NCBI GenBank assembly: GCA_951406725.2
Contig: OX597840.1
Span: forward strand, 38,750,001-38,814,000
Source of the DNA: Octopus vulgaris
Lineage: Eukaryota
Length of the DNA stretch: 64,000 bases
Direction: 5' to 3'
Positions 1 to 64,000 of the stretch are shown here, piece after piece. The translations under genes were made by a program, and so were the position numbers. The notes below the pieces were generated by a model. That model was given only the letters and a program-made list of their open reading frames with translations, ran no database searches and had not been told where the DNA came from. How positions within the stretch are numbered: position 1 is the first letter of the stretch; every line of letters begins with the position of its first letter.

Positions 1-167
1 GAGAACTCCACTGTGTAAGGGCCGTTATTATTTCTGTTTTCATATGAAGCGAGGGTTAAACTGAACATAATCTATCCGAACATGAAAAATTGATCAAATA
101 TTGGGAGCGACGTTATCGATTATTCAAATATATATCTCTTTTCTTGCTTGCAATATTATTAATATTT

Positions 168-640
168 AAGGCGGCGATTTGGCTGAATTGTTACCACACC
201 GGAGAAAATGCTTAGTGATATTTCGTCTTCACATTCTGAGTTCAAATTCTGCCGAGGTCGAATATACTTTTCATATTTTATCGACTGCCTTTCATCTTTT
301 CTCGGTCGATAAAATAAGTACCAATTCAATAGCGGTGTTGATATCATTGATCTACCCCATTCACCGAATTTGCTGCTCTCATGATGCCAAATTCTGAAAA
401 CAATCTACAAAGTTTCTGCATGGTGGCGAGCTAGTAGAATCGTTACCACGCCAAAGAATGATGCCTAGCATCATTTCTTCCAACTTTATATTCTGAGCTC
501 AAAAGTTTATCGGGGTAGATTTTGCCTTTCATCATCACAGGTGTCTATAAAATTATGTACCAATTGAACATAAATCAATCGATCTATCTCTTTCACTATC
601 TTTGCTGTCCTTGTACCGAAAATTTGAAATCAATATATCA
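168..640 (+). mobile_element. Two degenerate type-A tRNA-derived SINE copies
   Basis: GGCGGCGA..TGGC head, TTCTGAGTTCAAATT B box and GCCTTTCATC...GATAAAATAAGTACCA core. Confidence 0.75.
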
Positions 641-779
641 AGTTACCGGTTTCAGTCTTTCAACTGTGTTCATGATGGCCTAAAACTGGCGGGGAATTTC
701 CTCCAGTGTATAGGCCCAAGTTCGCAGCCTGATATTTAGTGCATCGTTCCACTTATTTAATGATTAAGTACTACTCCAG

Positions 780-865
780 TTTCTGCGGTGGCAACACAAC
801 AGATACCTTTTTCTCAAAGCATTTCTGCGGTGGCAACACAACAGATACCTTTTTCTCAAAGCATT
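780..865. repeat. Perfect 42-bp tandem duplication
   Basis: TTTCTGCGGTGGCAACACAACAGATACCTTTTTCTCAAAGCA x2. Confidence 0.95.
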
Positions 866-1102
866 CTTAATTGCGCATAACATAGTCATGCAATTAGATA
901 ACCATTAGATAAACACATTCTTACACACACAGAGATAACGTGAAATCACGATCAAAAGTTCTCCAGAATTAGCCAAGTCACTGGTGTCACTGCCATTACA
1001 TATCTAGGAGTACATTATCCAATGTCTCCTTGTGATTTTTAAAACGGTAGGACAACGTTTGAAAGAGCTAACATATCTAGCAAGATTATTAATTCTGCAG
1101 TG

Positions 1103-1672
1103 ATGGCGAGCAGGTGAAATGCGTAGCCGTATTTTCTCTGCTGCTACGTCCTGAGTTCAAATTCCGCCAAGGTCGACTTTGCCTTTCATCCTTTCGGAGT
1201 CGATAAATTAAGTACCAGTTACGCACTGGCGTCGATCTAATCGACTTAATCCGTTTGTCTGTCCTTGTTTGTCCCCTCTGTGTTTAGCCCCTTGTGGGTA
1301 GTAAAGAAATAGGTATTTCATCTGCCGTTACGTTCGGACTTCAAATTCCACCGAGGTCGACTTTGCCTTTCATCCATTCGGGGTCGATGTAATCGACTTA
1401 AACCCTTTGTATGTCCTTGTTTGTCCCCTCTATATTTAGCCCCTTGTGGGCAACAAAGAAATAAGAAATGTTAGCAAGGCAGGCGAAATGCTTAGCGGGA
1501 TTTTGTCTGTCTTAACGCTCTAAGTTCAAATTCCGCCGAGGTCGACTTTGCCTTTAATCCTTTCGGAGTCGATAAATTAAGTACCAGTTACGCACTGGGG
1601 TCGATATAATCGACTTAATCCCTTTGTCTGTCCTAGTTTGTCCCCTCTATGTTTGACCCCTTGTTGGTAATA
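1103..1672 (+). mobile_element. Trimeric type-A SINE array
   Basis: Three repeats of GAGTTCAAATTCCGCCGAGGTCGACTTTGCCTTTCATCC...TTTAGCCCCTTGTGGG. Confidence 0.9.
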
Positions 1673-2251
1673 CAGGAAAAAGAAAAAGAAAAAAAGGCTA
1701 TTGATACTGCAGTTGCCCTCTCGTTGGCTGGCGTCGGTTTTAGTAAGAGATCCAAGATTCTTAAAAACGCCAATGTTCTTATGGGCATAGTGTTCCATCT
1801 GGCCACTCTTTTGGTAAAATACGCAGATATTTATGAGGAAGCTGTGTAGTTCAAATAAACTTCAGATAAGAGCGGATAAAATATTGCATGTGCTTCTTTC
1901 TTCATAACGCATATCCTTAGTTTAGCTGCAATAGTATAACAGTAAACAAACAAGTTTTGCTGGATTCGCTGAAAAGCCTCGGTGCCACGTTCATCTGTTC
2001 GGAAAGCATTATATTCTATTATATTGCAATGTTTAACAAAAGATCTGAAATTGTGAATTCTGGCAAATTCTACCAGAAACGTTTAACAAGCAATTACCAA
2101 CTAGCAACTGGCTAGCAGATATTATTTCATACATAATACATTTATTATACCCTGCAAAATAAAACCATATTTCGAAAACACTTATATAATCAATAACACT
2201 AATATTTAGGTGATACGATTAGTTGTGGCTGTGTGGTAAGTAGCTTCTTAC

Positions 2252-4451
2252 CAGACAGATGTGCTGTTTTTTGCTCCTGCAAATGTCACGTGTTTGAACG
2301 TGAAATGTTGAACTTTTGACTCGGTGACAGGTAAGACGTTCTGTATTTTTAGAAGCATAGTGAAGTTTATTGCTTGCTTAATGTTATTTAGCAGTTAACG
2401 TTATCTAGCATTAATATTTTTTTGCGGGTAATAGACTTCACTTTACTTCAGATATATTTCTCTGCCTGTTGTCGTGTCTAAGGTCTCACTCTTTAGTGAG
2501 AATTGTGCTTTTTGAGGAGGCGTAGCCCCTCCGCAAAAATTAATTTGTTTGCTTGTGTTTTACTACTTCGCAAGAAAATTATAAAAATAAGCCACTATTG
2601 GATTACCTTTCGGACCCATTTTTGTGGCGGTTGTGTTGCAGTTGCGGCGTTCCAGGTTCAACCCAGGCCGGGAGTACCGCAAGGCCAGAATATTTTTGCT
2701 GTGTTTTTTCTGTTTATTAACTTTCTTTTGAACTTCATTTACCCCCCCCCTTTTGTTTTTTTTCTTTATTGCGACTTTCCGTTAATTTCTTCCCTTCTGT
2801 TGTACTTTCTCCTTTTTGTTTTTTCAAAAATCTATCAAATTTTATTTAGACTTTTGAACTTTTTTCTTCCTGCTTTTGAGTTTAATTTGAATATATTTTT
2901 AAAAAAACATGGCAATGAAAAATAACAAAATTTTGGAGTGGGAAATCATACCACCCAAAAAGTGGTTAAAAGACCGTGAAGATAGGACGGTGGTGTTGAG
3001 AACCTACTCCAAGGCACATGACACCATCGCCCTATTCGAAAAGACGGCAATTGAGGAGGAGTTGGAAGAGTATTTGCCAACAATTAAATTCATTTCCAGG
3101 GGTGTCAAATATGCAACGGTGTGGTTGCTATTTGACACCCCTGAAGAGGCTTGCATATTTGCTAGCAAACCCTTGGAGGGTAAGGAAATCTTATTCCTGC
3201 CCACGTACAAAAAAAAGAAATTGATGAAAGCTTGGATCTGCGGACTGCCACCCGACATAGAACCCGAGTGGATAGAGGAGACTATCCGCCGGGGTCTGGG
3301 TGACAGCGAAACTAAGCTCCTCAATGTAAAAGTTCTTCCTGCGGCTGCTTGGGTTGGGTCGAAAGCAATTTTGACTCTGTGGACACAATCAGCCATTCTG
3401 GTTCTTCCAGATTTTTTGAAAATGGCCGGGTGCAGGTACCCGGTGATGCTTGAGGGTCGCCCCCCTAAGTGTCATCGGTGCTTGGAGTCCGGCCACATAA
3501 AGAAGAACTGTCCTCGGGAACAAAATAGGATCCCGGAACAGTTAAGTAAAACCCCTCTAGAAGAGGGAACGATAACGGCCGAGAAAGCAGAGGACTCCTC
3601 AAACAGAGGCCGAAAGAGGAAGGTGAGCAACAATGGGTGCTCACCAAAGGATAATAGGGATGAGGAGAGGAAGGCGAATCTTCCAGCCACGGAGGAGACG
3701 CACCCTCCCTCAGTTGAAAAGGGAAAAAAAAAGAAAAAGAGGAAGAAAAACGGGACATTACCGGCTGTCAGTGTAGCACCGGAATGTCGCGGAACTACGT
3801 CGGTTGGGGTTGTGCCACTGACAAGAGAAGGAATACCGTTGGCGGAAACTGTGCCGCCAACGAAAGAACTAAATGTGTTGGTCCTCTTCTATAGAGGAGG
3901 AGAAATTGAAAAAGTGATGGAAGAGCACTACAAGGGAGCACCTTTAGCCTTCACACAGGACCCCGAATGGCCTCCGCAGGTAGCTGTGGAGGCCGTGGCG
4001 TTCGACGTGACGCTAGGGCTAAAGGAGCTCAACGAAGATTATAACTTGGTCCCGGGCGACGCGAACTCGGAACTTGACTACGTTCTGAGGGAGGCGTGGT
4101 TGATGGTGGAGGGCGCGGGCACAAGCTATTTCGAGGACGATATGTATTATTAGTAATGGACTTAAGTCCCAAAATTGAAAAATTGTTAGAGGATTAATAC
4201 CTCGTTTTGTATTAATAATGGACTGCTAAGCCCAAAAATTGGGAAAAATTGTAAGAGGTTTTATACCTCGTTTTGTGTTTATCTTTTTAAAAAGAACAAT
4301 GTTTTAGAGAAGCAAAAGTCGGCGGGCGCTTTCTGTCTTCTCCCATCCTTATCATCTTTCTTTCATTATCATTCACTTCATTAATGTCCTCGTCCAGCCC
4401 GCAAAGCTAACTTAATCTGTGTACTGCCTTTATGGCAAATGTTTTGAAATA
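2252..4451 (+). mobile_element. ORF1-only (HAL1-like) non-autonomous non-LTR element, copy 1, inserted into the head of a type-B SINE
   Basis: Preceded by the SINE head GTGGCTGTGTGGT-AAGTAGCTTCTTAC (TSD 2238-2251). Followed by AAGTAGCTTGCTAAC (4452-4466) and the rest of the SINE. Highly similar to 50599-52785 from 2564 onward. One long ORF, no RT, ends ...GTTTTGAAATA. Confidence 0.9.
2909..4153 (+). CDS. 414-aa ORF1/Gag-like nucleic-acid-binding protein (putative RRM-like N-terminus, CCHC zinc knuckle, basic low-complexity linker, C-terminal WPPQVA domain)
   Basis: Intact ORF with C-x2-C-x4-H-x4-C motif CHRCLESGHIKKNC preceded by LPDFLKMAG..YPVMLEGRPPK, an arrangement typical of L1/Tx1-clade ORF1. 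Contains a KKKKKRKK basic stretch. Duplicated at 51292-52532. Confidence 0.85.
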   Translation: MAMKNNKILEWEIIPPKKWLKDREDRTVVLRTYSKAHDTIALFEKTAIEEELEEYLPTIKFISRGVKYATVWLLFDTPEEACIFASKPLEGKEILFLPTYKKKKLMKAWICGLPPDIEPEWIEETIRRGLGDSETKLLNVKVLPAAAWVGSKAILTLWTQSAILVLPDFLKMAGCRYPVMLEGRPPKCHRCLESGHIKKNCPREQNRIPEQLSKTPLEEGTITAEKAEDSSNRGRKRKVSNNGCSPKDNRDEERKANLPATEETHPPSVEKGKKKKKRKKNGTLPAVSVAPECRGTTSVGVVPLTREGIPLAETVPPTKELNVLVLFYRGGEIEKVMEEHYKGAPLAFTQDPEWPPQVAVEAVAFDVTLGLKELNEDYNLVPGDANSELDYVLREAWLMVEGAGTSYFEDDMYY

Positions 4452-4827
4452 AAGTAGCTTGCTAACCAACCACATGGTTCTGGGTTCAGTCCCACTGCGT
4501 GGCATCTTGTGCAAGTTGTCTTCTGCTATAGCTCCGGGCTGACCAATTCCTTGTGAGTGGATTTGGTAGACAGAAACTGAAAGAAGCCTGTCGTATATAT
4601 GTATATATGTGTATATATGTGTGTGTTTGTCCCCCCCCCCAATATCGCTTGTCAACCGATGCTGGTGTGTTTACGTCCCCGTTACTTAGCGGTTCGGCAA
4701 AGAGACCGATAGAATATGTACTAGGCTTACAAAGAATAAGTCCCGGGGTCGATTTGCTCGACTTAAGGCGGTGCTCCAGCATGGCCGCAGTCAAATGACT
4801 GAAACGAGGAAAAGAGTAAAAGAGTAA
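4452..4827 (+). mobile_element. Type-B SINE body (head at ~2221-2251, separated by the 2.2-kb insertion)
   Basis: Matches the intact copies at 44143-44597 and 45263-45662. Ends in an (AAAAGAGT)n tail. Confidence 0.9.
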
Positions 4828-5330
4828 AGGCGGTAAGCTGGCAGAAACGTTAGCACGACGGACGAACTGCTTACTGGTATTTCATCTATTTTTGTGTTCA
4901 GAGTTCAAATTCCAGCGAGGTCGACATTACCTTTTTTACTTTCTGATTCGATAAATTGCGTAGGTGGGGGTAGATCTAATTGAATGCCCCACCTCGCGCA
5001 GAAAAACTGAAAGAAGCCCGTTGTATTTACATTTGTGTGTGTGACTGTGTGTGTGTTCCCCCAACACTTGACAACCGATGTTGGTGTGTTTACGTTCCCG
5101 TAACTTAGAATATGTACTGGGCTTACAAAGAAAGTCCTGGGGTCGATTTGTTCGACAAAATGCGATGCTCCAACATGGCCACAGTCAAATGGCTGCAACA
5201 AGCAAAGGTTTCCGTTTACCAAATCCACTGACCAGCCTTTGGTCGGCGCGAGTCTATTGTAGAAGACGCTTGCCCAAGTTGGGACTGAACCCGGGAATAT
5301 GTGGTTGGGAAGCAAGATCTTACCATTCAG
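4828..5330. mobile_element. Cluster of SINE fragments (type A +, type B +, type B -)
   Basis: Recognisable SINE blocks at ~4828-4990, 5005-5200 and 5210-5325. Confidence 0.75.
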
Positions 5331-5425
5331 CTGTACATATTATTTAGAACTGTTTGATTTGGTTCCATGCTAATTAATATGTCAAGAAGAAGCCTGTCTC
5401 TTTCAGGCTACATATATATATATAT

Positions 5426-5648
5426 TTATTGCCCACAAGGGGCTAAACATAAAGGGGACAAACAAAGATAGACAAAGAGATTAAGTCGATTACATGGACC
5501 CCAGTGCGTAACTGGTACTTTATTTATCGACCCCGAAAGGATGGAAGGCAAAGTCGACCTCGGCGAAATTTGAACTCAGAACGTAACGGCAGACGAAATA
5601 CGGCTACGCATTTCGCCCGTCGCGCTAACGATTCTGCCAGCTCGCCGC
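5426..5648 (-). mobile_element. Type-A SINE monomer
   Basis: Reverse complement of 31001-31230. Confidence 0.9.
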
Positions 5649-5899
5649 GTTTCAAGCTACAGATCGCCGAATGGAGAGATACATGTTGTTCACAGTGGCT
5701 ACCATAAGATAAACTCCTATTGGTGAAGGAGGATCATGTGATGGTATCAGCGAATATCAGGTCTTTAGCGACAACAGTTCCTTTCTAAAGACTCTATTGC
5801 TGCTTCCTGTTCAGCCACGCGGTCAAAAAACAAAATCTTCTAAATGAACTGGTGTCGCTACGCATCTGATATTCTTTGGTAACACCATGTGACCCGTCA

Positions 5900-6510
5900 T
5901 TATTTCTTTAAATTAGCTATAAAGGCTTTACATAGATGGAAGCAAATGCGGGATGGACAACAACACAAATGAAATCAATGATGAGTAAATTAATGATGCT
6001 GATGAGGGAAACAGACGGCGCACGCCGATCGCTGCTTCCCGAAAACACTGTTCTTTTTTTCTCTTTTATAAAAACAAATTGAGGTTATAAACTACTTATT
6101 ACATAGTTCAATGGGACACAAAGTCCTTGCAAATGAGACACTAAGCCTCTTACATTTTTCCATGCTGGGCCCTATGCTCCTACAATACGAGGAAGTAAGC
6201 CTCTTGCTTTTTCCGCCCTGGCCGCACCAGACCAGGCTCAACGCGTCATTCAAGTATTTTTATTGTGCCCTGTCGGGGTGCTTCAACTGGGGGCGGAATG
6301 CGTCTTCGGGAACGGAGTTCATTTCCTTGAGCATATCCGTCCCTGACACGACCTTCGCAGCCACCTGCGGAGGCCATGCAGGGTCATCAATACAGGCTAG
6401 AAACCCTCCCCTCCGATCCTCTAGGGTAAACCTTTTCATAAATTCTTGAATTACCCCTCCCTCGTGGGAGAAGATTACAAATTCCTGCTTCACCCAGAGA
6501 GAGGCATAGT
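5900..6510 (-). mobile_element. Diverged, 5'-truncated relative of the ORF1-only element (ORF1 C-terminus plus 3' UTR)
   Basis: ORF 6260-6565(-) reads VIFSHEGGVIQEFM..LACIDDPAWPPQVAAKVV..MLKEMN, versus VLFYRGGEIEKVM..LAFTQDPEWPPQVAVEAV..GLKELN. Its downstream sequence aligns with the 3' UTR of copies 1 and 2 (AAAGAACA.TGTTTT, TCGGCG.GCGC, GTCCA.CCCGCA, GCCTTTAT.GC.AAT, GAAATAA). Confidence 0.8.
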
Positions 6511-6512
6511 TT

Positions 6513-7359
6513 GTGTCACGCATGTGCGAGCCCACAGAGTTAAAGAGACACTTACAATATTTCATTCACCGCATGCAGTTCTCAGGTTACAGCCATAAAG
6601 AAAGGATCAGAGTATACAAAGGAGCCATGAAGAAATTTGATACTATCTTATGTAATGATAGGAATGGGATTTGCCCACTCTATAGGAGCAAGTCATGGAA
6701 CACTATGGAAAGACAAAGAAAAAAATAGGGAAGGCCAACTCCTGGTATGATAGCCGTAAATACCAGAGTGTCATGTTCGTTGCCACCACCCCGGGAGGTG
6801 AACTGACGTACCGCTTTAGATGGACCCTAGACAAACTTAAGCTAAGAATTAATGTTGTTGAAAAGCCAGGCAACCCTATCAAATCTATAATTGGTAGAAC
6901 CTATCCTTTTAGTAGAACCCCCTGTACGGATAAGTACTGTACTGTTTGTAGATTTAACCCACAAACAAACTGTAAAGCCAGAAATGTAGTCTATAGTATA
7001 AGATGTATAGAGGGACGATGCAGTAACAAGACAACGGCATACGTAGGGGAAACGGCAAGAAGCATAGGAGGGCGGGTAAATGTGCATTGGAGACAACTCA
7101 AGGAAGGTAAAAGCTAATCGATTCTGTACCAACATGCCGAACAGGAACACGGGGGATCAATCAATAACATAGAAATTAAAATATTATCCACACATAGATC
7201 AGATGCAACAATTAGATAAATTACAGAAGCTACACACATAATAGAAAATAAACCTAGCCTGAATAGAAAACTAGAATGGAGCACTAACACAAACCACAAC
7301 ATATGACAATAGAGGATCCTGAAAACATAATAAATACTCAGATAAATAATAGAAATAAA

Positions 7360-7413
<54 letters not shown>

Positions 7414-7890
7414 AATATATTTTTTTTCGATTCGATTTATTATTATTATTATTACTAGTATTGTTGTTATACATACATACATACAAGCATATGTAATGAT
7501 AATAATAAGTGGATGTAAACACATGAACAAAATAAGAATAAACAAAAACAAAATACAAATTACATGAACATATATAAACAGAAGATACAAATATTATAGG
7601 CATCCCCACCCACACTAAATAAACATAAACGCACATAGAGATATAAGCATGTGCAAATGAAGACATACAATAGGAATACAAAATGGCTAACGGTTAGTAA
7701 GGAGAGACACAAATAAGAAAGAAGAAAACAAAGAACCACTGATGCGGTCACAGGAGTGTGACGAAAGAACTCTGGCCAAAATAAGATTAAGTTTAATGTA
7801 AAAAATAAATAACACTGAAGCAGAATAACAGCCCAAATATATAGTGCGTGTGTTTTTGGTTAAACTGGCAAAATGACCATTCCGAAATAT

Positions 7891-7895
<5 letters not shown>
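6513..7895 (+). mobile_element. Penelope-like retroelement, 5'-truncated and decayed: RT C-terminus, linker, GIY-YIG endonuclease, 3' UTR
   Basis: The translation includes LQYFIHRMQFSGYS, SVMFVATTPGGEL, a Cys-rich linker (C..KYCTVC..NCKARNVVY) and VVYSIRC...AYVGETARSIGGRVNVH (GIY-YIG). Frameshift near 6725 and stop at 7115-7117. Hammerhead-like motif at 7736. Ends in (TA)n. Confidence 0.85.
7736..7775 (+). ncRNA. Minimal type-I hammerhead-like motif (variant core CUGAUGC)
   Basis: CCA-CTGATGC-G-GTCAC(aggagt)GTGAC-GAAA-gaac-TC-TGG. Stems I and II pair, and the motif lies in the 3' region of a Penelope-like element. Confidence 0.6.
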
Positions 7896-7964
<69 letters not shown>

Positions 7965-8331
7965 GAAGTTGTCTGTGTATGGCAGGTTTCGTAGCCTTCA
8001 ACTAACACTATCTCCTCCGAAACCCTGCCGCGCAAGTTGACCAAAATTGAGAGTATGATAGAAGTCTTGCTCTTCCTTCCGTAGAAGATAAAATGTAAAT
8101 CGGACCATGTTAACACCAAAACTTATTCACATAAAAAAGGTGCTTTTCTATGAAAATCCCTATTTTTTACGATTTTTTGACTAGTGTGTCACCATTTTTC
8201 GGTGTATTTCACTCAGAAAAAATGTCTCCTTAAAGAGAATAACAAGCTATATAATACAAAAGTTTTACTTTTCAAAAATTCCAATTCTAAAGGGTTAAAA
8301 CAAACCCGAGCAATGCCGGGCGTTATTGCTA

Positions 8332-8403
<72 letters not shown>

Positions 8404-9214
8404 GTGTATGTTTACCTTGTTAACAATTAACACGGAAAAAATAAATAAGTAATTAAATATAGTTTGCATTGTTTATACCATTTATTCTTTTGAATAGTAT
8501 CAGTGGAATTTTCGAAACATGTGTCGAAAGTAAAAATATTTGATTTACATATATATATATATGTATGTATATATATATATATGTATGTATATATGTATGT
8601 ATGTATGTATGAATGTATGTATGTATCTAAGTATAAATTTGTGTATTTGTGTGAGTATTAGTTGTTATCTTTGTCTACATCTAAGTAATCTAACAGTTCG
8701 TCAAAGAGGCTGCTTGTTCCACAACAATTACCAGACTTTAAAGAATAACGAATATAGTGAGGTCAATTTGTCCGACTCTCTCTCCACCGTTTTATCACAT
8801 CATGGCCATTCTCAAATGATTGGAATAAATATGAGATAAAAGATATTAAATGTTTACACAACTTAAAACTAAATAGATTGAAAATACGTTTTATTGCAAA
8901 TAACGAAGAATAGCTGAGTATGTGACTTGCTTTCCATCATTTTATTTCAGACCCAAATTAACTGTCGTTGCATTGTTCATCGATTATAGACGTATGTAGT
9001 TTCGATTGTGTTTATAAACTGCCCCAATGCTACCATTTACAAATCGTTAGAACACTCAGAATTTTAAAACATAAATCGCAGACCAAGATAAATCTTCAGC
9101 TCATAAAACGAAAAAAAAAAAAGAAACGTTTGGATTAAAGCATTTTTTATATGTAACTGATCTCCCGTATTAAATTTTATGTTAGAGATTATAAATTCTC
9201 TTCCAAACGTGACA

Positions 9215-9490
9215 CTCCGTCGGTTACGACGACCAGAGTTCCAGTTGATCGGATCAACCGAATAGCCTGCTCGTGAAATTAACGTGTATGTGGCTGAGAA
9301 CTCCACAGACACGTGTGCTCTTAAGGTGCTGCTCAGGAAGATTCAGCGTGACACAGATTGTGTGACAACGCTGGTCCCTTTGAAATACACTTGCAACATA
9401 AACAAGAAGAAAGAGTGAGAAAAAGATGTGGTGAAAAAGTACAGAAGGATTTGCCAACGCCCACTGCCAGATCCTCGTGGAGATTGAGGT
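9215..9490 (-). mobile_element. Type-C-related SINE fragment
   Basis: Reverse complement of the 41810-41985 body (TGTCACGCTGAATCTTCCTGAG...TTAATTTCACGAGCA). Confidence 0.75.
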
Positions 9491-11089
9491 GTTTTATATC
9501 CCTATTATTTAAGATTTGTTCCTCATGCCGTTACGTACAATATCCGGGTATTTTGCTGAATAAAAGAGTTATGGAGAAGTAAACTAACCAGCAATGATTC
9601 TTAGTGAAGGTTTTGTGAAACACACACACAGAAAACACATATACACATACTCTCACGCATACACAGAGATAGAGAGACACATAGACACACGCACACAAAC
9701 ACACACACACACAAACACACACACACACGTACAATATTTATAGATTTTTTAACCTGGTACTTCTTTGATTGGGTTCCGATAATGCTACAGTATTGAAGAC
9801 GCATCGACACAAGTTCGCAAGTGGTGATTGAGAGAAAAGTACCTCAAACAAAATTACTCATACACACGCACACATACAGGTAATTACCAGCTGCGTACTG
9901 GAGATGATGTAATCGACTGGTCCCCTTCCCCAAAATTTCCGGCCTTGTGCCTAGATTAGAATATAGAAAGCCACTTTATTTCACTTTACTCAAGTTCAGT
10001 CTACGGTAGAAATAAATTGCGACGTCACTGGTGCCCTTGGCTTTCAATTGGATATTATCATTGGGTGGTATGCATGGGTGACTGCTGATCTTCAATAAAA
10101 GCAAGCTTACACGGACCTGTGCGTCGAAGGGCAATGTTCAAAGTGCAGTCCCATGGTCATTCATTCATGACTGAAGGGGCTCTTTACACTTTAACCATTT
10201 ACATACACACCAATTTAATCTATCTATTTATCTATCTAACTACCTATCTATCTGTCTGTCTATTTGTCTCTCTGTCGATATGTATGTCTATCTGTCTCTC
10301 TGTCTCTCTGTCTCTCTGTCAGTCTCTCTCTATATATATATAGATAGATAGACAGATAGATAGATAGAGAGAGAGAGATAGATACATACATACATACATA
10401 TACGTATTACATATATATGTACATATATTCGTATATACATATATGCATACATATATACATACATGCAGAAATATATATATATATATTAAATGAAATAGAG
10501 AAATACCATATATATGGCTGGATTTATGTATGTATGTATATTAAACAGCAATAGCAGAGAAATATTATAAACTGCATATCCATGCATATACGCATGCATA
10601 CAAATATAAATGCATGTATTGTAAAAGAGAAGGTAAGGGAATGCATGTACGTGTGTGTGAGAGAGAGAGAGAGAGAGAGGGTGAGAAATCAAACATATAC
10701 GTAATATTATGGAACGAATTCTTCACCGTCACTGAGATATAACGAGAAAGGAATAATATTGATCTTATTAGAAAAAAATATATGCCACCACACCCCACCT
10801 CACACTCTTATGCTGAAAACGAAAACAAAAGTCTAAGACATAGAGGAAAAAAGAAAACACTATATTCAAAATATAGAATATGATTATGAACTGCAATGAA
10901 TCAATCAAACGTTCGAAAGAAAAGGAGAAACAAAAGAGAAAGGAAAAAAGAAATGAAAAGAAAAGACCTTGCTTGATATTACTGAAATTACTCGGACGGA
11001 ATATTGTAGCGAAAAAGGAATAGAAAAAAAGAAACGGTAGCGAAATATTGCAAAAGCAAGCAAATGAAGAAATTGTGTTGATATTATTT

Positions 11090-11510
11090 GGAAGAAGAAG
11101 AAGATGATGAATGAAGAAGAAGAAAAAGAAGAATACGATGACGACGAAGAAGAAGATGAAGAAAACGAAGAAGAAGAAGATGAAAAAAACGATGAAGAAG
11201 TGGAAGAAAACATGGAAGAAGTAGAAGTGAAAAGAAGAAGAAGAAGAAGAAGAAGAAAAAGAAGAAGAGGAAGAAAAAGAAGAAGAGGAAGAAAAAGAAG
11301 AAGAAGAAGAAGAAGAAGAAGAAAAAGAAGAAGAAGAGAAAAAGAAGAAGTAAAAAAGGAAGAAGGAGAAGAGAAGAAGAAAAAGAAGAAGAGAAGAAGA
11401 AGGAGGAGAAGAAGGAGAAGAAAACAACAACAACAACAAACAACAACAGCAACAACAAGAAAAAGAACAAGAAGAACAACAACCAGAAGAACAAAAAGAA
11501 GAACCAACTG
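11090..11510. repeat. Degenerate (GAA)n polypurine tract
   Basis: Read directly from the sequence. Confidence 0.95.
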
Positions 11511-12083
11511 AAGGCAAGATACTATTCAGATGAAGGAATAAGAAAAATGAAGAAGCCGAAGAAAGAAATATCGGCCAAGATGATTGAAATAAATCATTTT
11601 CACTTCTTAATTTCTTCCACTTTCAATTCGAAATAGTTGTTGTTAAGAGGAAAATTAAAATGGCTGTTATGAAAGTTATATGTCATATATTTCCTCTTGG
11701 CAAAAACATTCGATTAAATGAGAAAAAATAAAGGGAGAAGCAAATTGTGGATAAGAAAATGAAAGAAAATGCTAAAAAGGGGGGAAAAAACCGTGTAGGA
11801 ATCCTACCTAACACTAAAAGATCAGAAAAATATTAATAGTTCAGTTCAGCAAAACAATTTATTTACTTCATCCGCATCAACTTGTTCGGTTTATCAGTTA
11901 CGCTGTGTTCTATTGCATCTTTTTTTTTTAATTTTCTTTTCTTAGTATATCCCTTTCTTCTGTACTTCTTCTAACGATCAGGGATAATTATACATTTTCG
12001 GGCATTCATATATACCTACACATAACATACACGAAAAACTGAAGTCAATATACATATATGTGTGAGTGTGTGTGTCTGTGTGT

Positions 12084-12119
<36 letters not shown>

Positions 12120-12719
12120 TCGCGCGTGTGTGTGTTCAATTCCTGACGCAAAGGCACCGTGCTTGGCCCCGCATAAATGGCATGGCATGCACGAAGAAAT
12201 TTTACGCCGAATTCTTACATAGCACACAGCTCGACTTTCAAATCAAATTTCTATCTCCTACCATGTAAAAAATAATATACACGCGGCATATGGTGTCGCT
12301 GTGTGATGAGAAGCTTGCTTCCCTACCACATGGTTCCGGGTTCCGTTCCACTCCGTGACCAAGGCCTTATGAGTAGATTTGGTAGGCGGAAATTGAAAGA
12401 AGCTGGCTAACCAAAACCGTATGTAGTTTTATGCTGCACAATTTTATAGCGCTACGCGATCAGGTCACAAGCATAATACATCCTACATAGTTAGGAAACG
12501 AAGGTACAGCAACCACAGACTCACAGAAAGTAAAAAACATTAGAGATTAAAATGTGTAATGACTCATCATTCCATGTACCAATTACCAAGATAACAACTG
12601 TTATAAACCCAAATTGAAATATCAAAGTTTGAAAGGGTTTAATGAACTTATAATGGATGGAAAGTTTTACGATATCGGGAGAATATCGCCTTCTTTCATT
12701 ATCTCTTTTTGTTCTCTCG

Positions 12720-13145
12720 TGTAGATCAAGTTCCGTCAGGCGAAGAGAGAAGACTTCAAGTACAAATGAAATTTACAACTGGTTTTATTTACAAGTTTCA
12801 CAAGATAGGTGAAGTGTGCTACACTCAGCAACCATCTTTAGCTGTGTGCGTTATGTAGTAGCTTCGTTAGTGCGGGCACATTGCCTCTGGAGGTACAACA
12901 TATAGACAGGCGCAGCATTTGAAGTGCGCTCAGCAAGTGCTGCTGCTCAGAGGCGGAAGGAAGTGGCGGTAAAAGAGGAAGTATCTCAATCTGTTTTGGT
13001 CTTATGTACAGTTTGCCATCGCGAGCCTCGTTGTGATCCCGCGTATGGCAAATGGATGCAGATGAGGTCTGGCTCCAATCTCGGAGATGGCAATGGCTGC
13101 CGCGAGAACTCATCCAATATGGCGCTGACTGCTTGTGCCACTACA
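12720..13145 (-). mobile_element. Possible solo LTR
   Basis: GC-richer 426-bp block bounded by TGTAG...CTACA inverted termini, with AATAAA on the minus strand near 12785. No TSD recognised. Confidence 0.4.
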
Positions 13146-14151
13146 AACTAAAACTGCAGTAATCTACAATACAAACAAATATTGTTAAATTATATGCAAA
13201 ATCAAACTTCAACGTAACAACAGTTTTATGCAGCGAGTTTCTTCAATCTCGACTAACTAAAAACTAACACTGGACACGTTGTGCCGTAAATAGAACAGAA
13301 CTCTGCGCAGTCGCACCGCAGGTAAATAACAGCAATGGAGACAATCAAAGTCACGTTATCAAAACTAAAATCACACCAGAAAAAAAGTGTAAACAATTTG
13401 AAGGATGGCTGCGTAGGCCGTTCTGGATAAGCGACCAAGAAGTGATGCTTGCTCTGCAGGAGACATTTGTTCTTAGGTTTGGAGAATTGTTCTCTGTTGT
13501 GCTCTCTGCACAGTGTCAAACTATTAACGGAGAATATGAAGCGATACAACATTTTTGCACAAAGCTAATTGCCTGTGTGCATTAAATGAATTCCTAGAAT
13601 AGGTTGATAAAACTAGATTTTATACTTCGAGATGGAGACACAGATTTATTTAGCAATCTGTATGTGGGAAATTTTTGAAGGGTTGGAAACTAACTTTGGC
13701 ATCAATACTTAAGCAAATACCATTTTAGACACCACAGCATAGTAAAAAAAGAAGACATAGGTATTGCAATTACGTGGCATTTAAATGCCTACTTCTATTC
13801 AGTGCACTCCCAAAATAATTAAGAAACCTAGACAATGTGGTTAATCATGTCTTGAAAAAAAATTATACATTCTGCTCTCTACTATATCAGAATAACCGAC
13901 GTTCCAGGAAGAGGTCCAGCCAAAGGCAGCGGTGTCAGATTCTCTCCTGAACCAGAAAAGCCAAGAACCAGGATATCCCACCAACCAAAACAAATCAACC
14001 AGATAAGTGGTGTGTGGAAAGCTTACAGAGTTGCTTTCGTAGTCAAGCATGAACTCCAGCAAGTCCTCGTGGCTTAAAATGTTTTAAAGAAATGAATGCA
14101 AAAATCAATCACTTTAATACTGATACATATATTTATAAATTACATATGTGT

Positions 14152-14223
<72 letters not shown>

Positions 14224-14836
14224 ACATATATAAATGTTTGTCCCTTGGTACAAGCATTTGCAAGGAACCGTGGAAAATACTTTATAACGTTGTACGCAAA
14301 AGAAACCTCGCGCTGGAAACACTAGTTGAAACGATGCAATTTTTTACTAAAATCCCAGACACAACTCGAAGAATAACCATGGGAGATTTGCTATTCGCAA
14401 AATACAAACAGTTCTCCAATAAGCAAATATATAAAAACTGAAAAAAGAAAATAAAGAAAAAAAACATCATATCAGGAAATCAACCAGAAGTTAACATTGT
14501 GTGATTTTCAATTTGGTGTTGACGATATATTGAGTTTTGTGTTTGCATCTTATTGAAAACGTCATGTAAGAACCAATAGCGTCATTAGTTTGTTTGAAAG
14601 ATAGGACAGTGAAGATCTCGAAGTGTAAATAGAATTAAGTATTTAACAAAGCTATTATTCCAGTATAAACAGAAACGGGCGGCCAGGAATAATGAAGTGT
14701 ACTTGGCCAAAAACAAACTACAGCATAGTAATGTTTTCAGTGTAGCATATGCCGAAGACAAACAGCTTCGTATTTCCTGCGCGCCTGTAAACACATACAC
14801 TCCTATACATATGTAGCTATGTATGTGAGAGTGTAA

Positions 14837-14899
<63 letters not shown>

Positions 14900-14964
14900 G
14901 AGAGAGAGGGAGAGAGATGAAACTTACTTAGAAATGGATGCGTGGCTTTCCGTCATATAATAAC

Positions 14965-15214
14965 AGAATAATAAATACAATATATGCATATATACATACA
15001 TATATGTACGTACCTACCTCTACATGTATATCTACATGCATATATGGGTACAGGACACCAAAAAACGTCGAACACAATGAGAAACGAAAACATAAACACA
15101 AAACCAAGGAAATGGACATTTTTCTTAAACAATGAAAAAATAAAGTACAAGACATACAACAAAAGGAAAATTCCCCTTCTTCAGCCGCCTCTGTTCCATC
15201 TACTCCGCGTTTCG

Positions 15215-15220
<6 letters not shown>
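14965..15220. repeat. (TA)n-associated interspersed repeat family Y
   Basis: The block GTACGTACCTACCTCTACATG...ACGTCGAACACAATGAGAAACGAAAAC...GGACATTTTTCTTAAAC recurs at 16080-16320, 53815-54115 and, inverted, at 59288-59445. Confidence 0.85.
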
Positions 15221-15261
<41 letters not shown>

Positions 15262-16046
15262 TTCTCTTTAACTTACGGCCTATGCAACTTACAACTCTAT
15301 GCACTTAAGACAAAAGAAAATAAGGAAATATATAAAATACAAATAAAAATAATGGTTTTCAAACTTTGGGCGGTTGCAGGTAGGATAACTATGGCAGCAT
15401 CTGGCAATGCAGGCCTTCCTCAGACCCATAGAACCTACTGCTTGCCACTGTCTCTCACTCTCTCGCTTTCCGCCATTAGTTATGTTTGAACTCAAATAGC
15501 GTTTAAAAATATAAATGCGACATACGACTAAATCGACTTGCGACCAGCCAGTCGTCGGAAGGGTACTCGGTCGTAAGTCGAGGAGAATATATACCTTGAG
15601 CGGTTAGATGAGTGACTACTGATGTACGAGTAAGTGCTCCACGTAGATTATCATTTTCCAGTCAGGTTGCAGAATAGGAATTAGTTGAAATGTGTACGTA
15701 GCAACGAATCTAGTTATGATGTACGTTTCCGCTTTTGTGTTGGTGTGTATATGCATGGCCCAGTTTACAAATAAATCTTTAACGGCTCGTAATGTAATAT
15801 ATGTATGTGTGTGTTTGCGTGTGTGTGAGTGTGAGTGTGTAGGTATGTATGCATGTGAATGTAAGTATGTATGTACGTGTGCATGTATGTATGTGCGTAT
15901 GTAAGTGCGTATCTTAAAGATTACAGGTAATCCACACACTCCCCCCATCGTGTCTTCCCATTGTTATAGGAAGATTACAAATGTTGAGATATTTGGTAAA
16001 TCTAGAAGAAGCGAAAAGTGGAGTATAAACGTAGAGTAGATCCGGA

Positions 16047-16079
<33 letters not shown>

Positions 16080-16082
<3 letters not shown>

Positions 16083-16320
16083 AATTAATAAATAAATAAA
16101 ACATATGCATATATATACATACATATATGTACGTACCTACATCTATATGTATATATACACGCATATATGGGTAAAGGACACAAAAAAAAAACGTCGAACA
16201 CAATGAGAAACGAAAACAAAAACACAAAACCAAGGAAATGGACATTTTTCTTAAACAACGAAAAAATAGAGTACAGGGCATACAAAAAACAGGAAAATTC
16301 CTCTTCTTCAGTCGCCTATC
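16080..16320. repeat. Repeat family Y copy
   Basis: Matches 14965-15220 and starts directly after (TA)n. Confidence 0.85.
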
Positions 16321-16504
16321 TTGGAGCTAACACATTTTGGTTGGCACCCAAAGTTAGACATCAAAGATTGTGATGTAAAATTTTGTTACGATCCACGAAG
16401 TAAAGACAAAGAAGAGAACATAGAAAACAACTGACGGACATAATTGTAGTACACTCAAACACACATGGATACACACACACACACACACACACATACACAC
16501 ACAC

Positions 16505-16560
<56 letters not shown>

Positions 16561-16565
<5 letters not shown>

Positions 16566-16770
16566 ATCCAAACAAGAAAGCACAAAAAACACAACAATGC
16601 GAGGATGTGGAACAAATATAGTATTATTGGACACTCAGGAAAGAAGGAAAGAAGGAGGGTTTAACGTTTCGAGCGGAGCTCTTCGTCCGAAACATAGGAA
16701 AAGGAAAGATCCAGAGAAGGGAAGACAGAGGTAAAAAATCGCCAACGGTACACACGCGGTCACATTTTGA
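16561..16770 (-). mobile_element. (TA)n-associated short repeat family X with minimal hammerhead-like motif (16659-16693)
   Basis: Reverse-complement match to 28745-28952 and 56910-57067. Motif GTTT-CGGACGA-A-GAGC(tcc)GCTC-GAAAC-GTTA-AAC. Confidence 0.7.
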
Positions 16771-16869
16771 ATGTGCATTTTGAATATATATATATTTATT
16801 TAAGGTTCATTTGAATTAATTACTTGAACTGAGGAACCTTGCCAGTTCAGTTTTGTCCACACAGCTTTA

Positions 16870-17085
16870 CTTCTATCCTTCAGAAAATCATTCACCCATT
16901 TCGCCGACTATGCCGAGATCACGCAGTTTGTGACATATTATTCCGTGATGGACTTTACCGAAAACCATTGCAAAATCGAGAAATATCACATCCACATTTG
17001 AGTGTTTGAGCAGCTGTTTCAACACCCAGTCATACTGTTCTAAGACCTGAGTCAGTCAGCTTCTTCCTGATCGGAAACCATTTAT
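16870..17085 (-). mobile_element. CR1/L2-like LINE RT fragment
   Basis: Minus strand reads GFRSGRS...YDWVLKQLLKHSNVDVIFLDFAMVFGKVHHGIICHKLRDLGIVG, resembling the GFR.GRS / VDVIYLDF.KAFDKV.H motifs of LINE RTs. Confidence 0.75.
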
Positions 17086-17435
17086 ATATATAAATGTGTA
17101 TACCTGTGACTAATTATGTTTTCAAACATTGCTATTTATCTGGGTTAATTTTTTTCTCTCTCTTTAAATTCTACGATGAATGACAAAGTAGATAAAATGT
17201 ATGAAGCTATGTTCGTGTCAATTATTTACGTTTCAGAATAGAAAGAATGGAAGAAACCAAAATTTAGATGTTTTCTTATTTAGACATTCAAATATTAATA
17301 ATTAAGCATTTGTACATCCTACTAGAAACATTCTCAATAGCAGTACATCCGCATAGAGAGATATTTATATGCGTGAACATATGTATATGTGTGAATATAT
17401 GCGTGTGTACGTATACGTATATACGAGTGTGTATG

Positions 17436-17968
<533 letters not shown>

Positions 17969-18065
17969 TTTCACATACATATGTATATATAAATATATAT
18001 TTCTGTATATATATATCAAATATACAGTTGCACACAGATATACATACAAAAGCGCGCGCATGTAC

Positions 18066-18096
<31 letters not shown>

Positions 18097-18114
18097 TGTA
18101 TGTATGTATGTATG

Positions 18115-18168
<54 letters not shown>

Positions 18169-18302
18169 TGTGATTCTATGTGTAGGTATATATATATATA
18201 TATAAATCGATAAATATATATATATGTGTGTGTGTATGTATGTATGAATTACACACACACAAACACAAAATCGCACATACACACAGACACACTCACACAC
18301 AT

Positions 18303-18376
<74 letters not shown>

Positions 18377-18518
18377 AGTACACACACATGGATAAGCAGG
18401 CAATGCATAGATCCATTGAACACATGTATGTATGTCTGCGTGTTTGTTAATGTGTGTGAGCGTGTATAACAAGCATACTCAAAGCTTCTGTGCATATACA
18501 CAGGATCTAATATATATG

Positions 18519-18573
<55 letters not shown>

Positions 18574-18894
18574 GTTTAAACACACATACATACATACAAA
18601 CTTATAGATATGCAAACGTTACTATAAATTTCTCGTATCTGTGTTTCAAAGTACAAAAGTACACATGGTTATACGTGCAAGGAAGTGTTTTTCAAGCAGG
18701 AATAGGGTGAAATTTAAAGTTACTCCGTTGAACAAGAATAAAAGAGAAAATGTAATAAAGAATCTAAGAAATTCTGACTTTATTCGACATCTTATGAGTT
18801 GAATAATTAATAAGCAACAACTAGTAAAATTGAAAGGGACAAAAAACCGCTGAAAATGCATCACTATTTGATAGAAATTTATAAAAGTACAAAC

Positions 18895-18927
<33 letters not shown>

Positions 18928-18944
18928 CTTAGTGTAAAGTGAGA

Positions 18945-18985
<41 letters not shown>

Positions 18986-19083
18986 ATGTAATTTTTAAGT
19001 ATGCATATATTTGTGTGTAAGTATAAACATATGTGTATACATTCGAGCAGAGTAGAGTGAGGTATTTGGGGTGACGTATTTAG

Positions 19084-19125
<42 letters not shown>

Positions 19126-19310
19126 CAGACATACAGACAGACAGAGAGGGGGAGAGAGAGAGAGATGTAACGGAAACGATGCAGAAAATAAGAAGTCGGT
19201 TACTAGTTTCGATGTGGTAGTATTCCTTACTAATAGTGTATATCGAAATCTATGTATGTCTATCTACGTGTATTACTCCCTATCTGTCTGTTACACACAC
19301 ACACACACAC

Positions 19311-19350
<40 letters not shown>

Positions 19351-19561
19351 GTATATATATATATGCATATATATACATGTATATTGTATATGTATATGTC
19401 TGTATTAATTTGTGCACATAGCTACACACAGACAAACGTACATAGATAATTACACACAGACACAAATATGCGCACGCATACACACACACACACGCATATA
19501 TCTGAATGCGCGTGTATATATGTGTGATCTAATAGCATTTTTATTCGTCATATTACTAAAA

Positions 19562-19617
<56 letters not shown>

Positions 19618-19674
19618 GTATGTATGTGTATATATATATATGTATATATGTATGTATATGTATATGTATATATG

Positions 19675-19745
<71 letters not shown>

Positions 19746-19829
19746 ATGTATGTGTCTTTGTTTGATTGTGTGTGAGTATGTTTTGTGTACGCAATCATAC
19801 ATATATTTCAGACTAGATGCACTCTATAA

Positions 19830-19868
<39 letters not shown>

Positions 19869-20810
19869 CATATATATATATACATATACGTAAATATATA
19901 TGTATATATATATGTACATATACGTGTGTGTATTCGTAATATTCTATGCATATCTGTTATTTCAGTTTCTTTTAGTATTATTTTTCTTTAGACGAAGCTT
20001 AGAAAATACTTTCCGTCATTTCTTTGCAACGCTGCTTTTAAGACAATTTGTTCTTCAAGCAAGTGAATATGATATTTAATCAATTCTTTTCTTCCTTTTC
20101 CAATGCATTTGCCATACTGCCAAATATTGGTGGAATCTAAGAAGATTACGAGTGTGTAGTCTTCATCAGAACATGATGGATGCGTTTTCTATAGCCACCA
20201 TCTCCATTACGAGATGGAAATTATATTAATGTTCTAGCTACGATGAATTGATGTATTTTGAGCGGTGTCCCCTGTGTATGGGTCAGCATGCTAGTTAATG
20301 TCGATGTTTATTGCGAGATGCATAATGTATGGAATATAGAATTCTTTTAGTACTATTGTTAACCCTTAAAACATCACTTTAATTGCTGCTGTTATCATAC
20401 AGTTCCCTTGGTCCCTTTATTTCCAAAACTAATAAAGCCAGGCCTCATCTCCCGCGGACGTATTTGTTTTTATGGTTTGTTCGTTTCGTTTGATGTGACA
20501 ATTTTTTAGGTAAAGGTTTTCCTACAAATGTTAATAGAATTGGGTAACTAAAATTGTTATATTCCCGAAATAGTTGAAAATCATATGTAAATATTACGTA
20601 GTCTGTAATATCAGAAAGGTCAGGAATGTTAAGCGTGTTGTTAAGAATTACATTTTAAGAACCGAGTGTCACACGCCTCCATTTGCCGTGGCACTGTTTT
20701 GAGAAATACTTTTCTGCTGTAGCCTCGAGTTGCCTAGTAAATTGCGAATAGAATTTAATTAAGAGAAGCTGTGCAAATGCCCATCTTATTCACACATCTA
20801 AAACATATAC

Positions 20811-20868
<58 letters not shown>

Positions 20869-21208
20869 ATATACATATGTATGTATATATATATATATAT
20901 GTATATGTTTGTGTGTGTGTGTGCGCGCGCACATATATATAAATATACATTACTATACACATTTACATACACCTTTGCATATATGATTTTGTTTTAACGT
21001 CAAGTCATATGTAAAAACAATTTCCCATTTTACTAAAGAATTATTCAGTAGCGGAGTATTTGTGCGTGTGCATGTGCTTGTGTGTGCGTGCACGCGTGTA
21101 CGTGTCTCTGTGTACGTGTCTGCGTGTGTGTGTGTGCTTATATGCGCTACACACACAAACACACACATATATATATATATATATCCATATACATATGAAT
21201 CTATATAG

Positions 21209-21246
<38 letters not shown>

Positions 21247-21856
21247 GTTTATACATATATATATACTTGTATATGCCTGTATTAATTTGTACACATAACT
21301 ATACATGTGTGTGCGTGTGTGTATGTCTGTGCGATTTTGCCAAAGCGTGTATGTATTCGAAAGCAAATCGTTGCGAGAAGTTACGTCATTTTATGCCAAG
21401 AGTCTAAAAGATAATACCATTCGGTATATTGAACGTTGAAAATAAGTAGCAGAGTGGAATGTTAAGTCCGGATGTTAATATGATTGAGCAAATCCTTTCA
21501 CAGCGTAAACCGGTATGATTAAAGTACACCGTCTGATAGTCATAAAAGTAGTAGGAAAGTAGTTTAATAAGCGATTTTCATAAATGACCTGTCGTAGCGG
21601 AGTCACAAAAACAAATCCGCAGAGATTTGCTGAATATTTGAAATGCTTTAATAATATTGTTCAAAACATGGCTAAGTTATTTATAATAAGGTTTTTGCGG
21701 TTAAACCACAACGGAAGACACGACTTAAAAGAAAGAACTTTAGACTTGCAAGAAATAGCAGACAAATGTCCCTTAGAATAGATACCATATTCCTTAATAA
21801 AGGAAGCATAAATTTATTACTTGACTAATTGTGGAACAGTATGAGGCCAGGTATAA

Positions 21857-22410
21857 GGGGACGAGCTGGCAGGAATGTTAGCACGCCGGGCGAAATGCGT
21901 AGCCATATTTCGTCTGCAATTACGTTCTGAGTTCAAATTCCTCCGAGGTCGACTTTGCCTTTCATCCTTTCGGGGTCGATAAATTGAGTACCAGTTACGC
22001 ACTGGGGTCGATGTAATCGACTTAATACCTATGTCTGTCCTTGTTTGTCCTCTCTGTGTTTATCCCCTTGTGGGTAGTAAAGAAATAGGTATTTCGTCTG
22101 CCGCTGCGTTCTGAGTTCAAATTCCGTCGAGGTCGACTTTGCCTTTCATCCTTTCGGAGTCGATAAATTGAGTACCAGTTACGCACTGGGGTCGATGTAA
22201 TCGACTTAATCCCTTTGTCTATCCTTGTTTGTCCACTCTATCTTTAGCCCCTTGTGGGCAATAAAGAAATAAGAAACGTTAGCACGCCGAGCGAAATGCG
22301 TAGCCATATTTCGTCTACCGTTACGTTCTGAGTTCAAATTCTGCCGAGTTCGACTTTGCCTTTCATCCTTTCGGGGTCGATAAATTAAGTACCAGTTATG
22401 CACTGGTAAC
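21857..22410 (+). mobile_element. Trimeric type-A SINE array (third unit truncated)
   Basis: Same units and same inter-unit junctions as 1103-1672. Confidence 0.9.
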
Positions 22411-23834
22411 TGGTACTTAATTTATCTAAGGCTTTCGTCGACCGTGGCTTTTTTGGCTGACTCATGGCCGAGGTGCTGCGCAGTAGTACTAAACCTGTAA
22501 CGAAACAGGTGAGAACCAAACTCCTACGCTAGCGCCTAGGATGAATATATTTTATTCCACCTGTAATTTGTTACTCTTCAGCATGCGAGATTATTAATTT
22601 TGACTTTCATCCTTACGGTGCGGCAAAAATCAAATACGAGACACATAACGAATTAAATACGATCGCTTCTGCCATTTCCTATGTTTCTGAATCAATGCCA
22701 TTAATCAATGGAAATATACAGGCAATGATTTGTCGTAGATCAACATCAAACTCCTGTGGAATCAGGACTGGATTATTTTCTGCAGATAAAAGCAACATTA
22801 TCTGAAATATATAGAACCGGATTCATCTAGGTATTATTTGGGGATTTTTATATGCCATAAATTTGTAAATGTTCCATTGGAAATCTCGTCTCACAGCAAT
22901 GTTTATATATAGGATGGATGGGAGGGTATCTGTAGGATTTTGGGTATTGCGATGTTGTTATGGGTGGAATGTGAAGGAATATAGCTCTTAATACATTATC
23001 AGTCACAAGTTGAGCTGTTTGTAATTAATCATTTGTGAGAGATATGGATGTGCTAGGAAAGTTGGCGTACACGTAGTTGTTGAAAGTCTCCAGCGAGGCA
23101 CCTGGGTGGCCATGTGGGATCATGGATGCAAGAGATATCGCTTTGTGTAACAAGGGCGTGTGCTATAAGACACAATAAGGCAGTGTTTGGAAGTACAACG
23201 AGTGGTAGGGGAAAGGAATTCCTACTTGTCTTCGTTTTTCCTCATGTGAGTGTAGCAAAAATTTATTATGTGTCTTTGGGGCAGACAGAAATGTGTGTAA
23301 GGCATGGCATAAATTAATTTGGATAGCTTAAGATTGCCAACGAAAGGTTTTCTTACTGATACAATAAGTATGAAAAAATTAAGAGTCAATAAGGGTGTGA
23401 CAGATACCCTTGGTGCCAAACGAAATGCGATTTAATTGTAGACTGTAGTTCGTTGCATTAATTTGGTTTTTTGAAGAGATAGCTGTATTAAAAAGGTACT
23501 GAGTGTAAAAGTTAAGCCAGTGCAAATGGACTTTTTTTCACCCAGTGTCAAGGTGAGAGAGGTGAGTGTTGAGGCGGGGTATGTATAGAGTCAACATTTT
23601 GAAGTTTAACTACATGGTGCACCCCAGGCATAAAGAATATCCATCTTCCGAGTGGAAGGCATCTGCGGTTTGCATGTTAGATAAAAAAATAAAACGATAC
23701 CTGACAGGTAACAAATCCAGAAAAGAAAATATTTGTAAGATTTGAAATCGTAACCTAAGGTGATGCAAGGTTGCACTTTGTTGTTTTGTGTTTCAAACAA
23801 CTTGATAATGAAAGTGACAACGGTTTCAAATTTT

Positions 23835-24236
23835 GGCACAGGGCCAGCAATTTGGGGGAAGGGTGTAAATATATTACATCGCCCTAGATTTCAACGGATA
23901 CCTATTTTATCGACCGGGAAAGAATGACAGTCGAAGTTGACCTCCTGGAATTTGAACTCAGAACGTAAGAATGGACAGAAGTATTCTGTCCGGCGTGCCA
24001 TCTATTGTGACAGTTCGTCGCCTTAATAATACTTTCTACCATAGGAACAAGGTCTGAAATTTGGGGGCGGGGACTACTCGATTACCTTGACCCCAGTGTT
24101 TCACGGGTACTTAATTCGTCAGGATGTAGCGGCAGGCGAAATACCATTAAACATTTCGCCCGGCTTGCTTGCGATTCTTATTTCTTGTGAGTGAATTTGG
24201 TAGACAGAAACTGAAAAAAAGCCCGTCGTATATATG

Positions 24237-24269
<33 letters not shown>

Positions 24270-24975
24270 ATATGTTTGTGTGTCGTGTTTGTCCCCCCAA
24301 CATCGCTTGACAACCGATGCTGGTGTGTTTACGTCCCCTTAACTTAGCGGTTCGGCTAATAAGTACTAGGCTTACAGAGAATAAGTCCTGGGTTCGATTT
24401 GCTCGACTAAAGGCGGTACTCCAGCATGGCCACAGTCAAATTACTGAAACAAATAAAAGAGAACCCGAAAGGTCAAACGGTAAAGTCTACCTTGGTGGAA
24501 TTTGAACTCAGCCCCTAAAGACAGGCGAAACGTCACTAAACATAGGCGCAGGAGTGGCTGTGTGGTAAATAGCATGTTTACCAACCGCATGGGTCCGGGT
24601 TCAGTCCCACTGCGTGGCACCTTGGCAGAGTGTCTTCTACTCTAGCCTCGGGCCGACCAAAGCCTTGTGAGTGGATTTAGTCGATGGAAACTGAAAGAAG
24701 CCCTACGTATATATGTATATATATATATATATGCGTGTGTGTGTTTGTGTGTCTGTGTTTGTCCCCCTAGCATTGCTTGACAACCGATGCTGGTGTATTT
24801 ATGTCCCCGTTACTTAGCGGTTTGGCAAAACTGACCGATAGAATAACTTAGCGGTTTGGCAAAACAGACAAAAGAATAAGTCCCGGGGTCGAGTTGATCG
24901 ATTAAAGGCGGTGCTCCAGCATGGACGCAGTCAAATGACTGAAACAAGTAAAAGAGTAAAAGAGTAAAAGAGTAA
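23835..24975. mobile_element. Nested SINE cluster: type-A (-) fragments, a partial type-B copy at 24185-24460 and a full type-B copy at 24543-24975 (+)
   Basis: Direct sequence match to the other copies. The 24543 copy has an uninterrupted head (empty target site). Confidence 0.85.
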
Positions 24976-25812
24976 AGCTCTTGCCCCTCATGCTAACCTG
25001 TTGCCTGCTTAAGCAGAATTAATATCGATGAGATACGAAACCAGAACTTAATGGAAAGCAACTTGATGTAAACAGCGAAATATTTTATGTGTTACTTCGA
25101 CGACTTTATTTATCCGCCATCATGATCATGCGCCGCAAGAAAGAAAAGAAAGCAGAATTTAATTTCCCACGTAAAGTATTTTAACTGTATCATATATATT
25201 TCAACTCTGCTATTTGACTGTCTGGGAAGACAATAGAATTCTCTAAGAAGAGTCATTCGGAATTTCAGCTGCATTAGATATAATATAATATGTAGTTGTG
25301 TAAATATAATATAAAAGCAATTTAACAAAATTTAATGTTTATGAATATTATTATCATTCTAAGTAGTATTATATAACATAGAGCAAATAAAATACTTATA
25401 AGTCTATTCCCTGTGTTTTAATGCTTTCTCATTATACCCTAGGGACATACATTGTTGCAAAATAATAAAAAAAATTCCACTGACACAAAACTTAGCGCAA
25501 TAAGAATAAGAGAGAAATTCAGCTAAACTTGAGAAATAATACAATGAGCAAATATTAAGGAGGTTCGTTTGTTTAGATTAGTTCAAGATAATCGGTGGCT
25601 TATCTTGATGCACAAGGAAGTCAGTGGGAAAATGTACACCGACTCACGTATACGCACTCATAGGAAATATATATATATATTAGTCACACATTCACACAGA
25701 CACTGACACACAACACAAACATTCACAGTGGCACACATATAAGCGTATAAAACATATATATATACGTGTATATACATTACAGATATATCTATATATATGC
25801 ATATACATATGC

Positions 25813-25849
<37 letters not shown>

Positions 25850-25986
25850 CATACACACATGCATATATATATATACGTATATATATATATGTATATATAT
25901 ATATATGTATATATATATGTATATACATATATATATATATATACATATATACATATACACATATATATGTGTATGTGTATATACAT

Positions 25987-26050
<64 letters not shown>

Positions 26051-26299
26051 ACGCACGGAGTCGTCGGGTAAGAGAGATGAACTGCCATTTATTTATTAAA
26101 TTCTCAACGTCTTTATATTAGGACCTGCTATTAATTCACTTAGAAGTAATATCAGATTTTATCTCGACGATGACCTTTCCAAATATCCATTTCGTATTTC
26201 TCTGTTCTATTTCAGAGAAGATTGTTAGTAAGTTGAATCTGAAATAAATTCTCCGCTATTTATATTATTTGTAGTAACAATGTCTACTTCACTCTCTAC

Positions 26300-26840
26300 A
26301 TCTCTGTCTCTCTCTCTCTTCTTACTCCACATCTTCGTTGCTCTCGCCTCTCTATTGCCATATACTTCTTGATCTCTCTATCTCCTACAATCTCCCTTTC
26401 TTAGCTATTTTTCTTTTTTTAGCTTTCATTTTCTCTTTCTCATTCAATCTCTCTTTAATTGTGCTTATTCTTTGCCTTCCTTAATCACTCTCCGACTTTG
26501 TCTCTCCCCTACATCTCTCTTTATTCTGTTGCTCTACATCTTTGCTACTCTCAACTCTGTATTGCCATATCTTTCTTGATCTTTGTAACTGCTACTCTCT
26601 CTCTCTCTCTCTATCCTTCTTGGTATCTTCTTCTCCTTATTCATATTCCCTTTCTCCCTCTATCGCTCTTTAATGGTACTTATTCTTTGCTCTGTCTCTC
26701 TCCTACATCTCTCTTTATTCCGTTCTCTCAACTTTTTATTGTCATATCTGTCTTGATCTCAGTAACTGCTACCCTCTCTCTCTCATTCTTGGTATCTTCT
26801 TATTCATTTTCAATTTCTCCCTCTATCGCTCTTTAATTGT
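26300..26840. repeat. Pyrimidine-rich degenerate tandem repeat (~3 units of 180-205 bp)
   Basis: TATTG.CATAT....CTTGATCT recurs at ~26353, ~26560 and ~26737. Confidence 0.7.
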
Positions 26841-27149
26841 CCTCATTCATTACTTCTTCTCTCATTCATTTTCTTACAATGTCCCTCTCCTCCGTGGAAC
26901 TTCTATCTTTCAAACCCATTGTAATTTAGATACTCACACATATTCCTATTCTCTCTCTCTTTATGCCTACATCTACTCCTCAGAATCTTTCTAAATATCC
27001 ATCTCTCTACCTCTCAGTGTCTCTCAAATTTTCTCCTCCATAACCTTCACCAAAGGTCACGCTAGATTCGAGAACAAAAACAAACGAAAGAATTTCTTAG
27101 CTTAGTATTTGATTACTCTTTCATCAATTTGGTGAATAAAGGAACCAAA

Positions 27150-27202
27150 GAGATCCTGCAGAATTATGTACACCTACACACAACAAAAATACACACACAC
27201 AC

Positions 27203-27255
<53 letters not shown>

Positions 27256-27292
27256 TACTCACAAACACACACACACACACATACACACACAT

Positions 27293-27323
<31 letters not shown>

Positions 27324-27514
27324 CTCACACACACACACACACACACGCACACACATAGACAGGCACATACATACACACATTAATATACGTATGTATGCAG
27401 CTATATACATACAAATGTATAAGTAATATGTATGTATATATATATATAACCACACACACACATAGAACCAGAGAGCTCCTGCAGAAGTATATACACCAAC
27501 ACACAACAAAAATA

Positions 27515-27554
<40 letters not shown>

Positions 27555-27745
27555 CTCACATACACACATATATATAGATATATACTCACACACACACACA
27601 CATATATATATACATATACTCACACACACACATATATATAGATATATACTCACACACACACACATAGACAGGCACACACATACACACATTAATATACGTA
27701 CGTATGCAGCTATATACATACATATGTATAAGCAGTATGTATGTA
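27150..27745. repeat. Tandem duplication (~320-bp period) of a microsatellite-containing unit
   Basis: GAG.TCCTGCAGAA.TAT.TACACC.ACACACAACAAAAATA and CATAGACAGGCACA..CATTAATATACGTA.GTATGCAGC each occur twice. Confidence 0.85.
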
Positions 27746-28744
27746 TAATGGCAATGGTACTTGATATGAAAATATTCATGAAATAGTCGTACTGAAATTA
27801 CAGCTTTTGAAATGAATCTTCTTCGCATTTCCATACATTATCCCTGACTGTATTTATTGAAATTACTTTCCAAATGCAGCGTGTTTTCCGTTATTTGTGG
27901 CGATTGTCATAGCAAAGCCGGAATGAATTCCCGATTTTTGCGAAACGAGCAAAAGCTATAGGTTTTTCTCTTTATTATCGCAGAAAGAACTGATTAATCG
28001 ATAGATATTATTGATACACTCCTTATCAAACAACGTTAAAAAATACAACTTATATACTTATATAAAACGCGTATATATATATAAGAGCAGAAACGTTAAC
28101 ATGCAGTGTACATATATAGGTGTATGTTTGTGTGGGTGTTTATTTGTATGTATATGAATGAAATGAGCATGCAACGAGCAAGGAAAATCCAATACTTCGT
28201 GTTGAGACAGAGGTAGATGTTATTACACCATACTTATGATATGCAAATGTTCTATTTACGCTTCATGGAATGCAGCTATTGGTAATCGGCTAAAGTACAG
28301 AAATGTTTGACACCGTTTCGTGAAGCCCGAAAACGCTTGTTCCCCAACTTTAAAAAAAATTCGGAAAGGAAGATAAATCCCTGCAAGGGATGACTTACCT
28401 GTAAATTGTAAAAGACGCCATCATTTTGGACTTAGCACTGTTTCATTTCTAAGATCTACTGACCGTTTCTGTATGCAAATCGCAAGATTTAACGATAAAT
28501 AGAATTTCGTCAGATGAAAATAAGCTAAACATTTATTGAGTTGATTATAACGCGTTTTAAAAGGGTCGGTAAAAATATTAAAGAAATAATTGACGGCTAT
28601 GAGGTACATAGTTTAGTGTCTGCAGTTGCGCGCATAGTACGATATAAGAACATTCTCTTATGAATCTGGGCCTCTCAAGGTGATTGAACATCCCCCATAT
28701 ACGACTAATGGAAATTTTGAAATCTCAGAATTGATATGAATATA

Positions 28745-28952
28745 AACAAAGACCGCGTGTGTACCTTTGGCGATTTTTTTTCCTCTGTCTTCCCTTCTCT
28801 GGATCTTTCTTTCTCCTATGGTTCCGACGAAGAGCTCCGCTCGAAACGTTAAACCCTCCTTCTTTCCTTCTTTCCTGAGCGTCAAATAATACTTTATTTG
28901 TTCCACGTCCTCGCGTTGTTGTGTTTATTGTGCTTTCATGTTTGGATTAACT
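28745..28952 (+). mobile_element. (TA)n-associated short repeat family X with minimal hammerhead-like motif (28820-28855)
   Basis: GGTT-CCGACGA-A-GAGCTCCGCTC-GAAACGTTA-AACC. Ends TTTGGATTAAC-(TA)n like the other copies. Confidence 0.7.
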
Positions 28953-29258
28953 ATATATATGGATATGTGTGTGTGTGCGTGTATACACAAATATACATAT
29001 ATATCTATATGTATATGCATTATATATATGGAGTCATGCCATATGAATGTCGATTTAGTCTAGGGGAATCCATATAATGTTTTATTGCATTCATAATTAT
29101 ATGAAGTTCTATGTGGATGTCGGCTGCAAGTTTTGGTATTACAGAATGTATTTGTCATAGACAGAACATATCTTAAAGAATCTTGCAAAATATTTAGGTA
29201 ATTGATAGTACATTTCAACATGTTAAATATGTACGTATTCATTTATATAAAATTGCTA

Positions 29259-29468
29259 TAGGCGCAATGGCCCAGTGGTTAGGGCAGCGGACTCATGGTC
29301 GTAGGATTGCGGTTTCGATTCCCGGACCGGGCGTTGTGAGTGTATATTGAGCGAAAACACCTAAAGCTCCACGAGGCTCCGGCAGGGGATGGTGGCGATC
29401 CCTGCTGTACAAAAAAATGGAGGTGCCCCAGCATGGCCACAGCTTGTGAGCTGAAACTAGATAAATAA
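29259..29468 (+). mobile_element. tRNA-derived SINE, internally deleted, sharing the CCAGCATGGCC.CAG 3' tail with type B
   Basis: A box TGGCCCAGTGG, B box GTTTCGATTCC, and shared tail. Confidence 0.7.
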
Positions 29469-29770
29469 GAACATTTTTTAAATATGTTTTGGATCTTTCA
29501 AAACTTTTCCAGCTGATATTGAGAGCTTTCAGCTTTTTTTGCCATTTTGCTACTCGATCTACGTAAATAAAGTGTTACGGTTACGTAATCTTTTTCCTAA
29601 TGTACCTCCGAATATAACCATGGAAGGCTCTGCATTATCGTTGAATGAATGAAGTGTTGTTTGTATAAACCGATTTCACCCCATCTCTCACACACATACA
29701 CACACACAAGCAAGTGAACTCATATTTATGGCTAACGCTTCTGTGTGTTTACATGCACGGGCACAAATAT

Positions 29771-29824
<54 letters not shown>

Positions 29825-29829
<5 letters not shown>

Positions 29830-29985
29830 GAATATACAAAAAAACAAAAGACGAAGACGGGTGTGTAAACAAAAAACATGCATTAGTTTAACGCTCAGGA
29901 AGTGAGAAAGTCTTTTACGTTTCGAGCCTACGCTCTTCGACAGAAAGGAACACAGAAATAAATAGGGAGAGTGATAAATAAACAG

Positions 29986-29995
<10 letters not shown>
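29825..29995 (-). mobile_element. (TA)n-embedded short element with variant minimal hammerhead-like motif (29912-29947)
   Basis: Minus strand reads CTTT-CTGTCGA-A-GAGC(gtag)GCTC-GAAAC-GTA-AAAG. (TA)n on both sides. Confidence 0.55.
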
Positions 29996-30016
<21 letters not shown>

Positions 30017-30044
30017 GAGTGTGTGTCTGTGTGTGTATATGAGT

Positions 30045-30086
<42 letters not shown>

Positions 30087-30195
30087 TATGCATACGTATA
30101 TATATATATCTATATATATATCAAGAGAGATAGATAGATAGATAAATCGAGAGAGAGAAAGAGAAATAGATAGATATACGTATATATATATATAC

Positions 30196-30232
<37 letters not shown>

Positions 30233-31000
30233 TATATACATGAATGTGTGTGTGCGTGTTCGCGTGCGTGCCTGAATAAACACATACATATAATTCGTCG
30301 AGGGCATTTAAGCGAATCATCCTCTGTCCGAACTGTCAGAACGATATAATGGGTTCTGTTGCGCTTACTTCATCTCCATGTCTATCAAACAAACAACGAA
30401 TATGAAGCAGAAACGTAGAACATTAACGAAAACCTTTTTAAAAAAATCATTCTTAGGTGCATCATTCGGAAGCTAAATCAAGGCGAAGCGTGTTGTTACC
30501 AGCGCAGTGTAATATATTCTTCTCTACACGTTTGTTCTACTCTTCATGTCAATGTCCTCGTCAGTACTGACAAGCATTCTAAGCATTTACATGTGTAATA
30601 TCTACCAACGTCTGACCATCGACGAACCACTCTGTCAATCAACCTAACGTTGATAGAAATAATTAGCAATCACTTCCTGCAAAGCGCTGCACTGACGCCA
30701 GCATGATCTGCTCCATGCATTGTTTTCTTCCTTTCATTGCGTATTCCGCTGTCAGCTCACTGAAGTGTACCTTACATGGAGACATTTCATGTAAATAACA
30801 AGCTTATAGAATTTTTCTGTTAGAGCGTAACTGTGCATCAGAACATGCGAAACGAAATCATCCGAGGTCACCAGGAAGGCAATTCTTAACAATCTCCCGT
30901 GACCCTCTGTGCTGATTTCACTCGTAAAATCTAGCATACACTGCCATTAACAAAGTTGTTTTGTCACCCTCTTCATGCTTACGATATTAATTCTACTTTA

Positions 31001-31230
31001 AAGGCGGTGATCTGGCAGAATTGTTAGCACGTCGGGCGAAATGCGTAGCCGTATTTCGTCTGCCGTTACGTTCTGAGTTCAAATTCCGCCGAGGTCGACT
31101 TTGCCTTTCATCCTTTCGGGGTCGATTAAATAAGTACCAGTTACGCACTGGGGTCGATATAATCGACTTAATTCGTTTGTCTATCCTTGTTTGTCCCCTC
31201 TGTGTTTAGCCCCTTGTGAGCAATAAAGAA
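31001..31230 (+). mobile_element. Type-A SINE monomer with TSD
   Basis: Flanked by ATATTAATTCTACTTT at ~30984-30999 and ~31235-31250. Confidence 0.9.
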
Positions 31231-32623
31231 TCATATATTAATTCTACTTTGGGCCAGATCCTTGGAAGTGGTTAGGTATCATCCACAAATCTTTCTAACG
31301 AATTACCAACACCCACCTTTGGTAACCTGCAGTTTGCTGTCACCTCAGTCTGTCTCTTCTACCCTTACTTTTACAATCTTTGATATTAAAGTGTTGGTCA
31401 TCGCCTATGACTGTCACTCATGCTGAACGTTGTTATGTCTGTTAATCTCTGGCTGCCGATTCTGTGATTAACTGCTGAGGTCAAACGTTACAGACCATAA
31501 CATCAAATATCTTCAGTTCTCTTTAGCCAAAAGTTCTGCCTCTTTAAACAGGATTACAAACGCATAAATCTCACTGCGTAGAACTGGATTTCCGACGACC
31601 CAATATCCTATGAGCTTAACGTCAGAAATATATTGTCGATGAGAGTTTGTCAATACACTTCACCAATCAAAAGAATTAAAACCTTTTGGACGTAAACAGA
31701 CAATTCTGCAATATGATGGGCACGTGTTTTCGGCCTGGGAGTACATTTCGACAGAACGGGTGTAATTCTTAAAAATCTTCTTTTTTTTTAAATATATACA
31801 TGGGTTTGCTTTTCGCTCATTAATTGTTAAATTTCAAGTGGATTATAAGAGCTGATGCAGATGTGATTTGAACAATTGAGACCAACATTACATTAAATGA
31901 ACTGCGGTGTTTGTAACATCTGCTTTTTTTTTCAATATTTCTCCTCAAACCCTGACGAACTCTTCGAAATACGAGTAATCTCAATATTTTTATATTTATT
32001 AAACATTATCCTCTTAAGAAACTAGGAATTTCCTCTCCTGTACAATTCACTTATTTCTGTACACAATGAAAACGAAGATCATTCATGCATTTTTTAAGTT
32101 TCTAAAAAGCTGCGAAACTTTTTCGTTTGTTTGTTTGTTTGCTATTGCTCTTTGTTGCTAACCATTATTACCCATAATGCAAACTGCGTTTTCAATGGAT
32201 CCAGATGAATATTTGTATTATTTTTATCCGTATGAATTTCACTTGAAAACTAAAGCTATTGAATAATTTTAAAAGATGGCACAGATGCATGAATGTAACG
32301 CTGTGAAGAAAAATCAAGATAAAAGAAAACTAAAAAGAAAAAATTATATCTCACGCTAATTTTCAATATTTTCAAACCAAATGTAAAAAAAAAATATTAA
32401 TAAACTTGAGAAACTATAAATAAAACGTAAAATCGATATCACGGCATAACAAAACTCAACCAGAGTGTAATGTGAACATCTCCAGCAGTCGAACACGTGT
32501 GCATTAGAAACTCTGTTGTAATCAACATTGAATCCTACAAGATATTTAATGGTAAATTAATTATAAAATAATATAATTATTACAGGGATTTCTAAGGCAC
32601 AGTTATACTACTCAAGAAGTTAT

Positions 32624-32624
<1 letters not shown>

Positions 32625-32702
<78 letters not shown>

Positions 32703-33355
32703 TGAGAGAGCAGTGCATGCCATCAAAGTGACACTGGTGTAAAATATATGAAGCCCAGTATACCCATTATGACTACCCGTCTGATAAGGGTACACTATGC
32801 ACATGCATCTGAACAAATATGTGCGCTACATGGTGATCCCATATCAAGATAAACAGCACATGACATTGCAAGTTCGAACTTCCTTCTGGTCGAGTATCCC
32901 ATCCCGTTCAAAAGGCACCTAAATTGGAATTGTTTAAAGATGTCGAACGAACCACCAATTTTTCCAAAGGTGAATTATCGAAACCTCTAAGAATTCTTCT
33001 CAACACATAGCTATGATGCCGCTCCACAACTTCTGCTCGTGATCAGAAATGCACATATCGACAGCCACTAAAGGACATGCTCAACTGGTTAAGGTCAAAC
33101 AACTGACCAGCAAATCTGTGGTATTGAGCAGAATATTTGCTGTAGCCCATCTGTTATACCAAGACAAAGCATATCATTATTATGATACGAGATAATGACC
33201 CCATATCAAGATACACAGCGCATGACCTTGCAGGTGGGGCCCAGTTAGAATCTCCTTCAGATTGAGTAGCCCACCCGCTAGAAATGTCCCTGAATAACGG
33301 TTGTTTAAGGATGTTGACCAAAACACCCATGTTTCCAAATGTGAATTATCCAAAG
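32625..33355 (-). mobile_element. Retroposon 3' fragment with (AAT)n tail and internal duplication
   Basis: (ATT)n at 32625-32700 abuts a GC-richer block. CCCATATCAAGATA.ACAGC.CATGAC...GTGAATTATC occurs at ~32835-32980 and ~33198-33350. Confidence 0.55.
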
Positions 33356-33959
33356 AAAGAAATATACAAACATTCCAATCATCCCAGATTCTCCAGATAG
33401 ACATACACAAATACATACAGGCAGATACACAAACTCTCAGGACAATCGTAAAAATAGGACGTATATGATGGCCTATGTGAAGAGTCTGGCCTTTGAGAGG
33501 AAGATTATAAAAATCAAATCACTAAGAAGGGTACAAATGCCCGAGGAGGATTATCCAACAGACATAAAATGCACTTTAATTGATATAAAAAAACTGAGAG
33601 GAACATTTGGCAACGACACAGACACACAGGGACCAATGGGGAGATACGACACTCTACCTTCTGTCATAATATACGAGGATTTGAGACAGTACATGGTAAT
33701 GTAAGTATTTTCATATGATATAAAACTGAGAAACATTGGAAAGAAAATAGAGTTAAATGGTACTGATCGAGAGTGGGGTTCGAGTAGCCATCGCATCCTC
33801 ATTATATTATATTTCCATTTTTTTTTTATCCGTCTATGTTTTATGTCCCCAATTTGTATTTTTATTTTCTGTCCTTGTGCTGTCTCATCTGTGTAGGGCC
33901 CTGGTGGCCAATAAAGAAATGTGTCGTATGCGCAACCATATATTATACAGAGATTCGTA

Positions 33960-34645
33960 GAAGCTATTATGAAGAGATACCGTTGGATTACGTGTTGGTG
34001 ATTTGAACAGCTGGTGAAGAAGTATACAGTAAGTCCGCAACGACATTAGAACACGCTTTTTGTTCCTCATCTCCCCACTTTCAAGGAGTTGCCTTTTTGG
34101 TTAAATGTTAAAGCGGCTCGGCCATAGTGGCTAGATTTGGGATAAACTTCCCGTAGAACTGAACCGAACACAAGAAAGACTTTACGCTTGAAATGTCTAT
34201 AAGGGTGGCATCTTCATAACTGCCTCGACCTTGGATCTCTCCGCGATTTCTTCGGCTGATAAAGTATGGCCAAGATATTCCACACTCTTTTGTGCGAACA
34301 GGCGCTTTTTTAACTGAGTCTTCGGAGTTCTTTGTCGTTCAGACGAGAGGGCAAACGCATCAGGTTGTTCAAGTTGTCATTTGCGTCTTTCCCGCTGACG
34401 ACCATATCGTCTTGGAAAACAGCCACTCCAGGCAGACCACTGGTCAGGTTTTCTATGATCTCCCCGAAGTAACCATTTGATTCCATATGGGGCTCATTGC
34501 TGCAGGAGTACTCCACGGTGAGTGCTGAGGGCTAGCCTTCGTTGACTCTCTGGTGCCAGTTTGATCTGGTTGTAGGCATCGTCAAGGTCAATTTTCGTAT
34601 AACCGTATCCACCTCCTAGTTACTGCATCGCTTCCTCTGGGAGCG
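33960..34645 (-). mobile_element. Decayed Ty3/Gypsy pol (RT) fragment
   Basis: Minus-strand peptides GYGYTKIDLDDAYNQIKLAPESQRRLALSTH, LTSGLPGVAVFQDDMVVSG (YxDD region), VEYLGH and VKSFLCSVQFYGKFIPNLA, with frameshifts. Confidence 0.85.
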
Positions 34646-35646
34646 GGGAGTAAATTTATCAGCTAACCGTTTTGTTTCGCCATAGTATCTAAGAAAAAAA
34701 TAGTCAAATTTTTGTATTATCTAATATGAAACTTAGGTGCAGAAATGGTTCTTTACCTTTGAAGTAATTATATCTCAATATCAAGGTAAAAAGTCCAATC
34801 CGCAAGAATAGTCTTTTAATATCTTAAGAAGTCCACAAAAATGATGACGGTATCCTGTCGGAAACGTCAATTTGTTATATTTCTCTTGTTTACTTACAAA
34901 GAATAGAGTAACAATCCAGATAGGTGTGTTGTCTGTGGATCAATATACTTCTCTCGTTTACTCACCAAGACGAAAACAGTGGTACTCCAGATAGGTGTGA
35001 AGTCTGTTTATTCCAATTGTAAAATAAATTCACCTGATCTTTTGGTGTTGTTCTCTATGGAATCAGGGTTACGATATTACCATTTGTAGAATTCTCTGAT
35101 TGAGGCTGTGGACACCGAATGTCGCGTTTATGACAGAACAAAGTGTTGGAGAATGCGTGTTCAGCAATTTCTGCCACAGGAAAAACATGGCATTTATGAT
35201 TTAGGAGATTTGTGCTATCCACAAAACCAGGCATTTTTTTTTACTAATCTTTGAAGCGGTTTAGTGATGAGAGAGATGAGAGAGATGAGATACGATGGCA
35301 TCTGACACTAAGTGATTTATTTCTTGTTTTGAAACCGGAAATCACTCACAGGGTGATAAAATATGCCGGTGATTGGTTTGCATGCAGCGATTTCATGATG
35401 GCATTAATTAATAAGTGTACGAGTTCCTGTGGACGTTCATTCTAGATGTTATGGAGGGGAGTCACGTGAGAAAGAGAAAGAAGATCACTTTTCAAACACG
35501 TAGTTTCTAGTTCAATCTAACTGCGTGGCATGTTACCCACGTATCTTCTACTATCCGGGATTTATCAATGCCTTCGGTCTGATTGTGTTACACGCACAAT
35601 ACATACAAACGTAACTATGTACATACAAATATATATTTTTATATAT

Positions 35647-35706
<60 letters not shown>

Positions 35707-35717
35707 GTGTGTATATA

Positions 35718-36135
35718 TGAGTCTTCTACTGCTCTTTCTAGCACAAGGCTAATAATTTCTTATTACCCTATTGTTATTTATTATGTTTAAATATTCTTTG
35801 ATAAATTTGTTCGAAATATTTACCGGCATCCTCTCTGTCGCCGGGTATAATCTGCGTCTGCGCACTGGTCTGAAGAGTTAGGATATACAAGCAGTTAGTT
35901 TTACTTGTGGATCTGGCTGTATGTATATTTGATTTCCAAATGCTTCCCACTGATGAAGACTGGCCTTCAGCAAATATTTTTGCCGGAAATAGTTAGAAAC
36001 CATGGTCTGGGAAATAATGGAGATGGTAAACGTTTTTAATTTTCATTTCATTCGAGAATTTATCTTTATTTAGTGGTTTGAGTTTTCTATTGCTCTTTCT
36101 AGCACAAGGCTTTCCTATTTGGAAGCCTCTTATTG
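35718..36135 (+). mobile_element. Short non-coding Penelope-like (pLTR) element within a (TA)n/(TG)n tract
   Basis: Contains the hammerhead above. A ~33-bp direct repeat TGAGT.TTCTA.TGCTCTTTCTAGCACAAGGCT lies at 35718-35750 and 36079-36111. Flanked by microsatellite. Confidence 0.6.
35944..36013 (+). ncRNA. Type-I hammerhead ribozyme
   Basis: TTCCCA-CTGATGA-[extended stem II]-GAAAC-CATG-GTC-TGGGAA. Canonical core, 6-bp stem I, palindromic stem III (ACCATGGT), GUC cleavage triplet. Confidence 0.75.
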
Positions 36136-38114
36136 TATATATATATACACATACACACACGCACATATATACATATATATATACACTCACACACACACAT
36201 ATACACACGTGTGTATGTTTATGTGACAGCCACAATATCTTCACGACCACAGCTGGTTTTTTAACGTCACATTAAGTTGGACAAAGACGGATATTGAAAT
36301 ATCTAACTTCATCTATACACTTGGGTTCATGTGTTCAATTAAGCTTCTCAGTACAGTCCCCCAGCTTCGTCATATACTAATGATCGTAAGAAATGAAAGA
36401 AAACGATACGTCTGCTCGTGCACACACAATCACGTGTTTGTTCATCAATTACGTGCTTCAATTATTAGGCTGTGGTCATGATGATGTACCACTTTATTCT
36501 GTTTTTAGTCAAACACATCCACCCCAGTACAGCCACCATAGTAAATATTTCATATTGGCCTCTTTCGCCGAAGGCAAACCAACCAACGCCCAACAATTGT
36601 TTTAGAGCGATGATAGGGAAAGACATATGCAAAAGGACACACACATACATATATACATACATATACACATACATATATACATACATATACACATACATAT
36701 ATAGATACATATATACATAGATATATACATACATGACGAGCCTGTTTACTTTTCGTGTACCGAATCCACTCAGCGCATAGGTTGGTCTGGATCTCAAAGT
36801 GCCACGGAGTGGGACTGAATCCGGAACTATGTGGTTTGTAAGCCAATTTCTTACCTGAGAACCTCGCTGAAGCAAATATTCATAATAAATTCATAGAGAA
36901 TGAAGACGATGGGAATAATGTGTGGAATGTTAGAGGAAATGATGATGATGATGATGATGATGATAATGATGATGATGATGATGATGCTAATGGCTACGGC
37001 GTCTGCGGAGAGGTGAGCGATTATACTTTGCAAGGCTTGAACTTGAGTAACAGAAATTAAAGGTGTAAAAGTCCATAACAGCAACAAGTATTTAAAACCG
37101 AAGAGAGAATTTCTAACTGTATTTAGAAGAAGAAAAATTTTAACATTATCAACAGCAAAAATAAAGGCAGCAAGGCAGCCACCACAACCACAACAACAAC
37201 TAAAACAACACTAGTATCAAGAGAGATTATAACCTAGGTGACACATTCGTATATTTAGAAATTAAAGTGACATTTCTTCCCGTGATTTATGCAGTTTTGT
37301 ACAAAATCTAATTGAACATAAACTAACTTTACAACTATAATTATTGCAGCAGAAATGACCGGGATTTGACTTGTTTAAAGGGCCAAGTGCTTCCTAATAC
37401 ATTTGTATTCGTTAGTTGTGAAAAGCTGAAGTCAATAATTATTAGCAGGAGAATCAAATGTCCAAATACTAAGTTGGCATTTATTCAGCTGAGAGTTCGA
37501 AGGTCAAATCGCACTTTCTTTAATTTCAAGATAACCAGTTGTGAGTTATTAGGCTTTGATCGTCTCTTAAATTTTACAGAAGAATAAAATGTCATGTTCA
37601 GTTGGACAAGTGCCAAGCAAACTGAATTTGTTGCATAACAACGGGCGAAATTCTAATGCAGAGCGAACTTAAAGTACCGATTGGACGCTATTAATAAAAT
37701 ATCATACAAATTATATTTATTTAATTATACGAATTTTCGTTCTTTTTTTTTATAGTAGTTAAAGATTTTGTTGTGTTTTTTTTTATTTTAATTTTAATGT
37801 GTGGTTTTTATAAAATTTTATTCAAGAAAATTCTATTTCTATCAGTCTGAATAACGATTGATTTTTTTTTTTTCCTTTTTACTTTCTGGTTCCTTGGTAC
37901 ACTTTACTTGTACCGAAAATAAACACACGCGAATACGCTTAAACATTTTACACGCGCACACACACACACACACACGTACCGACTTGATAGCATATGCAAG
38001 CATACATACACATATTCACGAACACTTACAGAGATACATACACACACATACACTCAGACTTATAAGAATATACACGCACGATCGCACCTTTATTTGCACA
38101 TTATAAGTATTTTA

Positions 38115-38292
38115 TTTTATTGCTTTCAGTCGATTGAATGCGGCCATGATGGAGCACCGAATCTAGTCGAAAAAATCGACCCTAGGCCTTATTCTAGCGC
38201 TGTCTTTTGCCGAAATATCATCATGCTACCTTTTCCTACGAGTCACGAGGACGTAAAAACACCAACAGCGGTTGTCAAGCGATGGTTGGGGG

Positions 38293-38342
<50 letters not shown>

Positions 38343-38555
38343 GTGTGTTTGTGCTTGTATGTGTGTGTCTGCGTGTGTTTATTTATATGTAAACGATGAG
38401 TTTCTTTCAGTTTCCATCTACTAAATCCACTCACTAGGTTTTGGTCAGCCGAGGCTATACGAGAAGACACTTGCCCGAGGTGCCACGCTGTAGGACTGAA
38501 CCCAGAACTATGTGGTTGGAAGCTCTTTACCATACAGCTACGCATTCGCCTATGT
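38115..38555 (-). mobile_element. Degenerate type-B SINE
   Basis: Reverse-complement match to type B. Confidence 0.8.
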
Positions 38556-38694
38556 ATTCATATGTTCAGACAATCACTAACGTGTATAAGCCTACAAATA
38601 CACAAGCATTCACTCGCACAGACACACACACAGAAATACACAAACACACAAACACATACACAGGGATACATACACACGCTCAAATATACTTCGT

Positions 38695-38930
38695 ATCTAT
38701 TTCTTTACTACCCACAAAGGGATAAACACGGAAATGACAAACAAGGACAGATACACGGATTAAGTCGATTATATTGACTCCAGTTCGTAATTGGTAATTA
38801 TTTAATCGTCCCTGAAAGGATGAAAGGCAAATTCGACCTCGGCGGAATTCGAACTCAGAACGTAGCGGCAGACGAAATACTGCTAAGTATTTCGCCCGGC
38901 GTGCTCACGTTACTTGCCGGTTCGCCACCT
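38695..38930 (-). mobile_element. Type-A SINE, head-to-head with the following array
   Basis: Reverse-complement match to type A. Confidence 0.85.
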
Positions 38931-38995
38931 TAATAAACTCCATACCTCAGCAGACGATAAACAGTTGTAAGTCATATTTTGGCATATTCAGCATA

Positions 38996-39783
38996 AGGCG
39001 GCGAGCTGGCAGACACGTTAGCGCGCCGGGCGGAATGCTTAGCGGTATATCGTCTGCCGTTACGTTCTGAATTCAAATTCCGCCGAGGTCGACTTTGCCT
39101 TTCATCCTTTCGGGGTCGATAAATAAAAGAACCAGTTTCGCACTAGGGGTAGATGTAATTGACCTAATCCGTCTGTCTGTCCTTGGTTGTCCTCTCTGTG
39201 TTTAGCCCCTTGTTGGTAGTAAAGAAATAGGTATTTCCTCTGTCGTTACGTTCTGAGTTCAAATTCCGCCGAGGTCGAATTTGCCTTTCATCCTTTCGGG
39301 GTCGATAAATAAAAGTAGCAGCTACGCACTGGTGTCGCTGTAATCGACTTAATCCCTTTGTCTGTCCTTGTTTGTCCTCTCAATATTTAGCCCTTGTGGG
39401 TAGTAAAGAAATAGGTATTTCGTCTGTCGTTACGTTCTGAGTTCAAATTCCGCCGAGGTCGAATTTGCCTTTCATCCTTTCGGGGTCGATAAATAAAAGA
39501 ACCAGTTTCGCACTAGGGGTAGATGTAATTGACCTAATCCGTCTGTCTGTCCTTGGTTGTCCTCTCTGTGTTTAGCCCCTTGTGGGTAGTAAAGAAATAG
39601 GTATTTCGTCTGTCGTTACGTTCTGAGTTCAAATTCCGCCGAGGTCGAATTTGCCTTTCATCCTTTCGGGGTCGATAAATAAAAGTAGCAGCTACGCACT
39701 GGTGTCGCTGTAATCGACTTAATCCCTTTGTCTGTCCTTGTTTGTCCTCTCAATATTTAGCCCTTTGTGGGCAATAAAGGAAT
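38996..39783 (+). mobile_element. Tetrameric type-A SINE array with ABAB higher-order structure
   Basis: Diagnostic variants repeat with a 370-bp period (39121/39491 and 39311/39681). Confidence 0.9.
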
Positions 39784-40623
39784 ATATATTTTGGTATATT
39801 CAGCAATACTGAATGAGAAATTCTGTACATCAAAATTGTAGCAAGAATTCCAGAATATATCTGGGTTCTTCTGTTCTAAACACTAACACCATTCCATGCT
39901 GCTCTTCTATGCAGCCGCCAGAGCAAACGAAGTGCAGCTGCACTTGTTGTTACCATTTAAGCCTGGCAGGAATTTACTTTGTTTTTGCTTGATCTTATTG
40001 TTTGAACTTTGCAGTAAACAAAAATGAACGACGCGAATGACAGCCATCTTTATTAAAGTTTGAATTATGTTTGTCGTATGTAAAGTAAACAAGAAGAGAA
40101 TTCCGGAAATGAGGTCTCCGTCTTCTAAAACCGGTGATGAGAGCACTTGAAGAGAAGTCGGATTAAAAACAAATCGTCATGTCCGTCCGGATATGCAATC
40201 ATCTTTTTCTTTCACTCTCTTTCTATTTCTCTCATTCTCTCTTTCTTTCTTTCATTCATAATTCTTTTTTTTGTTTTTTATTTTTATTTAGTTACACACG
40301 CACAAATATAAAAATGTGGACGTCTATAGGTTTGCACGTAAATGTGTGTCTGTATAATGTACATGTACGCACGCACACATACACACACACACTCAGAAAC
40401 AAATATACACCCACATCTATACATGCACTTACAAATATAAATATTTAGATATCTATATATATAGATATATACTACATATACATACATATTATATATGCAT
40501 ATATGCATATATATACGTATATGCATACATATATATGCATATATATAAGATATATGTATATGCATGTATGGGTCTATACATATATATGTATACAGGCATA
40601 TGCATGCATATGCCAAAATCTAT

Positions 40624-40658
<35 letters not shown>

Positions 40659-40701
40659 AATAGGCATGTTCATGTGTGCCTATATATATACATACACACA
40701 C

Positions 40702-40751
<50 letters not shown>

Positions 40752-41667
40752 GTGTGTATAGATATAGACATATATATATATGTGTGTGTTTATAGATATA
40801 TATACATATATATACATATAAATAGACATCCATATGCACACACGCACACAGTCAAACACACACACACAGACACACACACACACATTGACATGTATACGAA
40901 ATATGAATAAGTGTGACATTGCGTGTGCATGTGTGCATGCGTACATGGATGCACACATGTATGCATAGGTGGGAGTAAGTGTGTGTGTGTGTGTGTGTGA
41001 ACGAGTGTGTGAATGTATTTATAACTTCTTTCATCTTAGCAGTTTCCTTTCTCAACTATTTTGAATATTTTCTCTTCATTTTCTGTTTGTTTTCACACAT
41101 TTTATCCATGGAAGTGCAATATTCGTTAATATATGTATTTGCTTTTATTCGTGTTGCTATTCACAACACTAAAAATTTAATTATTAATTTTCATTATCTC
41201 AGGCAGGAAAAGATGTTTGTTTTTGAAAAATTAACAATAAGGAGAGAGACTGTGCGAATTTTAGACAAATTATGCCGCATATTATTTTTTAATTTATTTT
41301 ATTTGTTTTGATTATGTTTCTTGATTATTCACTTAAGTCCTGTGAATATTATTTCCTTGGTGTCTAGACGCATTGTCATCAGATTAATGACAAAATCTGA
41401 ATCGGAAAGATATCACAGCAAACAATTGCTTAAAACGCCATATCTGTTGTTCTGTTCTGCTGTTAACAACGTTAACTATGGAACGAAAACGGCGACTAAA
41501 TCGAAGACAAGTCTAATCTAATAATGCAATCTCATGAGGAATTATAAAGTTATGAAAGCTGATCGATTAAAAGATTATTTATAAAACACGAATTTCCAAT
41601 TGCATAAGTAGTTAAGCTATTATTAGAATATAGTATGCGATTTATATAAACTCTATGATTCCTGGTT

Positions 41668-41993
41668 GAGCCGAACGCCCTAACCACTAAGCCACGCGCC
41701 TTCACGATTATAAGGTCGTGGGTTCGATTCTCGGCTACGCGTTGTGCCCTTGAGCAAGACACTTTATTCCACGTTGCTCCAGTCCACTCAGCTGGCAAAA
41801 GTGAGTAATACCTGTATTTCAAAGGGCCGGCCTTGTCACACTCCGTGTCACGCTGAATCTTCCTGAGAACTACGTTAAGGGTACACGTGTCTGTGGATTG
41901 CTCAGCCACTTACACATTAATTTCACGAGCAAGGTGTTCCGTTGATCGTATCAGCTGGGACCCTCGTCGTCGTAACCGACGAAGTACTACTTT
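41668..41993 (+). mobile_element. Type-C SINE with inverted 5' head and 14-bp TSD
   Basis: 41668-41703 is the reverse complement of the head (GAAGGCGCGTGGCTTAGTGGTTAGGGCGTTCGGCTC). TSD is TATGA(T/G)TCCTGGTT at 41654-41667 and 41994-42007. Confidence 0.8.
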
Positions 41994-42584
41994 TATGAGT
42001 CCTGGTTAGAGAGATGTCTAGTGAGATATTTGTTGCAAGAACGTGTCACTATCTGAGAAAGCCAGGTACATAGTTGTTTAAGGTATAATAGCCGTCAATG
42101 TTACATTGTTTAATTTCAGTCTATATTTCTGATATTTACTGTTGTGGTGATATGGTGACATGACAGTATATGCGTCTACACTCTGCTTGCTAGAAATAGC
42201 AATAAATGTCCTTAAAATTATATCCTGTCGTGTGAACAAAGACAATAATTTTAGTACAGTTCAATATTTCTGAGACGATCATTTTCTTTTATGTATTAAT
42301 CAGAGGGATGTCCTCACCTTGGGTGTGTCTTCTATAGGAATGAAATTCTAAAAATAACACAACAGTATGAATATAATACATACATAAACTAAAGATAACC
42401 TGTGATTTGGATGTCACTCACCTGAAGACACACATGTATACAGAAATGGGTGGATCATACTAAAGCAATGATGTGTATACTATAATGTGTATAACATTTA
42501 GCAATTAACAGCTGATAATGAGACGCCGAAACAAATAAAATGGTCTTTAATAAAACCTCTTTCCATTTTTTCTTTCCTCTTTTA

Positions 42585-42810
42585 ATCTTTTACTTGTTTC
42601 AGTCATTTGACAGTGACCATGCTGGAGCACCGCCTTTAGTCGAGTAAATCGAACCCAGGCCTTATTCTTTGTAAGCCTAGTACTTATTCTATCGTTTTCT
42701 TTTGCCGAACCGCTAAGTTACTGGAACGTAAACACACCGGCATCGGTTGTCAAGCGATGTTGGGGGATAAACACAGACACGCAAACATATACACACACAT
42801 ACATATATGA
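42585..42810 (-). mobile_element. Type-B SINE 3' half
   Basis: Reverse-complement match. Confidence 0.85.
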
Positions 42811-44142
42811 GTAGAGAAGCATTTAGTGTATATGAGATGCAATGCTTTTATTTAGCTCACTTAAATACGATTGAGATGATAGTTTCTAGCGAAAGAAAAT
42901 AATTGTTTTGCTTCGATGGAGAATTATTGACGAGCATTCGTTGATCTGGAAAAGGCCTTTGGAAAAATATACAATCTGCAATATGGTGTGTTTTAAGGTA
43001 ATTAGATATAGATTAATGAGGTGTGAGAGCTGTGCAAGTGAGTTAGGAGATAGCAGAAATAGTCTTAAGGACATGACGAACTCTCTAGTGCTTCGGCCAC
43101 ATTAAAATGCACGCCATGAATTCTACAAAGTTTCGTTTATTCATTTGTTTTTTTGTTAAGGACATTCTGCCGTTCAAAGAAGAGAATTTACGAAAGAAAC
43201 TTGGTCCAGTTGTTCGTTGAGGCGGGCAGTAACACCGAATAAAATGTAATTACATGCGTGACGACCCGTCCACCAGATTCCGGTGAGGAAAGCGGAATGT
43301 TGGGTGGGACGATGATGATTTTAATATCAAAACCAAGTTGTTATACAGTTCACTTCAGTGATATAAATTTAATGAAGCTTAATAAATCGATGGTTTAATA
43401 GGAATTTAAGTGTTGTAAATTCAATAATTAAATAAATATAATGAATAGAGAGGGCAATAATTAAGTCTAAGTTTAGACAATTAATTAAATGTATTGAAGC
43501 ATCCGGGTCTATCAGTGGCTATTGTGTAGATTTTCCGATATATTATTGCAAACTAGGAAAGCTATAACGAAGAAGAAAGCAACTGTTGTTGGTGGGAATA
43601 TACTGTCGTGAGTGGTGTCAAAGAACTTCGTTGAAACAGTAGTCCGGCTCGGCAATGTTTTCGAAAAAATTAATAGTCTAGAATAGCTAGAAGAATATAC
43701 TAATAGACTAGATATCAGTGACGATGTGTGTTCCAAAAAAATTATTGCCTATTTGGAAACATAATAGCTATTTTTTTTAATATTTACTTGAAAGATTATT
43801 GGTTTTTATCTGTAATATATTTTTATTTCCACTTTAACTTTAGATCTTTTTCTCTATTTTATGATAATCTATTTTAATGTTACCTCATAATAATTTATAT
43901 TGTAGGTTATATTGCGATGTATTCACGTTCACACACTTTTCTATATTATTAGGTTACGCCATTGTTTCAACAGATACCGAAAGTTTCCAACTCACAGCAG
44001 GTAACCTACACATGTATCTCAGTTATTAACCGATCATGCAAAATAAATTCTTACTTCGAGATATATGTCTTTGCATCAGGCATTACCATTGTTCAACAAA
44101 TGCCGGAATATTGCAAGAATATATGTTTGACACATATACATT

Positions 44143-44303
44143 GGCGCGGGAGTGGCTGAGTGGTAAGTAGCTTGTTTACCAACCACATGGTTCCGGGTTC
44201 AGTCCCACTGCGTGGCATTTGGACAAGTGTTTTCTACTATAGAGTCGGGCCGACCAAAGCTTTGTGAGTGGATTTGGTAGACGGAAACTGAAAGAAGCCC
44301 GTC

Positions 44304-44351
<48 letters not shown>

Positions 44352-44597
44352 ATGTTTTGTGTGTGTGTGTGTATGTTTGTGTGTCTGTGTTTGTCCCCCT
44401 AGCATTGCTTGACAACCGATGCTGGTGTGTTTGTGTCCCCATAACTTAGCGGTTCGGTGAAAGAGACCGATAGAATAAGTACTAGGCTTACAAAGAATAA
44501 GTCCCGGGGTCGATTTGCTCGACTAAAGGCGGTGCTCCAGCATGGCCACAGTCAAATGACAGAAACAAGTAAAACAGTAAAAGAGAGAGTAAAAGAG
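44143..44597 (+). mobile_element. Full type-B SINE (empty target site)
   Basis: GGCGCGGGAGTGGCTGAGTGGTAAGTAGCTTGTTTACCAACCACATGG..., internal microsatellite, AAAAGAGT tail. Confidence 0.9.
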
Positions 44598-45262
44598 TAT
44601 ATTATTAATACGATTCAACTCTATCAGATTTTGTTGTTTTAAAATACGTTTATGTTGACCTCATGAAGAGGTGGGGATTTGTATTTCGAGTCTTCACATC
44701 ACAATCAGACGGTCGTGGGTGACATTCCGGACAGCGAGTTGTGTTCTAGAGCAAGACACTTCATTTCACGTTTACACAGCTCCAGTTTACTCAGCGGGCA
44801 AAACGTAGTTGTACCTGCGAATCACGAGTGAGCGTCTACTTGATTGCCTCACCTGCTAGAAGTAGCAACCAAAATGCTTACAAATTACACCGTACTGAAT
44901 GTCAATAGAAATCCTACAACAGCTAACGGGAGTTTATGTGCAAGAACCAATATAGAGGATGATAATGTTTGGAACATAATGCTAAGTTGTTAGGAAGTTC
45001 CAGGAGAACTGGCATTTAGGCAGAACAATAAAGAGCGACATGCATATCTTATTGATTTACTTCAGGAATAAAGACAGGGAAACTAATTCTTTCAACAAAC
45101 GTCCATCATGACAATGTACATCAAATTTATATGTTACCTTTTCCAGAGAGAATTATATTCAGAAATATTGGCACAGCAACGTTTAAATTTTACCCAACAA
45201 CTTGTCGTAAGGCTTAGTGAGTGAAGTCACATATTTAACCATATATTGTTATGTTTTTGTGA

Positions 45263-45662
45263 ACAGGAGTGGCTGAGTGGTAAGTAGCTATCTAACCAAC
45301 CACATGGTTACGGGTTCAGTCCCACTGCGTGGCATCTTGGGCAAGTGTCTTCTGCCATAGCCCCGGGCCGACCAATGCCTTGTGAGTGGATTTGGTAGAC
45401 GGAAACTGAAAGAAGCCTGTCGTATATATGTATATATATATGTATGTGTGTGTGTGTTTGTGTGTGTGTGTTTGTCCCCCTAGCATTGCTTGACAACCGA
45501 TGCTGGTGTGTTTGCGTCCCCGTCGCTTAGCGGTTCGGCAAAAGAGACCGATAGAATAAGTACTGGGCTTAAGAAAGTCCCGGGGTCGATTTGCTCGACT
45601 AAAGGCGGTGCTCCAGCATGGCCGCAGTCAAATGACTGAAACAAGTAAAAGAGTAAAAGAGT
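45263..45662 (+). mobile_element. Full type-B SINE (empty target site)
   Basis: Same structure as 44143-44597. Confidence 0.9.
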
Positions 45663-46579
45663 ATATCTAGTTTTAATTTTAATTATTTGAAGCTTTTCCG
45701 TAAAGAGAAAGATGGTTTCTTCAGGAATAAAGACAGGCAAAATAATTCTTTCAACAAACGTCCATCATGATTTACAGGTCTAGTCATGTCATCTTCTGTG
45801 CCATGCTGAATCTCCTTCAGAGCTACATGAAGGGTACGCGTGTCTGTGGTGAACTAAGCCATCTGCAAGTTAATTTCACAAGCAGACTATTCCGTTGATC
45901 ATAATAAACGAAGCGTCAGATTTTATCTATGTTTCTCTCATTTACTCTTAAGAAATTATCTAATATTTTACAGATCTTCCATTTTGTAACTACAGAATTC
46001 TCTCTATCTCTCACTTCCAATTTTATTGTAATTCATATTAAATTACTCAATTATTTACCATCTAGAATATATTGCTGCTTAGTCATTTCCGTAATTTTTT
46101 TAAAGAAATGGTACCACGAATATTTCGTTTGTAATCAATCATATTAAATAATGTCTGTGTTCCAACCTACTCTAAAATACCGCTGTAATAATACATGGCT
46201 CACACTGACTGTATTCGTAAGAAAATATCTTACATCATTATGCCATTTGCTCTGAATTATATATTTGATTATTCTAATACAAATATTGTTTAAAAAACAA
46301 ATTAAATGCATACAGTTTTCATCACCTTGTTTACGTGACAAACATCTATCGCTGAACTTGGCGATATTTCAATGTTAGCGTGTCACCTCTTAAGAAAAAA
46401 GATATTCAAATCTATGGCCCTTGTTTAATTTATTTATCATATATATGTATGAATATGTAGCTATGTACATACGTACATATCAGCGTGAGTGTGAATACAT
46501 ATATGTATGTATGTATATTTATTTATAAACTACTATGAAATGCTATATAGTCATATGGTTTTTTTAATTTTACGTAACA

Positions 46580-46675
46580 AATAAATAAAGCTGAAGCAAA
46601 TTAACACCAAATATGTAGCGCGTGTGTTTTAATTGGCTAAACTGGTAACATGACCATTCCTAAATATAACAATAT
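46580..46675 (+). repeat. Second copy of the 3' terminus of the Penelope-like element at 7800-7895
   Basis: Shared CTGAAGCA.A.TAACA..CCAAATAT.TAG.GCGTGTGTTTT...TAAACTGG....ATGACCATTCC.AAATATAACAAT. Confidence 0.7.
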
Positions 46676-46765
46676 GTGTTTCAACACACGATTTCACATC
46701 GAAAATCTTGCAAAACAAATATATAAACGTATATATATTTACATATATATATACATACATACATG

Positions 46766-46810
<45 letters not shown>

Positions 46811-46814
46811 CTCT

Positions 46815-47214
46815 CTCTTTCCCTTTTACTTGTTTCAGTCATTTTGACTGCGGCCATGCTGGAGCACCGCCTTTAATCGAGCAACTCGACCCCGGGACTT
46901 ATTCTTTGTAAGCCCAGTACTTATTCTATCGGTCTCTTTTTTGCCGAACCGCTAAGTGACGGGGACGTAAACACACCAGCATCGGTTGTCAAGCAATGCT
47001 AGGGGAACAAACACAGACACACAAACAAACACATATATATATATACATATATACGACAGACTTCTTTCAGTTTCCGTCTACCAAATCCACTCACAAGGCA
47101 TTGGTCGGCCCGGGGCTATAGCAGAAGACACTTGCCCAAGATGCCACGCAGTGGGACTGAACCCGGAACCATGTGGTTGGTTAGCAAGCTACTTACCACA
47201 CAGCCACTCCTGCG

Positions 47215-47217
<3 letters not shown>
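46815..47217 (-). mobile_element. Full type-B SINE carrying the exact uninterrupted target AAGTAGCTTGCTAAC
   Basis: Plus strand GGTTGGTTAGCAAGCTACTTACCACACAGCCACTCCTGCGCC at ~47175-47216. Confidence 0.9.
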
Positions 47218-47299
<82 letters not shown>

Positions 47300-47327
47300 G
47301 AGAAAGAAGCAACAAGAATGGATAAGT

Positions 47328-47418
47328 TTTTAGTACAATCGTTTCATACAAAGACAGGCTTTATTAAAAGTTGCAAAAATTGCAGCATATAAACGTATCC
47401 CGTACTCATCAGCTAAAA
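47328..47418 (-). ncRNA. Mirror copy of the hammerhead in the left arm of the palindrome
   Basis: Reverse complement of 47854-47944. Confidence 0.7.
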
Positions 47419-47853
47419 TACATGTGAGTTCTCTAGACATCTTAGTGGTTGAGGCTATACTCATGAAGTAATGTAGATAATTAAGTAACATAAACAGATT
47501 TCCAAAGTTCATTAAAGTTCTTTAAAGATGATGTACAGTCTTATCACAGATTTTTAAAAAAGTTTTAATAGCATCACAGAGAAGGTGACCTAATCCATAG
47601 TGTACATATGAATTTCCAGAGATATGAGGAGGGATTACATACTCCTCATATCTCTGGAAATTCATATGTACACTATGGATTAGGTCACCTTCTCTGTGAT
47701 GCTATTAAAACTTTTTAAAAATCTGTGATAAGACTGTACATCATCTTTAAAGAACTTTAATGAACTTTGGTAATCTGTTTATGTTACTTAATTATCTACA
47801 TTACTTCATGAGTATAGCCTCAACCACTAGGATGTCTAGAGAACTCACATGTA

Positions 47854-47944
47854 TTTTAGCTGATGAGTACGGGACACGTTTATATGCTGCAATTTTTGCA
47901 ACTTTTAATAAAGCCTGTCTTTGTATGAAACGATTGTACTAAAA
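47854..47944 (+). ncRNA. Type-I hammerhead ribozyme with long stem II (right arm of palindrome)
   Basis: TTTTAG-CTGATGA-GTAC...GTAT-GAAAC-GATT-GTA-CTAAAA. Stem I is TTTTAG/CTAAAA and the cleavage triplet is GUA. Confidence 0.7.
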
Positions 47945-48089
47945 ACTTATCCATTCTTGTTGCTTCTTTCTCGCTTATAATCACCCCACATTACTGTATT
48001 GTTAAAACCGTATAGTTTTTTGGTGCATCTAAGTTAGGTACCATATTCAAGTAAATTCATTAAAATTGACTTGAATCTTTATTGCTTTT

Positions 48090-48150
<61 letters not shown>

Positions 48151-49012
48151 ATATATATGATAATAATAATAATAATAATATTAGCGGGTATAACTCCAAA
48201 CTTACAAATTAGTATTAAATCAAATTTGACAGTATAAATATATAAAATATAGATTAGAGGTAAAACCACTATTATATATATTATTTGTAATTTATGTTTT
48301 GGTTTATGTCTATCAGTGTTTTAGCTGCATAATAGTGGTTTTATTTCTAATTTATATTTTATATATATATACATACACGTACGTACATACGTGCCTAAAT
48401 AGATGCATATAATATTGACGGTCTTCTACAAACTTATGAAACGCACGAGAATATGTTCCAAATCATATATAATTTTACTTGTTTTTGAAAGAATCTTTTG
48501 ACAAATTATCCCTAGCCTGCTTCGTTATCAATGTGAATGTGTGTGTGTGTGTTCATGTGCGTTCCTGTATGTTTGTGTGTGTCTATATATGAGAGTATGT
48601 ATGTTTGTATACATAGCTATATATCTATGTATGCATCACGCATCTATTCATGTATGTATGTATGTAACATTTTTTATTCCATAACAAAAATGTAAAAAAA
48701 GGCTTCATCCGCAAGAGCAGCAGGTGAAAGACAGCTGACGAGATAACCTGCAGCCACGGGTGACGTGAAGACTCCGAGTGTTTGGACTGGCTGACGAAAT
48801 ATCCTTCAATGATGATATGACAAAGCATGACATCATTTAATTAACTTTTTCCACGCATTCAATGGTTTCATGATATCAATTTCTCTTCATGAACTAAAGA
48901 CCATTCACAATTAAATATTTTATACGATTCTCTAGCATTGTAATCACGAGACTTATTGTATTCATTTTCTGCCCTTATTAAGGATTTCAACTCTCTTCAT
49001 TTTCATTATCCT

Positions 49013-49042
49013 AATTATTATTATTATCATTATTATCATTAC

Positions 49043-49109
<67 letters not shown>

Positions 49110-49122
49110 ATCATTATTATCA

Positions 49123-49156
<34 letters not shown>

Positions 49157-49362
49157 CATCATTATTATTATTATCATTATTATTATTGTTATTATTATTA
49201 TTATTATTAATATTATTATTATTAGTAGTAGTAGTACTACTATTATCATTATTATTATTATTATCATTATTATTATTATTACTATTATTATTATTATTAC
49301 TATTATTATTATTATTATTATTATCATTATTATTACTATTATTATTATTATTATCATTACTA

Positions 49363-49411
<49 letters not shown>

Positions 49412-49465
49412 CATTACTATTGTTGTTATTATTATTATTATTACTACTATCATTATTATCATTAC

Positions 49466-49514
<49 letters not shown>

Positions 49515-49570
49515 CTTATTATTGTTATTGTTGTTGCTGTTGCTGCTGTGGTTGTTGCTGTTGTTGTTAG
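49013..49570. repeat. Long degenerate (ATT)n tract grading into (GTT)n
   Basis: Read directly from the sequence. Confidence 0.97.
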
Positions 49571-50598
49571 TATTGTGGTCGTTCTTGTCGTTACGTCATA
49601 GCGCTCCATGCTATTCCTTTTCTTTCCACGTAGAATTTTTCCCATTTTTCCTAAATGGTGTTTGGTTTTATTATTTATTAATTTTTCTAATTACCAATAT
49701 TTCTCAAATTCCTTGAGGTAGCATTTGTAATGTCTTTTTTTTATTTTTGATATTTTCTCATTTTTCCTGCCAAAACTAAGTTTGAATTCATTGCTGCTTT
49801 TTAATCAAGAGATACATGTATATCATTAGTTCTCTATTTAAAGGTCGTTCGACTTTGATGTGACTAAAATCTGATCAAAGTCATTTTAAAACTGTCACCG
49901 CCAGGACTCTTTTCCAGGTAAATGTGTACAGAATTACATTTACAAAGAATTTTCTTTCTAAAATCACGCATTCAAGTGATTGACTGGACTATCGGATTTT
50001 GTTATGCATCGCTGGTTACAGTACTCTTTGCATACTTTCAGCTTTCAAAAGATCTTCCTTGCTGGCTAGGCCGGCGGGTCAACATTCTCTCTGATGAGAA
50101 TGGTAACCTGTCACTGGGTTACCCATTTGCAGTTGAAGTAACTTGACCAACACGAAATGAAGTGTTTTTGTAAGTAGCACAACGTTCCGCCGGGCTGGAA
50201 ATCGAAACAGCGATCTCCCGATCAGGGATGATTCAATTGCTATTTCTCACAAAGCGATCAGCAATTTAGTCACCGTCGTCAACGGGTACCTCGCCTTCAA
50301 ACATTGGTTGATTAACTCACTGATTCACTGTCTCAGTAATTGATTGACGTGTTTACCCCAGACACATTTCTAGCCAAAATGTGCTACACCTTTAAACCTT
50401 GTAATTTGTGTTGCTGAGCGCAGAGATTCGAAACAACATATCTAGGATTACATCAATGCATCTGCTGCTTTGAAAGACGATAAGGAGAAACTTAACGGAA
50501 TGCTGACGTTTATTATTAGAAGATCAATGCACCAATCATACGCTAAATAAATTTCTAGTAAGGAGCAGGAGTGGCTGTGTGGTAAGTAGCTTGCTAAC

Positions 50599-52785
50599 AC
50601 ACATGCGCAGTTAGTCAGTTGCTTCCTGTTAAGCCAGAGTGGACGCGAGTCAACCAGCTCCGTCCAATTAAAGAAAAAAGATCAAAAACGGAAAGTTGTC
50701 GAGGTAAGTGATTTTGTTTATTGTGAGTTGGGCATAATTTATTGCGTGCCAATTATTATTTCAGTAAGTTGTGTCCAACTCTGAGACAATTTCGCCTGCT
50801 CTCGGCGGCTGCCGTTTTTGTGTTTATTGAAAAAAAAAAACAGTGGAGGGGCGTATCCTCGGAATTCAATACAGTTACTGTTAAAATTACCGTTGGCGGT
50901 AGCCAGAGCTATGTTTGGGTTTGTTGAACTTATTCTCTTGTCAGAGTACTTCGCAAGAAAATTATAAAAATAAGCCACTATTGGATTACCTTTCGGACCC
51001 ATTTTTGTGGAGGTTGTGTTGCAGTTGCGGCGTTCCAGGTTCAACCCAGGCCGGGAGTACCGCAAGGCCAGAATATTTTTGCTGTGTTTTTTCTGTTTAT
51101 TAACTTTCTTTTGAACTTCATTTAACTCCCCCTTTTGTTTTTTTTTCTTTATTGCGACTTTCGGTTGATTTCTTCCCTACTGTTGTGCTTTCTCCTTTTT
51201 GTTTTTTCAAAAATCTATCAAATTTTATTTGGACTTTTGAACTTTTTTCTTCTTGCTTTTTGAGTTTAATTTGAATATATTTTAAAAAAACATGGCAATG
51301 AAAAATAACAAAATTTTGGAATGGGAGATCATACCGCCTAAAAAGTGGTTAAAAGACCGTGAAGATAGGACGGTGGTGTTGAGAACCTACTCCAAGGCAC
51401 TCGACACCATCACCCTATTCGAAAAGACGGCAATTGAAAAAGAGTTGGAAGAGTATTTGCCAACAATTAAATTCATTTCCAGGGGTGTCAAATATGCAAC
51501 GGTGTGGTTGCTATTTGACACCCCTGAAGAGGCTTGCAAATTTGCTAGCAAACCCCTGGAGGGTAAGGAAATCTTATTCCTGCCCACGTACAAAAAAAGA
51601 AATTGATGAAAGCTTGGATTTGCGGGCTGCCACCCGACATAGAACCCGAGTGGATAGAGGAGACTATCCGCCGGGGTCTGGGTGGCAGCGAAACTAAGCT
51701 CCTTAATGTAAAAGTTCTTCCTGCGGCTGCTTGGGTTGGGTCAAAATCAATTTTGACCCTGTGGACCCAATCAGCCAATCTGGTTCTTCCAGATTTTTTG
51801 AAAATGGCCGGGTGCAGGTACCCGGTGATGCTTGAGGTTCGCCCCCCTAAGTGTCATCGGTGCTTGGAGCCCAGCCACATAAAGAAGAACTGTCCTCGGG
51901 AACAAAATAGGATCCCGGAACAGTTAAGTAAAACCCCTCTAGAAGAGGGAACGATAACGGCCGAGAAAGCAGAGGACTCCTCAAACAGAGGCCGAAAGAG
52001 GAAGGTGAGCAACAATGGGTGCTCACCAAAGGATAATAGGGATGAGGAGAGGAAGGCGAATCTTCCAGCCACGGAGGAGACGCACCCTCCCTCAGTTGAA
52101 AAGGGAAAAAAAAAGAAAAAGAGGAAGAGAAACGGGACATTACCGGCTGTCAGTGTAGCACCGGAATGTCCCGGAACAACGTCGGTTGGGGTTGTGCCAC
52201 CGACAAGAGAAGGGATACCATTGGCGGGAACTGTGCCGCCAACGAAAGAACTGAACGTATTGGTCCTCTTCTATAGAGAAGGAGAAATTGAAAAAAAAAT
52301 GATGGAAGAGCACTACAAGGGAGCACCTTTAGCCTTCACACAGGACCCCGAATGGCCTCCGCAGGTAGCTGTGGAGGCCGTGGCGTTCGGCGTGACGCTT
52401 GGGCTAAAGGAGCTCAATGAAGATTATAGCTTGGTCCCGGGCGACGCGAACTCGGAACTTGATTACGTTCTGAGGGAGGCGTGGTTGATGGTGGAGGGCG
52501 CGGGCACAAGCTATTTCGAGGACGATATGTAATTATTGAACTGTTAGTATTTATAATGGACTGCTAAGTCCAAAAATTGAAAAATTGTAAGAGGCTTAAT
52601 ACCTCGTTTTGTGTTTATCTTTAAAAAGAACAATGTTTTAGAGAAGCGAAAGTCGGCGGGCGCTTTTTGTCTTCTCCCATCCTTATCATCTGTCTTTCCT
52701 TAACATTCACTTCATTAATGTCCTCGTCCAGCCCGCAAAGCTAACTTAATCTGTGTACTGCCTTTATGGCAAATGTTTTGAAATA
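50599..52785 (+). mobile_element. ORF1-only (HAL1-like) non-autonomous non-LTR element, copy 2, inserted at the same SINE position
   Basis: Perfect 15-bp TSD AAGTAGCTTGCTAAC at 50584-50598 and 52786-52800. SINE head at 50561-50598 and SINE remainder at 52786-53197. Same 3' end as copy 1. Confidence 0.92.
51292..52532 (+). pseudogene. Second copy of the ORF1-like gene, split by a 1-bp deletion in an A-run
   Basis: ORFs 51292-51606 and 51603-52532 together match the 414-aa protein. The A8 run in copy 1 (TACAAAAAAAAG) is A7 here (51592-51598). The knuckle reads CHRCLEPSHIKKNC. The frameshift could be a homopolymer sequencing error. Confidence 0.8.
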
Positions 52786-53197
52786 AAGTAGCTTGCTAAC
52801 CAACCACATGGTTCCGGGTTCAGTCCCACTGCGTGGCATCTTGGGCAAGTGTCTTCTGCTATAGCCCCGGGCCGACCAATGCCTTGTGAGTGGATTTGGT
52901 AGACGGAACTGAAAGAAGCCTGTCGTATATATGTATATATATATATATATCTGTGTGTGTGTGTGTATGTGTGTGTGTTTGTGTGTCTGTGTTTATCCCC
53001 CTAGCATTGCTTGACAACCGATGCTGGTGTGTTTACGTCCCCGTCACTTAGCGGTTCGGCAAAAGAGACCGATGGAATAAGAACTGGGCTTACAAAGAAT
53101 AAGTCCCGGGGTCGATTTGCTCGACTTAAGGCGGTGCTCCAGCATGGCCGCAGTCAAATGACTGAAACAAACAAAAGAGTAAAAGAGTATAAAAGAG
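52786..53197 (+). mobile_element. Type-B SINE body (head at 50561-50598)
   Basis: Continues exactly from the TSD. Confidence 0.9.
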
Positions 53198-53616
53198 ATT
53201 TAGAATTTGCGTCGTTTGCTCAATGCTATGACGTTTTTTTTTCTTCGGTGAAAGAATAGGTTCAGAATATATTGCTTAAGTCGTTCCCTACAGTAAGTCG
53301 GTAGGTTGTGATATGTTTAGCGAGCAATTAAGCAGTTTTCTTCGTAAATACGTGGCCTCGGGATGTGTCGTGAGAAAATCTCTCGCAGCCTCAGGATAAC
53401 CAACGTTTTGCGAATAAGATCGATATTTCGAAACGCTTAGGAAGATATCACACTCACACACACAAACACACTCATAAATATACACATACACACGTTCACA
53501 TTCACACATATTTTCATTCGTTTGTTATTTTGACACAATTTTCAAACATTCTACCTTGAACTGATACACCAAATTTAAGGTCGCTCAGCAAAATAATAGT
53601 ATTGGAATATGTGAAC

Positions 53617-54115
<499 letters not shown>

Positions 54116-54371
54116 AATCAATTAAAATTTGAGATATTTTTGCAGAGGGGTAAAAATGGTAACAAAACCAGGACAGTAACGGCAGTACAAAATATAAGCA
54201 GTAAAAGACAGGACAAGGAAAATAACAAGACAAGGAGGGCTGTTAGCCGAACGAAAAAAAGTGTTTTGAACGCTATTTCTGTGGACGGCGATGGGAGCAA
54301 AGAAAATTGCCATCCATATATATATATATATATATATATATACAAAATTTATAGGACTAAATAAAAAATGT

Positions 54372-54420
<49 letters not shown>

Positions 54421-54749
54421 TGTGTAAAACTCATATATACATGTGTGTAACACTTAATAGCACAACCTGATTCACACCTCTGTCATATTTGGAACCCTAT
54501 GGCTCAGTCTAACAATGAGTTGTTATTCTTGGAGATATATCGCTGTCGTAGGTTGGTCCGTGATTTTATGGACGAATTTGTCCAGAGAACTTTTGAATTT
54601 TATGGGATCTCTCTATCTTTCCTGTTATTTACCTCTGGAATGCATCCACTTTCATAAAGATTCCCATGCTTCAATATGTCTCTTTTATATTTGTCTCTAC
54701 TTTGACACCTGAGACCACGCTATTATTACTTTATTCTGCGAGCTTGCAG

Positions 54750-54945
54750 TAATGTTGTCACATCCGGCGAAATACTTAGTGATATTTCATCTGCTGCTAC
54801 GTTGAGTTCAAATTCCGCCGAGGTCGACTTTACCTTTAATACTTTCGTGGTCGATTGAATATATGTTGGTTAATCACTGGCGCCGATTTAATCGACTTAA
54901 TCCCTTCCCCTAAATTTGTGGCCTTGTGCTTGCAGTAGAATGAGT
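54750..54945 (+). mobile_element. Degenerate type-A SINE
   Basis: GAGTTCAAATTCCGCCGAGGTCGACTTT core. Confidence 0.75.
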
Positions 54946-56507
54946 TATTACATTATAGCGTGCAACACTCAGGTACGTTCAGAGACGAAAGTAAGAGAAG
55001 TACCAGATTTGATTCCATATTACAGCATTATGGCAGAATCCTAGCATAGCATAGCCTGCGACTAACGCGGGAAGTAAACTCTTGAAAGTGTAAAATAAAA
55101 TTAAACAACAGCGTAGCAGTTCGCGTGGTTGTTTGCAGAGAGTCAGGCAACAACGGGTGTTATTTCGTTTGAAAGATTAGGACGAAGATTTTGCTGAATA
55201 AAAGTGTCAAATGGCAAATTTGTTCATTAGATATTTTAATGATGTTTTAAATAATCTCTTTAGATCTGAATGTTTCAAGTTAGTTAATATTTGCGATGTC
55301 GTTAAACATTCTTTGTGAAGAAGATGAAAGCAAAAAAAAAAAAAAGAAAAAATATATATATGCTCATTTACATTTATTTTATTTTACTATTGTGTTTTAT
55401 TTTCTCTTTTCTGACACGTTTTTCTAGATTTCTTCACGCCCTTTGACGAAACTTGTAGAGGAAACGTGCCTAGATTTGGCAAATAAAACTTAATTTTCTG
55501 AAAGCCGCACATTATTAGAATGTTAATGTCGAAGGCACCCTGACAACTGGAAGGTTAATTGAGCTATATTGGAATTTGTGTGGACAGTTGAAGAGTTACC
55601 AAAGAGAAGGTAATATCGTGTATAATCAAATTAAGTGGTCCCTTCAAAACGAACAGAAAACGGCCATTCCAAACGTGAAGCGTCAAAGCGCAATTCATTT
55701 AACGCCATGTTAAGTGTTCAATTTAAATTAGGTTGATGGACGTCCATCAAATAAACGCAGATAGGAAAAGGGAGCCGTGCGAAAAGCTGGTTGCAAGGAA
55801 ACATTTTATGCGAATTATGGGATCCAAATAATTGATAGAGTTCGATACGGATATCAGATTAATCTTATTTACGTGTCGTAAATATAACATTACACATTGC
55901 AAAATACAAAACAAAAGCGAATGGATGAAAGAACATGATTCTGTAAAGGAAACTATGTTTTGTCTGTTCTCTTATAAAGAAACAATTGAAACAAACAAAA
56001 ATACATCGAAGTTGATTAAATACTATAAAATACTTTTCGGATAAAATTCTAGAGGTTCATACGGAGTCGTTCAATATGTCTGCGTAACAATTCACATGAT
56101 TTAATCTCTCTTACGAATGAATTTATTCCTTCTGTAATAAAGGATTATACCTAGTCGCTGCAACCCGATTTCGAACAATGCCGTCGCCTGGTTCTTGTCT
56201 TAACGTAGCAATGACGTGCCTCTTCAGTCCTGCTACGGACCCAACTTAATTATTTGACCCCGGAATTATGGAAAGCAATGTCGAACTTATTTGTTCTCAG
56301 AAGGTGAAGGGGAACGAATTGACGCTAATAATCTTGCCCAGCTTGGTAATATTTCTGTCAGTTCACCGCCTGACATACGTTTATAATATTGACATCTAAC
56401 GTTATTACAGTACCAAATGCGCGCAGCACAAATAATCACACATACATACATACATACATAAATACATATATATACATGTGTGTGTATGTGTATGTGTGTG
56501 TGTGTGT

Positions 56508-56835
56508 GAAGGCGCATGGTTCAGTGGTTAGAGCATCGAGCTTATGGTCGTGAGGTTGTGAGTTCGAATCCCGGACCGGGCTGCCTGTTGTGTTCTTGAG
56601 TAAGACACTTTATTTCACGTTGCGCCAGTTCACTCAGCTGTAGAAATGAGAGTTCCGACATCACAGGTGCCAAGCTATATCGGCCCATTTGCTTTTCCCT
56701 TGGACAACACTGTTGGCATGGAGAGGGGAGGCTGGTATGCATGGGCGACTGCTGGTCTTCCACAGACAACCTTGCCCGGATTTGTGCCTGGGAGGGTAAC
56801 ATTCTAGGTGCAATCTCATGATCAGTTATGGCCGA
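56508..56835 (+). mobile_element. Type-C-related tRNA-derived SINE
   Basis: A box TGGTTCAGTGG, B box GAGTTCGAATCC, CTTGAGTAAGACACTT block. The 3' part resembles 10020-10190. Confidence 0.75.
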
Positions 56836-56846
56836 AGCGGTTCTCA

Positions 56847-56888
<42 letters not shown>

Positions 56889-56909
56889 ATATGTATGTAT
56901 GTATATGTA

Positions 56910-57189
<280 letters not shown>

Positions 57190-57579
57190 TCAAATTTGAA
57201 ATACATATAATTTCTAAAACCCCAGTTATACCTTGTGGTAAAATATTTGTGATAGCATCTCATGTAGTTTAATCTAGTTCCATAATATAAAATGCGTGTG
57301 TTCTTACCTAATCGTAAAATACCGTATTGCGCCTACTTTCACTTCGAGAAAAAATTTCTAATGAAAATGGACGAAGTTACATTAAAGATTTATAAATAAC
57401 TAAGTATGAGCTTATTTTTCCTTAATGCTAGCATAAATCTTTTATGAGATATTGCTTCAAATGATAATTAGATATAGTTAGAAAAATGATATATATGAAT
57501 GCAGTTGTTTTAAAATCAAAATTTAACTGCTCGGTATAGAAATCACAGAAGTACGTGCATGAATAGTTTAAGAAATATT

Positions 57580-58045
57580 CTCTTACTCTTTTAGTCGAGG
57601 AAATCGACCCAGGATTTATTCTTTGGAAGCCTAGTACTTATTCTATCGGTGTCTTTTGTCGAACGGCTATGTTGCAGAGCCATAAACACACCTCCATCGG
57701 TTGTCAAGTGATGTTGGGGGAGAAACACAGACACACACACATATACACACAAATACATACACACACACATATATATATATATATATCTATATATATATAT
57801 ATACGACGGGCTTCTTTCAGTTTCCGCCTACCAGATACACTCGCAATGCTTTCGTCGGCTCGGGGATATAGTAGAAGACACTTGCCATTTCGCCCGGCGT
57901 GATAACGCTTCTGTAAGCACACCGCATTAAAATATATTCTATTCTACCCTAGGTACAAGGGCCGAAATTTGGTGGGAGGGGGCCAGTCGATTAGATCAAC
58001 CACAGTAGGTAGCTGGTACTTAATTTATCGGCCCCGAAAGCACGA
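57580..58045 (-). mobile_element. Type-B and type-A SINE fragments
   Basis: Reverse-complement matches. Confidence 0.7.
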
Positions 58046-59037
58046 AATATATATATCTACTCAGGGGAATTCATTTTGTTCCTATCTTCAAAGAAAACTG
58101 TCCTGAAACATTGAGTTGCATTGTCCAAGAAGAGTTGCCATTCGACAGCATCATGCTTTACTCCAACAGCGACAACAAACTAGCAATTATTTGTAGTGAC
58201 TGAGACCTACTCCAACTGCAAAGCAAATCGCAAATTCAGCTTATCGTTTTTCCCGTACTCAGAAGTGCTGCTGCAATTGTTCTCTAATATATGTCAGCTT
58301 TTGTGCCACAATACTGAAGGGACTGACCTCGGTGACATTCCCCTACTTGTGACAGCAAGAACAGTGCCACCGATATATTCGGCTCTTTCCATATAATTCA
58401 GAATAAAAAACGGTACAGCATCTCCAGTACTTCATTACTATTCTTGTTCACAGATTCAAAATTACAGACTCACAGATTACCATTCTTGTTCACAGATTCA
58501 AAATATTACACGATGGGCCCCATGCTTCTTCTGAACACCCATACGATTCGAAAGCACGATTTATCTCGGATCTAAAATTTAGTAGCATTCTCAATTTTAC
58601 GTGATATTTAGTTGATTCCAAAATATCTGAATTTGAGGTGTAACTTATTTAACGGTTCATAGACGAGAAAGTGTAATAACATTTTCTTTGGAATCAGCAC
58701 TAAAAATCTGCAATGAAGTTACAGACAGTGACAAATATTCCTGGTAAGCAAATTTATATTTTTTGCGAGAATCTATTATTTTCTATAATTGATATGATAT
58801 GCGACGCGACAGGGCTATTAGTACGGGTTTCCTACAGACATTGTAGCGTGTTCAACGGAGCTGAGATATATTTAATTTCGGTGATTTTCAGAACCACTGA
58901 AAACTGCGCAAGTTTCTAATACATATATGTATGTATATATATATATATATATATATACTTTATTTTAAGCAGCAGAAAATTCAACAAAATCTGTTACTCT
59001 GAGTTTCTCGTTGCCGTTCATCAGACAATATATATAT

Positions 59038-59140
<103 letters not shown>

Positions 59141-59244
59141 CACACATATATGTATGTGTATATATGTGTGTGTGTGTATGTGTGTATATATATGTGTATG
59201 GATATATATATATATGTTTTTATGTATGTATACATATACATAAG

Positions 59245-59287
<43 letters not shown>

Positions 59288-59288
<1 letters not shown>

Positions 59289-59439
59289 ATGTCCAGTTCC
59301 TTGGTTTTGTGTTTATGATTTCGTTTCTCATTGTGTTCGACGTGTTTTGGTGTCCTCTGCCCATATATGCGTGTATATATACATGTAGAAGTAGGTACGT
59401 ACATAAATGTATATATATATGCATATGTTTTATTTATTA

Positions 59440-59445
<6 letters not shown>
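59288..59445. repeat. Repeat family Y copy, inverted and truncated
   Basis: Reverse complement of family Y, between (TA)n tracts. Confidence 0.8.
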
Positions 59446-59479
<34 letters not shown>

Positions 59480-59649
59480 AATACATTACCACTTAACACA
59501 CTCATCTTACACTGCATATTTATCCATGTGGATATGTGCATGTCCATGTATGTACGCTAGCGCAATGTGAGCGTGTGAGAGACAAATACGTAGATAGACA
59601 GATAGATAGGTAAATTGATAGATAAACACACAGATAGACAGACACACAG

Positions 59650-59705
<56 letters not shown>

Positions 59706-60084
59706 GTAAAAACAGATCAATAGATTTAGTGATAGGCCGTCTAACGAAACAGATAGATCGATTTGTTAGAAACCAGGTGATTTGTTGAAAGATTATCGAA
59801 TCTGTGTACCAGCGTTCAAGTTGATAAAACGCTTGTCTTGCCTAGAGGACAAGTTCTACTGTCTGTCGAGCTACAAGAACTACGAACGAAATCTTTCTGT
59901 AATCGTATCATACTCCAACGTTTTGAAAATGTTATACTGGAAAAGGAGTCTTGCAACAAAATATGACATGATGGTCCTGTTTGGTATGCTTTTGAAAATA
60001 TAACAACTGATCACTCAAAGAGAAAATGAGGCTGAAGTAGTGCAACGACAATAATGTTATCCATTATGTTTTTATAGGATGGAG

Positions 60085-60600
60085 AAGTGTGGGTGCATGC
60101 AAGTGTGTATATGTGTGTGTACGTGTGTGTCTGCATGCGAGTGTGTATGTATGTGTGCAAGCAAATGTGTATATGTGTGTATGTGGAACTGTGTATGCAC
60201 GCGAGTGTGTATATTTGCGTGCGTGTGTGTGTGGACATGTGTGTTCGCACGTGGGTGTGTATGAATGTGTGTTTGTGTTCACAATTGAGTGTGCATGTGT
60301 GTGTGTGCACGCGAGTGTTTGTGTGAGTGTGCACGTGTGTGTGTGTGTTTGTGTGTGTGTGTGCGTGCGCACGATTGTGTAAGACTATAAGCGTGTGCAC
60401 GCGCGTATGTGTGTGCAAGTATGTGTGCATATGTGTGTATGACGCAGTTCGTGTGCACACGCGTGTGTGCCTATATGTGTGTTTGTGACCCAAACGTGTA
60501 AATGTGTGTGCACGTGAGTGGAGTGTGCACATATGTGTTTGTGCACGCGAGTGTGTGTATGTGTAAGTATTTCTGTGTATGTGTATGCGCACGTATGTGT
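60085..60600. repeat. Degenerate (TG)n alternating purine-pyrimidine tract
   Basis: Read directly from the sequence. Confidence 0.9.
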
Positions 60601-60749
60601 CCCTTTGTTTGAGTCATGTTTCTCCCTAATCACCATTTGCCAACAGTTGTCGAGTCGTATCCAACCCTGTCACATTAGCGGCATCCAATCAAAAAGGGAC
60701 CAGGTTTTAAAAATTATAAACATTGTACGTTAGTATTTGACTAAGCATT

Positions 60750-60802
60750 TAAAAGCATTGCTCCAGCATGGTTGCAACCCAAGGCAAGTAAAATTTTAAA
60801 TA

Positions 60803-60855
<53 letters not shown>

Positions 60856-61040
60856 TGTGTATGTATGTATGCATGTATGTATAATGGGTTTCTTTCTGTT
60901 TCCGGCTGCCAAATACACTCACAAAGGACTTGGTGGGAGGCACGGCTATAGGAGACACTTTCCCATGATGATAGGCAGTGGGACTGAACCCGGAATCATG
61001 TGGTTCGGAAATAGTATTTTCCCACGCAGCCACGCCTATA
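60750..61040 (-). mobile_element. Degenerate type-B SINE
   Basis: CAGTGGGACTGAACCCGGAA head and CTCCAGCATGG tail. Confidence 0.7.
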
Positions 61041-61166
61041 ACTACATTTTGTATTTACATATTTATTACGGATGTGTACTTCGTTGTTTGTCTGAGAACT
61101 GCAGGTTCTCAGGTAATTTGTCTGAGACCTGAAGGCTGTAGTTGCTGAAGGAGTAAAAGATGGAAC

Positions 61167-61214
<48 letters not shown>

Positions 61215-62587
61215 GACAATGAGATGAATGAGAGAATGTATATTCACCTTGACAAGGGAGAACCGCTTCAGGGTTTTCTCCTAATCTTGAGAGGTATTTT
61301 ACCTATATATACATTTACACGTGAATATCTATGTACCTGTGCATATATGTACGCATGTATGCGTTTACGTATATATGTATTTATAAAACATCAAACATTA
61401 TTTGTATTAATGCCAAATAAAGACTGGATAGAATAAAGGACAATCCAGCAAATAGTGTAAATCAAATTTCATTCGTTTTCTTTGCACAAAAGCTGATCCT
61501 TTGGGTAAAATTTAGATGCCTTTAATCCTAGAACTGTAAAATGCCACGAGCATTTTTGAAGCAGAATTCTATTATTCGACATTTCAATATTTAGCGTGCA
61601 TAACTTTGGGGAAAGACGAAATGTATTGTATTTTCTTAAAGCACAAAATTTCTGATTAGAGGAGTGAAAATATCATTCTCTAATATTAAAACGTAACCAG
61701 GGATATTTGATTCGGACTGGCGATCCGAAAAGACGCAGAAAAGCCAGGCGGCATGGTTCAACATTTCGATGGGTGAATTTTATTACTGTTAAACATCTAC
61801 AATATCCATGGGAAGCGACGCTTCAAGCGATACATCTGTCAGCTAGAATTGATAGCTATGCCTTTCTCAAATAGCAAACTACCGGTTCGAAACAATAAAA
61901 TACAATCGATGATGTAGTGAATTGATGCTCACTATTTCTTTATTGTCCATAGCTCTGATCACTCATTCTTTTCTGAAGTTCAATAATTACAACATACCCC
62001 GAAGCAGCAACTATAACAGAGTATTCAATATAGAGAGATTTTTACGCTTAAAATGACGCGGAATTTTTTAACCAAAGAGCAAAGTTTAATTCAGTGAAAG
62101 TTCAATGAGTTTCACGTCGCTATTTTCTTTCTTTCTTTAAAGCGTCGCCTACGTTTGAGCAAACTGACCCAAGGATTCAGTCCAAGGGACATATTATTAG
62201 TAAAGTTAACATCGATTAAATATGCAAATTACAAAACGCAGGTATTATTGATGTTACTGTCAGCTAGTATTTATATATATATATATATATATTCTCTAGT
62301 TTCACCGCAGAGCTGTGGCCATGCTGACGCACCGCCGTTTTGCTACACTGTTATTACTAAGAGCCTCCTCTAATATGTGGTACTTGGTGAAGCATGGAGT
62401 TTGATATAGCTACCCTCATTTGTACATCTTGCCGTGTGGTAGGTTCATATGGGACTCTCGACAGGAAGAGGTCCAGGTTTGATTTTTAAAAAACCTACAT
62501 CTACTTTGTGCAAGTTCCTTAGAGCGTTTGGGAGAATATTAAATATTAAAACATACATTCATATATATATATATATATATGAACGTA

Positions 62588-62649
<62 letters not shown>

Positions 62650-62778
62650 CGTATGTATGTATGTATGTATGTATATATATGCATATATGCACACATATTA
62701 TAATTGGCATTTTCTATAACTAACACTCAACAGACTTATGTCATAATTCTGATATTCACAATATTTGCTTTCTTTATC

Positions 62779-62859
<81 letters not shown>

Positions 62860-63116
62860 GATGGATAGATATGCAATATTTTACCAAGACGTAAGGTGTT
62901 TTCTTCTCTTTCCTTGTTTGTTTCTTTTTTTTCTTTCAATTTCAATCATTCGATCTCTACCAATTACTATTCTTATTATCGAAACTGCTCTAACTTATAA
63001 CCCTTTTCTCTGTTGATGTTAATGGTTGCATTTTTTTATATAGGTCGTGTTTAGTTTTGCTATTGTCGTTGTTGTTGCTGTTGTTGTTGTTGCCATTGCT
63101 ATCATCGTCGTCGTCC

Positions 63117-63148
<32 letters not shown>

Positions 63149-64000
63149 GCTGGCATTCATGCTGTTCTTGTTGTTCTCGTTGATGGTTTATTCAAAAGTA
63201 TTAGAAGGACAGAAGCTATTCGGCACCAAAGGTATTATAAGAAGCAGAATGAGATTATTGATCCTAAAAGTAGAAAGAGCAGCATGGCTGCTTTTAGCAT
63301 TGTCTTGATGGATTAATGTCATGTCTGAAAGAGATTGGTAATTCCAGCATTGTCGATGCTCTCTGTAGACTCAAGGGAAATTTTACGATTCGCCTAACTT
63401 ACTGGAATCTTATGTTTCTCGGTTTTCTTACAAGTTTTTTGTTTTTTTTTAATATTTTGTTCATCTTTTATTGTATTTTTGTTGCGTATTTGCTTGTCGA
63501 ATGATGGCGGATTTGTTAGAGAATTCTAGAGAACAAGGTTATGTATATTCTGGTACTCTATCTTTTATCCTTCGCTAATTTTATTTCAAATCCCCAACGA
63601 ATTAGTCATGAGTACGCATGGACTATTCATGAAAGGCTTGGGACAACCAGTTAAAGACATTAACAGTTCGCACGATGGCACCTACACCCAACCAATATGC
63701 TCTGCCATTGGCGTGTGTTCTTCATTCCCATAATATCCTGTTCTAGCGCTCAGGATTTTCTTTTGTAATATTGGTTTCAGATTTTGGTACAATGCCAGCA
63801 ACTCTGTGAAATAGTGCACGTTGATGATAACGACACTATTGAACAACTGGTATCTCTGTGTCAACTACTAAAAGATGAAAGATGAATGCTTGTGAATCGG
63901 AGATCGTGTCGACAAGTGATGGTGGGTGCGAGTCTAATGCGAGTGAAGGTGATTCAGAAAACAATTATAATAATAATATTTTATTATAAATGATCTTAAC

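Follow-up and report, generated by a model that had tools for sequence, protein, structure and literature searches.

Non-autonomous LINEs that encode ORF1p only and need an autonomous LINE have been described as "ORF1-present" elements, with HeT-A, HAL1, and Ag-Sponge as examples (PMC5753468), and their ORF1p has been suggested to multimerise with the proteins of the helper (PMC5786205). ORF1 proteins with an RRM-RRM-CCHC arrangement are classified as type I (PMC5203782). HeT-A lacks a reverse transcriptase (RT) and is partnered by the RT-bearing TART and TAHRE, and these elements are site-restricted and form mixed head-to-tail arrays (PMC5537684). Targets of the Tx1 clade include Tx1D for Tx1L and U2 for Keno; Kibi and Koshi are further target-specific elements, and Tx1-Mar and its non-autonomous passenger SINEU-3 insert into Mariner-N4_AMi as a common target (PMC4494074). 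The consulted part of that account names neither a SINE target nor a protein-coding passenger. In the case of R2, uniform 5' junctions have been ascribed to an RNA that carries target sequence (PMC3774820), and R2 and R1 have target-specific non-autonomous derivatives, the SIDEs (PMC3414825). Among SINEs, the CCTTGGG motif is named for CORE domains (PMC5786205) and OR2 is an octopus CORE SINE (PMC4758252).

The locus described here lies in a window of 64,000 nucleotides of the Octopus vulgaris genome (contig OX597840.1, positions 38,750,001 to 38,814,000). It contains two members of a non-LTR family of ~2.2-kb elements with copies across the genome, and this family with high probability represents a long-lived, ORF1-only, non-autonomous lineage copied by target-primed reverse transcription (TPRT) with the ORF2 protein of a site-specific L1/Tx1-type element.

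Two insertions in the window

A reading made from the sequence alone had reported two copies of an ORF1-only retro-element at the same nucleotide of a SINE, and this observation is partly confirmed, with corrections. Both copies are inserted right after ...GTGTGGT (2238 and 50584), the interrupted SINE continues from 4452 and 52786 onwards, and comparison of the outer flanks shows no similarity, as had been claimed. The two copies match only in their bodies (Table 1), and their first 312 and 348 bases are unrelated. The sole gene is indeed a CCHC ORF1, with a weak zf-CCHC match in the 414-residue frame of copy 1, but in copy 2 a single-base difference within a run of A disrupts the frame. Relatives of the minus-strand remnant in Table 1 are inserted in an older SINE variant. 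ARAGORN reports no tRNA gene within the window.

Table 1. Features of the two insertions, the empty target sites, and an older remnant, numbered from the first base of the window.
Feature	Positions	Strand
A-box part of SINE head, left of insertion 1; first bases of the head absent	2226-2237	+
Left copy of target-site duplication, insertion 1 (AAGTAGCTT)	2238-2246	+
5' module u1 of copy 1; starts with element-borne target-like bases	2247-2563	+
Body common to both window copies (93.7%)	2564-4451	+
ORF1 of copy 1, 414 aa, intact	2909-4153	+
3'-terminal 4-bp hairpin and GAAATA end of copy 1; common to the autonomous helper; without poly(A)	4425-4451	+
Right duplication and SINE remainder, copy 1; B box at 4483-4493	4452-4826	+
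Older ORF1-only subfamily, decayed 3' part, ~70% to copy 1	5901-6600	-
Empty SINE target site	24555-24578	+
Empty SINE target site	44153-44176	+
Empty SINE target site	45270-45293	+
Empty SINE target site	47183-47206	-
SINE head left of insertion 2	50565-50583	+
Left junction, copy 2: duplication of ~9-10 bp and element-borne target-like bases equal to the target by chance	50584-50598	+
5' module u2 of copy 2, unrelated to u1	50599-50946	+
Body of copy 2	50947-52785	+
ORF1 of copy 2; frameshift in A run breaks the frame	51292-52532	+
Right duplication and SINE remainder, copy 2	52786-53197	+

The SINE target and its occupancy

The host SINE features tRNA-type A and B boxes and a CCTTGGG motif, and a possible name, OR2, is taken from these features rather than from sequence comparison and serves as a lead only. 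The insert pushes the two boxes 2.2 kb apart, and insertion would destroy the Pol III promoter; SINE heads may act as a "safe harbour". The four empty sites that had been listed are present in the window, and the SINE-head pattern has 7 matches in it versus 0 in 100 shuffles.

The proposed genome-wide check bore out the targeting: AAGTAG of the SINE head directly follows 211 of 216 exact 3' ends. All of the best 30 matches are at the target, 29 in a SINE and 1 in another element, and the 3' ends join the target directly, without a poly(A) tail, in 30/30 copies. Three counts of filled versus empty exact sites gave 211 vs 29,729, 265 vs 29,603, and 93 vs 4,516, so that ~0.7-2% of intact sites are filled and the effect on the SINE family overall is small. 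An arms race in which the SINE escapes the LINE was considered but is held unlikely with so few sites filled. Old elements are found at AAGAAG and young elements at AAGTAG, and the older subfamily occupies the same base of the older SINE variant. Avoidance of AAGAAG by young elements is suggested by the at most 5 of 216 ends not followed by AAGTAG, a count that is not normalised to usable sites. Two old-variant sites carry a mid-age subfamily that is found in the younger variant too.

The ORF1 protein

Residues 1-215 of ORF1 comprise a pair of RRM-like domains with a CCHC knuckle. The chain continues with a low-complexity stretch of basic character and closes with a C-terminal part that is less conserved. 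Pfam detects only zf-CCHC in the window ORF1, weakly. The fold predicted from a 44-sequence alignment has a pLDDT of 90 (a 3-sequence alignment gave 39) and its matches are tandem RRMs, which are weak by TM-score (0.24-0.33). A dN/dS analysis, which the sequence-only reading had proposed, indicates purifying selection: the two window copies compare at a ratio of 0.22, comparisons with 13 members of distant subfamilies (dS 0.9-2.1; residues 1-215) yield 0.11-0.23, and shared changes have a ratio of 0.12 where singletons have 0.53. Of 34 young copies of full length, only 4 retain an unbroken ORF1; most of the breaks seen fall in homopolymer runs, and some may be assembly errors.

A candidate helper

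The search for an APE- and RT-encoding element that shares target and 3' end with the family, also proposed earlier, was successful. Located through a target-based pattern, the element is 5.45 kb at full length and consists of ORF1 and an endonuclease-RT ORF2, and both frames are intact in two of the 22 loci read (L202 and L208). Its domains are Exo_endo_phos, RVT_1, and zf-RVT, giving ORF2 an APE endonuclease, an RT, and a C-terminal zinc-binding region. Its ORF1 is of type I, with a zf-CCHC match and homology to the RRM-RRM-CCHC region of the ORF1-only ORF1. The closest solved relative is LINE-1 ORF2p (E 8e-67), and none of the 120 homologues listed bears a Tx1 or L1 family name. The element is the likely helper, and its domains, ORF1 type, and target preference fit an L1/Tx1-type element. 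The same junction is present in 30/30 helper copies, with a single A missing in one of them, and similarity among 19 copies is 97.5-99.8%. Of 30 junctions sampled by their target, 22 have ORF1-only ends and 7 have helper-type ends, and 6 of those 7 have ORF2 homology.

Both kinds of element use one nucleotide of the SINE head, end in the hairpin and GAAATA without poly(A), and feature 5'-truncated copies and duplications of ~8-10 bp. The hairpin covaries: pairing is kept in 93.8% of cells with 16 two-sided changes, none of 500 shuffles scored as high, and slid controls were far lower, although kinship can inflate this score. The count was made after 8 of 76 3'-end rows were dropped (4 false matches and 4 near-duplicates). 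Since the DNA common to the two elements is confined to the last ~35 bases and their ORF1s are 30% identical, the pairing of helper and parasite rests on target, junction, and hairpin. A search with zf-RVT found mostly untargeted L1/Tx1-type families. One other zf-RVT element, from a mostly untargeted family, ends at the array site in 1 of 30 cases.

5' modules, junctions, and arrays

The first ~310-350 bases are swappable modules that are mutually unrelated, and u1 and u2 are each a repeat family of their own. Module u1 is also found on a ~70%-identical body (L049 and L062), with the switch at the 2563/2564 boundary. Two earlier claims about the target-site duplication need correction. The supposed 15-bp duplication is a duplication of ~8-10 bp plus target-like sequence brought by the element's 5' end, and the degenerate duplication of copy 1 does not reflect decay, for the identical left sequence is present in 11 of 13 copies that combine the u1 module with a right-hand SINE, whatever the right target reads. 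Among 34 informative left junctions, 19 carry the family string, 1 the target, and 14 a one-base or hybrid variant, and seven 5'-truncated copies have duplications of 8, 8, 9, 10, 10, 17, and 36 bases; from these counts the true duplication is usually ~8-10 bp. The 14 variant junctions show that 5' joining is sometimes unclean. With duplications, 5' truncation, and many copies, the family has spread by TPRT.

Mixed tandem arrays occur, one contig (C7) having 12 junctions between elements within 22 kb, and a minority of copies are in head-to-tail arrays mixed with the helper. An internal promoter of the Inr/DPE type was considered and rejected, as GACG(C/T)G recurs at 20-22, 30, or 59-70 depending on the module and the spacing is not fixed. 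Contigs of four presumed RNA runs span the element piecewise, and a splice-donor-like motif in the 5' modules has no matching joint among the joints listed (62 further joints). No Rfam ribozyme match up to E 1 was obtained at the 5' ends of three loci, where a ribozyme of undescribed fold may still be present.

Mechanism and alternative explanations

The core of the sequence-only interpretation, a coding, non-autonomous, sequence-specific element mobilised in trans, passed all of its proposed tests that were run and is supported; on sequence grounds, the ORF1-only elements are probably mobilised by the ORF2p of the autonomous LINE. The helper endonuclease would nick the SINE head and the helper RT would recognise the shared 3' hairpin, while the parasite RNA may be packaged in cis by its own ORF1p, which would explain the purifying selection on ORF1. 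A few target-like bases at the start of the transcript could anneal to the cut target, which would make the 5' junctions of full-length copies uniform, in line with the proposal for R2. Because these bases rebuild a target, later insertions could stack into mixed head-to-tail arrays. The 5' modules may be swapped by template switches between related RNAs.

The strongest alternative, itself improbable, is that the elements are ORF1-only and targeted but that their true helper or parent is a different, unsampled autonomous family and the 5.45-kb element merely shares the site. It draws on the ~35 shared terminal bases, on the long branch that separates the ORF1-only ORF1s from the helper ORF1, and on the extent of the zf-RVT survey, in which reading covered 30 of 150 scored matches and 20 selected regions from a pool of 25,801 candidates. 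However, the helper-type ends at the target (7/30, and 1/12 at the old SINE variant) have one 3'-UTR type, and the target-associated ORF2s long enough for a tree of octopus elements form one clade (100/99). The 5.45-kb element is also young and intact, as parasite copies that are 99% identical require of their helper.

Very improbable is an inherited site, in which one ancient SINE insertion spread as a composite of SINE and insert or by segmental duplication. Within a family the left junction string does not vary, and the same SINE variant lies to the right of both window copies, as such a unit would have it, but the right flanks already contradict it, as 10 different 16-mers from various SINE subfamilies occur among 30 copies. 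Together with the unrelated outer flanks, this rules out the segmental duplication that had been named as a possible refutation. Moreover, the same nucleotide is used by unrelated 5' modules, by subfamilies diverged to ~70%, by truncated copies of 70-350 bases, and by the helper, and elements insert next to other elements as well. The last alternative, which derives the copies from the helper by internal deletion, recent or dead-end, has a precedent in L200, a helper copy without ~2.9 kb, but is refuted: delimited ORF1-only loci hold no ORF2 remnant (the sole match being L200), DNA similarity is limited to the last bases, lengths are uniform within families, subfamilies have the high dS and dN/dS of ~0.2 given above, and their ORF1s, although homologous to that of the helper over the 196 residues of the folded region, form a clade of their own (100/100 in a tree of 18 rows; trees used cluster representatives of matches >160-165 aa).

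Beyond copying by the helper, a more tentative and rather doubtful reading is a three-tier parasitism of SINE head, site-specific LINE, and ORF1-only lineage that spans at least 3 SINE subfamilies, with target choice partly written in RNA. The ORF1-only lineage would out-copy the LINE by ~3:1 while mimicking only its last ~35 bases. RNA-borne target choice would consist of the 5' target mimic and possibly of 3' read-through pairing with the cut target. Each insertion would renew the site, producing stacks of a dozen unrelated elements, and specificity could drift with the SINE, so that the endonuclease alone need not change.

Significance and comparison with known systems

Each ingredient is already known from HAL1 and HeT-A or from Tx1 targeting; their combination was not found in the literature searched, Repbase and Dfam being outside that search. 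SINE heads join the repeats targeted by site-specific LINEs, and the family is an invertebrate, strictly site-specific counterpart to HAL1 and HeT-A. The pair is a ready test system because the helper is young with intact copies and the passenger needs only the ~35-base 3' end. It suits the questions of why a non-autonomous element keeps ORF1, for cis packaging or for ORF2p capture, and of how far target choice and 5' joining by LINEs are RNA-guided, both of which are relevant to gene insertion tools built on LINEs. Target drift has a fossil record in the age-layered SINE variants. In annotation, repeat libraries will miss such nested elements or merge them with the SINE.

The octopus family resembles the ORF1-present class in that it encodes ORF1p and no ORF2, and its host resembles OR2 and other CORE-type SINEs in its A and B boxes and CCTTGGG motif. 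HAL1 carries a 3' poly(A) tail. The octopus family differs from HAL1 in its type I RRM-RRM-CCHC ORF1, in place of the mammalian Transposase_22 (type II), and in being specific to one nucleotide, without poly(A), in a mollusc. Similar to HeT-A with TART and TAHRE, the octopus pair combines an RT-less with an RT-bearing element, site restriction, and mixed arrays; however, HeT-A is Jockey-derived, poly(A)-tailed, and added to chromosome ends, whereas the octopus family is L1/Tx1-like, interspersed, and inserted at a cut site in tens of thousands of dispersed SINE heads. R2 shares the uniform 5' junctions and the element-borne target sequence, but features a restriction-like endonuclease, an HDV-like ribozyme, and a 28S rDNA target, and the octopus loci are without an Rfam ribozyme match. 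SIDEs are non-coding, whereas the ORF1-only elements are coding. The helper is APE-type and sequence-specific, similar to Tx1-clade elements, some of which target other transposons; in the octopus the target is the head of a tRNA-type SINE and the passenger encodes ORF1.

Targeting of a SINE head

The window lies on contig C27 of the 2.8-Gb genome assembly and contains two ~2.2-kb ORF1-only non-LTR inserts, copy 1 and copy 2, whose positions are collected in the table. The sequence-only reading placed both at the same base of a SINE head, with unrelated outer flanks and four empty (uninterrupted) sites inside the window, all of which was confirmed. It also took the two inserts to be alike, which holds for the body common to both but not for the 5′ modules. 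The nearest named protein relatives are from Octopus sinensis and Argonauta.

Genome-wide targeting, which had been predicted, is borne out by an exact 28-base 3′-end pattern (n = 216) that has AAGTAG appended in 211 cases. In the best 30 of 40 listed matches (2152 candidates), AAGTAGC directly follows the 3′ end in all 30, and beyond it lies the SINE body in 29 and another element in one. The SINE on the right is variable, with 10 different 16-mers among 30 copies, and this sequence variation argues that the insertions were independent of one another. Site occupancy, counted for three exact site variants, is low (filled versus empty: 211 vs 29,729; 265 vs 29,603; 93 vs 4,516).

Positions of the elements and accompanying features (window positions unless a contig of the genome assembly, G000, is named)
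Feature	Position	Strand	Description
Copy 1	starts 2238; SINE resumes 4452		ORF intact, 414 aa; 5′ 312 bases not alignable with copy 2
Copy 2	starts 50584; SINE resumes 52786		ORF frameshifted; 5′ 348 bases not alignable with copy 1
Common body	2564-4451 / 50947-52785		93.7% alike
Splice-donor-like motif	2330-2336, 50703-50709		75-120 bases from junction; also in helper 5′ UTR
Third copy	5901-6600	minus	decayed; older ORF1-only subfamily
Second SINE type	5420-5660	minus	
140-aa frame	6695-7117	+	weak GIY-YIG match (E 0.01); abuts old ORF1-only copy; probably Penelope-like fragment
Self-complementary stretch	47293-47979		near-perfect, 688 bases, 97%; likely AT-rich simple repeat or palindrome
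Small tandem array	G000:C1:2101842-2102772		six SINE-head pattern repeats, 167-189-base spacing
Deleted helper copy (L200)	G000:C7:4860300-4866500		~2.9 kb internal deletion; normal junctions on both sides
Mixed stack (L132, L067, L133)	G000:C7:13456212-13478441		12 element-to-element junctions in 22 kb
Unit of mixed stack	L067, oriented 6475-9500		two autonomous-type ORF1-like stretches, without ORF2 match
Untargeted array (L131, L157, L158)	G000:C2:73046133-73067990		5.4-kb L1/Tx1-type element, head-to-tail, without SINE target motif; five zf-RVT matches, ~5.4-kb spacing

The probable helper element

Matches to the Pfam zf-RVT domain fell mostly into L1/Tx1-type families that are untargeted; of 30 matches examined, 1 terminates at the target site. 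The second SINE type of the window has a 3′ tail that by eye resembles the 3′ ends of these untargeted families, which suggests that they are its partner LINEs. The probable helper was located through a sequence pattern of occupied right junctions (265 matches), the first 30 of which comprise 22 with the ORF1-only 3′-UTR type, 7 with a second type and 1 with neither. ORF2 homology was found at 6 of the 7 junctions carrying the second type, which belongs to a 5.45-kb element encoding an ORF1 of 467 aa and an ORF2 of 1133 aa. An APE- and RT-encoding element at the same target had been anticipated, and the helper has the same junction in 30 of 30 copies (of 40 listed), one with one A fewer. Its ORF2 features Exo_endo_phos, RVT_1 and zf-RVT domains and has LINE-1 ORF2p as best solved relative. 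Both ORFs are intact in 2 of 22 loci examined, and 19 full-length copies are 97.5-99.8% alike. The helper appears Tx1-like, a candidate member of the Tx1 clade.

Shared 3′ end and 5′ joining

Similarity between the helper and the ORF1-only elements is confined to the last ~35 bases, in which a 4-bp hairpin is followed by a spacer and then by a GAAATA end; poly(A) is absent. Among 68 distinct ends, pairing in the hairpin reaches 93.8% and 16 changes are two-sided, a result that none of the 500 shuffles and none of the slid controls attained; kinship among ends can inflate such figures. LINE-passenger pairs classed as "stringent" are characterised by conservation of a 3′ stem-loop (PMC3747384).

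Seven truncated copies show duplications of 8, 8, 9, 10, 10, 17 and 36 bases, and those at the old SINE variant (AAGAAG; young, AAGTAG) duplicate old-variant sequence. In full-length copies, the left side past about base 9 tracks the element family and not the target: 34 left junctions were informative (19 family string, 1 target, 14 variants) and 18 further ones uninformative. This indicates that every element bears a few target-like bases at its own 5′ end. R2 transcripts are proposed to carry target sequence whose annealing yields uniform junctions (PMC3774820); by analogy, these bases of the RNA may anneal to the target and prime second-strand synthesis, and the mimic would restore the insertion site. 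A search of three loci against Rfam for a 5′ ribozyme, to E 1, found no match.

The ORF1-only lineage

Residues 1-215 of ORF1 were modelled with a pLDDT of 90 (44-row alignment) and match tandem-RRM proteins at E about 1e-4 with low TM-scores; a weak zf-CCHC match follows the RRMs, and Atlas look-alikes are CCHC/ZCCHC3-type clusters. It is a type I ORF1 in the categories of PMC5203782. Identity to the helper ORF1 is 30% over 196 aa, and a tree of 18 representatives separates the 11 ORF1-only rows, as a single clade (100/100), from 7 autonomous-type rows. The view of the ORF as coding was upheld by dN/dS: the two window copies compared with each other give 0.22, and comparison with 13 copies from distant subfamilies gives 0.11-0.23 (dS 0.9-2.1). 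Within a set of 35 young copies, it is 0.12 for shared changes and 0.53 for singletons. Judged from these sequences, the lineage is old and under selection, although an unbroken frame in just 4 of 34 full-length young copies counts against selection on ORF1.

No ORF2 remnant was found in the ORF1-only units of the delimited loci, the sole match being the internally deleted helper copy; one-off deletions of this kind could seed new non-autonomous families. The 5′ modules are exchanged: the module of copy 1 is joined, at a single boundary, to two bodies that are ~70% alike. The splice-donor-like motif is common to the unrelated modules and the helper, yet the sequence downstream is kept in genomic copies.

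The older subfamily is followed by AAGAA in 18 of 25 loci examined and by AAGTA in none of the 25. Twelve filled old-variant sites (of 93) carry 8 ORF1-only-type ends, 1 ORF2-bearing end and 3 other ends, and the ORF2 is 78% identical to that of the helper and groups with it in the tree. The element-SINE association has therefore lasted across SINE subfamilies; the SINE bodies behind the three variants have mean likenesses of 95%, 87% and 78-84%. The data only hint that young elements actively avoid the old variant.

Arrays

An element directly follows another in 3 of 60 right flanks examined. At one target site, the mixed stack brings together truncated units and autonomous-type elements with ORF1-only subfamilies, and an element from a mostly untargeted family heads it; the locus may be a hotspot or trap for insertions. 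Several array loci were picked for their tandem look, and the counts give no array frequency. In the L067 unit, a second ORF1-only derivative may have arisen independently. Several further untargeted families are likewise in tandem.

Comparison with known systems

Families of such kind are often first recorded in Repbase. The literature searched shows no LINE that targets a SINE and has an ORF1-only passenger; the supplement and library of PMC13282606 may bear on novelty. In their available portions, the octopus repeat annotation of PMC13282606 reports 13 recently active L1-Tx1 families with targets undescribed, PMC9115989 has no mention of Tx1, and the catalogue of non-LTR targets in PMC8869645 names no SINEs. 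OR2 has been named as the octopus CORE SINE (PMC4758252).

Tx1 elements often target repeats, other transposons included, and a passenger to the same target is possible (PMC4494074). R2 and R1 have target-specific derivatives that are non-coding (PMC3414825). HeT-A, HAL1 and Ag-Sponge belong to an established class of non-autonomous LINEs that encode ORF1 alone (PMC5786205, PMC5753468), and HeT-A forms mixed arrays with its own helpers, as here (PMC5537684). It is well supported that this is a real system, functioning like HAL1 and HeT-A with a Tx1-like helper; strictly, it is neither HAL1 nor HeT-A but an octopus ORF1-only lineage.

Follow-up and report, generated by a model that had tools for sequence, protein, structure and literature searches.

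Two near-identical retroelements, copies A and B, were found in the window (the whole stretch of 64,000 nt of Octopus vulgaris DNA analysed here), carrying the same body behind 5' leaders that do not align. Both are non-autonomous, ORF1-only passengers of an L1-group LINE and not autonomous L1s. We consider it reasonably probable that this LINE targets a SINE and that one passenger body has received different 5' modules of sibling families, likely exchanged by reverse transcriptase (RT) switching between co-active RNAs, with the modules as putative internal Pol II promoters. The two copies are organised as follows, with the forward strand marked as +.

2222..2237 (left edge approximate), +: SINE head of copy A, i.e., the 5' part of a tRNA-like SINE, matching other SINE copies of the window
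2238..2251, +: duplicated target AAGTAGCTT and the family-specific, target-like CTTAC; the 5' junctions of most A copies read CTTCTTAC and the 3' junctions CTTG.., and the RNA probably brought the CTTAC bases along at its 5' end
2252..2563, +: leader A, short form, the swapped 5' module, 97-98% identical to the leaders of MATKETT-type bodies at L129 and L130
2257-2263, 2285-2292, 2329-2335 and 2509-2539, +: motifs of leader A, respectively a mutated DPE-like AGATGTG, GTCACGTG, a donor-like AG/GTAAG and a hairpin
2564..2908, +: shared 5' UTR of the body; its start is the 3' arm of a second, degenerate GGCGTA hairpin
2909..4153, +: intact ORF1 of 414 aa that comprises two predicted RRMs, one CCHC knuckle and a C-terminal part that varies; not followed by an ORF2
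4154..4451, +: 3' UTR with a conserved stem-loop, a predicted loop/downstream pairing (4321-4328 with 4396-4402) and a terminal tail common with the autonomous LINE
4452..4817 (right edge approximate), +: 3' target copy (4452-4466) and SINE remainder of copy A
50564..50583, +: SINE head of copy B
50584..50598, +: 5' copy of the 15-nt target-site duplication AAGTAGCTTGCTAAC, identical to 52786-52800
50599..50946, +: leader B
50602-50609, 50611-50615 and 50641-50647, +: motifs of leader B, respectively CATGCGCA, an Inr-like TTAGT and a DPE-like GGACGCG, 28 nt past the A
50702-50708 and 50846-50860, +: further motifs of leader B, respectively a donor-like AG/GTAAG and a hairpin
50947..52785, +: body of copy B, with ORF1 from 51292 to 52532 broken by a one-base loss in an A run near 51592-51598
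52786..53190 (right edge approximate), +: 3' target copy (52786-52800) and SINE remainder of copy B

The preliminary description had placed an abrupt onset of similarity at 2564/50947. Indeed, BLASTN returned a single alignment that begins exactly there and runs through the body to the end of the SINE tail (2120/2298, 92%), while the sole match between the two copies upstream of this point is the 33-nt SINE head. The leaders (2252-2563 and 50599-50946) were compared with 300 dinucleotide shuffles on the forward strand. Their local alignment scores were equalled by 6, 46 and 13 of the 300 shuffles and their global scores by 53, 24 and 97, so that their likeness is at most marginal, in agreement with the earlier statement that they cannot be aligned. 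The landmarks reported for the leaders were recovered, namely the GTAAG motifs (2329-2335 and 50702-50708), the GGCGTA hairpins (2519 and 50850) and the transcription factor-like motifs (GTCACGTG at 2285, CATGCGCA at 50602 and GCTTCCTG at 50621). The terminal ACA(G/C)ATG(T/C)GC said to be common to both leaders is present, and part of this resemblance is accidental, since other leader-A copies read ACAGACGTGT and copy A is privately changed there. The preliminary description made no mention of the insertion site: both copies, which are ~2.2 kb long with one ORF of ~414 aa each (frameshifted in copy B), interrupt one SINE at the same base, and the target AAGTAGCTT(GCTAAC) is duplicated at both (2238/4452; 50584/52786).

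The insertion site is fixed. Among 30 loci chosen by the body alone, 29/30 5' junctions adjoin the SINE head or the 3' end of a further member of the family; the 3' end, found in 28 cases, leads into the SINE tail in every one. A pattern joining the 3' tail to the target had 1,119 genomic matches against 1 in the control, and the empty SINE target site occurs at least 61,686 times in the genome. Marks of retrotransposition are present, with the 15-nt duplication of copy B and with 5' truncated copies. Four loci (L217, L224, L198 and L227) have truncated copies of 154-341 nt placed immediately after the SINE head, which makes the elements independent insertions and not parts of a composite SINE. 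This one SINE site serves several diverged ORF1-only families as well as two or more autonomous subfamilies, often stacked head to tail. The SINE is presumably tRNA-like, as we judge from motifs resembling an A-box and a B-box that were spotted by eye; a scan of the 64-kb window with ARAGORN gave no tRNA. At another locus (L203, G000:C1:111116891-111116968), a tiny insertion at the target is made up of the 3' tail twice, once inverted and once direct. Besides the two copies, the window holds a diverged fragment of the family's 3' part (5912-6510, reverse strand, 71%), which adjoins an endonuclease-like fragment at ~6600-7300, read by eye.

The protein encoded by these elements is predicted to consist of two RRMs and a CCHC knuckle. 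The structure model of the first 210 residues (pLDDT 82) matches tandem-RRM proteins, and the zf-CCHC match is weak (E 0.0078, below the Pfam cut-off). The ORF1-only families differ by 30-50% in protein, and the protein relatives are octopod. Between these families, dN was 0.19-0.34 and dS 1.05-3.6 (nine sibling sequences), i.e., a dN/dS of about 0.1-0.2, and ORF1 has thus evolved under purifying selection. An inverted repeat within ORF1 (3097-3143 and 51480-51526), CAGGGGTGTCAAATA ... TATTTGACACCCCTG, gives a long potential RNA stem in the coding sequence. In the same kind of array, the autonomous element L140 encodes an ORF2 of 1140 aa with APE, RT and zf-RVT domains (Pfam) and has the terminal tail in common with the passengers. 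The best PDB match of the autonomous ORF2 is LINE-1 ORF2 (E 7e-66; R2, 8e-22), and full as well as truncated autonomous copies occupy the same SINE site. Architecture and targeting would place this L1-group partner in the Tx1 clade; no named Tx1 reference was among the matches of the protein searches. To judge from the common tail and target, the L140-type LINE in particular may be what mobilises the passengers. The ORF1 of the window is 26-28% identical to that of the autonomous elements over ~200 aa. Another ORF1-like sequence in an array (L124:3292-3855, reverse strand) has just 28% identity with the window ORF1 and does not resemble that of L140.

Several features were noted in the 3' UTR. 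In many ORF1-only families, a hairpin loop GCGGGC is complementary to a downstream GCCCGC (window 4321-4328/4396-4402 and 52655-52662/52730-52736), and this pairing is likely a pseudoknot. Paired changes occur in a few copies (L225, L202), which could equally be CpG decay. The pairing was not found in the autonomous 3' UTRs examined. Passengers and autonomous elements have in common an AAGCTA(C) ~45 nt before the 3' end (4404-4410 and 52738-52744), complementary to the TAGCTT of the target. A known ribozyme was considered for copy A and rejected, an Rfam scan giving nothing near the gathering score.

None of the leaders A, B and C is confined to a single body. When the best 40 of 271-316 candidates were scored per leader, 33 of the leader A matches were 96-100% identical and 7 were 82-87% identical, and the leader B matches were 94-100% identical in 40/40 cases. 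Both are thus multi-copy, and neither is the unique insertion that the preliminary description had envisaged as a counter-case. A 24-mer across the breakpoint had 170 exact genomic matches and 0 in the control. The first 30 of these matches carried leader B (21), leader A (7) or a third leader, C (2), so that the number of leader types joined to the window body at this same point, which had been left to be counted, is three. Among 137 de-duplicated elements, a set biased by the searches, the window body carries leader A in 24 cases, B in 65, C in 6 and C' in 1, and its MATKETT sibling body carries A-type leaders in 5 and C in 13. Donor families can thus be named for leader A, present on the MATKETT body, and for leader C, present on a UTR of its own and on the MATKETT body. 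The switch is sharp at L129, which is 97-100% identical to window copy A per 100 nt across the first 300 nt and about 70% thereafter. In a tree of the 96 elements that retain 1,150 nt of body, the bodies with A and those with C fall within the B bodies, with mostly low supports, and leader A is found on three body haplotypes. Leader A copies are the youngest, with a leader identity of 99.2% vs. 96.9-97.8%. Relatives of each leader type, 66-87% identical, are present on further bodies of the same lineage. The nesting of the bodies, the three leaders on one body and the presence of leader A on a second one support the modular exchange from diverged sibling families put forward in the preliminary description. 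Short and long 5' forms, ~9 nt apart, exist in several A-type and C-type leaders (L182, L212 and L002 vs. L183 and L121; L136 vs. L088).

Further family switches were observed in the 5' UTR and in ORF1. At L120, B passes into C within a shared 11-nt GGGGCGTATCC and ORF1 is B1-like again, i.e., a double switch. The family changes inside ORF1 at L126, a C 5' part, cut short, is joined to a B element without its first 70 nt at L023, and the opening ~30 nt of L172 are those of the autonomous element L140. Both donors of L023, L120 and L130 are young, because every part of these chimeras is close to other copies (0-7 mismatches per 250 nt from the nearest other copy, in windows covered by a neighbour). 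The window breakpoint lies in the loop of the degenerate second GGCGTA hairpin, which is intact in older relatives (L178), and is one of two junctions with a microhomology of just 1-2 nt. Four-gamete incompatibility showed no increase with distance and is not clean recombination evidence. The same pair, a C leader on a MATKETT body followed by a B2 leader on the window body, is present at four loci on three contigs (L136, L137, L138 and L139), which suggests co-insertion from read-through RNA or serial template jumps. One array (L229-L230, G000:C1:223689161-223709000) consists of seven units of ~2 kb, 99.3-100% identical (six compared), and is closed by an element of a second autonomous subfamily, which has another 5' UTR.

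Do these patterns require an exchange at all? If the leaders were one homologous region that diverged fast in front of a body kept uniform by conservation or gene conversion, no swap would be needed, and the leaders are probably homologous at depth, given their common motif order and weak profile matches. However, bodies that are 2-6% different carry leaders that cannot be aligned, the junctions are sharp, and leader A is conserved at 97-98% in front of bodies whose ORF1 is 69% identical, which largely refutes this explanation; wholesale conversion of bodies would moreover be an exchange too. We regard it as the least probable of all. A recent capture of host first exons and intron starts, by template switch or splicing, is hardly more credible. 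Every leader does resemble a first exon followed by GTAAG, with transcription factor-like motifs, and capture of host promoters by human L1 is documented (PMC13174262). Against this, the leader matches fetched lie at the SINE target before element bodies: 10/10 further matches of leader A are at the target with the family ORF1 after them, 30/30 matches of leader B are followed by the body, and 29/30 matches of the diverged B' leader are at the target, with an ORF1 match downstream in 22/30. No single-copy host gene start matching a leader was seen among the fetched matches, from the best 40 of 271-316 candidates scored per leader. The 66-87% identical relatives of each leader type lie inside the lineage, and one motif layout is kept in all types. 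A profile comparison of the leader types mostly gave no homology, with a few weak cross-type matches, up to 12.4 bits, scoring above all 100 shuffles. A-type leaders moreover resemble the start of the autonomous 5' UTR (8.8 bits, equalled by 0/100 profile shuffles). The host first exons offered as one origin in the preliminary description are hence an unlikely source, at least recently, and the other origin that it named, diverged subfamilies, agrees with the exchange between co-active sibling families that these sequence comparisons support.

As for the route of exchange, a swap at the DNA level has to be weighed. New cDNA could anneal to a resident element upstream at the common landing site and replace its body, or deletion or gene conversion could fuse neighbours of an array. 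Such fusion is still plausible in view of how often elements are stacked: arrays that mix families are common, and 9/70 distinct contig-1 3' junction sequences run into another element, with identical array junctions collapsed, vs. roughly 2% expected from the 1,119 element ends and the at least 61,686 empty sites. The structure of L023, a shortened C element joined to a B element without its first 70 nt, also fits, and heteroduplex formation at the insertion site is listed among the mechanisms in the accessible text on mouse L1 (PMC3600994). On the other hand, the chimeras checked have equally young 5' and 3' parts, and one deletion cannot give a double switch (L120/L204). We hold DNA-level exchange to be rather unlikely as the main route, with the reservation that it could yield the same products. 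Strand switching between co-active RNAs fits best, because the parents are young and because of the double switch, and RT template switching is in our view the likeliest mechanism; a point against it is that two junctions, the window breakpoint among them, offer a microhomology of just 1-2 nt. For mouse L1, three models have been listed, which include strand switching and fusion at the insertion site, and strand switching is the one said to predict young donors on both sides (PMC3600994).

Under template switching, the autonomous ORF2 protein would nick the SINE on the bottom strand (TT/A) and copy the passenger RNA via the common 3' tail. During copying, it may jump to the RNA of another family at short homologies or hairpins, and a young body would thereby gain a foreign 5' end. 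Chimeras that acquire a working promoter could then found new subfamilies, a possible example being leader A on the window body, where the leaders are 99.2% identical to each other. The promoter would be of the Inr+DPE type known from Drosophila LINEs.

The leaders have one layout in common. In all types, RGACG(T/C)G is followed 50-80 nt later by AGGTARG and then by a hairpin with a CRUAK loop (GG-CRUAK-CC), the stem of which varies between families. RGACGTG fits the DPE consensus of the Drosophila elements Doc, F, G, I and jockey, a consensus drawn from flies and reported at about +29 in the accessible part of the source (PMC1636488); another partly accessible source places the DPE at +28 to +32 from the initiator A (PMC8384218). 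AGT stands 27-28 nt upstream of the RGACG motif in 15/25 chosen leaders; as the leaders are related, these 15 do not count as independent cases. The other 10/25 lack this Inr spacing, and they include the four short-A leaders, a type to which window copy A belongs, together with B' and several C' leaders. In long-A leaders and in the autonomous L140, the AGT at the right spacing is the target's own. On the basis of these motifs, the leaders are putative internal Pol II promoters. Leaders B and C do not fit a simple internal-start model, since their predicted start is ~15-25 nt inside the element and copies nevertheless keep the upstream bases. The first 15 nt are target-like, in family-specific variants, which suggests that the element RNA starts within the target-like stretch. 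A tentative extension, which we would call possible and no better than doubtful, is a split promoter that enforces targeting. The SINE target would provide the initiator (TAAGT), and the L140-type LINE and long-A passengers would bring the DPE at +28, so that only correctly targeted or stacked copies would be transcribed. B and C would have evolved their own initiator, and the passengers, with their landing site and RNP in common, would form one recombining pool trading promoter types.

The donor-like AGGTARG is conserved across leader types. It is read through unspliced in leader A (contig X1 2234-2546, from a run guessed to be RNA) and in leader B (contigs of four runs guessed to be RNA). 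No GT..AG joint at the donor-like sites was present in the contigs of the five runs guessed to be RNA, a result compatible with splicing as well as with its absence. In the genome, the exon-end pattern with a base other than G next had 0 copies, and a search for spliced B copies gave matches at chance level with a loose pattern and 0 with tighter ones. A candidate intron of ~60 nt in A, B and C was discarded, the acceptor AG not being kept across A-type families.

HeT-A encodes only ORF1. The mammalian half-L1 HAL1 is likewise a non-autonomous LINE derivative coding only ORF1p, according to the accessible part of its description (PMC5753468). The octopus elements differ from it in a predicted two-RRM and CCHC ORF1, no poly(A) tail in the DNA, a specific target and several deeply diverged families, and with octopod protein relatives and a CCHC knuckle they are not HAL1 proper. 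5' UTR swapping itself is already known from mouse L1 and plant RTE elements. In mouse L1, as far as the accessible text goes (PMC3600994), 5' ends pass between simultaneously active families, recombination occurs over the whole element and strand switching is proposed. These L1s are autonomous and not site-specific, whereas the octopus elements are non-autonomous and ORF1-only at one target, with donors and recipients readable in the genome. The SolRTE LINEs of Nicotiana also have exchangeable 5' UTRs, a conserved body and a conserved 3' motif; unlike the octopus elements, they are autonomous members of the RTE clade, with no target specificity described in the part of the report available (bioRxiv 10.1101/2022.11.04.512097). 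Transposon-targeting LINEs of the Tx1 clade, with Xenopus Tx1 in Tx1D and crocodilian Tx1-Mar and SINEU-3 in Mariner-N4_AMi, resemble the octopus system in their site-specific insertion into a transposon, duplications of ~15 nt, tandem insertions around the duplication and non-autonomous passengers at the same target (PMC4494074). The octopus system differs in its tRNA-like SINE target and protein-coding passengers, and leader exchange is not described in the accessible part of that account. Drosophila HeT-A/TART, Doc, F, G, I and jockey offer head-to-tail arrays with read-through, a flank that helps HeT-A start and the DPE RGWCGTKY at about +29; as far as this source is accessible, they are telomeric or jockey-group elements with promoter activity shown by experiment, whereas the octopus promoter is predicted only (PMC1636488). 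The accessible part of a repeat annotation of O. vulgaris counts 13 recently active L1-Tx1 families (PMC13282606). No account of leader or module exchange among SINE-targeting ORF1-only elements was met in the literature searched, largely at the level of abstracts, and Repbase, Dfam or the supplements of PMC13282606 may hold these families.

It is still debated how LINEs acquire new 5' UTRs, the proposed routes being recombination of DNA, annealing where the element inserts, strand switching and capture from the host (PMC3600994, PMC13174262). In the octopus elements, which are short (2 kb) and inserted at a fixed site, the donors and recipients, the breakpoints and the single-locus chimeras are all young and can be found within one genome, so that these models can be compared by counting. 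If the target does supply the initiator, target specificity would be linked to expression.

What the first reader, a model, noticed from the sequence alone, without database searches (positions are those of the whole stretch)
5900..6510. Diverged third family member suggests the ORF1-only architecture is old, with a conserved C-terminal domain and 3' RNA signal
Seen: the minus-strand peptide shares the GG.I...M / LA...DP.WPPQVA...V / LKE.N pattern with the C-terminus of the 414-aa protein despite heavy divergence. About 360 nt after its stop it ends in GAAATAA through a 3' UTR that aligns block-wise with copies 1 and 2, so no ORF2 lies between ORF1 and the 3' end here either. Its 3' flank (TGACGGGTCACATGG) is not the SINE target. 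Inference: a long-lived lineage of ORF1-only elements under protein-level selection, with subfamilies of different or relaxed target preference. The conserved 3' blocks are probably the recognition signal for the partner RT.
Basis: partly seen in the sequence, partly recalled or inferred. Interest (0 to 1): 0.78.

Follow-up and report, generated by a model that had tools for sequence, protein, structure and literature searches.

The report
ORF1-only parasite of SINE-targeting LINE
This is a broken old copy of an octopus jumping gene that makes only an RNA-binding protein, most likely borrows its copying enzyme from a complete relative, and, like that relative, inserts at one fixed spot inside a very common short repeat whose sequence changes it has followed over time.

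Summary
The fragment at 5900-6511 (-) is real: a decayed, 5'-cut copy of an old subfamily (about 9% from its consensus) of an ORF1-only retroposon. No ORF2 followed the C-terminal domain in any of 79 locus records. I found the likely partner: a young, intact 5.45-kb L1/Tx1-group LINE with the same last ~38 nt and the same insertion site, in the head of an abundant tRNA-type SINE.

- The target is not relaxed. 20 of 24 relatives sit at that SINE site (15 strict matches); the window flank is an exception. Old subfamilies use the older SINE variant, young ones the newer (100 of 100 listed).
- The C-terminal domain is among the fastest-changing parts (22-32% identity between distant subfamilies, against 59-69% N-terminal).
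- The stop is premature.
- Only the terminal hairpin and tail are shared with the partner. The upstream blocks form a predicted hairpin/pseudoknot, also present in a second ORF1-only lineage.

ORF1 is under purifying selection (dN/dS 0.10-0.24; dS 1.3-1.9 between distant subfamilies). It works like HAL1/HeT-A. A sequence-specific, SINE-targeting version was not found in nine literature searches; Repbase was not searchable.

The parts
5900..6511 (-). Copy 3: 5'-cut, decayed copy of an old ORF1-only subfamily (lineage 1, cluster 7), 8.9% from its subfamily consensus
6205..6511 (-). Coding remnant of the ORF1 C-terminal domain (F..GG.I ... WPPQVA motif); nonsense codon at 6262-6260; true ORF end near 6205 (inferred from relatives)
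6006..6040 (-). 3' UTR hairpin H1; its loop (6025-6020) is the 5' strand of the predicted pseudoknot
5948..5953 (-). 3' strand of the predicted pseudoknot (only 4 of 6 pairs left in this decayed copy)
5900..5937 (-). Terminal segment shared with the autonomous partner: 4-bp hairpin with 5-nt loop (5927-5915) and GAAATAA tail; likely RT-recognition signal
5639..5895 (.). 3' flank of copy 3: palindromic repeat of another family (arms 5731-5784 and 5842-5895); the arm next to copy 3 is cut short, so the junction is secondary or off-target
6512..7900 (+). 5'-truncated Penelope-like element (end of RT region, GIY-YIG frame 6686-7117), 95-96% identical to its relatives and so younger than copy 3; abuts the cut 5' end of copy 3
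2247..4452 (+). Copy 1: full-length young ORF1-only element (subfamily A), intact ORF1 2909-4153, 9-nt target duplication at 2238-2246 and 4452-4460 inside a SINE head
50594..52786 (+). Copy 2: full-length subfamily A element, frameshift near 51600, same target site
4452..4835 (+). Remainder of the target SINE behind copy 1 (its head lies in front of copy 1, about 2222-2246)

Best explanation
Copy 3 is a dead fragment of an old subfamily of a non-autonomous, ORF1-only retroposon family (about 1.8-2.25 kb) derived long ago from an L1/Tx1-group LINE. Shown: ORF1 only; a co-resident intact 5.45-kb LINE with endonuclease, RT and zf-RVT; the same last ~38 nt; the same insertion point (GTGGT^AAG[T/A]AGCTTG) in the head of an abundant tRNA-type SINE; a 9-10-nt target duplication; purifying selection on ORF1; old subfamilies in the old SINE variant and young ones in the new. 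Inferred: the element is transcribed from its own 5' end and makes its own ORF1p. It recruits the partner's ORF2p in trans through the terminal hairpin and tail. The partner's endonuclease nicks the SINE head, a few bases of the RNA 3' end pair with the primer, and a target-like 5' hexamer carried by the element helps second-strand joining. Target choice therefore belongs to the partner and has shifted with the SINE's sequence. The upstream hairpin/pseudoknot and the lineage-specific C-terminal domain most likely serve RNP assembly or competition for ORF2p (weakly supported). The odd flanks of copy 3 are later damage or a rare off-target event.
For: Architecture: 74 of 79 locus records with the C-terminal domain have the family 3' UTR within 900 nt, and 0 of 79 have an ORF2 start downstream (at least 5 places were fetched twice). 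Partner: found at the same site by a pattern search. 7 of 8 young copies chosen by endonuclease sequence have both ends at the site; one has both ORFs intact; Pfam Exo_endo_phos, RVT_1, zf-RVT. Its ORF1 is 30% identical to the window ORF1 over residues 14-207, E 2e-22. The terminal profile scores 12-28 bits on 5 of 5 autonomous tails against a shuffle maximum of 6.4. The outer pair of the terminal hairpin is UA 25, GC 12, AU 8, GU 2, unpaired 3 of 50. Specificity: 204 of 221 subfamily A ends are followed by the exact site; 12 of the other 17 were fetched and all 12 begin with a mutated version of it. Age tracking: SINE variants are 12.6%, 6.3% and 3.2% from consensus; subfamily 3 is 8.7%, subfamily A 0.8%. 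Subfamily 3 has 15 strict old-variant flanks and 0 new-variant of 24; subfamily A has 100 new-variant of the 100 listed, while 16 of the first 100 empty sites are old-variant (hand count). Selection: N-terminal dN/dS 0.10-0.24.
Against: Trans-mobilisation is inferred, not assayed; no expression evidence was obtained. Lineage 1 ORF1 sits on a long branch away from every autonomous ORF1 sampled, so its parent was not found and an unsampled autonomous lineage cannot be excluded (genome searches score only 40-150 of up to 11,972 candidates). The age trend has exceptions: 4 of 30 lineage 1 copies in a 60-site sample lie in the old variant, one of them 94% identical to subfamily A. 4 of 24 subfamily 3 copies have non-SINE flanks, one a true off-target insertion with a 16-nt duplication. 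The pseudoknot pairs are mostly invariant, so covariation inside lineage 1 is slight (2 of 6 pairs, one sequence each). Tx1-clade membership was not tested against a named reference.
Confidence: 0.85

Rival explanations
1. Subfamily 3 had a different or relaxed target.
For: The window copy and 3 other copies of 24 have non-SINE flanks; one is a true off-target insertion. The preferred SINE variant does differ between old and young subfamilies.
Against: 15 of 24 match the SINE site strictly and 5 more partly; 6 of 6 genome-wide matches to the tail type of copy 3 are followed by the old-variant site (the pattern itself required a site). The window junction lacks the AG that normally follows the tail, cuts one arm of a palindromic repeat, and has lost its 5' partner to a younger element.
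Confidence: 0.07
2. The ORF1-only copies are just internal deletions or truncations of an RT-encoding element with the same ORF1, not a lineage of their own.
For: ORF1 is homologous to the partner's and the 3' end is shared; genome searches were capped.
Against: Only 25-31% ORF1 identity to all autonomous copies sampled; 27 lineage 1 rows form one clade, 100/100; several young subfamilies with intact frames differ by dS 1.3-1.9 with dN/dS 0.10-0.24; own C-terminal domain and own upstream UTR; 30 lineage 1 against 10 autonomous in 60 sampled sites.
Confidence: 0.05
3. The shift of SINE variant with age reflects only which SINE copies existed or were open at the time, not a change in endonuclease preference (a rival on this one sub-claim only).
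For: The old variant is the most diverged, so new variants did not yet exist for old subfamilies; young SINEs may be more accessible; a few younger copies do sit in the old variant.
Against: Intact old-variant sites are still 16 of the first 100 exact empty sites, yet 0 of 100 listed subfamily A ends use them. The element-borne 5' hexamer also changes with the variant.
Confidence: 0.35

Closest known systems
HAL1 (half-L1) of mammals
   Same: Non-autonomous L1-group derivative encoding only ORF1p, with several origins (PMC5753468, passages; PMC5786205, passages).
   Different: This family inserts at one sequence, ends in a structured hairpin tail rather than poly(A), and has an ORF1 only 30% identical to its partner's, with a CCHC knuckle and its own C-terminal domain. 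That HAL1 is not sequence-specific is recalled; the HAL1 paper was not held.
HeT-A with TART/TAHRE (Drosophila)
   Same: ORF1-only element more abundant than its RT donor, one shared target, head-to-tail arrays, many co-active subfamilies, purifying selection on Gag (PMC5537684, passages). Arrays of 2-3 different subfamilies are seen here too.
   Different: HeT-A is Jockey-clade, adds to chromosome ends and serves the host. This one is L1/Tx1-group and inserts inside a dispersed SINE; no host role was seen.
Target-specific Tx1-clade LINEs (Tx1 into Tx1D, Keno, Kibi/Koshi, Tx1-Mar with SINEU)
   Same: LINEs that insert at a fixed place in another repeat or transposon and carry non-autonomous passengers to the same place (PMC4494074, passages and section 15).
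   Different: In the parts read, targets are DNA transposons, LTR elements, snRNA/5S genes, satellites and microsatellites, not a SINE head, and the passengers are non-coding SINEs, not ORF1-coding elements.
Ag-Sponge (CR1-derived ORF1-only element)
   Same: ORF1-present non-autonomous LINE (named in PMC5786205).
   Different: CR1 clade; nothing further was read about it.

Membership tests
ORF1-present non-autonomous LINE (HAL1/HeT-A/Ag-Sponge kind) | Encodes ORF1 only, no ORF2 between ORF1 and the 3' end | tested here: met
   0 of 79 locus records; copies of 1.8-2.25 kb bounded by target duplications
ORF1-present non-autonomous LINE (HAL1/HeT-A/Ag-Sponge kind) | ORF1 homologous to that of an autonomous LINE | tested here: met
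   30% over residues 14-207, E 2e-22
ORF1-present non-autonomous LINE (HAL1/HeT-A/Ag-Sponge kind) | 3' end shared with an autonomous partner | tested here: met
   terminal profile hits 5 of 5 autonomous tails above shuffles
ORF1-present non-autonomous LINE (HAL1/HeT-A/Ag-Sponge kind) | Multiplies as a unit with hallmarks of target-primed reverse transcription | tested here: met
   9-10-nt duplications, 5'-truncated copies, at least 221 subfamily A ends
ORF1-present non-autonomous LINE (HAL1/HeT-A/Ag-Sponge kind) | Moved in trans by the partner's ORF2p | not testable with these tools
   inferred from shared tail and shared site
HAL1 proper | Derived from mammalian L1 | tested here: not met
   only named homologues of ORF1 are two Octopus sinensis proteins; parent is a local LINE clan
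L1/Tx1 group (partner LINE) | Two ORFs; ORF2 with APE endonuclease, RT and C-terminal zinc motif; closer to L1 than to R2 | tested here: met
   Pfam PF03372, PF00078, PF13966; human L1 ORF2p E 8e-67 against R2 E 6e-20
Tx1 clade (partner LINE) | RT groups with named Tx1 elements in a tree | not testable with these tools
   no named Tx1 sequence was returned; the label rests on target specificity and recalled features
Tx1 clade (partner LINE) | Sequence-specific insertion into a repeat | tested here: met
   7 of 8 young copies have both ends at the site
RRM/ferredoxin-like fold (C-terminal domain) | Structural match to a known fold | tested here: inconclusive
   model pLDDT 84.7; Foldseek no E<=0.001; best VIA Z 5.0, rmsd 3.5-3.6, 72-81 aligned

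The most novel reading that the evidence does not exclude
A three-level parasite chain in continuing co-evolution. A SINE is cut between its promoter boxes by a dedicated LINE, changes its target bases over time, and the LINE endonuclease follows. That LINE is exploited by one very old ORF1-only lineage whose own fast-changing C-terminal domain and 3' pseudoknot are a dedicated device for capturing the partner's ORF2p, with both ORF1-only lineages sharing a single origin (not rejected, AU p 0.42).
Probability: 0.22. Interest if true: 0.78.

Novelty: new variant of a known kind. Interest (0 to 1): 0.55.

Why it matters
Why ORF1-only retroposons keep their protein under selection, and how they overcome the partner's preference for its own RNA, is open; the review read offers only 'likely multimerize'. 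Here an intact partner, intact young ORF1-only subfamilies with very different C-terminal domains, a 38-nt shared tail, a separable upstream RNA structure and a single defined target site all occur in one genome, so each part can be tested by itself. The age series of SINE variants also gives a fossil record of a retrotransposon endonuclease changing its target preference. The window fragment by itself is ordinary debris.

Tried and rejected
Homologues of the C-terminal domain outside the family: none in Pfam or the protein atlas. The profile search of 1.84 billion representatives gave one hit, a 7-fold repeat protein that I reject as summed weak matches. No similarity to the partner's own C-terminal domain (profile-profile probability 0.2%; no HMM hit). 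No known fold stood out. The partner's domain was not modelled, so a shared fold remains open. ORF1 homologues in other species: only two Octopus sinensis proteins, so the taxonomic range and absolute age are unknown. Expression: no RNA holder listed on record; laying contigs of 4 runs showed presence only. Rfam: 8 weak matches, none near threshold; no tRNA gene called in the window, so 'tRNA-type SINE' rests on recalled A/B-box motifs and on PMC8967140 passages on octopus tRNA SINEs. The missing 5' part of copy 3 was not found in 6400-20000. An HDV-like ribozyme fold was considered and rejected on topology (by eye). The idea that 3' tails are refreshed from the contemporary partner was tested and not supported. 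My pseudoknot scan found none in 5 of 5 autonomous UTRs, found it in only 2 of 6 lineage 2 UTRs, and missed it in copy 3; a weaker one in the partner is not excluded. The Fisher test printed used hand-entered counts and is not relied on. Earlier notes on this genome or sequence: none. Literature: nine searches showed no description of this family; subscription journals, Repbase and Dfam were not searchable, and supplements were not read.

Full report
Observation. The minus-strand peptide at 6478-6299 matches residues 324-385 of the 414-aa ORF1 at 39% (E 2.6e-5), and 6058-5900 matches the 3' UTR of copy 1 at 71% over 165 columns (E 1.7e-13). Neither score was reached in 2000 and 1000 shuffles. 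The stop at 6262-6260 is a later nonsense change: 4 of the 5 closest relatives scored read through it. Homology stops at about 6511, where a Penelope-like element begins that is 95-96% identical to its relatives and so younger. The 3' flank is a palindromic repeat of another family with one arm cut at the junction. The genome is G000, 2.8 Gb; octopus is inferred from the only named ORF1 homologues.

The subfamily. A genome search with the fragment had 275 candidates, of which 40 were scored; the closest are 82-89% identical. Several reach the ORF1 start, with 62-68% identity to the window ORF1 in the N-terminal part; one is bounded by both junctions at 1.82 kb. Of 79 locus records with the C-terminal domain (three searches; at least 5 places fetched twice), 74 have the family UTR within 900 nt and none has an ORF2 start downstream. 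The 24 clustered copies of subfamily 3 lie a median 8.7% from their consensus, against 0.8% for 21 copies of subfamily A (copies 1 and 2).

Target. Of those 24, 15 match the SINE site strictly, 5 partly, and 4 (including the window copy) do not. One of the 4 is a true off-target insertion with a 16-nt duplication. For subfamily A, 204 of 221 tails are followed by the exact site; 12 of the remaining 17 were fetched and all begin with a mutated site. The site exists in three SINE variants, 12.6%, 6.3% and 3.2% from consensus. Subfamily 3 uses the oldest (15 strict, 0 newer). Subfamily A uses the newer ones in 100 of 100 listed ends, although 16 of the first 100 of 61,591 exact empty sites are the old variant. 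A tail pattern typical of subfamily 3 gave 17 old-variant and 8 new-variant ends; all 8 belonged to other subfamilies or to the partner. Exceptions exist: 4 of 30 lineage 1 copies in a 60-site sample are in the old variant. The true duplication is 9-10 nt. The next bases at the 5' junction follow the element type, not the local target: they differ from the target in 12 of 25 scored copies.

Partner. A search for other tails at the filled site (91 matches, 30 fetched) gave two ORF2 ends. The full element is 5.45 kb with endonuclease, RT and zf-RVT, is very young (many identical endonuclease domains), and 7 of 8 copies chosen by endonuclease have both ends at the site; one has both ORFs intact. 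Older autonomous copies lie in older SINE variants. ORF2 is closer to human L1 than to R2 and 64% identical to an Argonauta protein in the RT region. Tx1 is my label from target specificity and recalled features, not a tested placement. In the first 60 of 695 filled-site matches, 30 were lineage 1, 10 autonomous, 1 lineage 2 and 19 unassigned, at least 8 of these being mutated empty SINEs.

Age and selection. Four intact ORF1s from young subfamilies give N-terminal dN/dS 0.10-0.24, with dS 1.3-1.9 in the five distant pairs. The C-terminal domain has 22-32% identity in those pairs (linker 31-41%, N-terminal part 59-69%) and dN/dS 0.24-0.83 over all six pairs (dS is near saturation, so the ratios are rough). 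In a tree of 38 rows (119 segments reduced at 90% identity, plus one O. sinensis protein) the 27 lineage 1 rows form one clade, 100/100, about 1.7 changes per column from all autonomous rows (midpoint root only). A second ORF1-only lineage of 1.35-1.75 kb sits at the same site in the old variant; its ORF1 is 36% identical to the partner's and 27% to lineage 1. One common origin of both lineages is not rejected (AU p 0.42, 19 rows). So the architecture is old relative to the subfamilies and SINE variants; no date in years follows.

C-terminal domain. About 90 residues with near-invariant G and WP.Q; model pLDDT 84.7, mixed beta/alpha; no clear structural match; no sequence relative outside the family and none in the partner's own C-terminal domain. 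The N-terminal half resembles clusters with ZCCHC3-type RNA-binding domains and a CCHC knuckle (a lead only).

3' RNA. In 50 of the 91 collected ends (redundant, damaged and two lineage 2 ends left out), the terminal 4-bp hairpin has an outer pair UA 25, GC 12, AU 8, GU 2, unpaired 3; 0 of 500 shuffles reached the covariation score, with the tool's caveat on relatedness. A profile of this end hits 5 of 5 autonomous and 6 of 6 lineage 2 tails. A profile of the upstream blocks hits none convincingly (best 3.4 bits against a shuffle maximum of 3.2). The upstream blocks form a long hairpin whose arms pair better within than across the 14 clusters (-11.7 against -8.7 kcal/mol; clusters are related). 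Its loop can pair with a 6-mer about 56 nt from the end (91% of cells paired, little covariation). Lineage 2 has the same layout at nearly the same distances with a different 8-bp pairing (87.5% paired). That repetition is the best evidence for the pseudoknot; it remains a prediction.

Mechanism. Shown: anatomy, shared tail, shared site, selection, age tracking. Inferred: trans use of the partner's ORF2p through the terminal hairpin, nicking by its endonuclease, microhomology at both junctions. Speculative: the role of the pseudoknot and the C-terminal domain in competing for ORF2p.

Known systems. ORF1-only LINE derivatives are known from the L1, Jockey and CR1 clades (PMC5786205 and PMC5753468, passages). 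HeT-A shares a target with its RT donor and has many subfamilies (PMC5537684, passages). Tx1 elements target other repeats and carry SINEU with them (PMC4494074, passages and section 15). 3' stem-loops are typical of stringent LINEs (PMC3747384, passages). L1-Tx1 LINEs and tRNA SINEs are listed for octopus only as classes (PMC8967140, passages). PMC11203168 (passages) added nothing. Nine searches showed no report of this family or of an ORF1-only element targeted to a SINE; Repbase, Dfam, subscription journals and supplements were not seen and may hold it. Unchecked notes of this scan list ORF1-only elements in fungi and mammals, which makes the architecture itself unremarkable.

Verdict. Real feature; new variant of a known kind; interest 0.55. 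The value lies in the whole system, not in this fragment.

Noticed in passing
window 5414-5650 (-), 1113-1690, 21889-22277, 39000-39780: A second SINE family, often in tandem units, ends in a tail resembling the partner LINE's (shared pyrimidine-rich block and a 4-bp hairpin with 5-nt loop). It may be moved by a related LINE with another target. My terminal profile did not score it.
   Followed up: partly
L093-L096 (G000 C2, C3): Second ORF1-only lineage, 1.35-1.75 kb, at the same SINE site, with its own C-terminal region and the same predicted pseudoknot layout.
   Followed up: partly
L101-L103, L107, L147, L156: Head-to-tail arrays of two or three different subfamilies, or of an ORF1-only element in front of an autonomous one, because each insertion recreates the target.
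   Followed up: partly
5' ends of L031, L009, L015, L104, L105, L110, L158, L160; window about 2325-2335: Lineage 1 5' UTRs share a block with a splice-donor-like CAGGTAAG (motif recalled). Subfamily A uses several different 5' ends, one also seen on subfamily C. L158 and L160 share 5' sequence with lineage 1, suggesting 5'-end exchange; L158 may itself be a chimera.
   Followed up: partly
L149, L151, L153, L018, L074: Further LINE families of the same clan (ORF2 50-65% identical) with related tails but other flanks; L149 and L153 share one flank motif, so possibly another fixed target.
   Followed up: no
L144 and relatives, ORF1 residues about 377-452: The autonomous ORF1 has its own ~75-aa C-terminal domain, conserved across older autonomous copies and faintly in L149, not matched by Pfam in scans that did not isolate it.
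   Followed up: partly
window 5639-5895; L192-L202: Family of old palindromic repeats (up to 416 bp in L198; paired arms about 1 kb apart in L194/L199), probably a DNA-transposon derivative.
   Followed up: partly
window 6512-7900; L264-L268: Abundant Penelope-like family (2141 candidates, 95-96% identical), one copy with a 695-codon open frame.
   Followed up: no
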